Positions 1 through 64,000 of a stretch of DNA of 64,000 nucleotides are shown one piece after another. The stretch is from Auanema rhodensis (lineage: Eukaryota > Animalia > Nematoda), in the NCBI GenBank assembly GCA_964057225.1, contig OZ059898.1, positions 21,080,001 to 21,144,000 of the forward strand, in the 5' to 3' direction. The position numbers and the translations under genes are program-made. Position 1 is the first letter of the stretch. Every line of letters begins with the position of its first letter. Below the pieces are notes generated by a model. The model worked only from the letters and a program-made list of their open reading frames with translations, had not been told where the DNA came from and searched no databases.

Positions 1-29
1 CTAAAAACAAATTTTTATTGATATTGGTG

Positions 30-42
30 CATGGTAACCATG
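30..42. other. Dyad CATGGT-A-ACCATG, repeated in nearly every monomer
   Basis: 6-bp arms around a single base; it extends to 7-bp arms (TCATGGT-A-ACCATGA) in T-allele monomers. Confidence 0.7.
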
Positions 43-116
43 ACTTTGAAATTTACGTGAACTTTAATTTATGCTAATTAAATGTACACGTGATGTGCAC
101 TTGGTATGTAACTCGC

Positions 117-126
117 TTCACGTGAA
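117..126. other. Perfect palindrome TTCACGTGAA (CACGTG E-box/G-box core), repeated in nearly every monomer
   Basis: Read directly. A second CACGTG lies at monomer 87-92 and TACGTG at 54-59. Protein binding is not demonstrated. Confidence 0.6.
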
Positions 127-3100
127 AGATAAAGAGATGCGGTTTTCAAAATTAGATTCCCCATGTCCATATTAGTCTAAAAACAAATTTTTATTGATAT
201 TGGTGCATGGTAACCATGACTTTGAAATTTACGTGAACTTTAATTTATGCTAATTAAATGTACACGTGATGTGCACTTGGTATGTAACTCGCTTCACGTG
301 AAAGATAAAGAGATGCGGTTTTCGAAATTAGATTCATCATGTCCATATTAGTCTAAAAACAAATTTTTATTGATATTGGTGCATGGTAACCATGACTTTG
401 AAATTTACGTGAACTTTAATTTATGCTTATTAAATGTACACGTGATGTGCACTTGGTATGTAACTCGCTTCACGTGAAAGATAAAGAGATGCGGTTTCCA
501 AAATTAGATTCCCCATGTACATATTAGTCTAAAAACAAATTTTTATTGATATTGGTTCATGGTAACCATGACTTTGAAATTTACGTGAACTTTAATTTAT
601 GCTAATTAAATGTACACGTGATGTGCACTTGGTATGTAACTCGCTGCACGTGAAAGATAAAGAGATGCGGTTTTCAAAATTAGATTCCCCATGTCCATAT
701 TAGTCTAAAAACAAATTTTTATTGATTTTGGTGCATGGTAACCATGACTTTGAAATTTACGTGAACTTTAATTTATGCTAATTAAATGTACACGTGATGT
801 GCACTTGGTATGTAACTCGCTTCACGTAAAAGATAAAGAGATGCGGTTTTCAAAGTTAGATTCCCCATGTCCATATTAGTCTAAAAACAAATTTTTATTG
901 ATATTGGTTCATGGTAACCATGACTTTGAAATTTACGTGAACTTTAATTTATGCTAATTAAATGTACACGTGATGTGCAATTGGTATGTAACTCGCTTCA
1001 CGTGAAAGATAAAGAGATGCGGTTTTCAAAATTAGATTCCCCATGTCCATATTAGTCTAAAAACAAATTTTTATTGATATTGGTGCATGGTAACCATGAC
1101 TTTGAAATTTACGTGAACTTTAATTTATGCTAATTAAATGTACACGTGATGTGCACTTGGTATGTAACTCGCTTCACGTGAAAGATAAAGAGATGCGGTT
1201 TTCAAAATTAGATTCCCCATGTCCATATTAGTCTAATAACAAATTTTTATTGATATTGGTTCATGGTAACCATGACTTTGAAATTTACGTGAACTTCAAT
1301 TTATGCTAATTAAATGTACACGTGATGTGCACTTGGTATGTAACTCGCTTCACGTGAAAGATAAAGAGATGCGGTTTTCAAAATTAGATTCCCCATGTCC
1401 ATATTAGTCTAAAAACAAATTTTTATTAATATTGGTGCATGGTAACCATGACTTTGAAATTTACGTGAACTTTAATTTATGCTAATTAAATGTACACGTG
1501 ATGTGCACTTGGTATGTAACTCGCTTCACGTGAAAGATAAAGAGATGCGGTTTTCAAAATTTGATTCCCCATGTCCATATTAGTCTAAAAACAATTTTTT
1601 ATTGATATTGGTGCATGGTAACCATGACTTTGAAATTTACGTGAACTTTAATTTATGCTAATTAAATGTACACGTGATGTGCACTTGGTATGTAACTCGC
1701 TTCACGTGAAAGATAAAGAGATGCGGTTTTCAAAATTTGATTCCCCATGTCCATATTAGTCTAAAAACAATTTTTTATTGATATTGGTGCATGGTAACCA
1801 TGACTTTGAAATTTACGTGAACTTTAATTTATGCTAATTAAATGTACACGTGATGTGCACTTGGTATGTAACTCGCTTCACGTGAAAGATAAAGAGATGC
1901 GGTTTTCAAAATTAGATTCATCATGTCCATATTAGTCTAAAAACAAATTTTCATTGATATTGGTTCATGGTAACCATGACTTTGAAATTTACGTGAACTT
2001 TAATTTATGCTAATTAAATGTACACGTGATGTGCAATTGGTATGTAACTCGCTTCACGTGAAAGATAAAGAGATGCGGTTTTCAAAATTAGATTCCCCAT
2101 GTCCATATTAGTCTAAAAACAAATTTTTATTGATATTGGTGCATGGTAACCATGACTTTGAAATTTACGTGAACTTTAATTTATGCTAATTAAATGTACA
2201 CGTGATGTGCACTTGGTATGTAACTCGCTTCACGTGAAAGATAAAGAGATGCGGTTTTCAAAATTAGATTCCCCATGTCCATATTAGTCTAATAACAAAT
2301 TTTTATTGATATTGGTTCATGGTAACCATGACTTTGAAATTTACGTGAACTTCAATTTATGCTAATTAAATGTACACGTGATGTGCACTTGGTATGTAAC
2401 TCGCTTCACGTGAAAGATAAAGAGATGCGGTTTTCAAAATTAGATTCCCCATGTCCATATTAGTCTAAAAACAAATTTTTATTAATATTGGTGCATGGTA
2501 ACCATGACTTTGAAATTTACGTGAACTTTAATTTATGCTAATTAAATGTACACGTGATGTGCACTTGGTATGTAACTCGCTTCACGTGAAAGATAAAGAG
2601 ATGCGGTTTTCAAAATTTGATTCCCCATGTCCATATTAGTCTAAAAACAATTTTTTATTGATATTGGTGCATGGTAACCATGACTTTGAAATTTACGTGA
2701 ACTTTAATTTATGCTAATTAAATGTACACGTGATGTGCACTTGGTATGTAACTCGCTTCACGTGAAAGATAAAGAGATGCGGTTTTCAAAATTAGATTCA
2801 TCATGTCCATATTAGTCTAAAAACAAATTTTTATTGATATTGGTGCATGGTAACCATGACTTTGAAATTTACGTGAACTTTAATTTATGCTAATTAAATG
2901 TACACGTGATGTGCACTTGGTATGTAACTCGCTTCACGTGAAAGATAAAGAGATGCGGTTTTCAAAAATAGATTCCCCATGTACATATTAGTCTAAAAAC
3001 AAATTTTTATTGATATTGGTTCATGGTAACCATGACTTTGAAATTAACGTGAACTTTAATTTATGCTAATTAAATGTACACGTGATGTGCACTTGGTATG

Positions 3101-6100
3101 TAACTCGCTTCACGTGAAAGATAAAGAGATACGGTTTTCAAAATTAGATTCCCCATGTCCATATTAGTCTAAAAACAAATTTTTATTGATATTGGTGCAT
3201 GGTAACCATGACTTTGAAATTTACGTGAACTTTAATTTATGCTAATTAAATGTACACGTGATGTGCACTTGGTATGTAACTCGCTTCACGTGAAAGATAA
3301 AGAGATGCGGTTTTCAAAATTTGATTCCCCATGTCCATATTAGTTTAAAAACAAATTTTCATTGATATTGGTTCATGGTAACCATGACTTTGAAATTTAC
3401 GTGAACTTTAATTTATGCTAATTAAATGTACACGTGATGTGCACTTGGTATGTAACTCGCTTCACGTGAAAGATAAAGAGATGCGGTTTTCAAAATTAGA
3501 TTCATCATGTCCATATTAGTCTAAAAACAAATTTTTATTGATATTGGTGCATGGTAACCATGACTTTGAATTTTACGTGAACTTTAATTTATGCTTATTA
3601 AATGTACACGTGATGTGCAATTGGTATGTAACTCGCTTCACGTGAAAGATAAAGAGATGCGGTTTTCAAAATTAGATTCATCATGTCCATATTAGTCTAA
3701 AAACAAATTTTTATTGATATTGGTGCATGGTAACCATGACTTTGAATTTTACGTGAACTTTAATTTATGCTTATTAAATGTACACGTGATGTGCAATTGG
3801 TATGTAACTCGCTTCACGTGAAAGATAAAGAGATGCGGTTTTCAAAAATAGATTCCCCATGTACATATTAGTCTAAAAACAAATTTTTATTGATATTGGT
3901 TCATGGTAACCATGACTTTGAAATTAACGTGAACTTTAATTTATGCTAATTAAATGTACACGTGATGTGCACTTGGTATGTAACTCGCTTCACGTGAAAG
4001 ATAAAGAGATGCGGTTTTCAAAATTTGATTCCCCATGTCCATATTAGTCTAAAAACAAATTTTCATTGATATTGGTTCATGGTAACCATGACTTTGAAAT
4101 TAACGTGAACTTTAATTTATGCTAATTAAATGTACACGTGATGTGCACTTGGTATGTAACTCGCTTCACGTGAAAGATAAAGAGATACGGTTTTCAAAAT
4201 TAGATTCCCCATGTCCATATTAGTCTAAAAACAAATTTTTATTGATATTGGTGCATGGTAACCATGACTTTGAAATTTACGTGAACTTTAATTTATGCTA
4301 ATTAAATGTACACGTGATGTGCACTTGGTATGTAACTCGCTTCACGTGAAAGATAAAGAGATGCGGTTTTCAAAATTAGATTCATCATGTCCATATTAGT
4401 CTAAAAACAAATTTTTATTGATATTGGTGCATGGTAACCATGACTTTGAATTTTACGTGAACTTTAATTTATGCTTATTAAATGTACACGTGATGTGCAA
4501 TTGGTATGTAACTCGCTTCACGTGAAAGATAAAGAGATGCGGTTTTCAAAAATAGATTCCCCATGTACATATTAGTCTAAAAACAAATTTTTATTGATAT
4601 TGGTTCATGGTAACCATGACTTTGAAATTAACGTGAACTTTAATTTATGCTAATTAAATGTACACGTGATGTGCACTTGGTATGTAACTCGCTTCACGTG
4701 AAAGATAAAGAGATACGGTTTTCAAAATTAGATTCCCCATGTCCATATTAGTCTAAAAACAAATTTTTATTGATATTGGTGCATGGTAACCATGACTTTG
4801 AAATTTACGTGAACTTTAATTTATGCTAATTAAATGTACACGTGATGTGCACTTGGTATGTAACTCGCTTCACGTGAAAGATAAAGAGATGCGGTTTTCA
4901 AAATTAGATTCCCCATGTCCATATTAGTCTAAAAACAAATTTTTATTGATATTGGTGCATGGTAACCATGACTTTGAAATTTACGTGAACTTTAATTCAT
5001 GCTAATTAAATGTACACGTGATGTGCACTTGGTATGTAACTCGCTTCACGTGAAAGATAAAGAGATGCGGTTTTCAAAATTTGATTCCCCATGTCCATAT
5101 TAGTCTAAAAACAATTTTTTATTGATATTGGTGCATGGTAACCATGACTTTGAAATTTACGTGAACTTTAATTTATGCTAATTAAATGTACACGTGATGT
5201 GCACTTGGTATGTAACTCGCTTCACGTGAAAGATAAAGAGATGCGGTTTTCAAAATTAGATTCATCATGTCCATATTAGTCTAAAAACAAATTTTTATTG
5301 ATATTGGTGCATGGTAACCATGACTTTGAAATTTACGTGAACTTTAATTTATGCTAATTAAATGTACACGTGATGTGCACTTGGTATGTAACTCGCTTCA
5401 CGTGAAAGATAAAGAGATGCGGTTTTCAAAATTCGATTCCCCATGTCCATATTAGTCTAAAAACAAATTTTTATTGATATTGGTTCATGGTAACCATGAC
5501 TTTGAAATTTACGTGAACTTTAATTTATGCTAATTAAATGTACACGTGATGTGCACTTGGTATGTAACTCGCTTCACGTGAAAGATAAAGAGATGCGGTT
5601 TTCAAAATTAGATTCATCATGTCCATATTAGTCTAAAAACAAATTTTTATTGATATTGGTGCATGGTAACCATGACTTTGAATTTTACGTGAACTTTAAT
5701 TTATGCTTATTAAATGTACACGTGATGTGCAATTGGTATGTAACTCGCTTCACGTGAAAGATAAAGAGATGCGGTTTTCAAAAATAGATTCCCCATGTAC
5801 ATATTAGTCTAAAAACAAATTTTTATTGATATTGGTTCATGGTAACCATGACTTTGAAATTAACGTGAACTTTAATTTATGCTAATTAAATGTACACGTG
5901 ATGTGCACTTGGTATGTAACTCGCTTCACGTGAAAGATAAAGAGATACGGTTTTCAAAATTAGATTCCCCATGTCCATATTAGTCTAAAAACAAATTTTT
6001 ATTGATATTGGTGCATGGTAACCATGACTTTGAAATTTACGTGAACTTTAATTTATGCTAATTAAATGTACACGTGATGTGCACTTGGTATGTAACTCGC

Positions 6101-9100
6101 TTCACGTGAAAGATAAAGAGATGCGGTTTTCAAAATTTGATTCCCCATGTCCATATTAGTCTAAAAACAAATTTTCATTGATATTGGTTCATGGTAACCA
6201 TGACTTTGAAATTTACGTGAACTTTAATTTATGCTAATTAAATGTACACGTGATGTGCTCTTGGTATGTAACTCGCTTCACGTGAAAGATAAAGAGATGC
6301 GGTTTTCAAAATTAGATTCCCCATGTCCATATTAGTCTAAAAACAAATTTTTATTGATATTGGTGCATGGTAACCATGACTTTGAAATTTACGTGAACTT
6401 TAATTCATGCTAATTAAATGTACACGTGATGTGCACTTGGTATGTAACTCGCTTCACGTGAAAGATAAAGAGATGCGGTTTTCAAAATTTGATTCCCCAT
6501 GTCCATATTAGTCTAAAAACAAATTTTCATTGATATTGGTTCATGGTAACCATGACTTTGAAATTTACGTGAACTTTAATTTATGCTAATTGAATGTACA
6601 CGTGATGTGCACTTGGTATGTAACTCGCTTCACGTGAAAGATAAAGAGATGCAGTTTTCAAAATTAGATTCATCATGTCCATATTAGTCTAAAAACAAAT
6701 TTTTATTGATATTGGTGCATGGTAACCATGACTTTGAAATTTACGTGAACTTTAATTTATGCTTATTAAATGTACACGTGATGTGCACTTGGTATGTAAC
6801 TCGCTTCACGTGAAAGATAAAGAGATGCGGTTTTCAAAATTAGATTCCCCATGTCCATATTAGTCTAAAAACAAATTTTTATTGATATTGGTGCATGGTA
6901 ACCATGACTTTGAAATTTACGTGAACTTTAATTTATGCTAATTAAATGTACACGTGATGTGCACTTGGTATGTAACTCGCTTCACGTGAAAGATAAAGAG
7001 ATACGGTTTTCAAAATTAGATTCCCCATGTCCATATTAGTCTAAAAACAAATTTTCATTGATATTGGTTCATGGTAACCATGACTTTGAAATTAACGTGA
7101 ACTTTAATTTATGCTAATTAAATGTACACGTGATGTGCACTTGGTATGTAACTCGCTTCACGTGAAAGATAAAGAGATACGGTTTTCAAAATTAGATTCC
7201 CCATGTCCATATTAGTCTAAAAACAAATTTTCATTGATATTGGTTCATGGTAACCATGACTTTGAAATTAACGTGAACTTTAATTTATGCTAATTAAATG
7301 TACACGTGATGTGCACTTGGTATGTAACTCGCTTCACGTGAAAGATAAAGAGATACGGTTTTCAAAATTAGATTCCCCATGTCCATATTAGTCTAAAAAC
7401 AAATTTTTATTGATATTGGTGCATGGTAACCATGACTTTGAAATTTACGTGAACTTTAATTTATGCTAATTAAATGTACACGTGATGTGCACTTGGTATG
7501 TAACTCGCTTCACGTGAAAGATAAAGAGATGCGGTTTTGAAAATTAGATTCCCCATGTCCATATTAGTCTAAAAACAAATTTTTATTGATATTGGTGCAT
7601 GGTAACCATGACTTTGAAATTTACGTGAACTTTAATTTATGCTAATTAAATGTACACGTGATGTGCACTTGGTATGTAACTCGCTTCACGTGAAAGATAA
7701 AGAGATGCGGTTTTCAAAATTAGATTCCCCATGTCCATATTAGTCTAAAAACAAATTTTTATTGATATTGGTGCATGGTAACCATGACTTTGAAATTTAC
7801 GTGAACTTTAATTTATGCTAATTAAATGTACACGTGATGTGCACTTGGTATGTAACTCGCTTCACGTGAAAGATAAAGAGATGCGGTTTTCGAAATTAGA
7901 TTCATCATGTCCATATTAGTCTAAAAACAAATTTTTATTGATATTGGTGCATGGTAACCATGACTTTGAAATTTACGTGAACTTTAATTTATGCTTATTA
8001 AATGTACACGTGATGTGCACTTGGTATGTAACTCGCTTCACGTGAAAGATAAAGAGATGCGGTTTTCAAAATTAGATTCCCCATGTACATATTAGTCTAA
8101 AAACAAATTTTTATTGATATTGGTTCATGGTAACCATGACTTTGAAATTTACGTGAACTTTAATTTATGCTAATTAAATGTACACGTGATGTGCACTTGG
8201 TATGTAACTCGCTTCACGTGAAAGATAAAGAGATGCGGTTTTCAAAATTAGATTCCCCATGTCCATATTAGTCTAAAAACAAATTTTTATTGATATTGGT
8301 TCATGGTAACCATGACTTTGAAATTTACGTGAACTTTAATTTATGCTAATTAAATGTACACGTGATGTGCACTTGGTATGTAACTCGCTTCACGTGAAAG
8401 ATAAAGAGATGCGGTTTTCAAAATTAGATTCCCCATGTCCATATTAGTCTAAAAACAAATTTTTATTGATATTGCTTTATGGTAACCATGACTTTGAAAT
8501 TTACGTGAACTTTAATTTATGCTAATTAAATGTACACGTGATGTGCACTTGGTATGTAACTCGCTTCACGTGAAAGATAAAGAGATGCGGTTTTCAAAAT
8601 TAGATTCCCCATGTCCATATTAGTCTAAAAACAAATTTTTATTGATTTTGGTGCATGGTAACCATGACTTTGAAATTTACGTGAACTTTAATTTATGCTA
8701 ATTAAATGTACACGTGATGTGCACTTGGTATGTAACTCGCTTCACGTAAAAGATAAAGAGATGCGGTTTTCAAAATTAGATTCCCCATGTCCATATTAGT
8801 CTAAAAACAAATTTTTATTGATATTGGTTCATGGTAACCATGACTTTGAAATTTACGTGAACTTTAATTTATGCTAATTAAATGTACACGTGATGTGCAA
8901 TTGGTATGTAACTCGCTTCACGTGAAAGATAAAGAGATGCGGTTTTCAAAATTAGATTCCCCATGTCCATATTAGTCTAAAAACAAATTTTTATTGATAT
9001 TGGTGCATGGTAACCATGACTTTGAAATTTACGTGAACTTTAATTTATGCTAATTAAATGTACACGTGATGTGCACTTGGTATGTAACTCGCTTCACGTG

Positions 9101-11776
9101 AAAGATAAAGAGATGCGGTTTTCAAAATTAGATTCCCCATGTCCATATTAGTCTAATAACAAATTTTTATTGATATTGGTTCATGGTAACCATGACTTTG
9201 AAATTTACGTGAACTTCAATTTATGCTAATTAAATGTACACGTGATGTGCACTTGGTATGTAACTCGCTTCACGTGAAAGATAAAGAGATGCGGTTTTCA
9301 AAATTAGATTCCCCATGTCCATATTAGTCTAAAAACAAATTTTTATTGATATTGGTGCATGGTAACCATGACTTTGAAATTTACGTGAACTTTAATTTAT
9401 GCTAATTAAATGTACACGTGATGTGCACTTGGTATGTAACTCGCTTCACGTGAAAGATAAAGAGATGCGGTTTTCAAAATTTGATTCCCCATGTCCATAT
9501 TAGTCTAAAAACAATTTTTTATTGATATTGGTGCATGGTAACCATGACTTTGAAATTTACGTGAACTTTAATTTATGCTAATTAAATGTACACGTGATGT
9601 GCACTTGGTATGTAACTCGCTTCACGTGAAAGATAAAGAGATGCGGTTTTCAAAATTTGATTCCCCATGTCCATATTAGTCTAAAAACAATTTTTTATTG
9701 ATATTGGTGCATGGTAACCATGACTTTGAAATTTACGTGAACTTTAATTTATGCTAATTAAATGTACACGTGATGTGCACTTGGTATGTAACTCGCTTCA
9801 CGTGAAAGATAAAGAGATGCGGTTTTCAAAATTAGATTCATCATGTCCATATTAGTCTAAAAACAATTTTTTATTGATATTGGTGCATGGTAACCATGAC
9901 TTTGAAATTTACGTGAACTTTAATTTATGCTAATTAAATGTACACGTGATGTGCACTTGGTATGTAACTCGCTTCACGTGAAAGATAAAGAGATGCGGTT
10001 TTCAAAATTTGATTCCCCATGTCCATATTAGTCTAAAAACAAATTTTCATTGATATTGGTTCATGGTAACCATGACTTTGAAATTTACGTGAACTTTAAT
10101 TTATGCTAATTAAATGTACACGTGATGTGCACTTGGTATGTAACTCGCTTCACGTGAAAGATAAAGAGATGCGGTTTTCAAAATTAGATTCATCATGTCC
10201 ATATTAGTCTAAAAACAAATTTTTATTGATATTGGTGCATGGTAACCATGACTTTGAAATTTACGTGAACTTTAATTTATGCTTATTAAATGTACACGTG
10301 ATGTGCAATTGGTATGTAACTCGCTTCACGTGAAAGATAAAGAGATGCGGTTTTCAAAAATAGATTCCCCATGTACATATTAGTCTAAAAACAAATTTTT
10401 ATTGATATTGGTTCATGGTAACCATGACTTTGAAATTAACGTGAACTTTAATTTATGCTAATTAAATGTACACGTGATGTGCACTTGGTATGTAACTCGC
10501 TTCACGTGAAAGATAAAGAGATACGGTTTTCAAAATTAGATTCCCCATGTCCATATTAGTCTAAAAACAAATTTTTATTGATATTGGTGCATGGTAACCA
10601 TGACTTTGAAATTTACGTGAACTTTAATTTATGCTAATTAAATGTACACGTGATGTGCACTTGGTATGTAACTCGCTTCACGTGAAAGATAAAGAGATGC
10701 GGTTTTCAAAATTAGATTCCCCATGTCCATATTAGTCTAAAAACAAATTTTTATTGATATTGGTGCATGGTAACCATGACTTTGAAATTTACGTGAACTT
10801 TAATTTATGCTAATTAAATGTACACGTGATGTGCACTTGGTATGTAACTCGCTTCACGTGAAAGATAAAGAGATGCGGTTTTCAAAATTAGATTCCCCAT
10901 GTCCATATTAGTCTAAAAACAAATTTTTATTGATTTTGGTGCATGGTAACCATGACTTTGAAATTTACGTGAACTTTAATTTATGCTAATTAAATGTACA
11001 CGTGATGTGCACTTGGTATGTAACTCGCTTCACGTAAAAGATAAAGAGATGCGGTTTTCAAAATTAGATTCCCCATGTCCATATTAGTCTAAAAACAAAT
11101 TTTTATTGATATTGGTTCATGGTAACCATGACTTTGAAATTTACGTGAACTTCAATTTATGCTAATTAAATGTACACGTGATGTGCACTTGGTATGTAAC
11201 TCGCTGCACGTGAAAGATGAAGAGATGCGGTTTTCAAAATTAGATTCCCTATGTCCATATTAGTCTAAAAACAAATTTTTATTGATATTGGTTCATGGTA
11301 ACCATGACTTTGAAATTTACGTGAACTTTAATTTATGCTAATTAAATGTACACGTGATGTGCACTTGGTATGTAACTCGCTTCACGTGAAAGATAAAGAG
11401 ATGCGGTTTTCAAAATTAGATTCTTCATGTCCATATTAGTCTAAAAACAAATTTTTATTGATATTGGTTCATGGTGACCATGACTTTGAAATTTACGTGA
11501 ACTTTAATTTATGCTAATTAAATGTACACGTGATGTGCAATTGGTATGTAACTCGCTTCACGTGAAAGATAAAGAGATGCGGTTTTCAAAATTAGATTCC
11601 CCATGTCCATATTAGTCTAAAAACAAATTTTTGTTGATATTGGTGCATGGTAACCATGACTTTGAAATTTACGTGAACTTTAATTTATGCTAATTAAATG
11701 TACACGTGATGTGCACTTGGTATGTAACTCGCTTCACGTGAAAGATAAAGAGATGCGGTTTTCGAAATTAGATTCC

Positions 11777-11827
11777 CCATGTCCATATTAGTCTAAAAAC
11801 AAATTTTTAGACTAATATGGATCATGG
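11777..11827. other. Perfect 18-bp inverted repeat (4-nt loop), copy 1; 177-bp monomer
   Basis: tccatattagtctaaaaa (11782-11799) - caaa - tttttagactaatatgga (11804-11821), flanked by ccatg / t-catgg. Confidence 0.97.
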
Positions 11828-13889
11828 TAACCATGACTTTGAAATTTACGTGAACTTCAATTTATGCTAATTAAATGTACACGTGATGTGCACTTGGTAT
11901 GTAACTCGCTTCACGTGAAAGATAAAGAGATGCGGTTTTCAAAATTTGTTTCCCCATGTCCATATTAGTCTAAAAACAAATTTTCATTGATATTGGTTCA
12001 TGGTAACCATGACTTTGAAAATTACGTGAACTTCAATTTATGCTAATTAAATGTACACGTGATGTGCACTTGGTATGTAACTCGCTTCACGTGAAAGATG
12101 AAGAGATGCGGTTTTCAAAATTAGATTCCCTATGTCCATATTAGTCTAAAAACAAATTTTTATTGATATTGGTTCATGGTAACCATGACTTTGAAATTTA
12201 CGTGAACTTTAATTTATGCTAATTAAATGTACACGTGATGTGCACTTGGTATGTAACTCGCTTCACGTGAAAGATAAAGAGATGCGGTTTTCAAAATTAG
12301 ATTCCCCATGTCCATATTAGTCTAAAAACAAATTTTTATTGATATTGGTGCATGGTAACCATGACTTTGAAATTTACGTGAACTTTAATTTATGCTAATT
12401 AAATGTACACGTGATGTGCCCTTGGTATGTAACTCGCTTCACGTGAAAGATAAAGAGATGCGGTTTTCAAAATTAGATTCCCCATGTCCATATTAGTCTA
12501 AAAACAATTTTTTATTGATATTGGTGCATGGTAACCATGACTTTGAAATTTACGTGAACTTTAATTTATGCTAATTAAATGTACACGTGATGTGCACTTG
12601 GTATGTAACTCGCTTCACGTGAAAGATAAAGAGATGCGGTTTTCAAAATTAGATTCCCTATGTCCATATTAGTCTAAAAACAAATTTTTATTGATATTGG
12701 TTCATGGTAACCATGACTTTGAAATTTACGTGAACTTTAATTTATGCTAATTAAATGTACACGTGATGTGCAATTGGTATGTAACTCGCTTCACGTGAAA
12801 GATAAAGAGATGCGGTTTTCAAAATTAGATTCCCCATGTCCATATTAGTCTAAAAACAAATTTTTATTGATATTGGTGCATGGTAACCATGACTTTGAAA
12901 TTTACGTGAACTTTAATTTATGCTAATTAAATGTACACGTGATGAGCACTTGGTATGTAACTCGCTTCACGTGAAAGATAAAGAGATGCGGTTTTCAAAA
13001 TTAGATTCCCCATGTCCATATTAGTCTAATAACAAATTTTTATTGATATTGGTTCATGGTAACCATGACTTTGAAATTTACGTGAACTTCAATTTATGCT
13101 AATTAAATGTACACGTGATGTGCACTTGGTATGTAACTCGCTTCACGTGAAAGATGAAGAGATGCGGTTTTCAAAATTAGATTCCCTATGTCCATATTAG
13201 TCTAAAAACAAATTTTTATTGATATTGGTTCATGGTAACCATGACTTTGAAATTTACGTGAACTTTAATTTATGCTAATTAAATGTACACGTGATGTGCA
13301 CTTGGTATGTAACTCGCTTCACGTGAAAGATAAAGAGATGCGGTTTTCAAAATTAGATTCCCCATGTCCATATTAGTCTAAAAACAAATTTTTATTGATA
13401 TTGGTGCATGGTAACCATGACTTTGAAATTTACGTGAACTTTAATTTATGCTAATTAAATGTACACGTGATGTGCCCTTGGTATGTAACTCGCTTCACGT
13501 GAAAGATAAAGAGATGCGGTTTTCAAAATTAGATTCCCCATGTCCATATTAGTCTAAAAACAATTTTTTATTGATATTGGTGCATGGTAACCATGACTTT
13601 GAAATTTACGTGAACTTTAATTTATGCTAATTAAATGTACACGTGATGTGCACTTGGTATGTAACTCGCTTCACGTGAAAGATAAAGAGATGCGGTTTTC
13701 AAAATTAGATTCCCCATGTCCATATTAGTCTAAAAACAAATTTTTGTTGATATTGGTGCATGGTAACCATGACTTTGAAATTTACGTGAACTTTAATTTA
13801 TGCTAATTAAATGTACACGTGATGTGCACTTGGTATGTAACTCGCTTCACGTGAAAGATAAAGAGATGCGGTTTTCAAAATTAGATTCC

Positions 13890-13938
13890 CCATGTCCATA
13901 TCCAAATTTACAAATTTTTAGACTAATATGGATCATGG
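13890..13938. other. Hairpin-type right arm with disrupted left arm (net -1 bp)
   Basis: ccatgtccatatccaaatttacaaatttttagactaatatggatcatgg: the right arm is the converted type; left-arm tagtctaaaa is replaced by ccaaattt. Confidence 0.93.
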
Positions 13939-15648
13939 TAACCATGACTTTGAAATTTACGTGAACTTCAATTTATGCTAATTAAATGTACACGTGATGT
14001 GCACTTGGTATGTAACTCGCTTCACGTGAAAGATGAAGAGATGCGGTTTTCAAAATTAGATTCCCTATGTTCATATTAGTCTAAAAACAAATTTTTATTG
14101 ATATTGGTGCATGGTAACCATGACTTTGAAATTTACGTGAACTTCAATTTATGCTAATTAAATGTACACGTGATGTGCACTTGGTATGTAACTCGCTTCA
14201 CGTGAAAGATGAAGAGATGCGGTTTTCAAAATTAGATTCCCTATGTCCATATTAGTCTAAAAACAAATTTTTATTGATATTGGTTCATGGTAACCATGAC
14301 TTTGAAATTTACGTGAACTTTAATTTATGCTAATTAAATGTACACGTGATGTGCACTTGGTATGTAACTCGCTTCACGTGAAAGATAAAGAGATGCGGTT
14401 TTCAAAATTAGATTCCCCATGTCCATATTAGTCTAAAAACAAATTTTTATTGATATTGGTGCATGGTAACCATGACTTTGAAATTTACGTGAACTTTAAT
14501 TTATGCTAATTAAATGTACACGTGATGTGCCCTTGGTATGTAACTCGCTTCACGTGAAAGATAAAGAGATGCGGTTTTCAAAATTAGATTCCCCATGTCC
14601 ATATTAGTCTAAAAACAATTTTTTATTGATATTGGTGCATGGTAACCATGACTTTGAAATTTACGTGAACTTTAATTTATGCTAATTAAATGTACACGTG
14701 ATGTGCACTTGGTATGTAACTCGCTTCACGTGAAAGATAAAGAGATGCGGTTTTCAAAATTAGATTCCCTATGTCCATATTAGTCTAAAAACAAATTTTT
14801 ATTGATATTGGTGCATGGTAACCATGACTTTGAAATTTACGTGAACTTTAATTTATGCTAATTAAATGTACACGTGATGTGCACTTGGTATGTAACTCGC
14901 TTCACGTGAAAGATAAAGAGATGCGGTTTTCAAAATTAGATTCCCCATGTCCATATTAGTCTTAAAACAAATTTTTATTGATATTGGTTCATGGTAACCA
15001 TGACTTTGAAATTTACGTGAACTTTAATTTATGCTAATTAAATGTACACGTGATGTGCACTTGGTATGTAACTCGCTTCACGTGAAAGATAAAGAGATGC
15101 GGTTTTCAAAATTAGATTCCCCATGTCCATATTAGTCTAAAAACAAATTTTTATTGATATTGGTTCATGGTAACCATGACTTTGAAATTTACGTGAACTT
15201 TAATTTATGCTAATTAAATGTACACGTGATGTGCACTTGGTATGTAACTCGCTTCACGTGAAAGATAAAGAGATGCGGTTTTCAAAATTAGATTCCCCAT
15301 GTCCATATTAGTCTAAAAACAAATTTTTATTGATATTGGTTCATGGTGACCATGACTTTGAAATTTACGTGAACTTTAATTTATGCTAATTAAATGTACA
15401 CGTGATGTGCAATTGGTATGTAACTCGCTTCACGTGAAAGATAAAGAGATGCGGTTTTCAAAATTAGATTCCCCATGTCCATATTAGTCTAAAAACAAAT
15501 TTTTGTTGATATTGGTGCATGGTAACCATGACTTTGAAATTTACGTGAACTTTAATTTATGCTAATTAAATGTACACGTGATGTGCACTTGGTATGTAAC
15601 TCGCTTCACGTGAAAGATAAAGAGATGCGGTTTTCAAAATTAGATTCC

Positions 15649-15699
15649 CCATGTCCATATTAGTCTAAAAACAAATTTTTAGACTAATATGGATCATGG
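15649..15699. other. Perfect 18-bp inverted repeat, copy 2 intact; 177-bp monomer
   Basis: Arms 15654-15671 and 15676-15693, identical to the 11777 copy. Confidence 0.97.
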
Positions 15700-17409
15700 T
15701 AACCATGACTTTGAAATTTACGTGAACTTCAATTTATGCTAATTAAATGTACACGTGATGTGCACTTGGTATGTAACTCGCTTCACGTGAAAGATGAAGA
15801 GATGCGGTTTTCAAAATTAGATTCCCTATGTCCATATTAGTCTAAAAACAAATTTTTATTGATATTGGTGCATGGTAACCATGACTTTGAAATTTACGTG
15901 AACTTTAATTTATGCTAATTAAATGTACACGTGATGTGCACTTGGTATGTAACTCGCTTCACGTGAAAGATAAAGAGATGCGGTTTCCAAAATTAAATTC
16001 CCCATGTCCATATTAGTCTAAAAACAAATTTTTATTGATATTGGTTCATGGTAACCATGACTTTGAAATTTACGTGAACTTCAATTTATGCTAATTAAAT
16101 GTACACGTGATGTGCACTTGGTATGTAACTCGCTTCACGTGAAAGATGAAGAGATGCGGTTTTCAAAATTAGATTCCCTATGTCCATATTAGTCTAAAAA
16201 CAAATTTTTATTGATATTGGTTCATGGTAACCATGACTTTGAAATTTACGTGAACTTTAATTTATGCTAATTAAATGTACACGTGATGTGCCCTTGGTAT
16301 GTAACTCGCTTCACGTGAAAGATAAAGAGATGCGGTTTTCAAAATTAGATTCCCCATGTCCATATTAGTCTAAAAACAATTTTTTATTGATATTGGTGCA
16401 TGGTAACCATGACTTTGAAATTTACGTGAACTTTAATTTATGCTAATTAAATGTACACGTGATGTGCACTTGGTATGTAACTCGCTTCACGTGAAAGATA
16501 AAGAGATGCGGTTTTCAAAATTAGATTCCCTATGTCCATATTAGTCTAAAAACAAATTTTTATTGATATTGGTGCATGGTAACCATGACTTTGAAATTTA
16601 CGTGAACTTTAATTTATGCTAATTAAATGTACACGTGATGTGCACTTGGTATGTAACTCGCTTCACGTGAAAGATAAAGAGATGCGGTTTTCAAAATTAG
16701 ATTCCCCATGTCCATATTAGTCTTAAAACAAATTTTTATTGATATTGGTTCATGGTAACCATGACTTTGAAATTTACGTGAACTTTAATTTATGCTAATT
16801 AAATGTACACGTGATGTGCACTTGGTATGTAACTCGCTTCACGTGAAAGATAAAGAGATGCGGTTTTCAAAATTAGATTCCCCATGTCCATATTAGTCTA
16901 AAAACAAATTTTTATTGATATTGGTTCATGGTAACCATGACTTTGAAATTTACGTGAACTTTAATTTATGCTAATTAAATGTACACGTGATGTGCACTTG
17001 GTATGTAACTCGCTTCACGTGAAAGATAAAGAGATGCGGTTTTCAAAATTAGATTCCCCATGTCCATATTAGTCTAAAAACAAATTTTTATTGATATTGG
17101 TTCATGGTGACCATGACTTTGAAATTTACGTGAACTTTAATTTATGCTAATTAAATGTACACGTGATGTGCAATTGGTATGTAACTCGCTTCACGTGAAA
17201 GATAAAGAGATGCGGTTTTCAAAATTAGATTCCCCATGTCCATATTAGTCTAAAAACAAATTTTTGTTGATATTGGTGCATGGTAACCATGACTTTGAAA
17301 TTTACGTGAACTTTAATTTATGCTAATTAAATGTACACGTGATGTGCACTTGGTATGTAACTCGCTTCACGTGAAAGATAAAGAGATGCGGTTTTCAAAA
17401 TTAGATTCC

Positions 17410-17460
17410 CCATGTCCATATTAGTCTAAAAACAAATTTTTAGACTAATATGGATCATGG
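17410..17460. other. Perfect 18-bp inverted repeat, copy 3 intact; 177-bp monomer
   Basis: Arms 17415-17432 and 17437-17454. Confidence 0.97.
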
Positions 17461-20400
17461 TAACCATGACTTTGAAATTTACGTGAACTTCAATTTATGC
17501 TAATTAAATGTACACGTGATGTGCACTTGGTATGTAACTCGCTTCACGTGAAAGATGAAGAGATGCGGTTTTCAAAATTAGATTCCCTATGTCCATATTA
17601 GTCTAAAAACAAATTTTAATTGATATTGGTGCATGGTAACCATGACTTTGAAATTTACGTGAACTTTAATTTATGCTAATTAAATGTACACGTGATGTGC
17701 ACTTGGTATGTAACTCGCTTCACGTGAAAGATAAAGAGATGCGGTTTCCAAAATTAGATTCCCCATGTCCATATTAGTCTAAAAACAAATTTTTATTGAT
17801 ATTGGTTCATGGTAACCATGACTTTGAAATTTACGTGAACTTCAATTTATGCTAATTAAATGTACACGTGATGTGCACTTGGTATGTAACTCGCTTCACG
17901 TGAAAGATGAAGAGATGCGGTTTTCAAAATTAGATTCCCTATGTCCATATTAGTCTAAAAACAAATTTTTATTGATATTGGTTCATGGTAACCATGACTT
18001 TGAAATTTACGTGAACTTTAATTTATGCTAATTAAATGTACACGTGATGTGCACTTGGTATGTAACTCGCTTCACGTGAAAGATAAAGAGATGCGGTTTT
18101 CAAAATTAGATTCCCCATGTCCATATTAGTCTAAAAACAAATTTTTATTGATATTGGTGCATGGTAACCATGACTTTGAAATTTACGTGAACTTTAATTT
18201 ATGCTAATTAAATGTACACGTGATGTGCCCTTGGTATGTAACTCGCTTCACGTGAAAGATAAAGAGATGCGGTTCTCAAAATTAGATTCCCCATGTCCAT
18301 ATTAGTCTAAAAACAATTTTTTATTGATATTGGTGCATGGTAACCATGACTTTGAAATTTACGTGAACTTTAATTTATGCTAATTAAATGTACACGTGAT
18401 GTGCACTTGGTATGTAACTCGCTTCACGTGAAAGATAAAGAGATGCGGTTTTCAAAATTAGATTCCCTATGTCCATATTAGTCTAAAAACAAATTTTTAT
18501 TGATATTGGTGCATGGTAACCATGACTTTGAAATTTACGTGAACTTTAATTTATGCTAATTAAATGTACACGTGATGTGCACTTGGTATGTAACTCGCTT
18601 CACGTGAAAGATAAAGAGATGCGGTTTTCAAAATTAGATTCCCCATGTCCATATTAGTCTTAAAACAAATTTTTATTGATATTGGTTCATGGTAACCATG
18701 ACTTTGAAATTTACGTGAACTTTAATTTATGCTAATTAAATGTACACGTGATGTGCACTTGGTATGTAACTCGCTTCACGTGAAAGATAAAGAGATGCGG
18801 TTTTCAAAATTAGATTCCCCATGTCCATATTAGTCTAAAAACAAATTTTTATTGATATTGGTTCATGGTAACCATGACTTTGAAATTTACGTGAACTTTA
18901 ATTTATGCTAATTAAATGTACACGTGATGTGCACTTGGTATGTAACTCGCTTCACGTGAAAGATAAAGAGATGCGGTTTTCAAAATTAGATTCCCCATGT
19001 CCATATTAGTCTAAAAACAAATTTTTATTGATATTGGTTCATGGTAACCATGACTTTGAAATTTACGTGAACTTTAATTTATGCTAATTAAATGTACACG
19101 TGATGTGCACTTGGTATGTAACTCGCTTCACGTGAAAGATAAAGAGATGCGGTTTTCAAAATTAGATTCCCCATGTCCATATTAGTCTAAAAACAAATTT
19201 TTATTGATATTGGTTCATGGTAACCATGACTTTGAAATTTACGTGAACTTTAATTTATGCTAATTAAATGTACACGTGATGTGCAATTGGTATGTAACTC
19301 GCTTCACGTGAAAGATAAAGAGATGCGGTTTTCAAAATTAGATTCCCCATGTCCATATTAGTCTAAAAACAAATTTTTGTTGATATTGGTGCATGGTAAC
19401 CATGACTTTGAAATTTACGTGAACTTTAATTTATGCTAATTAAATGTACACGTGATGTGCACTTGGTATGTAACTCGCTTCACGTGAAAGATGAAGAGAT
19501 GCGGTTTTCAAAATTAGATTCCCCATGTCCATATTAGTCTAAAAACAAATTTTTATTGATATTGGTGCATGGTAACCATGACTTTGAAATTTACGTGAAC
19601 TTTAATTTATGCTAATTAAATGTACACGTGATGTGCACTTGGTATGTAACTCGCTTCACGTGAAAGATAAAGAGATGCGGTTTCCAAAATTAGATTCCCC
19701 ATGTCCATATTAGTCTAAAAACAAATTTTTATTGATATTGGTTCATGGTAACCATGACTTTGAAATTTACGTGAACTTCAATTTATGCTAATTAAATGTA
19801 CACGTGATGTGCACTTGGTATGTAACTCGCTTCACGTGAAAGATGAAGAGATGCGGTTTTCAAAATTAGATTCCCTATGTCCATATTAGTCTAAAAACAA
19901 ATTTTTATTGATATTGGTTCATGGTAACCATGACTTTGAAATTTACGTGAACTTTAATTTATGCTAATTAAATGTACACGTGATGTGCACTTGGTATGTA
20001 ACTCGCTTCACGTGAAAGATAAAGAGATGCGGTTTTCAAAATTAGATTCCCCATGTCCATATTAGTCTAAAAACAAATTTTTATTGATATTGGTGCATGG
20101 TAACCATGACTTTGAAATTTACGTGAACTTTAATTTATGCTAATTAAATGTACACGTGATGTGCCCTTGGTATGTAACTCGCTTCACGTGAAAGATAAAG
20201 AGATGCGGTTCTCAAAATTAGATTCCCCATGTCCATATTAGTCTAAAAACAATTTTTTATTGATATTGGTGCATGGTAACCATGACTTTGAAATTTACGT
20301 GAACTTTAATTTATGCTAATTAAATGTACACGTGATGTGCACTTGGTATGTAACTCGCTTCACGTGAAAGATAAAGAGATGCGGTTTTCAAAATTAGATT

Positions 20401-22690
20401 CCCTATGTCCATATTAGTCTAAAAACAAATTTTTATTGATATTGGTGCATGGTAACCATGACTTTGAAATTTACGTGAACTTTAATTTATGCTAATTAAA
20501 TGTACACGTGATGTGCACTTGGTATGTAACTCGCTTCACGTGAAAGATAAAGAGATGCGGTTTTCAAAATTAGATTCCCCATGTCCATATTAGTCTTAAA
20601 ACAAATTTTTATTGATATTGGTTCATGGTAACCATGACTTTGAAATTTACGTGAACTTTAATTTATGCTAATTAAATGTACACGTGATGTGCACTTGGTA
20701 TGTAACTCGCTTCACGTGAAAGATAAAGAGATGCGGTTTTCAAAATTAGATTCCCCATGTCCATATTAGTCTAAAAACAAATTTTTATTGATATTGGTTC
20801 ATGGTAACCATGACTTTGAAATTTACGTGAACTTTAATTTATGCTAATTAAATGTACACGTGATGTGCACTTGGTATGTAACTCGCTTCACGTGAAAGAT
20901 AAAGAGATGCGGTTTCCAAAATTAGATTCCCCATGTCCATATTAGTCTAAAAACAAATTTTTATTGATATTGGTTCATGGTAACCATGACTTTGAAATTT
21001 ACGTGAACTTCAATTTATGCTAATTAAATGTACACGTGATGTGCACTTGGTATGTAACTCGCTTCACGTGAAAGATGAAGAGATGCGGTTTTCAAAATTA
21101 GATTCCCTATGTCCATATTAGTCTAAAAACAAATTTTTATTGATATTGGTTCATGGTAACCATGACTTTGAAATTTACGTGAACTTTAATTTATGCTAAT
21201 TAAATGTACACGTGATGTGCACTTGGTATGTAACTCGCTTCACGTGAAAGATAAAGAGATGCGGTTTTCAAAATTAGATTCCCCATGTCCATATTAGTCT
21301 AAAAACAAATTTTTATTGATATTGGTGCATGGTAACCATGACTTTGAAATTTACGTGAACTTTAATTTATGCTAATTAAATGTACACGTGATGTGCCCTT
21401 GGTATGTAACTCGCTTCACGTGAAAGATAAAGAGATGCGGTTCTCAAAATTAGATTCCCCATGTCCATATTAGTCTAAAAACAATTTTTTATTGATATTG
21501 GTGCATGGTAACCATGACTTTGAAATTTACGTGAACTTTAATTTATGCTAATTAAATGTACACGTGATGTGCACTTGGTATGTAACTCGCTTCACGTGAA
21601 AGATAAAGAGATGCGGTTTTCAAAATTAGATTCCCTATGTCCATATTAGTCTAAAAACAAATTTTTATTGATATTGGTGCATGGTAACCATGACTTTGAA
21701 ATTTACGTGAACTTTAATTTATGCTAATTAAATGTACACGTGATGTGCACTTGGTATGTAACTCGCTTCACGTGAAAGATAAAGAGATGCGGTTTTCAAA
21801 ATTAGATTCCCCATGTCCATATTAGTCTTAAAACAAATTTTTATTGATATTGGTTCATGGTAACCATGACTTTGAAATTTACGTGAACTTTAATTTATGC
21901 TAATTAAATGTACACGTGATGTGCACTTGGTATGTAACTCGCTTCACGTGAAAGATAAAGAGATGCGGTTTTCAAAATTAGATTCCCCATGTCCATATTA
22001 GTCTAAAAACAAATTTTTATTGATATTGGTTCATGGTAACCATGACTTTGAAATTTACGTGAACTTTAATTTATGCTAATTAAATGTACACGTGATGTGC
22101 ACTTGGTATGTAACTCGCTTCACGTGAAAGATAAAGAGATGCGGTTTTCAAAATTAGATTCCCCATGTCCATATTAGTCTAAAAACAAATTTTTATTGAT
22201 ATTGGTTCATGGTAACCATGACTTTGAAATTTACGTGAACTTTAATTTATGCTAATTAAATGTACACGTGATGTGCACTTGGTATGTAACTCGCTTCACG
22301 TGAAAGATAAAGAGATGCGGTTTTCAAAATTAGATTCCCCATGTCCATATTAGTCTAAAAACAAATTTTTATTGATATTGGTTCATGGTAACCATGACTT
22401 TGAAATTTACGTGAACTTTAATTTATGCTAATTAAATGTACACGTGATGTGCAATTGGTATGTAACTCGCTTCACGTGAAAGATAAAGAGATGCGGTTTT
22501 CAAAATTAGATTCCCCATGTCCATATTAGTCTAAAAACAAATTTTTGTTGATATTGGTGCATGGTAACCATGACTTTGAAATTTACGTGAACTTTAATTT
22601 ATGCTAATTAAATGTACACGTGATGTGCACTTGGTATGTAACTCGCTTCACGTGAAAGATAAAGAGATGCGGTTTTCAAAATTAGATTCC

Positions 22691-22741
22691 CCATGTCCAT
22701 ATTAGTCTAAAAACAAATTTTTAGACTAATATGGATCATGG
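22691..22741. other. Perfect 18-bp inverted repeat, copy 4 intact; 177-bp monomer
   Basis: Arms 22696-22713 and 22718-22735. Confidence 0.97.
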
Positions 22742-23411
22742 TAACCATGACTTTGAAATTTACGTGAACTTCAATTTATGCTAATTAAATGTACACGTGA
22801 TGTGCACTTGGTATGTAACTCGCTTCACGTGAAAGATGAAGAGATGCGGTTTTCAAAATTAGATTCCCTATGTCCATATTAGTCTAAAAACAAATTTTTA
22901 TTGATATTGGTGCATGGTAACCATGACTTTGAAATTTACGTGAACTTTAATTTATGCTAATTAAATGTACACGTGATGTGCACTTGGTATGTAACTCGCT
23001 TCACGTGAAAGATAAAGAGATGCGGTTTTCAAAATTAGATTCCCTATGTCCATATTAGTCTAAAAACAAATTTTTATTGATATTGGTGCATGGTAACCAT
23101 GACTTTGAAATTTACGTGAACTTTAATTTATGCTAATTAAATGTACACGTGATGTGCACTTGGTATGTAACTCGCTTCACGTGAAAGATAAAGAGATGCG
23201 GTTTTCAAAATTAGATTCCCTATGTCCATATTAGTCTAAAAACAAATTTTTATTGATATTGGTGCATGGTAACCATGACTTTGAAATTTACGTGAACTTT
23301 AATTTATGCTAATTAAATGTACACGTGATGTGCACTTGGTATGTAACTCGCTTCACGTGAAAGATAAAGAGATGCGGTTTTCAAAATTAGATTCCCCATG
23401 TCCATATTAGT

Positions 23412-23527
23412 CTAAAAACAAATTTTTAATGTATGTACACGTGATGTGCACTTGGTATGTAACTCGCTTCACGTGAAAGATGAAGAGATGCGGTTTTCAA
23501 AATTAGATTCCCTATGTCCATATTAGT
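23412..23527. repeat. Truncated 116-bp monomer (60-bp net deletion)
   Basis: ctaaaaacaaattttta-atgt-atgtacacgtg: consensus positions 18-81 are lost and atgt is duplicated. The next monomer starts at 23528. Confidence 0.96.
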
Positions 23528-24699
23528 CTAAAAACAAATTTTTATTGATATTGGTGCATGGTAACCATGACTTTGAAATTTACGTGAACTTTAATTTATG
23601 CTAATTAAATGTACACGTGATGTGCACTTGGTATGTAACTCGCTTCACGTGAAAGATAAAGAGATGCGGTTTTCAAAATTAGATTCCCTATGTCCATATT
23701 AGTCTAAAAACAAATTTTTATTAATATTGGTGCATGGTAACCATGACTTTGAAATTTACGTGAACTTTAATTTATGCTAATTAAATGTACACGTGATGTG
23801 CACTTGGTATGTAACTCGCTTCACGTGAAAGATAAAGAGATGCGGTTTTCAAAATTAGATTCCCTATGTCCATATTAGTCTTAAAACAAATTTTTATTGA
23901 TATTGGTTCATGGTAACCATGACTTTGAAATTTACGTGAACTTTAATTTATGCTAATTAAATGTACACGTGATGTGCACTTGGTATGTAACTCGCTTCAC
24001 GTGAAAGATAAAGAGATGCGGTTTTCAAAATTAGATTCCCCATGTCCATATTAGTCTAAAAACAAATTTTTATTGATATTGGTTCATGGTAACCATGACT
24101 TTGAAATTTACGTGAACTTTAATTTATGCTAATTAAATGTACACGTGATGTGCACTTGGTATGTAACTCGCTTCACGTGAAAGATAAAGAGATGCGGTTT
24201 TCAAAATTAGATTCCCCATGTCCATATTAGTCTAAAAACAAATTTTTATTGATATTGGTGCATGGTAACCATGACTTTGAAATTTACGTGAACTTTAATT
24301 TATGCTAATTAAATGTACACGTGATGTGCACTTGGTATGTAACTCGCTTCACGTGAAAGATAAAGAGATGCGGTTTTCAAAATTAGATTCCCTATGTCCA
24401 TATTAGTCTAAAAACAAATTTTTATTGATATTGGTGCATGGTAACCATGACTTTGAAATTTACGTGAACTTTAATTTATGCTAATTAAATGTACACGTGA
24501 TGTGCACTTGGTATGTAACTCGCTTCACGTGAAAGATAAAGAGATGCGGTTTTCAAAATTAGATTCCCTATGTCCATATTAGTCTTAAAACAAATTTTTA
24601 TTGATATTGGTTCATGGTAACCATGACTTTGAAATTTACGTGAACTTTAATTTATGCTAATTAAATGTACACGTGATGTGCACTTGGTATGTAACTCGC

Positions 24700-27600
24700 T
24701 TCACGTGAAAGATAAAGAGATGCTGTTTTCAAAATTAGATTCCCCATGTCCATATTAGTCTAAAAACAAATTTTTATTGATATTGGTTCATGGTAACCAT
24801 GACTTTGAAATTTACGTGAACTTTAATTTATGCTAATTAAATGTATACGTGATGTGCACTTGGTATGTAACTCGCTTCACGTGAAAGATAAAGAGATGCG
24901 GTTTTAAAAATTAGATTCCCCATGTCCATATTAGTCTAAAAACAAATTTGTATTGATATTGGTTCATGGTAACCATGACTTTGAAATTTACGTGAACTTT
25001 AATTTATGCTAATTAAATGTACACGTGATGTGCACTTGGTATGTAACTCGCTTCACGTGAAAGATAAAGAGATGCGGTTTTCAAAATTAGATTCCCCATG
25101 TCCATATTAGTCTAAAAACAAATTTTTATTGATATTGGTGCATGGTAACCATGACTTTGAAATTTACGTGAACTTTAATTTATGCTAATTAAATGTACAC
25201 GTGATGTGCACTTGGTATGTAACTCGCTTCACGTGAAAGATAAAGAGATGCGGTTTTCAAAATTAGATTCCTCATGTCCATATTAGTTTAAAAACAAATT
25301 TTGATTGATATTGGTGCATGGTAACCATGACTTTGAAATTTACGTGAACTTTAATTTATGCTAATTAAATGTACACGTGATGTGCACTTGGTATGTAACT
25401 CGCTTCACGTGAAAGATAAAGAGATGCGGTTTTCAAAATTAGATTCCCCATGTCCATATTAGTCTAAAAACAAATTTTTATTGATATTGGTTCATGGTAA
25501 CCATGACTTTGAAATTTACGTGAACTTTAATTTATGCTAATTAAATGTACACGTGATGTGCACTTGGTATGTAACTCGCTTCACGTGAAAGATAAAGAGA
25601 TGCGGTTTTCAGAATTAGATTCCCCATGTCCATATTAGTCTAAAAACAAATTTTTATTGATATTGGTGCATGGTAACCATGACTTTGAAATTTACGTGAA
25701 CTTTAATTTATGCTAATTAAATGTACACGTGATGTGCACTTGGTATGTAACTCGCTTCACGTGAAAGATAAAGAGATGCGGTTTTCAAAATTAGATTCCC
25801 CATGTCCATATTAGTTTAAAAACAAATTTTTATTGATATTGGTGCATGGTAACCATGACTTTGAAATTTACGTGAACTTTAATTTATGCTAATTAAATGT
25901 ACACGTGATGTGCACTTGGTATGTAACTCGCTTCACGTGAAAGATAAAAAGATGCGGTTTTCAAAATTAGATTCCCCATGTGCATATTAGTCTAAAAACA
26001 AATTTTTATTGATATTGGTTCATGGTAACCATGACTTTAAAATTTACGTGAACTTTAATTTATGCTAATTAAATGTACACGTGATGTGCACTTGGTATGT
26101 AACTCGCTTCACGTGAAAGATAAAGAGATGCGGTTTTCAAAATTAGATTCCCCATGTCCATATTAGTCTAAAAACAAATTTTTATTGATATTGGTTCATG
26201 GTAACCATGACTTTGAAATTTACGTGAACTTTAATTTATGCTAATTAAATGTACACGTGATGTGCACTTGGTATGTAACTCGCTTCACGTGAAAGATAAA
26301 GAGATGCGGTTTTCAAAATTAGATTCCCCATGTCCATATTAGTCTAAAAACAAATTTTTATTGATATTGGTGCATGGTAACCATGACTTTGAAATTTACG
26401 TGAACTTTAATTTATGCTAATTAAATGTACACGTGATGTGCACTTGGTATGTAACTCGCTTCACGTGAAAGATAAAGAGATGCGGTTTTCAAAATTAGAT
26501 TCCCCATGTCCATATTAGTCTAAAAACAAATTTTTATTGATATTGGTGCATGGTAACAATGACTTTGAAATTTACGTGAACTTTAATTTATGCTAATTAA
26601 ATGTACACGTGATGTGCACTTGGTATGTAACGCGCTTCACGTGAAAGATAAAGAGATGCGGTTTTCAAAATTAGATTCCCCATGTCCATATTAGTCTAAA
26701 AACAAATTTTTATTGATATTGGTTCATGGTAACCATGACTTTGAAATTTACGTGAACTTTAATTTATGCTAATTAAATGTATACGTGATGTGCACTTGGT
26801 ATGTAACTCGCTTCACGTGAAAGATAAAGAGATGCGGTTTTCAAAATTAGATTCCCCATGTCCATATTAGTCTAAAAACAAATTTTTATTGATATTGGTT
26901 CATGGTAACCATGACTTTGAAATTTACGTGAACTTTAATTTATGCTAATTAAATGTACACGTGATGTGCACTTGGTATGTAACTCGCTTCACGTGAAAGA
27001 TAAAAAGATGCGGTTTTCAAAATTAGATTCCCCATGTCCATATTAGTCTAAAAACAAATTTTTATTGATATTGGTGCATGGTAACCATGACTTTGAAATT
27101 TACGTGAACTTTAATTTATGCTAATTAAATGTACACGTGATGTGCACTTGGTATGTAACTCGCTTCACGTGAAAGATGAAGAGATGCGGTTTTCAAAATT
27201 AGATTCCCCATGTCCATATTAGTCTAAAAACAAATTTTTATTGATATTGGTTCATGGTAACCATGACTTTGAAATTTACGTGAACTTTAATTTATGCTAA
27301 TTAAATGTACACGTGATGTGCACTTGGTATGTAACTCGCTTCATGTGAAAGATAAAGAGATGCGGTTTTCAAAATTAGATTCCCCATGTCCATATTAGTC
27401 TAAAAACAAATTTTTATTGATATTGGTTCATGGTAACCATGACTTTGAAATTTACGTGAACTTTAATTTATGCTAATTAAATGTATACGTGATGTGCACT
27501 TGGTATGTAACTCGCTTCACGTGAAAGATAAAGAGATGCGGTTTTCAAAATTAGATTCCCCATGTCCATATTAGTCTAAAAACAAATTTTTATTGATATT

Positions 27601-30600
27601 GGTTCATGGTAACCATGACTTTGAAATTTACGTGAACTTTAATTTATGCTAATTAAATGTACACGTGATGTGCACTTGGTATGTAACTCGCTTCACGTGA
27701 AAGATAAAGAGATGCGGTTTTCAAAATTAGATTCCCCATGTCCATATTAGTCTAAAAACAAATTTTTATTGATATTGGTTCATGGTAACCATGACTTTGA
27801 AATTTACGTGAACTTTAATTTATGCTAATTAAATGTACACGTGATGTGCACTCGGTATGTAACTCGCTTCACGTGAAAGATAAAGAGATGCGGTTTTCAA
27901 AATTAGATTCCCCATGTCCATATTAGTCTAAAAACAAATTTTTATTGATATTGGTGCATGGTAACCATGACTTTGAAATTTACGTGAACTTTAATTTATG
28001 CTAATTAAATGTACACGTGATGTGCACTTGGTATGTAACTCGCTTCACGTGAAAGATAAAGAGATGCGGTTTTCAAAATTAGATTCCCCATGTCCATATT
28101 AGTCTAAAAACAAATTTTTATTGATATTGGTGCATGGTAACCATGACTTTGAAATTTACGTGAACTTTAATTTATGCTAATTAAATGTACACGTGATGTG
28201 CACTTGGTATGTAACTCGCTTCACGTGAAAGATAAAGAGATGCTGTTTTCAAAATTAGATTCCCCATGTCCATATTAGTCTAAAAACAAATTTTTATTGA
28301 TATTGGTTCATGGTAACCATGACTTTGAAATTTACGTGAACTTTAATTTATGCTAATTAAATGTATACGTGATGTGCACTTGGTATGTAACTCGCTTCAC
28401 GTGAAAGATAAAGAGATGCGGTTTTCAAAATTAGATTCCCCATGTCCATATTAGTCTAAAAACAAATTTTTATTGATATTGGTTCATGGTAACCATGACT
28501 TTAAAATTTACGTGAACTTTAATTTATGCTAATTAAATGTACACGTGATGTGCACTTGGTATGTAACTCGCTTCACGTGAAAGATAAAGAGATGCGGTTT
28601 TCAAAATTAGATTCCCCATGTCCATATTAGTCTAAAAACAAATTTTTATTGATATTGGTTCATGGTAACCATGACTTTGAAATTTACGTGAACTTTAATT
28701 TATGCTAATTAAATGTACACGTGATGTGCACTTGGTATGTAACTCGCTTCACGTGAAAGATAAAGAGATGCGGTTTTCAAAATTAGATTCCCCATGTCCA
28801 TATTAGTCTAAAAACAAATTTTTATTGATATTGGTGCATGGTAACAATGACTTTGAAATTTACGTGAACTTTAATTTATGCTAATTAAATGTACACGTGA
28901 TGTGCACTTGGTATGTAACGCGCTTCACGTGAAAGATAAAGAGATGCGGTTTTCAAAATTAGATTCCCCATGTCCATATTAGTCTAAAAACAAATTTTTA
29001 TTGATATTGGTTCATGGTAACCATGACTTTGAAATTTACGTGAACTTTAATTTATGCTAATTAAATGTATACGTGATGTGCACTTGGTATGTAACTCGCT
29101 TCACGTGAAAGATAAAGAGATGCGGTTTTCAAAATTAGATTCCCCATGTCCATATTAGTCTAAAAACAAATTTTTATTGATATTGGTTCATGGTAACCAT
29201 GACTTTGAAATTTACGTGAACTTTAATTTATGCTAATTAAATGTACACGTGATGTGCACTTGGTATGTAACTCGCTTCACGTGAAAGATAAAAAGATGCG
29301 GTTTTCAAAATTAGATTCCCCATGTCCATATTAGTCTAAAAACAAATTTTTATTGATATTGGTGCATGGTAACCATGACTTTGAAATTTACGTGAACTTT
29401 AATTTATGCTAATTAAATGTACACGTGATGTGCACTTGGTATGTAACTCGCTTCACGTGAAAGATGAAGAGATGCGGTTTTCAAAATTAGATTCCCCATG
29501 TCCATATTAGTCTAAAAACAAATTTTTATTGATATTGGTTCATGGTAACCATGACTTTGAAATTTACGTGAACTTTAATTTATGCTAATTAAATGTACAC
29601 GTGATGTGCACTTGGTATGTAACTCGCTTCATGTGAAAGATAAAGAGATGCGGTTTTCAAAATTAGATTCCCCATGTCCATATTAGTCTAAAAACAAATT
29701 TTTATTGATATTGGTTCATGGTAACCATGACTTTGAAATTTACGTGAACTTTAATTTATGCTAATTAAATGTATACGTGATGTGCACTTGGTATGTAACT
29801 CGCTTCACGTGAAAGATAAAGAGATGCGGTTTTCAAAATTAGATTCCCCATGTCCATATTAGTCTAAAAACAAATTTTTATTGATATTGGTTCATGGTAA
29901 CCATGACTTTGAAATTTACGTGAACTTTAATTTATGCTAATTAAATGTACACGTGATGTGCACTTGGTATGTAACTCGCTTCACGTGAAAGATAAAGAGA
30001 TGCGGTTTTCAAAATTAGATTCCCCATGTCCATATTAGTCTAAAAACAAATTTTTATTGATATTGGTTCATGGTAACCATGACTTTGAAATTTACGTGAA
30101 CTTTAATTTATGCTAATTAAATGTACACGTGATGTGCACTCGGTATGTAACTCGCTTCACGTGAAAGATAAAGAGATGCGGTTTTCAAAATTAGATTCCC
30201 CATGTCCATATTAGTCTAAAAACAAATTTTTATTGATATTGGTGCATGGTAACCATGACTTTGAAATTTACGTGAACTTTAATTTATGCTAATTAAATGT
30301 ACACGTGATGTGCACTTGGTATGTAACTCGCTTCACGTGAAAGATAAAGAGATGCGGTTTTCAAAATTAGATTCCCCATGTCCATATTAGTCTAAAAACA
30401 AATTTTTATTGATATTGGTGCATGGTAACCATGACTTTGAAATTTACGTGAACTTTAATTTATGCTAATTAAATGTACACGTGATGTGCACTTGGTATGT
30501 AACTCGCTTCACGTGAAAGATAAAGAGATGCTGTTTTCAAAATTAGATTCCCCATGTCCATATTAGTCTAAAAACAAATTTTTATTGATATTGGTTCATG

Positions 30601-33600
30601 GTAACCATGACTTTGAAATTTACGTGAACTTTAATTTATGCTAATTAAATGTATACGTGATGTGCACTTGGTATGTAACTCGCTTCACGTGAAAGATAAA
30701 GAGATGCGGTTTTCAAAATTAGATTCCCCATGTCCATATTAGTCTAAAAACAAATTTTTATTGATATTGGTTCATGGTAACCATGACTTTGAAATTTACG
30801 TGAACTTTAATTTATGCTAATTAAATGTACACGTGATGTGCACTTGGTATGTAACTCGCTTCACGTGAAAGATAAAGAGATGCGGTTTTCAAAATTAGAT
30901 TCCCCATGTCCATATTAGTCTAAAAACAAATTTTTATTGATATTGGTGCATGGTAACCATGACTTTGAAAATTACGTGAACTTTAATTTATGCTAATTAA
31001 ATGTACACGTGATGTGCACTTGGTATGTAACTCGCTTCACGTGAAAGATAAAGAGATGCGGTTTTCAAAATTAGATTCCCCATGTCCATATTAGTTTAAA
31101 AACAAATTTTTATTGATATTGGTGCATGGTAACCATGACTTTGAAATTTACGTGAACTTTAATTTATGCTAATTAAATGTACACGTGATGTGCACTTGGT
31201 ATGTAACTCGCTTCACGTGAAAGATAAAGAGATGCGGTTTTCAAAATTAGATTCCCCATGTCCATATTAGTCTAAAAACAAATTTTTATTGATATTGGTT
31301 CATGGTAACCATGACTTTGAAATTTACGTGAACTTTAATTTATGCTAATTAAATGTACACGTGATGTGCACTTGGTATGTAACTCGCTTCACGTGAAAGA
31401 TAAAGAGATGCGGTTTTCAAAATTAGATTCCCCATGTCCATATTAGTCTAAAAACAAATTTTTATTGATATTGGTGCATGGTAACCATGACTTTGAAATT
31501 TACGTGAACTTTAATTTATGCTAATTAAATGTACACGTGATGTGCACTCGGTATGTAACTCGCTTCACGTGAAAGATAAAGAGATGCGGTTTTCAAAATT
31601 AGATTCCCCATGTCCATATTAGTCTAAAAACAAATTTTTATTGATATTGGTGCATGGTAACCATGACTTTGAAATTTACGTGAACTTTAATTTATGCTAA
31701 TTAAATGTACACGTGATGTGCACTTGGTATGTAACTCGCTTCACGTGAAAGATAAAGAGATGCGGTTTTCAAAATTAGATTCCCCATGTCCATATTAGTC
31801 TAAAAACAAATTTTTATTGATATTGGTGCATGGTAACCATGACTTTGAAATTTACGTGAACTTTAATTTATGCTAATTAAATGTACACGTGATGTGCACT
31901 TGGTATGTAACTCGCTTCACGTGAAAGATAAAGAGATGCTGTTTTCAAAATTAGATTCCCCATGTCCATATTAGTCTAAAAACAAATTTTTATTGATATT
32001 GGTTCATGGTAACCATGACTTTGAAATTTACGTGAACTTTAATTTATGCTAATTAAATGTATACGTGATGTGCACTTGGTATGTAACTCGCTTCACGTGA
32101 AAGATAAAGAGATGCGGTTTTCAAAATTAGATTCCCCATGTCCATATTAGTCTAAAAACAAATTTTTATTGATATTGGTTCATGGTAACCATGACTTTGA
32201 AATTTACGTGAACTTTAATTTATGCTAATTAAATGTACACGTGATGTGCACTTGGTATGTAACTCGCTTCACGTGAAAGATAAAGAGATGCGGTTTCCAA
32301 AATTAGATTCCCCATGTCCATATTAGTCTAAAAACGAATTTTTATTGATATTGGTTCATGGTAACCATGACTTTGAAATTTACGTGAGCTTTAATTTATG
32401 CTAATTAAATGTACACGTGATGTGCACTTGGTATGTAACTCGCTTCACGTGAAAGATAAAGAGATGCGGTTTTCAAAATTAGATTCCCCATGTCCATATT
32501 AGTCTAAAAACAAATTTTTATTGATATTGGTGCATGGTAACCATGACTTTGAAATTTACGTGAGCTTTAATTTATGCTAATTAAATGTACACGTGATGTG
32601 CACTTGGTATGTAACTCGCTTCACGTGAAAGATAAAGAGATGCGGTTTTCAAAATTAGATTGCCCATGTCCATATTAGTCTAAAAACAAATTTTAATTGA
32701 TATTGGTTCATGGTAACCATGACTTTGAAATTTACGTGAACTTTAATTTATGCTAATTAAATGTACACGTGATGTGCACTTGGTATGTAACTCGCTTCAC
32801 GTGGAAGATAAAGAGATGCGGTTTTCTAAATTAGATTCCCCATGTCCATATTAGTCTAAAAACGAATTTTTATTGATATTGGTGCATGGTAACCACGACT
32901 TTGAAATTTACGTGAACTTTAATTTATGCTAATTAAATGTACACGTGATGTGCACTTGGTATGTAACTCGCTTCACGTGAAAGATAAAGAGATGCGGTTT
33001 CCAAAATTAGATTCCCCATGTCCATATTAGTCTAAAAACAAATTTTTATTGATATTGGTTCATGGTAACCATGACTTTGAAATTTACGTGAACTTTAATT
33101 TATGCTAATTAAATGTACACGTGATGTGCACTTGGTATGTAACTCGCTTCACGTGAAAGATAAAGAGATGCGGTTTTCAAAATTAGATTCCCCATGTCCA
33201 TATTAGTCTAAAAACAAATTTTTATTGATATTGGTTCATGGTAACCATGACTTTGAAATTTACGTGAACTTTAATTTATGCTAATTAAATGTACACGTGA
33301 TGTGCACTTGGTATGTAACTCGCTTCACGTGAAAGATAAAGAGATGCGGTTTTCAAAATTAGATTCCCCATGTCCATATTAGTCTAAAAACAAATTTTTA
33401 TTGATATTGGTGCATGGTAACCATGACTTTGAAATTTACGTGAACTTTAATTTATGCTAATTAAATGTACACGTGATGTGCACTTGGTATGTAACTCGCT
33501 TCACGTGAAAGATAAAGAGATGCGGTTTTCAAAATTAGATTCCCCATGTCCATATTAGTCTAAAAACAAATTTTTATTGATATTGGTGCATGGTAACCAT

Positions 33601-36023
33601 GACTTTGAAATTTACGTGAACTTTAATTTATGCTAATTAAATGTACACGTGATGTGCACTTGGTATGTAACTCGCTTCACGTGAAAGATGAAGAGATGCG
33701 GTTTTCAAAATTAGATTCCCCATGTCCATATTAGTCTAAAAACAAATTTTTATTGATATTGGTTCATGGTAACCATGACTTTGAAATTTACGTGAACTTT
33801 AATTTATGCTAATTAAATGTACACGTGATGTGCACTTGGTATGTAACTCGCTTCATGTGAAAGATAAAGAGATGCGGTTTTCAAAATTAGATTCCCCATG
33901 TCCATATTAGTCTAAAAACAAATTTTTATTGATATTGGTTCATGGTAACCATGACTTTGAAATTTACGTGAACTTTAATTTATGCTAATTAAATGTACAC
34001 GTGATGTGCACTTGGTATGTAACTCGCTTCACGTGAAAGTTAAAGAGATGCGGTTTTCAAAATTAGATTCCCCATGTCCATATTAGTCTAAAAACAAATT
34101 TTTATTGATATTGGTGCATGGTAACCATGACTTTGAAATTTACGTGAACTTTAATTTATGCCAATTAAATGTACACGTGATGTGCACTTGGTATGTAACT
34201 CGCTTCACGTGAAAGATAAAGAGATGCGGTTTTCAAAATTAGATTCCCCATGTCCATATTAGTCTAAAAACGAATTTTTATTGATATTGGTGCATGGTAA
34301 CCACGACTTTGAAATTTACGTGAACTTTAATTTATGCTAATTAAATGTACACGTGATGTGCACTTGGTATGTAACTCGCTTCACGTGAAAGATAAAGAGA
34401 TGCGGTTTCCAAAATTAGATTCCCCATGTCCATATTAGTCTAAAAACAAATTTTTATTGATATTGGTTCATGGTAACCATGACTTTGAAATTTACGTGAA
34501 CTTTAATTTATGCTAATTAAATGTACACGTGATGTGCACTTGGTATGTAACTCGCTTCACGTGAAAGATAAAGAGATTCGGTTTTCAAAATTAGATTCCC
34601 CATGTCCATATTAGTCTAAAAACAAATTTTTATTGATATTGGTGCATGGTAACCATGACTTTGAAATTTACGTGAACTTTAATTTATGCTAATTAAATGT
34701 ACACGTGATGTGCACTTGGTATGTAACTCGCTTCACGTGAAAGATAAAGAGATGCGGTTTTCAAAATTAGATTCCCCATGTCCATATTAGTCTAAAAACA
34801 AATTTTTATTGATATTGGTGCATGGTAACCATGACTTTGAATTTTACGTGAACTTTAATTTATGCTAATTAAATGTACACGTGATGTGCACTTGGTATGT
34901 AACTCGCTTCACGTGAAAGATAAAGAGATGCGGTTTTCAAAATTAGATTCCCCATGTCCATATTAGTCTAAAAACAAATTTTTATTGATATTGGTTCATG
35001 GTAACCATGACTTTGAAATTTACGTGAACTTTAATTTATGCTAATTAAATGTACACGTGATGTGCACTTGGTATGTAACTCGCTTCACGTGAAAGATAAA
35101 GAGATGCGGTTTTCAAAATTAGATTCCCCATGTCCATATTAGTCTAAAAACAAATTTTTATTGATATTGGTGCATGGTAACCATGACTTTGAAATTTACG
35201 TGAACTTTAATTTATGCTAATTAAATGTACACGTGATGTGCACTTGGTATGTAACTCGCTTCACGTGAAAGATAAAGAGATGCGGTTTTCAAAATTAGAT
35301 TCCCCATGTCCATATTAGTCTAAAAACAAATTTTTATTGATATTGGTTCATGGTAACCATGACTTTGAAATTTACGTGAACTTTAATTTATGCTAATTAA
35401 ATGTACACGTGATGTGCACTTGGTATGTAACTCGCTTCACGTAAAAGATAAAAAGATGCGGTTTTCAAAATTAGATTCCCCATGTCCATATTATTTCAAA
35501 AACAAATTTTTATTGATATTGGTGCATGGTAACCATGACTTTGAATTTTACGTGAACTTTAATTTATGCTAATTAAATGTACACGTGATGTGCACTTGGT
35601 ATGTAACTCGCTTCACGTGAAAGATAAAGAGATGCGGTTTTCAAAATTAGATTCCCCATGTCCATATTAGTCTAAAAACAAATTTTTATTGATATTGGTT
35701 CATGGTAACCATGACTTTGAAATTTACGTGAACTTTAATTTATGCTAATTAAATGTACACGTGATGTGCACTTGGTATGTAACTCGCTTCACGTGAAAGA
35801 TAAAGAGATGCGGTTTTCAAAATTAGATTCCCCATGTCCATATTAGTCTAAAAACAAATTTTTATTGATATTGGTGCATGGTAACCATGACTTTGAAATT
35901 TACGTGAACTTTAATTTATGCTAATTAAATGTACACGTGATGTGCACTTGGTATGTAACTCGCTTCACGTGAAAGATAAAGAGATGCGGTTTTCAAAATT
36001 AGATTCCCCATGTCCATATTAGT
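24700..36023. repeat. Variant domain C, including a 13-monomer (2288-bp) tandem duplication and 8-mer echoes
   Basis: Markers gtaTacgt, gcTgtttt, actCggta, taacAatg, aacGcgc, tcaTgtga. taacAatg is at 26558 and 28846; actCgg is at 27853, 30141 and 31549. Confidence 0.8.
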
Positions 36024-39000
36024 TTAAAAACAAATTTTTATTGATATTGGTGCATGGTAACCATGACTTTGAAATTTACGTGAACTTTAATTTATGTTAA
36101 TTAAATGTACACGTGATGTGCACTTGGTATGTAACTCGCTTCACGTGAAAGATAAAGAGATGCGGTTTTCAAAATTAGATTTCCCATGTCCATATTAGTC
36201 TAAAAACAAATTTTTATTGATATTGGTGCATGGTAACCATGACTTTGAAATTTACGTGAACTTTAATTTATGTTAATTAAATGTACACGTGATGTGCACT
36301 TGGTATGTAACTCGCTTCACGTGAAAGATAAAGAGATGCGGTTTTCAAAATTAGATTCCCCATGTCCATATTAGTCTAAAAACAAATTTTTATTGATATT
36401 GGTTCATGGTAACCATGACTTTGAAATTTACGTGAACTTTAATTTATGCTAATTAAATGTACACGTGATGTGCACTTGGTATGTAACTCGCTTCACGTGA
36501 AAGATAAAGAGATGCGGTTTTCAAAATTAGATTCCCCATGTCCATATTAGTCTAAAAACAAATTTTTATTGATATTGGTGCATGGTAACCATGACTTTGA
36601 AATTTACGTGAACTTTAATTTATGCTAATTAAATGTACACGTGATGTGCACTTGGTATGTAACTCGCTTCACGTGAAAGATAAAGAGATGCGGTTTTCAA
36701 AATTAGATTCCCCATGTCCATATTAGTCTAAAAACAAATTTTTATTGATATTGGTGCATGGTAATCATGACTTTGAAATTTACGTGAACTTTAATTTATG
36801 CTAATTAAATGTACACGTGATGTGCACTTGGTATGTAACTCGCTTCACGTGAAAGATAAAGAGATGCGGTTTTCAAAATTAGATTCCCCATGTCTATATT
36901 AGTTTAAAAACAAATTTTTATTGATATTAGTTCATGGTAACCATGACTTTGAAATTTACGTGAACTTTAATTTATGCTAATTAAATGTACACGTGATGTG
37001 CACTTGGTATGTAACTCGCTTCACGTGAAAGATAATGAGATGCGGTTTTCAAAATTAGATTTCCCATGTCCATATTAGTCTAAAAACAAATTTTTATTGA
37101 TATTGGTTCATGGTAACCATGACTTTGAAATTTACGTGAACTTTAATTTATGCTAATTAAATGTACACGTGATGTGCACTTGGTATGTAACTCGCTTCAC
37201 GTGAAAGATAAAGAGATGCGGTTTTCAAAATTAGATTCCTCATGTCCATATTAGTCTAAAAACAAATTTTTATTGATATTGGTGCATGGTAACCATGACT
37301 TTGAAATTTACGTGAACTTTAATTTATGCTAATTAAATGTACACGTGATGTGCACTTGGTATGTAACTCGCTTCACGTGAAAGATAAAGAGATGCGGTTT
37401 TCAAAATTAGATTTCCCATGTCCATATTAGTCTAAAAACAAATTTTTATTGATATTGGTGCATGGTAACCATGACTTTGAAATTTACGTGAACTTTAATT
37501 TATGTTAATTAAATGTACACGTGATGTGCACTTGGTATGTAACTCGCTTCACGTGAAAGATAAAGAGATGCGGTTTTCAAAATTAGATTCCCCATGTCCA
37601 TATTAGTCTAAAAACAAATTTTTATTGATATTGGTTCATGGTAACCATGACTTTGAAATTTACGTGAACTTTAATTTATGCTAATTAAATGTACACGTGA
37701 TGTGCACTTGGTATGTAACTCGCTTCACGTGAAAGATAAAGAGATGCGGTTTTCAAAATTAGATTCCCCATGTCCATATTAGTCTAAAAACAAATTTTTA
37801 TTGATATTGGTGCATGGTAACCATGACTTTGAAATTTACGTGAACTTTAATTTATGCTAATTAAATGTACACGTGATGTGCACTTGGTATGTAACTCGCT
37901 TCACGTGAAAGATAAAGAGATGCGGTTTTCAAAATTAGATTCCCCATGTCCATATTAGTCTAAAAACAAATTTTTATTGATATTGGTGCATGGTAACCAT
38001 GACTTTGAAATTTACGTGAACTTTAATTTATGCTAATTAAATGTACACGTGATGTGCACTTGGTATGTAACTCGCTTCACGTGAAAGATAAAGAGATGCG
38101 GTTTTCAAAATTAGATTCCCCATGTCTATATTAGTTTAAAAACGAATTTTTATTGATATTAGTTCATGGTAACCATGACTTTGAAATTTACGTGAACTTT
38201 AATTTATGCTAATTAAATGTACACGTGATGTGCACTTGGTATGTAACTCGCTTCACGTGAAAGATAATGAGATGCGGTTTTCAAAATTAGATTTCCCATG
38301 TCCATATTAGTCTAAAAACAAATTTTTATTGATATTGGTTCATGGTAACCATGACTTTGAAATTTACGTGAACTTTAATTTATGCTAATTAAATGTACAC
38401 GTGATGTGCACTTGGTATGTAACTCGCTTCACGTGAAAGATAAAGAGATGCGGTTTTCAAAATTAGATTCCTCATGTCCATATTAGTCTAAAAACAAATT
38501 TTTATTGATATTGGTGCATGGTAACCATGACTTTGAAATTTACGTGAACTTTAATTTATGCTAATTAAATGTACACGTGATGTGCACTTGGTATGTAACT
38601 CGCTTCACGTGAAAGATAAAGAGATGCGGTTTTCAAAATTAGATTTCCCATGTCCATATTAGTCTAAAAACAAATTTTTATTGATATTGGTGCATGGTAA
38701 CCATGACTTTGAAATTTACGTGAACTTTAATTTATGTTAATTAAATGTACACGTGATGTGCACTTGGTATGTAACTCGCTTCACGTGAAAGATAAAGAGA
38801 TGCGGTTTTCAAAATTAGATTCCCCATGTCCATATTAGTCTAAAAACAAATTTTTATTGATATTGGTTCATGGTAACCATGACTTTGAAATTTACGTGAA
38901 CTTTAATTTATGCTAATTAAATGTACACGTGATGTGCACTTGGTATGTAACTCGCTTCACGTGAAAGATAAAGAGATGCGGTTTTCAAAATTAGATTCCC

Positions 39001-39719
39001 CATGTCCATATTAGTCTAAAAACAAATTTTTATTGATATTGGTGCATGGTAACCATGACTTTGAAATTTACGTGAACTTTAATTTATGCTAATTAAATGT
39101 ACACGTGATGTGCACTTGGTATGTAACTCGCTTCACGTGAAAGATAAAGAGATGCGGTTTTCAAAATTAGATTCCCCATGTCCATATTAGTCTAAAAACA
39201 AATTTTTATTGATATTGGTGCATGGTAACCATGACTTTGAAATTTACGTGAACTTTAATTTATGCTAATTAAATGTACACGTGATGTGCACTTGGTATGT
39301 AACTCGCTTCACGTGAAAGATAAAGAGATGCGGTTTTCAAAATTAGATTCCCCATGTCTATATTAGTTTAAAAACAAATTTTTATTGATATTAGTTCATG
39401 GTAACCATGACTTTGAAATTTACGTGAACTTTAATTTATGCTAATTAAATGTACACGTGATGTGCACTTGGTATGTAACTCGCTTCACGTGAAAGATAAT
39501 GAGATGCGGTTTTCAAAATTAGATTTCCCATGTCCATATTAGTCTAAAAACAAATTTTTATTGATATTGGTTCATGGTAACCATGACTTTGAAATTTACG
39601 TGAACTTTAATTTATGCTAATTAAATGTACACGTGATGTGCACTTGGTATGTAACTCGCTTCACTTGAAAGATAAAGAGATGCGGTTTTCAAAATTAGAT
39701 TCCTCATGTACATATTAGT
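36024..39719. repeat. 7-mer higher-order repeat (1232 bp) x3
   Basis: gtcTatattagtTtaaaa...attAgttc at 36895, 38127, 39359; gataaTga at 37036, 38268, 39500; tatgTtaa at 36273, 37505, 38737. Confidence 0.92.
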
Positions 39720-42700
39720 CTAAAAACAAATTTTTATTGATATTGGTGCATGGTAACCATGACTTTGAAATTTACGTGAACTTTAATTTATGCTAATTAA
39801 ATGTACACGTGATGTGCACTTGGTATGTAACTCGCTTCACGTGAAAGATAAAGAGATGCGGTTTTCAAAATTAGATTCCCCATGTCCATATTAGTCTAAA
39901 AACAAATTTTTATTGATATTGGTTCATGGTAACCATGACTTTGAAATTTACGTGAACTTTAATTTATGCTAATTAAATGTACACGTGATGTGCACTTGGT
40001 ATGTAACTCGCTTCACGTGAAAGATAAAGAGATGCGGTTTTCAAAATTAGATTCTACATGTCCATATTAGTCTAAAAACAAATTTTTATTGATATTGGTT
40101 CATGGTAACCATGACTTTGAAATTTACGTGAACTTTAATTTATGCTAATTAAATGTACACGTGATGTGCACTTGGTATGTAACTCGCTTCACGTGAAAGA
40201 TAAAGAGATGCGGTTTTCAAAATTAGATTCCCCATGTCCATATTAGTCTAAAAACAAATTTTTATTGATATTGGTTCATGGTAACCATGACTTTGAAATT
40301 TACGTGAACTTTAATTTATGCTAATTAAATGTACACGTGATGTGCACTTGGTATGTAACTCGCTTCACGTGAAAGATAAAGAGATGCGGTTTTCAAAATT
40401 AGATTCCTCATGTCCATATTAGTCTAAAAACAAATTTTTATTGATATTGCTTCATGGTAACCATGACTTTGAAATTTACGTGAACTTTAATTTATGCTAA
40501 TTAAATGTACACGTGATGTGCACTTGGTATGTAACTCGCTTCACGTGAAAGATAAAGAGATGCGGTTTTCAAAATTAGATTCCCCATGTCCATATTAGTC
40601 TAAAAACAAATTTTTATTGATATTGGTTCATGGTAACCATGACTTTGAAATTTACGTGAACTTTAATTTATGCTAATTAAATGTACACGTGATGTGCACT
40701 TGGTATGTAACTCGCTTCACGTGAAAGATAAAGAGATGCGGTTTTCAAAATTAGATTCCCCATGTCCATATTAGTCTAAAAACAAATTTTTATTGATATT
40801 GGTGCATGGTAACCATGACTTTGAAATTTACGTGAACTTTAATTTATGCTAATTAAATGTACACGTGATGTGCACTTGGTATGTAACTCGCTTCACTTGA
40901 AAGATAAAGAGATGCGGTTTTCAAAATTAGATTCCCCATGTCCATATTAGTCTAAAAACAAATTTTTATTGATATTGGTTCATGGTAACCATGACTTTGA
41001 AATTTACGTGAACTTTAATTTATGCTAATTAAATGTACACGTGATGTGCACTTGGTATGTAACTCGCTTCACGTGAAAGATAAAGAGATGCGGTTTTCAA
41101 AATTAGATTCCCCATGTCCATATTAGTCTAAAAACAAATTTTTTTTGATATTGGTTCATGGTAACCATGACTTTGAAATTTACGTGAACTTTAATTTATG
41201 CTAATTAAATGTACACGTGATGTGCACTTGGTATGTAACTCGCTTCACGTGAAAGATAAAGAGATGCGGTTTTCAAAATTAGATTCTACATGTCCATATT
41301 AGTCTAAAAACAAATTTTTATTGATATTGCTTCATGGTAACCATGACTTTGAAATTTACGTGAACTTTAATTTATGCTAATTAAATGTACACGTGATGTG
41401 CACTTGGTATGTAACTCGCTTCACGTGAAAGATAAAGAGATGCGGTTTTCAAAATTAGATTCCCCATGTCCATATTAGTCTAAAAACAAATTTTTATTGA
41501 TATTGGTGCATGGTAACCATGACTTTGAAATTTACGTGAACTTTAATTTATGCTAATTAAATGTACACGTGATGTGCACTTGGTATGTAACTCACTTCAC
41601 TTGAAAGATAAAGAGATGCGGTTTTCAAAATTAGATTCCCCATGTCCATATTAGTCTAAAAACAAATTTTTATTGATATTGGTTCATGGTAACCATGACT
41701 TTGAAATTTACGTGAACTTTAATTTATGCTAATTAAATGTACACGTAATGTGCACTTGGTATGTAACTCGCTTCACGTGAAAGATAAAGAGATGCGGTTT
41801 TCAAAATTAGATTCCCCATGTCCATATTAGTCTAAAAACAAATTTTTTTTGATATTGGTTCATGGTAACCATGACTTTGAAATTTACGTGAACTTTAATT
41901 TATGCTAATTAAATGTACACGTGATGTGCACTTGGTATGTAACTCGCTTCACGTGAAAGATAAAGAGATGCGGTTTTCAAAATTAGATTCTACATGTCCA
42001 TATTAGTCTAAAAACAAATTTTTATTGATATTGCTTCATGGTAACCATGACTTTGAAATTTACGTGAACTTTAATTTATGCTAATTAAATGTACACGTGA
42101 TGTGCACTTGGTATGTAACTCGCTTCACGTGAAAGATAAAGAGATGCGGTTTTCAAAATTAGATTCCCCATGTCCATATTAGTCTAAAAACAAATTTTTA
42201 TTGATATTGGTTCATGGTAACCATGACTTTGAAATTTACGTGAACTTTAATTTATGCTAATTAAATGTACACGTGATGTGCACTTGGTATGTAACTCGCT
42301 TCACGTGAAAGATAAAGAGATGCGGTTTTCAAAATTAGATTCTACATGTCCATATTAGTCTAAAAACAAATTTTTATTGATATTGCTTCATGGTAACCAT
42401 GACTTTGAAATTTACGTGAACTTTAATTTATGCTAATTAAATGTACACGTGATGTGCACTTGGTATGTAACTCGCTTCACGTGAAAGATAAAGAGATGCG
42501 GTTTTCAAAATTAGATTCCCCATGTCCATATTAGTCTAAAAACAAATTTTTATTGATATTGGTTCATGGTAACCATGACTTTGAAATTTACGTGAACTTT
42601 AATTTATGCTAATTAAATGTACACGTGATGTGCACTTGGTATGTAACTCGCTTCACGTGAAAGATAAAGAGATGCGGTTTTCAAAATTAGATTTCCCATG

Positions 42701-45700
42701 TCCATATTAGTCTAAAAACTAATTTTTATTGATATTGCTTCATGGTAACCATGACTTTGAAATTTACGTGAACTTTAATTTATGCTAATTAAATGTACAC
42801 GTGATGTCCACTTGGTATGTAACTCGCTTCACGTGAAAGATAAAGAGATGCGGTTTCCAAAATTAGATTCCCCATGTCCATATTAGTCTAAAAACAAATT
42901 TTTATTGATATTGGTTCATGGTAACCATGACTTTGAAATTTACGTGAACTTTAATTTATGCTAATTAAATGTACACGTGATGTGCACTTGGTATGTAACT
43001 CGCTTCACGTGAAAGATAAAGAGATGCGGTTTTCAAAATTAGATTCCCCATGTCCATATTAGTCTAAAAACAAATTTTTATTGATATTGGTGCATGGTAA
43101 CCATGACTTTGAAATTTACGTGAACTTTAATTTATGCTAATTAAATGTACACGTGATGTGCACTTGGTATGTAACTCGCTTCACGTGAAAGATAAAGAGA
43201 TGCGGTTTTCAAAATTAGATTCCCCATGTCCATATTAGTCTAAAAACAAATTTTTATTGATATTGGTTCATGGTAACCATGACTTTGAAATTTACGTGAA
43301 CTTTAATTTATGCTAATTAAATGTACACGTGATGTGCACTTGGTATGTAACTCGCTTCACGTGAAAGATAAAGAGATGCGGTTTTCAAAATTTGATTCCC
43401 CATGTCCATATTAGTCTAAAAACAAATTTTTATTGATATTGGTGCATGGTAACCATGACTTTGAAATTTACGTGAACTTTAATTTATGCTAATTAAATGT
43501 ACACGTGATGTGCACTTGGTATGTAACTCGCTTCACGTGAAAGATAAAGAGATGCGGTTTTCAAAATTAGATTCCCCATGTCCATATTAGTCTAAAAACT
43601 GATTTTTATTGATATTGCTTCATGGTAACCATGACTTTGAAATTTACGTGAACTTCAATTTATGCTAATTAAATGTACACGTGATGTGCACTTGGTATGT
43701 AACTCGCTTCACGTGAAAGATAAAGAGATGCGGTTTTCAAAATTAGATTCCCCATGTCCATATTAGTCTAAAAACAAATTTTTATTGATATTGGTGCATG
43801 GTAACCATGACTTTGAATTTTACGTGAACTTTAATTTATGCTAATTAAATGTACACGTGATGTGCACTTGGTATGTAACTCGCTTCACGTGAAAGATAAA
43901 GAGATGCGGTTTTCAAAATTAGATTCCCCATGTCCATATTAGTCTAAAAACAAATTTTTATTGATATTGGTTCATGGTAACCATGACTTTGAAATTTACG
44001 TGAACTTTAATTTATGCTAATTAAATGTACACGTGATGTGCACTTGGTATGTAACTCGCTTCACGTGAAAGATAAAGAGATGCGGTTTTCAAAATTAGAT
44101 TCCCCATGTCCATATTAGTCTAAAAACAAATTTTTATTGATATTGGTTCATGGTAACCATGACTTTGAAATTTACGTGAACTTTAATTTATGCTAATTAA
44201 ATGTACACGTGATGTGCACTTGGTATGTAACTCGCTTCACGTGAAAGATAAAGAGATGCGGTTTTCAAAATTTGATTCCCCATGTCCATATTAGTCTAAA
44301 AACAAATTTTTATTGATATTGGTGCATGGTAACCATGACTTTGAAATTTACGTGAACTTTAATTTATGCTAATTAAATGTACACGTGATGTGCACTTGGT
44401 ATGTAACTCGCTTCACGTGAAAGATAAAGAGATGCGGTTTTCAAAATTAGATTCCCCATGTCCATATTAGTCTAAAAACTGATTTTTATTGATATTGCTT
44501 CATGGTAACCATGACTTTGAAATTTACGTGAACTTTAATTTATGCTAATTAAATGTACACGTGATGTGCACTTGGTATGTAACTCGCTTCACGTGAAAGA
44601 TAAAGAGATGCGGTTTTCAAAATTAGATTCCCCATGTCCATATTAGTCTAAAAACAAATTTTTATTGATATTGGTGCATGGTAACCATGACTTTGAATTT
44701 TACGTGAACTTTAATTTATGCTAATTAAATGTACACGTGATGTGCACTTGGTATGTAACTCGCTTCACGTGAAAGATAAAGAGATGCGGTTTTCAAAATT
44801 AGATTCCCCATGTCCATATTAGTCTAAAAACAAATTTTTATTGATATTGGTTCATGGTAACCATGACTTTGAAATTTACGTGAACTTTAATTTATGCTAA
44901 TTAAATGTACACGTGATGTGCACTTGGTATGTAACTCGCTTCACGTGAAAGATAAAGAGATGCGGTTTTCAAAATTAGATTTCCCATGTCCATATTAGTC
45001 TAAAAACTAATTTTTATTGATATTGCTTCATGGTAACCATGACTTTGAAATTTACGTGAACTTTAATTTATGCTAATTAAATGTACACGTGATGTGCACT
45101 TGGTATGTAACTCGCTTCACGTGAAAGATAAAGAGATGCGGTTTCCAAAATTAGATTCCCCATGTCCATATTAGTCTAAAAACAAATTTTTATTGATATT
45201 GGTTCATGGTAACCATGACTTTGAAATTTACGTGAACTTTAATTTATGCTAATTAAATGTACACGTGATGTGCACTTGGTATGTAACTCGCTTCACGTGA
45301 AAGATAAAGAGATGCGGTTTTCAAAATTAGATTCCCCATGTCCATATTAGTCTAAAAACAAATTTTTATTGATATTGGTGCATGGTAACCATGACTTTGA
45401 AATTTACGTGAACTTTAATTTATGCTAATTAAATGTACACGTGATGTGCACTTGGTATGTAACTCGCTTCACGTGAAAGATAAAGAGATGCGGTTTTCAA
45501 AATTAGATTCCCCATGTCCATATTAGTCTAAAAACAAATTTTTATTGATATTGCTTCATGGTAACCATGACTTTGAAATTTACGTGAACTTTAATTTATG
45601 CTAATTAAATGTACACGTGATGTGCACTTGGTATGTAACTCGCTTCACGTGAAAGATAAAGAGATGCGGTTTTCAAAATTAGATTCCCCATGTCCATATT

Positions 45701-46230
45701 AGTCTAAAAACAAATTTTTATTGATATTGGTGCATGGTAACCATGACTTTGAAATTTACGTGAACTTTAATTTATGCTAATTAAATGTACACGTGATGTG
45801 CACTTGGTATGTAACTCGCTTCACGTGAAAGATAAAGAGATGCGGTTTTCAAAATTAGATTCCCCATGTCCATATTAGTCTAAAAACAAATTTTTATTGA
45901 TATTGGTTCATGGTAACCATGACTTTGAATTTTACGTGAACTTTAATTTATGCTAATTAAATGTACACGTGATGTGCACTTGGTATGTAACTCGCTTCAC
46001 GTGAAAGATAAAGAGATGCGGTTTTCAAAATTAGATTCCCCATGTCCATATTAGTCTAAAAACAAATTTTATTGATATTGGTGCATGGTAACCATGACTT
46101 TGAATTTTACGTGAACTTTAATTTATGCTAATTAAATGTACACGTGATGTGCACTTGGTATGTAACTCGCTTCACGTGAAAGATAAAGAGATGCGGTTTT
46201 CAAAATTAGATTCCCCATGTCCATATTAGT
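39720..46230. repeat. Variant domain E with short 2-5-mer duplications
   Basis: Markers ttcTAcatg (about 40054, 41287, 41991, 42343), attgCttc, aaacTGatt (43600, 44480; 880 bp apart) and aaacTaatt (42720, 45008). Confidence 0.8.
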
Positions 46231-49200
46231 CTAAAAACAAATTTTTATTGATATTGGTTCATGGTAACCATGACTTTGAAATTTACGTGTACTTTAATTT
46301 ATGCTAATTAAATGTACACGTGATGTGCACTTGGTATGTAACTCGCTTCACGTGAAAGATAAAGAGATGCGGTTTTCAAAATTAGATTCCCCCTGTCCAT
46401 ATTAGTCTAAAAACAAATTTTTATTGATATTGCTTCATGGTAACCATGACTTTGAAATTTACGTGAACTTTAATTTATGCTAATTAAATGTACACGTGAT
46501 GTGCACTTGGTATGTAACTCGCTTCACGTGAAAGATAAAGAGATGCGGTTTTCAAAATTAGATTCCCCATGTCCATATTAGTCTAAAAACAAATTTTTAT
46601 TGATATTAGTTCATGGTAACCATGACTTTGAAATTTACGTGAACTTTAATTTATGCTAATTAAATGTACACGTGATGTGCACTTGGTATGTAACTCGCTT
46701 CACGTGAAAGATAAAGAGATGCGGTTTTCAAAATTAGATTCCCCATGTCCATATTAGTCTAAAAACAAATTTTTATTGATATTGGTTCATGGTAACCATG
46801 ACTTTGAAATTTACGTGAACTTTAATTTATGCTAATTAAATGTACACGTGATGTGCACTTGGTATGTAACTCGCTTCACGTGAAAGATAAAGAGATGCGG
46901 TTTTCAAAATTAGATTCCCCCTGTCCATATTAGTCTAAAAACAAATTTTTATTGATATTGCTTCATGGTAACCATGACTTTGAAATTTACGTGAACTTTA
47001 ATTTATGCTAATTAAATGTACACGTGATGTGCACTTGGTATGTAACTCGCTTCACGTGAAAGATAAAGAGATGCGGTTTTCAAAATTAGATTCCCCATGT
47101 CCATATTAGTCTAAAAACAAATTTTTATTGATATTGGTTCATGGTAACCATGACTTTGAAATTTACGTGAACTTTAATTTATGCTAATTAAATGTACACG
47201 TGATGTGCACTTGGTATGTAACTCGCTTCACGTGAAAGATAAAGAGATGCGGTTTTCAAAATTAGATTCCCCCTGTCCATATTAGTCTAAAAACAAATTT
47301 TTATTGATATTGGTTCATGGTAACCATGACTTTAAAATTTACGTGAACTTTAATTTATGCTAATTAAATGTACACGTGATGTGCACTTGGTATGTAACTC
47401 GCTTCACGTGAAAGATAAAGAGATGCGGTTTTCAAAATTAGATTCCCCATGTCCATATTAGTCTAAAAACAAATTTTTATTGATATTAGTTCATGGTAAC
47501 CATGACTTTGAATTTTACGTGAACTTTAATTTATGCTAATTAAATGTACACGTGATGTGCACTTGGTATGTAACTCGCTTCACGTGAAAGATAAAGAGAT
47601 GCGGTTTTCAAAATTAGATTCCCCATGTCCATATTAGTCTAAAAACAAATTTTTATTGATATTGGTTCATGGTAACCATGACTTTGAAATTTACGTGAAC
47701 TTTAATTTATGCTAATTAAATGTACACGTGATGTGCACTTGGTATGTAACTCGCTTCACGTGAAAGATAAAGAGATGCGGTTTTCAAAATTAGATTCCCC
47801 CTGTCCATATTAGTCTAAAAACAAATTTTTATTGATATTGGTTCATGGTAACCATGACTTTGAAATTTACGTGAACTTTAATTTATGCTAATTAAATGTA
47901 CACGTGATGTGCACTTGGTATGTAACTCGCTTCACGTGAAAGATAAAGAGATGCGGTTTTCAAAATTAGATTCCCCATGTCCATATTAGTCTAAAAACAA
48001 ATTTTTATTGATATTGGTGCATGGTAACCATGACTTTGAAATTTACGTGAACTTTAATTTATGCTAATTAAATGTACACGTGATGTGCACTTGGTATGTA
48101 ACTCGCTTCACGTGAAAGATAAAGAGATGCGGTTTTCAAAATTAGATTCCCCATGTCCATATTAGTCTAAAAACAAATTTTTATTGATATTGGTGCATGG
48201 TAACCATGACTTTGAATTTTACGTGAACTTTAATTTATGCTAATTAAATGTACACGTGATGTGCACTTGGTATGTAACTCGCTTCACGTGAAAGATAAAG
48301 AGATGCGGTTTTCAAAATTAGATTCCCCATGTCCATATTAGTCTAAAAACAAATTTTTATTGATATTAGTTCATGGTAACCATGACTTTGAAATTTACGT
48401 GAACTTTAATTTATGCTAATTAAATGTACACGTGATGTGCACTTGGTATGTAACTCGCTTCACGTGAAAGATAAAGAGATGCGGTTTTCAAAATTAGATT
48501 CCCCATGTCCATATTAGTCTAAAAACAAATTTTTATTGATATTGGTTCATGGTAACCATGACTTTGAAATTTACGTGAACTTTAATTTATGCTAATTAAA
48601 TGTACACGTGATGTGCACTTGGTATGTAACTCGCTTCACGTGAAAGATAAAGAGATGCGGTTTTCAAAATTAGATTCCCCCTGTCCATATTAGTCTAAAA
48701 ACAAATTTTTATTGATATTGGTTCATGGTAACCATGACTTTAAAATTTACGTGAACTTTAATTTATGCTAATTAAATGTACACGTGATGTGCACTTGGTA
48801 TGTAACTCGCTTCACGTGAAAGATAAAGAGATGCGGTTTTCAAAATTAGATTCCGCATGTCCATATTAGTCTAAAAACAAATTTTTATTGATATTAGTTC
48901 ATGGTAACCATGACTTTGAATTTTACGTGAACTTTAATTTATGCTAATTAAATGTACACGTGATGTGCACTTGGTATGTAACTCGCTTCACGTGAAAGAT
49001 AAAGAGATGCGGTTTTCAAAATTAGATTCCCCATGTCCATATTAGTCTAAAAACAAATTTTTATTGATATTGGTTCATGGTAACCATGACTTTGAAATTT
49101 ACGTGAACTTTAATTTATGCTAATTAAATGTACACGTGATGTGCACTTGGTATGTAACTCGCTTCACGTGAAAGATAAAGAGATGCGGTTTTCAAAATTA

Positions 49201-52000
49201 GATTCCCCATGTCCATATTAGTCTAAAAACAAATTTTTATTGATATTGGTGCATGGTAACCATGACTTTGAAATTTACGTGAACTTTAATTTATGCTAAT
49301 TAAATGTACACGTGATGTGCACTTGGTATGTAACTCGCTTCACGTGAAAGATAAAGAGATGCGGTTTTCAAAATTAGATTCCCCATGTCCATATTAGTCT
49401 AAAAACAAATTTTTATTGATATTGGTGCATGGTAACCATGACTTTGAATTTTACGTGAACTTTAATTTATGCTAATTAAATGTACACGTGATGTGCACTT
49501 GGTATGTAACTCGCTTCACGTGAAAGATAAAGAGATGCGGTTTTCAAAATTAGATTCCCCATGTCCATATTAGTCTAAAAACAAATTTTTATTGATATTA
49601 GTTCATGGTAACCATGACTTTGAAATTTACGTGAACTTTAATTTATGCTAATTAAATGTACACGTGATGTGCACTTGGTATGTAACTCGCTTCACGTGAA
49701 AGATAAAGAGATGCGGTTTTCAAAATTAGATTCCCCATGTCCATATTAGTCTAAAAACAAATTTTTATTGATATTGGTTCATGGTAACCATGACTTTGAA
49801 ATTTACGTGAACTTTAATTTATGCTAATTAAATGTACACGTGATGTGCACTTGGTATGTAACTCGCTTCACGTGAAAGATAAAGAGATGCGGTTTTCAAA
49901 ATTAGATTCCCCCTGTCCATATTAGTCTAAAAACAAATTTTTATTGATATTGGTTCATGGTAACCATGACTTTAAAATTTACGTGAACTTTAATTTATGC
50001 TAATTAAATGTACACGTGATGTGCACTTGGTATGTAACTCGCTTCACGTGAAAGATAAAGAGATGCGGTTTTCAAAATTAGATTCCGCATGTCCATATTA
50101 GTCTAAAAACAAATTTTTATTGATATTAGTTCATGGTAACCATGACTTTGAATTTTACGTGAACTTTAATTTATGCTAATTAAATGTACACGTGATGTGC
50201 ACTTGGTATGTAACTCGCTTCACGTGAAAGATAAAGAGATGCGGTTTTCAAAATTAGATTCCCCATGTCCATATTAGTCTAAAAACAAATTTTTATTGAT
50301 ATTGGTTCATGGTAACCATGACTTTGAAATTTACGTGAACTTTAATTTATGCTAATTAAATGTACACGTGATGTGCACTTGGTATGTAACTCGCTTCACG
50401 TGAAAGATAAAGAGATGCGGTTTTCAAAATTAGATTCCCCCTGTCCATATTAGTCTAAAAACAAATTTTTATTGATATTGGTTCATGGTAACCATGACTT
50501 TGAAATTTACGTGAACTTTAATTTATGCTAATTAAATGTACACGTGATGTGCACTTGGTATGTAACTCGCTTCACGTGAAAGATAAAGAGATGCGGTTTT
50601 CAAAATTAGATTCCCCATGTCCATATTAGTCTAAAAACAAATTTTTATTGATATTGGTTCATGGTAACCATGACTTTGAAATTTACGTGAACTATAATTT
50701 ATGCTAATTAAATGTACACGTGATGTGCACTTGGTATGTAACTCGCTTCACGTGAAAGATAAAGAGATGCGGTTTTCAAAATTAGATTCCCCATGTCCAT
50801 ATTAGTCTAAAAACAAATTTTTATTGATATTGGTTCATGGTAACCATGACTTTGAAATTTACGTGAACTTTAATTTATGCTAATTAAATGTACACGTGAT
50901 GTGCACTTGGTATGTAACTCGCTTCACGTGAAAGATAAAGAGATGCGGTTTTCAAAATTAGATTCCCCATGTCCATATTAGTCTAAAAACAAATTTTTAT
51001 TGATATTGGTGCATGGTAACCATGACTTTGAAATTTACGTGAATTTTAATTTATGCTAATTAAATGTACACGTGATGTGCACTTGGTATGTAACTCGCTT
51101 CACGTGAAAGATAAAGAGATGCGGTTTTCAAAATTAGATTCCCCCTGTCCATATTAGTCTAAAAACAAATTTTTATTGATATTGGTTCATGGTAACCATG
51201 ACTTTGAAATTTACGTGAACTTTAATTTATGCTAATTAAATGTACACGTGATGTGCACTTGGTATGTAACTCGCTTCACGTGAAATATAAAGAGATGCGG
51301 TTTTCAAAATTAGATTCCCCATGTCCATATTAGTCTAATAACAAATTTTTATTGATATTAGTTCATGGTAACCATGACTTTGAAATTTACGTGAATTTTA
51401 ATTTATGCTAATTAAATGTACACGTGATGTGCACTTGGTATGTAACTCGCTTCACGTGAAAGATAAAGAGATGCGGTTTTCAAAATTAGATTCCCCATGT
51501 CCATATTAGTCTAAAAACAAATTTTTATTGATATTGGTTCATGGTAACCATGACTTTGAAATTTACGTGAACTTTAATTTATGCTAATTAAATGTACACG
51601 TGATGTGCACTTGGTATGTAACTCGCTTCACGTGAAAGATAAAGAGATGCGGTTTTCAAAATTAGATTCCCCCTGTCCATATTAGTCTAAAAACAAATTT
51701 TTATTGATATTGGTTCATGGTAACCATGACTTTGAATTTTACGTGAACTTTAATTTATGCTAATTGAATGTACACGTGATGTGCACTTGGTATGTAACTC
51801 GCTTCACGTGAAAGATAAAGAGATGCGGTTTTCAAAATTAGATTCCCCATGTCCATATTAGTCTAAAAACAAATTTTTATTGATATTGGTTCATGGTAAC
51901 CATGACTTTGAAATTTACGTGAATTTTAATTTATGCTAATTAAATGTACACGTGATGTGCACTTGGTATGTAACTCGCTTCACGTGAAAGATAAAGAGAT
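46231..52000. repeat. Variant domain F, T-allele dominated, with a 7-mer duplication
   Basis: ccccCtgt occurs nine times between about 46393 and 51673 and nowhere else; ttccGcatg at 48855 and 50087 (1232 bp apart). Confidence 0.82.
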
Positions 52001-55000
52001 GCGGTTTTCAAAATTAGATTCCCCATGTCCATATTAGTCTAAAAACAAATTTTTATTGATATTGGTTCATGGTAACCATGACTTTGAAATTTACGTGAAC
52101 TTTAATTTATGCTAATTAAATGTACATGTGATGTGCACTTGGTATGTAACTCGCTTCACGTGAAAGATAAAGAGATGCGGTTTTCAAAATTAGATTCCCC
52201 ATGTCCATATTAGTCTAAAAACAAATTTTTATTGATATTGGTGCATGGTAACCATGACTTTGAAATTTACGTGAACTTTAATTTATGCTAATTAAATGTA
52301 CACGTGATGTGCACTTGGTATGTAACTCGCTTCACGTGAAAGATAAAGAGATGCGGTTTTCAAAATTAGATTCCCCATGTCCATATTAGTCTAAAAACAA
52401 ATTTTTATTGATATTGGTGCATGGTAACCATGACTTTGAAATTTACGTGAACTTTAATTTATGCTAATTAAATGTACACGTGATGTGCACTTGGTATGTA
52501 ACTCGCTTCACGTGAAAGATAAAGAGATGCGGTTTTCAAAATTAGATTCCCCATGTCCATATTAGTCTAAAAACAAATTTTTATTGATATTGGTGCATGG
52601 TAACCATGACTTTGAAAGTTACGTGAACTTTAATTTATGCTAATCAAATGTACACGTGATGTGCACTTGGTATGTAACTCGCTTCACGTGAAAGATAAAG
52701 AGATGCGGTTTTCAAAATTAGATTCCCCATGTCCATATTAGTCTAAAAACAAATTTTTATTGATATTGGTTCATGGTAACCATGACTTTGAAATTTACGT
52801 GAACTTTAATTTATGCTAATTAAATGTACACGTGATGTGCACTTGGTATGTAACTCGCTTCACGTGAAAGATAAAGAGATGCGGTTTTCAAAATTAGATT
52901 CCCCATGTCCATATTAGTCTAAAAACAAATTTTTATTGATATTGGTGCATGGTAACCATGACTTTGAAATTTACGTGAACTTTAATTTATGCTAATTAAA
53001 TGTACACGTGATGTGCACTTGGTATGTAACTCGCTTCACGTGAAAGATGAAGAGATGCGGTTTTCAAAATTAGATTCCCCATGTCCATATTAGTCTAAAA
53101 ACAAATTTTTATTGATATTGGTGCATGGTAACCATGACTTTGAAATTTACGTGAACTTTAATTTATGCTAATTAAATGTACACGTGATGTGCACTTGGTA
53201 TGTAACTCGCTTCACGTGAAAGATGAAGAGATGCGGTTTTCAAAATTAGATTCCCCATGTCCATATTAGTCTAAAAACAAATTTTTATTGATATTGGTGC
53301 ATGGTAACCATGACTTTGAAATTTACGTGAACTTTAATTTATGCTAATTAAATGTACACGTGATGTGCACTTGGTATGTAACTCGCTTCACGTGAAAGAT
53401 AAAGAGATGCGGTTTTCAAAATTAGATTCCCCATGTCCATATTAGTCTAAAAACAAATTTTTATTGATATTGGTGCATGGTAACCATGACTTTGAAATTT
53501 ACGTGAACTTTAATTTATGCTAATTAAATGTACACGTGATGTGCACTTGGTATGTAACTCGCTTCACGTGAAAGATAAAGAGATGCGGTTTTCAAAATTA
53601 GATTCCCCATGTCCATATTAGTCTAAAAACAAATTTTTATTGATATTGGTGCATGGTAACCATGACTTTGAAATTTACGTGAACTTTAATTTATGCTAAT
53701 TAAATGTACACGTGATGTGCACTTGGTATGTAACTCGCTTCACGTGAAAGATGAAGAGATGCGGTTTTCAAAATTAGATTCCCCATGTCCATATTAGTCT
53801 AAAAACAAATTTTTATTGATATTGGTGCATGGTAACCATGACTTTGAAATTTACGTGAACTTTAATTTATGCTAATTAAATGTACACGTGATGTGCACTT
53901 GGTATGTAACTCGCTTCACGTGAAAGATGAAGAGATGCGGTTTTCAAAATTAGATTCCCCATGTCCATATTAGTCTAAAAACAAATTTTTATTGACATTG
54001 GTGCATGGTAACCATGACTTTGAAATTTACGTGAACTTTAATTTATGCTAATTAAATGTACACGTGATGTGCACTTGGTATGTAACTCGCTTCACGTGAA
54101 AGATAAAGAGATGCGGTTTTCAAAATTAGATTCCTCATGTCCATATTAGTCTAAAAACAAATTTTTATTGATATTGGTGCATGGTAACCATGACTTTGAA
54201 ATTTACGTGAACTTTAATTTATGCTAATTAAATGTACACGTGATGTGCACTTGGTATGTAACTCGCTTCACGTGAAAGATAAAGAGATGCGGTTTTCAAA
54301 ATTAGATTCCCCATGTCCATATTAGTCTAAAAACAAATTTTTATTGATATTGGTGCATGGTAACCATGACTTTGAAATTTACGTGAACTTTAATTTATGC
54401 TAATTAAATGTACACGTGATGTGCACTTGGTATGTAACTCGCTTCACGTGAAAGATAAAGAGATGCGGTTTCCAAAATTAGATTCCCCATGTCCATATTA
54501 GTCTAAAAACAAATTTTTATTGATATTGGTGCATGGTAACCATGACTTTGAAATTTACGTGAACTTTAATTTATGCTAATTAAATGTACACGTGATGTGC
54601 ACTTGGTATGTAACTCGCTTCACGTGAAAGATGAAGAGATGCGGTTTTCAAAATTAGATTCCCCATGTCCATATTAGTCTAAAAACAAATTTTTATTGAT
54701 ATTGGTGCATGGTAACCATGACTTTGAAATTTACGTGAACTTTAATTTATGCTAATTAAATGTACACGTGATGTGCACTTGGTATGTAACTCGCTTCACG
54801 TGAAAGATGAAGAGATGCGGTTTTCAAAATTAGATTCCCCATGTCCATATTAGTCTAAAAACAAATTTTTATTGACATTGGTGCATGGTAACCATGACTT
54901 TGAAATTTACGTGAACTTTAATTTATGCTAATTAAATGTACACGTGATGTGCACTTGGTATGTAACTCGCTTCACGTGAAAGATAAAGAGATGCGGTTTT

Positions 55001-58000
55001 CAAAATTAGATTCCTCATGTCCATATTAGTCTAAAAACAAATTTTTATTGATATTGGTGCATGGTAACCATGACTTTGAAATTTACGTGAACTTTAATTT
55101 ATGCTAATTAAATGTACACGTGATGTGCACTTGGTATGTAACTCGCTTCACGTGAAAGATAAAGAGATGCGGTTTTCAAAATTAGATTCCCCATGTCCAT
55201 ATTAGTCTAAAAACAAATTTTTATTGATATTGGTTCATGGTAACCATGACTTTGAAATTTACGTGAACTTTAATTTATGCTAATTAAATGTACACGTGAT
55301 GTGCACTTGGTATGTAACTCGCTTCACGTGAAAGATAAAGAGATGCGGTTTTCAAAATTAGATTCCTCATGTCCATATTAGTCTAAAAACAAATTTTTAT
55401 TGATATTGGTGCATGGTAACCATGACTTTGAAATTTACGTGAACTTTAATTTATGCTAATTAAATGTACACGTGATGTGCACTTGGTATGTAACTCGCTT
55501 CACGTGAAAGATGAAGAGATGCGGTTTTCAAAATTAGATTCCCCATGTCCATATTAGTCTAAAAACAAATTTTTATTGACATTGGTGCATGGTAACCATG
55601 ACTTTGAAATTTACGTGAACTTTAATTTATGCTAATTAAATGTACACGTGATGTGCACTTGGTATGTAACTCGCTTCACGTGAAAGATAAAGAGATGCGG
55701 TTTTCAAAATTAGATTCCCCATGTCCATATTAGTCTAAAAACAAATTTTTATTGACATTGGTGCATGGTAACCATGACTTTGAAATTTACGTGAACTTTA
55801 ATTTATGCTAATTAAATGTACACGTGATGTGCACTTGGTATGTAACTCGCTTCACGTGAAAGATGAAGAGATGCGGTTTTCAAAATTAGATTCCCCATGT
55901 CCATATTAGTCTAAAAACAAATTTTTATTGATATTGGTGCATGGTAACCATGACTTTGAAATTTACGTGAACTTTAATTTATGCTAATTAAATGTACACG
56001 TGATGTGCACTTGGTATGTAACTCGCTTCACGTGAAAGATAAGGAGATGCGGTTTTCAAAATTAGATTCCCCATGTCCATATTAGTCTAAAAACAAATTT
56101 TTATTGATATTGGTTCATGGTAACCATGACTTTGAAATTTACGTGAACTTTAATTTATGCTAATTAAATGTACACGTGATGTGCACTTGGTATGTAACTC
56201 GCTTCACGTGAAAGATAAGGAGATGCGGTTTTCAAAATTAGATTCCCCATGTCCATATTAGTCTAAAAACAAATTTTTATTGATATTGGTGCATGGTAAC
56301 CATGACTTTGAAATTTACGTGAACTTTAATTTATGCTAATTAAATGTACACGTGATGTGCACTTGGTATGTAACTCGCTTCACGTGAAAGATAAAGAGAT
56401 GCGGTTTTCAAAATTAGATTCCCCATGTCCATATTAGTCTAAAAACAATTTTTTATTGATATTGGTGCATGGTAACCATGACTTTGAAATTTACGTGAAC
56501 TTTAATTTATGCTAATTAAATGTACACGTGATGTGCACTTGGTATGTAACTCGCTTCACGTGAAAGTTAAAGAGATGCGGTTTTCAAAATTAGATTCCCC
56601 ATGTCCATATTAGTCTAAAAACAAATTTTTATTGATATTGGTTCATGGTAACCATGACTTTGAAATTTACGTGAACTTTAATTTATGCTAATTAAATGTA
56701 CATGTGATGTGCACTTGGTATGTAACTCGCTTCACGTGAAAGATAAAGAGATGCGGTTTTCAAAATTAGATTCCCCATGTCCATATTAGTCTAAAAACAA
56801 ATTTTTATTGATATTGGTGCATGGTAACCATGACTTTGAAATTTACGTGAACTTTAATTTATGCTAATTAAATGTACACGTGATGTGCACTTGGTATGTA
56901 ACTCGCTTCACGTGAAAGATGAAGAGATGCGGTTTTCAAAATTAGATTCCCCATGTCCATATTAGTCTAAAAACAAATTTTTATTGATATTGGTACATGG
57001 TAACCATGACTTTGAAATTTACGTGAACTTTAATTTATGCTAATTAAATGTACACGTGATGTGCACTTGGTATGTAACTCGCTTCACGTGAAAGATAAAG
57101 AGATGCGGTTTTCAAAATTAGATTCCCCATGTCCATATTAGTCTAAAAACAAATTTTTATTGATATTGGTGCATGGTAACCATGACTTTGAAATTTACGT
57201 GAACTTTAATTTATGCTAATTAAATGTACACGTGATGTGCACTTGGTATGTAACTCGCTTCACGTGAAAGATAAAGAGATGCGGTTTTCAAAATTAGATT
57301 CCCCATGTCCATATTAGTCTAAAAACAAATTTTTATTGATATTGGTGCATGGTAACCATGACTTTGAAAGTTACGTGAACTTTAATTTATGCTAATCAAA
57401 TGTACACGTGATGTGCACTTGGTATGTAACTCGCTTCACGTGAAAGATAAAGAGATGCGGTTTTCAAAATTAGATTCCCCATGTCCATATTAGTCTAAAA
57501 ACAAATTTTTATTGATATTGGTTCATGGTAACCATGACTTTGAAATTTACGTGAACTTTAATTTATGCTAATTAAATGTACACGTGATGTGCACTTGGTA
57601 TGTAACTCGCTTCACGTGAAAGATAAAGAGATGCGGTTTTCAAAATTAGATTCCCCATGTCCATATTAGTCTAAAAACAAATTTTTATTGATATTGGTGC
57701 ATGGTAACCATGACTTTGAAATTTACGTGAACTTTAATTTATGCTAATTAAATGTACACGTGATGTGCACTTGGTATGTAACTCGCTTCACGTGAAAGAT
57801 GAAGAGATGCGGTTTTCAAAATTAGATTCCCCATGTCCATATTAGTCTAAAAACAAATTTTTATTGATATTGGTGCATGGTAACCATGACTTTGAAATTT
57901 ACGTGAACTTTAATTTATGCTAATTAAATGTACACGTGATGTGCACTTGGTATGTAACTCGCTTCACGTGAAAGATGAAGAGATGCGGTTTTCAAAATTA

Positions 58001-61000
58001 GATTCCCCATGTCCATATTAGTCTAAAAACAAATTTTTATTGATATTGGTGCATGGTAACCATGACTTTGAAATTTACGTGAACTTTAATTTATGCTAAT
58101 TAAATGTACACGTGATGTGCACTTGGTATGTAACTCGCTTCACGTGAAAGATAAAGAGATGCGGTTTTCAAAATTAGATTCCCCATGTCCATATTAGTCT
58201 AAAAACAAATTTTTATTGATATTGGTGCATGGTAACCATGACTTTGAAATTTACGTGAACTTTAATTTATGCTAATTAAATGTACACGTGATGTGCACTT
58301 GGTATGTAACTCGCTTCACGTGAAAGATGAAGAGATGCGGTTTTCAAAATTAGATTCCCCATGTCCATATTAGTCTAAAAACAAATTTTTATTGATATTG
58401 GTGCATGGTAACCATGACTTTGAAATTTACGTGAACTTTAATTTATGCTAATTAAATGTACACGTGATGTGCACTTGGTATGTAACTCGCTTCACGTGAA
58501 AGATGAAGAGATGCGGTTTTCAAAATTAGATTCCCCATGTCCATATTAGTCTAAAAACAAATTTTTATTGACATTGGTGCATGGTAACCATGACTTTGAA
58601 ATTTACGTGAACTTTAATTTATGCTAATTAAATGTACACGTGATGTGCACTTGGTATGTAACTCGCTTCACGTGAAAGATAAAGAGATGCGGTTTTCAAA
58701 ATTAGATTCCTCATGTCCATATTAGTCTAAAAACAAATTTTTATTGATATTGGTGCATGGTAACCATGACTTTGAAATTTACGTGAACTTTAATTTATGC
58801 TAATTAAATGTACACGTGATGTGCACTTGGTATGTAACTCGCTTCACGTGAAAGATAAAGAGATGCGGTTTTCAAAATTAGATTCCCCATGTCCATATTA
58901 GTCTAAAAACAAATTTTTATTGATATTGGTTCATGGTAACCATGACTTTGAAATTTACGTGAACTTTAATTTATGCTAATTAAATGTACACGTGATGTGC
59001 ACTTGGTATGTAACTCGCTTCACGTGAAAGATAAAGAGATGCGGTTTTCAAAATTAGATTCCTCATGTCCATATTAGTCTAAAAACAAATTTTTATTGAT
59101 ATTGGTGCATGGTAACCATGACTTTGAAATTTACGTGAACTTTAATTTATGCTAATTAAATGTACACGTGATGTGCACTTGGTATGTAACTCGCTTCACG
59201 TGAAAGATGAAGAGATGCGGTTTTCAAAATTAGATTCCCCATGTCCATATTAGTCTAAAAACAAATTTTTATTGACATTGGTGCATGGTAACCATGACTT
59301 TGAAATTTACGTGAACTTTAATTTATGCTAATTAAATGTACACGTGATGTGCACTTGGTATGTAACTCGCTTCACGTGAAAGATAAAGAGATGCGGTTTT
59401 CAAAATTAGATTCCCCATGTCCATATTAGTCTAAAAACAAATTTTTATTGACATTGGTGCATGGTAACCATGACTTTGAAATTTACGTGAACTTTAATTT
59501 ATGCTAATTAAATGTACACGTGATGTGCACTTGGTATGTAACTCGCTTCACGTGAAAGATGAAGAGATGCGGTTTTCAAAATTAGATTCCCCATGTCCAT
59601 ATTAGTCTAAAAACAAATTTTTATTGATATTGGTGCATGGTAACCATGACTTTGAAATTTACGTGAACTTTAATTTATGCTAATTAAATGTACACGTGAT
59701 GTGCACTTGGTATGTAACTCGCTTCACGTGAAAGATAAGGAGATGCGGTTTTCAAAATTAGATTCCCCATGTCCATATTAGTCTAAAAACAAATTTTTAT
59801 TGATATTGGTTCATGGTAACCATGACTTTGAAATTTACGTGAACTTTAATTTATGCTAATTAAATGTACACGTGATGTGCACTTGGTATGTAACTCGCTT
59901 CACGTGAAAGATAAAGAGATGCGGTTTTCAAAATTAGATTCCCCATGTCCATATTAGTCTAAAAACAAATTTTTATTGATATTGGTGCATGGTAACCATG
60001 ACTTTGAAATTTACGTGAACTTTAATTTATGCTAATTAAATTTACACGTGATGTGCACTTGGTATGTAACTCGCTTCACGTGAAAGATGAAGAGATGCGG
60101 TTTTCAAAATTAGATTCCCCATGTCCATATTAGTCTAAAAACAAATTTTTATTGATATTGGTGCATGGTAACCATGACTTTGAAATTTACGTGAACTTTA
60201 ATTTATGCTAATTAAATGTACACGTGATGTGCACTTGGTATGTAACTCGCTTCACGTGAAAGATAAAGAGATGCGGTTTTCAAAATTAGATTCCCCATGT
60301 CCATATTAGTCTAAAAACAATTTTTTATTGATATTGGTGCATGGTAACCATGACTTTGAAATTTACGTGAACTTTAATTTATGCTAATTAAATGTACACG
60401 TGATGTGCACTTGGTATGTAACTCGCTTCACGTGAAAGTTAAAGAGATGCGGTTTTCAAAATTAGATTCCCCATGTCCATATTAGTCTAAAAACAAATTT
60501 TTATTGATATTGGTTCATGGTAACCATGACTTTGAAATTTACGTGAACTTTAATTTATGCTAATTAAATGTACACGTGATGTGCACTTGGTATGTAACTC
60601 GCTTCACGTGAAAGATAAAGAGATGCGGTTTTCAAAATTAGATTCCTCATGTCCATATTAGTCTAAAAACAAATTTTTATTGATATTGGTGCATGGTAAC
60701 CATGACTTTGAAATTTACGTGAACTTTAATTTATGCTAATTAAATGTACACGTGATGTGCACTTGGTATGTAACTCGCTTCACGTGAAAGATAAAGAGAT
60801 GCGGTTTTCAAAATTAGATTCCCCATGTCCATATTAGTCTAAAAACAAATTTTTATTGATATTGGTGCATGGTAACCATGACTTTGAAATTTACGTGAAC
60901 TTTAATTTATGCTAATTAAATGTACACGTGATGTGCACTTGGTATGTAACTCGCTTCACGTGAAAGATGAAGAGATGCGGTTTTCAAAATTAGATTCCCC

Positions 61001-64000
61001 ATGTCCATATTAGTCTAAAAACAAATTTTTATTGATATTGGTGCATGGTAACCATGACTTTGAAATTTACGTGAACTTTAATTTATGCTAATTAAATGTA
61101 CACGTGATGTGCACTTGGTATGTAACTCGCTTCACGTGAAAGATAAAGAGATGCGGTTTTCAAAATTAGATTCCTCATGTCCATATTAGTCTAAAAACAA
61201 ATTTTTATTGATATTGGTGCATGGTAACCATGACTTTGAAATTTACGTGAACTTTAATTTATGCTAATTAAATGTACACGTGATGTGCACTTGGTATGTA
61301 ACTCGCTTCACGTGAAAGATGAAGAGATGCGGTTTTCAAAATTAGATTCCCCATGTCCATATTAGTCTAAAAACAAATTTTTATTGATATTGGTGCATGG
61401 TAACCATGACTTTGAAATTTACGTGAACTTTAATTTATGCTAATTAAATGTACACGTGATGTGCACTTGGTATGTAACTCGCTTCACGTGAAAGATAAGG
61501 AGATGCGGTTTTCAAAATTAGATTCCCCATGTCCATATTAGTATAAAAACAAATTTTTATTGATATTGGTTCATGGTAACCATGACTTTGAAATTTACGT
61601 GAACTTTAATTTATGCTAATTAAATGTACACGTGATGTGCACTTGGTATGTAACTCGCTTCACGTGAAAGATAAAGAGATGCGGTTTTCAAAATTAGATT
61701 CCCCATGTCCATATTAGTCTAAAAACAAATTTTTATTGATATTGGTGCATGGTAACCATGACTTTGAAATTTACGTGAACTTTAATTTATGCTAATTAAA
61801 TGTACACGTGATGTGCACTTGGTATGTAACTCGCTTCACGTGAAAGATGAAGAGATGCGGTTTTCAAAATTAGATTCCCCATGTCCATATTAGTCTAAAA
61901 ACAAATTTTTATTGATATTGGTGCATGGTAACCATGACTTTGAAATTTACGTGAACTTTAATTTATGCTAATTAAATGTACACGTGATGTGCACTTGGTA
62001 TGTAACTCGCTTCACGTGAAAGATAAAGAGATGCGGTTTTCAAAATTAGATTCCCCATGTCCATATTAGTCTAAAAACAATTTTTTATTGATATTGGTGC
62101 ATGGTAACCATGACTTTGAAATTTACGTGAACTTTAATTTATGCTAATTAAATGTACACGTGATGTGCACTTGGTATGTAACTCGCTTCACGTGAAAGAT
62201 AAAGAGATGCGGTTTTCAAAATTAGATTCCCCATGTCCATATTAGTCTAAAAACAAATTTTTATTGATATTGGTTCATGGTAACCATGACTTTGAAATTT
62301 ACGTGAACTTTAATTTATGCTAATTAAATGTACACGTGATGTGCACTTGGTATGTAACTCGCTTCACGTGAAAGATAAAGAGATGCGGTTTTCAAAATTA
62401 GATTCCTCATGTCCATATTAGTCTAAAAACAAATTTTTATTGATATTGGTGCATGGTAACCATGACTTTGAAATTTACGTGAACTTTAATTTATGCTAAT
62501 TAAATGTACACGTGATGTGCACTTGGTATGTAACTCGCTTCACGTGAAAGATAAAGAGATGCGGTTTTCAAAATTAGATTCCCCATGTCCATATTAGTCT
62601 AAAAACAAATTTTTATTGATATTGGTGCATGGTAACCATGACTTTGAAATTTACGTGAACTTTAATTTATGCTAATTAAATGTACACGTGATGTGCACTT
62701 GGTATGTAACTCGCTTCACGTGAAAGATGAAGAGATGCGGTTTTCAAAATTAGATTCCCCATGTCCATATTAGTCTAAAAACAAATTTTTATTGATATTG
62801 GTGCATGGTAACCATGACTTTGAAATTTACGTGAACTTTAATTTATGCTAATTAAATGTACACGTGATGTGCACTTGGTATGTAACTCGCTTCACGTGAA
62901 AGATAAAGAGATGCGGTTTTCAAAATTAGATTCCTCATGTCCATATTAGTCTAAAAACAAATTTTTATTGATATTGGTGCATGGTAACCATGACTTTGAA
63001 ATTTACGTGAACTTTAATTTATGCTAATTAAATGTACACGTGATGTGCACTTGGTATGTAACTCGCTTCACGTGAAAGATGAAGAGATGCGGTTTTCAAA
63101 ATTAGATTCCCCATGTCCATATTAGTCTAAAACAAATTTTTATTGACATTGGTGCATGGTAACCATGACTTTGAAATTTACGTGAACTTTAATTTATGCT
63201 AATTAAATGTACACGTGATGTGCACTTGGTATGTAACTCGCTTCACGTGAAAGATAAAGAGATGCGGTTTTCAAAATTAGATTCCCCATGTCCATATTAG
63301 TCTAAAAACAAATTTTTATTGATATTGGTGCATGGTAACCATGACTTTGAAATTTACGTGAACTTTAATTTATGCTAATTAAATGTACACGTGATGTGCA
63401 CTTGGTATGTAACTCTCTTCACGTGAAAGATGAAGAGATGCGGTTTTCAAAATTAGATTCCCCATGTCCATATTAGTCTAAAAACAAATTTTTATTGATA
63501 TTGGTGCATGGTAACCATGACTTTGAAATTTACGTGAACTTTAATTTATGCTAATTAAATGTACACGTGATGTGCACTTGGTATGTAACTCGCTTCACGT
63601 GAAAGATAAGGAGATGCGGTTTTCAAAATTAGATTCCCCATGTCCATATTAGTCTAAAAACAAATTTTTATTGATATTGGTTCATGGTAACCATGACTTT
63701 GAAATTTACGTGAACTTTAATTTATGCTAATTAAATGTACACGTGATGTGCACTTGGTATGTAACTCGCTTCACGTGAAAGATAAAGAGATGCGGTTTTC
63801 AAAATTAGATTCCCCATGTCCATATTAGTCTAAAAACAAATTTTTATTGATATTGGTGCATGGTAACCATGACTTTGAAATTTACGTGAACTTTAATTTA
63901 TGCTAATTAAATGTACACGTGATGTGCACTTGGTATGTAACTCGTTTCACGTGAAAGATAAAGAGATGCGGTTTTCAAAATTAGATTCCCCATGTCCATA
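52001..64000. repeat. Variant domain G, G-allele dominated, with a 22-27-mer duplication and a 10-mer duplication
   Basis: gaaaGttacg+aatCaaa at 52618 and 57370 (4752 bp = 27 units); aaagTtaa at 56567 and 60439 (22 units); gataaGgag at 59739 and 61499 (10 units). attgaCattg is private to this domain. Confidence 0.85.

Follow-up and report, generated by a model that had tools for sequence, protein, structure and literature searches.

Satellite monomers of Auanema rhodense carry a perfect hairpin that probably arose by one short-range template switch and spread by local block duplication

Template switching at imperfect inverted repeats is an established source of mutation, described as quasi-palindrome-associated or short-range template-switch mutation (QPM/TSM) from reporters in E. 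coli and yeast and from comparisons of great apes and of RNA hairpins (PMC7202029, PMC8794818, PMC7954356, PMC8604942), and the hairpin reported here, from the AT-1 satellite of A. rhodense, is a clean natural example of this already known class of change. As in those systems, clustered changes and small indels amount to one reverse-complement copy of the neighbouring arm, with the arms homogenised, the stem extended, the spacer kept and the register restored. Unlike those cases, the AT-1 event sits in a multi-megabase germline-restricted satellite in which it was apparently amplified by array dynamics, its ancestral state is read from ~156,000 paralogous monomers instead of an outgroup, and the inverted repeat that existed beforehand is a weak one whose nucleus is only 6 bp. 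The polymerase-theta deletion-insertions of C. elegans (PMC5068794, PMC4032859) and of SD-MMEJ (PMC5728401) are a second point of comparison. The AT-1 change is likewise a short deletion with a ~10-nt reverse-complement insert from within 20 bp, and neighbouring scars resemble the direct-templated members of that class. However, the deleted and inserted lengths in AT-1 fit the hairpin geometry in two independent events, which is not expected of end joining.

The window, by which we mean the whole 64-kb stretch of DNA that was analysed, is one tandem array without genes (period 176 bp, 363 copies by TRF), and 364 monomers, all in the same orientation, were phased across positions 1..64000 of the + strand. 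The monomer matches the AT-1_Cy3 FISH probe (A-elim) exactly and is thus the 176-bp AT-1 satellite of A. rhodense, which is germline-restricted, chromosome-terminal and eliminated from the soma, somatic nuclei being devoid of AT-1 from the 12-cell stage on as seen by FISH (bioRxiv 10.64898/2026.08.27.747507). Contig C6 ends 0.5 Mb away from the window. Genome-wide (181 Mb searched), AT-1 left arms number 84,109 in forward and 71,784 in reverse orientation, a total of ~156,000 monomers. On the same contig, 414 kb away from the window, the array switches orientation (C6:21558126-21558187), with stuttered re-copying of TTTTTAGACT.

The consensus junction has the structure proposed in the first-pass annotation, and the base before CATGG is either G or T, giving two main forms with 104 and 90 copies, respectively. 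Pairing at this junction already comprises TAAAAA and TTTTTA beside the loop, together with CCA/TGG and CCATG/CATGG; the TAAAAA/TTTTTA complementarity beside the 4-nt loop, which could prime a switch, is present in every consensus junction. The description of this junction as a quasi-palindrome is only marginally upheld: its self-reverse-complement alignment is better than that of 97% of shuffles, but its fold energy (-4.3 to -5.0 kcal/mol, z ~ -0.8) is no better than that of shuffles, so that a stable pre-existing hairpin is not indicated. The whole monomer is a weak degenerate palindrome centred on the loop, with a self-reverse-complement score of 12 vs -7.5 +/- 7.7 for shuffles.

Five junctions in the window, at 11777, 13890, 15649, 17410 and 22691, depart from this consensus as had been claimed, in that the right-arm segment TTGATATTGGT (11 nt) is replaced by GACTAATATGGA (12 nt), a net gain of 1 bp. 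On the + strand GACTAATATGGA occurs exactly five times in the window (11810, 13921, 15682, 17443 and 22724), and in all five copies it is the exact reverse complement of left-arm sequence, a 12-nt match that is not attributable to chance (4^-12). In the first copy (11777..11827, + strand), CCATG (11777-11781) is followed by the left arm (11782-11799), the loop (11800-11803), the right arm (11804-11821), a bulge T (11822) and CATGG (11823-11827), and the converted tract, at 11810-11821, has its reverse complement at 11782-11793. The third (15649..15699, tract 15682-15693), fourth (17410..17460, tract 17443-17454) and fifth (22691..22741, tract 22724-22735) copies, also on the + strand, fold in the same way, as an 18-bp stem with the 4-nt loop CAAA, the 1-nt bulge T and 5 further pairs. 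This perfect hairpin reaches -20.5 kcal/mol (z = -10.3), with 0 of 200 shuffles as good, vs about -5 kcal/mol for the consensus.

An 18-bp stem had been reported for all five copies, with an identical sequence throughout. This holds for four hairpins and, as regards identity, for the converted tract of all five, but not for the second junction (13890..13938, + strand), where the tract (13921-13932) is intact and the left arm is secondarily altered, leaving a fold of only -6.4 kcal/mol. Its left arm reads TCCATAT-CCAAATTT-A vs TCCATAT-TAGTCTAAAA-A elsewhere and is 2 bp shorter; 10 nt (TAGTCTAAAA) were exchanged for 8 nt (CCAAATTT), and CAAATTT in the insert duplicates the loop and the start of the arm beside it. 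Recombination from an existing variant was rejected as the source of this arm, its 23-mer being unique in the 181-Mb genome. It is the sole clustered left-arm change among 646 monomers, in which no further clustered multi-base changes were found.

Mapped across the assembly, the variant k-mer is a rare minority form and not the majority allele. The tract was found in the five window copies and in one independent case on contig C7 (C7:18,005,800), that is, four perfect copies and one decayed copy in the window and one independent copy on C7 among ~156,000 monomers. As read from the paralogous monomers of this one assembly, the perfect form is derived and not a relic, because only four perfect copies and one decayed copy exist among so many monomers. 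The C7 conversion has the same direction in a different local sequence background and extends through CATGGG, including the bulge, with a net length change of 0. The proposal of one event is sufficient for the window copies, which a single switch followed by duplication would explain, but not for the genome, in which a second conversion occurred on C7. Conversions of the right arm thus number two and those of the left arm none, as right-arm-type palindromes, in which the left arm has been converted to the right-arm type, were not found anywhere in the genome. A genome-wide search for partial or other conversions (loop plus TTTTTAGA) returned, within AT-1, only the four window copies, the remaining six matches all lying outside AT-1. 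A local inversion, which would leave left-arm-type and right-arm-type palindromes at opposite ends and reversed monomers between them, was rejected given the uniform orientation of the window and the lack of right-arm-type palindromes genome-wide.

The five variant monomers (nos. 66, 78, 88, 98 and 128) are confined to a locally amplified patch, delimited by the monomer-type string, flank similarity and marker junctions, that spans monomers 65-129 (11473..22915, + strand); phasing of the monomers reproduced the spacing of 12, 10, 10 and 30 monomers that had been noted. Units of the patch are irregular, 9-12 monomers long, and open with a rare marker monomer, after which comes the hairpin monomer. 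The marker monomer is distinguished by a rare A-to-G change, and its junction TTTTTGTTGATATTGG occurs at 11628, 13741, 15500, 17261, 19374 and 22542, the only six instances in 114 kb (646 monomers). All five variant monomers lie directly downstream of a TTTTTGTTGATATTGG monomer, and the chance of four further independent conversions landing after the marker is ~(6/363)^4. Flanking monomers at matching offsets are 1-3 edits apart vs a background of 4.4, of the five variant monomers, three are identical to one another, and the body of the variant monomer is that of the type-1 (T-type) consensus monomer (35 window copies), except for the 11-to-12-nt block. The view that one event was spread by duplication is thus borne out by the identical tract, the T-type consensus body, the shared rare marker and the similar flanks. 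The 40 kb before the window and the 10 kb after it contained no marker monomers and no unconverted ancestor unit.

The sixth unit start (monomers 109-110, 19219..19570, + strand) consists of a marker followed by an ordinary G-type (type 2) monomer with no hairpin, in a unit that has one monomer fewer. It may be either a crossover hybrid that has lost the hairpin or a member of the pre-conversion lineage, and it does not fit a simple ancestor, nor a hybrid from a single crossover. That a single crossover does not fully cover this unit without the tract counts against the best explanation. The patch had also been described as part of a satellite higher-order repeat (HOR), which did not hold up: there is no array-wide period, and duplications of 7, 9, 10, 12 and 18 monomers make up the patch in an irregular mosaic. 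Mean edit distance is flat by lag: for monomers 0-132 it is 3.9-4.6 and dips only slightly at lags 10-11, and for the rest it is 2.2-2.7. Neither a regular n-monomer period nor units more alike than the monomers within them were found. A dimeric HOR, as a TRF period of 352 bp would have it, was rejected, the lag profile having no odd/even difference.

These sequences give good support to an account in which a single short-range template switch was followed by duplication of local blocks, and the hairpin is probably a neutral, functionless scar of that one switch. The clustered change, equivalent to about five separate edits, is directed wholly towards left-arm complementarity, which it increases; an exact reverse-complement source lies nearby, and the unconverted ancestral state is present in the paralogues. 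The net change of +1 in the window corresponds to a left arm of 18 nt vs a right arm of 17 nt with a stop before the bulge base, and the length change follows arm geometry on C7 as well. On the strand that reads left arm, loop and right arm, the nascent 3' end, having just copied the loop CAAA and TTTTTA, would detach during replication or repair synthesis, fold back onto its own TAAAAA to form a 6-bp stem with a 4-nt loop, copy 12 nt of the left arm (to give GACTAATATGGA) and rejoin the original template in register, immediately before the T preceding CATGG. The loop is uninverted, so the switch would have started after it, and since the bulge T is retained, the ancestor was T-type. To return to the template before the bulge T, synthesis would have to resume from a 3' end with a mismatch or minimal pairing, a requirement that counts against the template-switch account. 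The switch would have occurred once only, in a T-type consensus monomer just downstream of the A-to-G-marked monomer, after which unequal exchange or segmental duplication, in blocks of 7 to 18 monomers, may have placed the pair of marker and hairpin at the start of six units over 11 kb. The tract persists in five of these, one of which later lost its hairpin by the small deletion-insertion in the left arm. The first-pass annotation went further in stating that the junction folds back in vivo; this goes beyond the sequence, as a transient fold-back of the nascent strand suffices, without a cruciform in chromatin.

The footprint of the tract, a deletion with a reverse-complement insert templated within ~20 bp, is also compatible with polymerase-theta snap-back repair. 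This raises the possibility, which we consider unlikely, that a double-strand break in the right arm exposed a 3' end, TTTTTA, that annealed to TAAAAA by snap-back and served polymerase theta as a primer before the ends were joined (TMEJ or SD-MMEJ), a route that would itself leave 11 nt deleted and a templated reverse-complement insert of 12 nt. POLQ-dependent deletion-insertions in C. elegans carry ~10-bp inserts templated <=20 bp from the break, and snap-back (reverse-complement) inserts are known, albeit as a minor class there (PMC5068794, PMC4032859, PMC5728401). Within the window, two scars resemble such repair, namely the 13890 left arm (10 nt lost, 8 gained) and a truncated monomer in which 64 nt were lost and ATGT gained, beginning directly after TTTTTA at 23428, and the stuttered re-copying at the C6 orientation switch fits it too. 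Sequence outcome alone does not separate break repair from a replication slip. However, end joining leaves the sizes of deletion and insert uncoupled, whereas the window and C7 events (+1 and 0) both restore register, which favours a replicative switch. How many copies the patch contains, and whether each is genuine, depends on a HiFi/hifiasm assembly that has ~29x coverage in repeats. Arrays of satellite DNA easily collapse or expand falsely in assemblies, and the identity of three of the five variant monomers would be compatible with false duplication of one real copy; even so, an artefact of this kind, or a fold-back chimera or polishing error, is very improbable. SMRTbell fold-back artefacts invert entire molecules and not 12 nt in register, the five copies lie in units of unequal length (12, 10, 10, 12 and more monomers) that bear different private substitutions, one copy has a unique secondary change, and the C7 event arose in a different sequence background; moreover, most HiFi reads map uniquely within repeat blocks, according to the genome's source paper. 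We hold it to be just as improbable that the tract came in trans, by ectopic conversion or template switching from an AT-1 monomer of opposite orientation on a sister chromatid, in another array or in a nearby inverted domain. Arrays of both orientations exist, the orientation switch on C6 could supply an inverted donor, and the product would be the same as that of intramolecular fold-back. Against this, an inverted donor would share only 6 nt and 5 nt of homology with the two flanks of the tract, the reciprocal product is lacking genome-wide, and the donor would need the same arm sequence that the left arm, 4 nt away, already supplies.

In the dyad-symmetry, or non-B DNA, model of centromeric satellites, the monomer has a dyad that is able in principle to form a cruciform. 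The AT-1 monomer shares such a dyad; it differs in being terminal, germline-restricted and eliminated from the soma, with the perfect dyad in 5 of ~156,000 monomers. A relevance to centromere specification had been suggested for the hairpin, a suggestion contradicted by the exact match to AT-1 (A-elim), its somatic elimination and the position 0.5 Mb from the C6 end. A centromeric satellite with a functional dyad would lie at the centromere and persist in dividing somatic cells; AT-1, as terminal, germline-restricted and soma-eliminated DNA, lies outside that argument, and a centromere role for it is neither known nor likely. The elimination motif of A. rhodense is itself palindromic: the Sequence For Elimination (SFE), the PDE break motif, is a 29-bp degenerate palindrome that requires a GGC-N3-GCC core (PMC13060919). 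GGC/GCC is absent from the hairpin centre, AAAAACAAATTTTT, and the hairpin was therefore rejected as an SFE. More generally, it is scarcely credible that the perfect palindrome is functional or selected, as a protein-binding dyad, an elimination break site or a centromere-related non-B element, or is an ancestral relic. The weak palindromy of the whole monomer around the loop and the palindromic nature of the elimination motif would be in keeping with a function. However, the perfect form is held by only 5 of ~156,000 monomers, all in one 11-kb patch and one of them already decayed, the elimination core is missing, and somatic cells discard AT-1; a relic, for its part, would not be expected to agree with today's left-arm consensus at 12 of 12 positions, inside a monomer that itself has today's consensus. 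Nothing points to a function of the hairpin, and it has no bearing on centromere specification.

Our results show that satellite arrays can serve as mutation recorders of complex events, as the ancestral state, the source template, the tract ends and the later fate of the change (amplification and one decay) can all be read from paralogues in one assembly. It is possible, though on balance doubtful, that strands misalign recurrently in the Auanema germline at the AT-1 junction, with its A5-loop-T5 nucleus as the hotspot. If this were the case, the ~156,000 near-identical germline-restricted monomers would constitute a natural, selection-free reporter of template switching in an animal germline, from which its rate, direction and strand bias could be measured, as could the instability of the resulting perfect palindromes. 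The reading arises from several scars that begin or end within the same few bases, and those near the nucleus are two independent hairpin-perfecting conversions in the same direction, one hairpin-destroying deletion-insertion, the 64-nt deletion with its templated insert and the orientation switch with its stuttered re-copying.

An exact word search of the window recovered the variant right arm GACTAATATGGA five times on the + strand (n = 5; starts at 11810, 13921, 15682, 17443 and 22724), and monomer phasing placed it in monomers 66, 78, 88, 98 and 128, at intervals of 12, 10, 10 and 30 monomers, which confirms the copies and spacing described in the first-pass annotation. Window counts also upheld its account of the junction (left arm, loop CAAA and right arm, between CCATG and CATGG): G or T precedes CATGG in the consensus, the two main forms being present in 104 and 90 copies, and the right-arm change from TTGATATTGGT to GACTAATATGGA adds 1 bp. 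Read as its reverse complement, the converted tract reproduces the opening 12 nt of the left arm exactly. Folding, which had been proposed as a check, clearly separated the two states: as single-stranded DNA, the 11777 junction forms an 18-bp stem closed by a 4-nt loop and, beyond a 1-nt bulge, 5 further pairs (-20.5 kcal/mol, z = -10.3), whereas two consensus junctions gave -5.0 and -4.3 kcal/mol, and shuffled sequence folds equally well as these. When the 51-nt consensus junction was aligned with its own reverse complement, the score was matched by 28 of 1,000 shuffles. The consensus inverted repeat is weak, and the pre-existing state is a priming nucleus rather than a stable hairpin. The original observation is genuine, but the number of perfect hairpins is four, not the five first claimed. 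In the copy at 13890, the left arm has changed from TAGTCTAAAA to CCAAATTT (2 bp shorter; altered bases 13897-13906), and the junction folds at -6.4 kcal/mol and is not a hairpin. This deletion-insertion has no second occurrence in the 181-Mb genome.

Apart from the 11-to-12-nt block, the hairpin-variant monomer is identical to the second commonest monomer type (T before CATGG, 35 copies), so that its ancestor is directly visible. Written as separate edits, the change would require about five indels or substitutions, every one toward complementarity with the left arm. This clustered, complementarity-raising change bears the signature classically left by template switching at a quasi-palindrome (PMC7202029, PMC8794818, PMC7954356, PMC8604942). 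Because the loop is not inverted, copying from the alternative template would have begun past it. TAAAAA and TTTTTA flank the loop and can form a 6-bp stem with a 4-nt loop, and we propose that, 3' of the loop, synthesis passed at this stem onto the left arm as template. The bulge T is the T of the ancestor; since copying of the left arm would have yielded GGA-CATGG, synthesis would have resumed on the original template immediately before this T. The 12-nt exact reverse complement, the visible ancestor and the retained loop make the previously suggested template-switch origin well supported. The variant adds a new and very clean example of a mutation type already known, in a recently described nematode satellite that is germline-restricted.

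A single event followed by duplication, as the first-pass annotation had proposed, is likewise well supported. A rare marker junction, TTTTTGTTGATATTGG, lies in the monomer immediately ahead of 5/5 variant monomers; it occurs 6 times in the window and 156 times genome-wide, with no copy in the 40 kb upstream or the 10 kb downstream of the window. The chance that independent events would land four more times beside one of 6 marked monomers among 363 is about 7e-8. Flanking monomers at matching offsets are 1 to 3 edits apart, compared with a background of 4.4, and the flanks of monomers 88 and 98 are identical over seven monomers. As for the label of a satellite higher-order repeat (HOR), local block duplication stands but a regular HOR does not: the amplified patch (11,473-22,915) is an irregular mosaic with units of 12, 10, 10, 12, 9, 9 and more monomers and nested 7- and 18-monomer duplications in the monomer-type string, and the profile of edit distance by monomer lag has a shallow dip at lags 10-11 and nothing more. 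After the sixth marked monomer, at 19,219, the next monomer is an ordinary one with G before CATGG and the unit is one monomer shorter; this next monomer resembles a hybrid between the hairpin monomer and its successor, to which a single crossover fits inexactly.

A genome-wide k-mer count, also suggested earlier, confined the perfect junction to the window, as a 31-mer across loop, tract and CATGG matched only the four perfect copies. Palindrome searches of the genome (left arm, loop and reverse left arm, allowing up to 2 mismatches or a spacer of variable length) added one single-copy site only, at C7:18,005,812-18,005,849 on another contig, where the array runs in the opposite orientation and local monomers carry the loop CAGT (ACTG on the + strand of the locus) and TTTTTACTGAT. 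The tract there is longer, CTGATATTGGTGCATGGT to GACTAATATGGACATGGG, with no net change in length (0 bp) and no bulge, and its 24-bp arms fold at -25.3 kcal/mol. Given the different local background, the longer tract and the lack of a bulge, this is a separate, independent event, alike in kind and in direction, the right arm becoming a match to the left. Genome-wide searches found no opposite conversion, of left arm to match right, and no shorter or partial conversions; the remaining matches to the loop plus TTTTTAGA fall outside the satellite. Within this genome the perfect form is not a majority allele elsewhere, an outcome that the first-pass annotation had considered: it comprises the four window copies and the C7 site, among about 155,900 left arms (<=1 mismatch; 84,109 forward and 71,784 reverse).

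The earlier wording, "replication or repair," takes in two routes, of which a replicative fold-back switch is probably the one behind the main event. Polymerase-theta end joining with snap-back synthesis could also have made the tract; in Caenorhabditis elegans, scars of this polymerase carry inserts of ~10 nt templated <=20 bp from the junction, reverse-complement inserts being a minor class (PMC5068794; PMC4032859, PMC5728401). Theta-like scars are found in and near the window. At 13890, the CAAATTT inserted in the left arm directly repeats the adjoining loop and arm start. In a truncated monomer (23268-23560), loop CAAA and TTTTTA are followed right after 23,428 by a jump to ATGT and ATGTACACG, a loss of 64 nt together with a gain of 4 nt that repeat the adjoining ATGT. 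A head-to-head orientation switch of the satellite inside the left arm (C6:21,558,126-21,558,187), the only junction of its type in the genome, has stuttered TTTTTAGACT copies, with the partial copies AAAAATTTGTTTTTAGACT, GTTTTTAGACT and TTAGACT ahead of it. End joining, however, leaves deletion and insert sizes uncoupled, whereas the window and C7 conversions both restore register exactly according to arm lengths. Because register is restored in both independent conversions, the replicative switch is favored, and snap-back repair seems unlikely as the source of the tract.

Monomer orientation is uniform in the window and no reciprocal palindrome was found, which excludes a local inversion. 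A PDE break motif was rejected, the AT-only hairpin center having no GGC-N3-GCC core, which that motif requires. An assembly artifact is unlikely, as judged from the assembly itself, in view of the distinct flanks, the unique secondary change in one copy and the independent event on another contig.

The AT-1_Cy3 ("A-elim") fluorescence in situ hybridization (FISH) probe has 13 exact matches to the monomer in 3 kb of sequence (bioRxiv 10.64898/2026.08.27.747507). The same preprint describes a 180.9-Mb HiFi/hifiasm germline assembly of Auanema rhodense, places AT-1, the "autosomal terminal" repeat, on all autosomes, and finds it gone from somatic nuclei by FISH from the 12-cell stage on. The probe match, the loss from the soma, the autosomal-terminal placement and the position of the window on contig C6 (21.64 Mb), whose end is 0.5 Mb away, establish that the satellite is germline-restricted and terminal. 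These properties, and a preprint with no mention of centromeres, speak against the proposed link to centromere specification. By the left-arm count (<=1 mismatch), AT-1 totals ~27 Mb in both orientations, which amounts to 15% of the assembly. Contig C1 starts within an AT-1-type array.

A single tandem array with a 176-bp unit fills the entire 64-kb window and was phased into 364 monomers, 363 of 175-177 bp and 1 truncated near 23,430. Mean pairwise edit distance per monomer is ~4.3 in the first 132 monomers and ~2.5 in the remainder, and the truncated monomer divides these two domains. For 23433-64000, TRF gave a 352-bp period at 98% identity; a dimeric HOR was rejected because odd/even alternation is absent from the lag profile, and the region consists of monomers of very high homogeneity, among which the monomer-type string reveals duplications of local blocks. 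A monomer (e.g., 62001-62176) aligned with its own reverse complement, centered on the CAAA loop, scored 12 (shuffles, -7.5 +/- 7.7; maximum, 13), which weakly supports the whole monomer as a degenerate palindrome. The deletion in the truncated monomer and the conversion tracts begin at the same base. Clustered multi-base changes among 646 monomers (114 kb) comprise the five conversions, the truncated monomer and the 13890 left arm, the sole such left-arm change. A complex change inside an arm is present in 1/5 hairpin monomers versus 0/~640 ordinary monomers, a single case that is suggestive of palindrome-provoked breakage in hairpin monomers.
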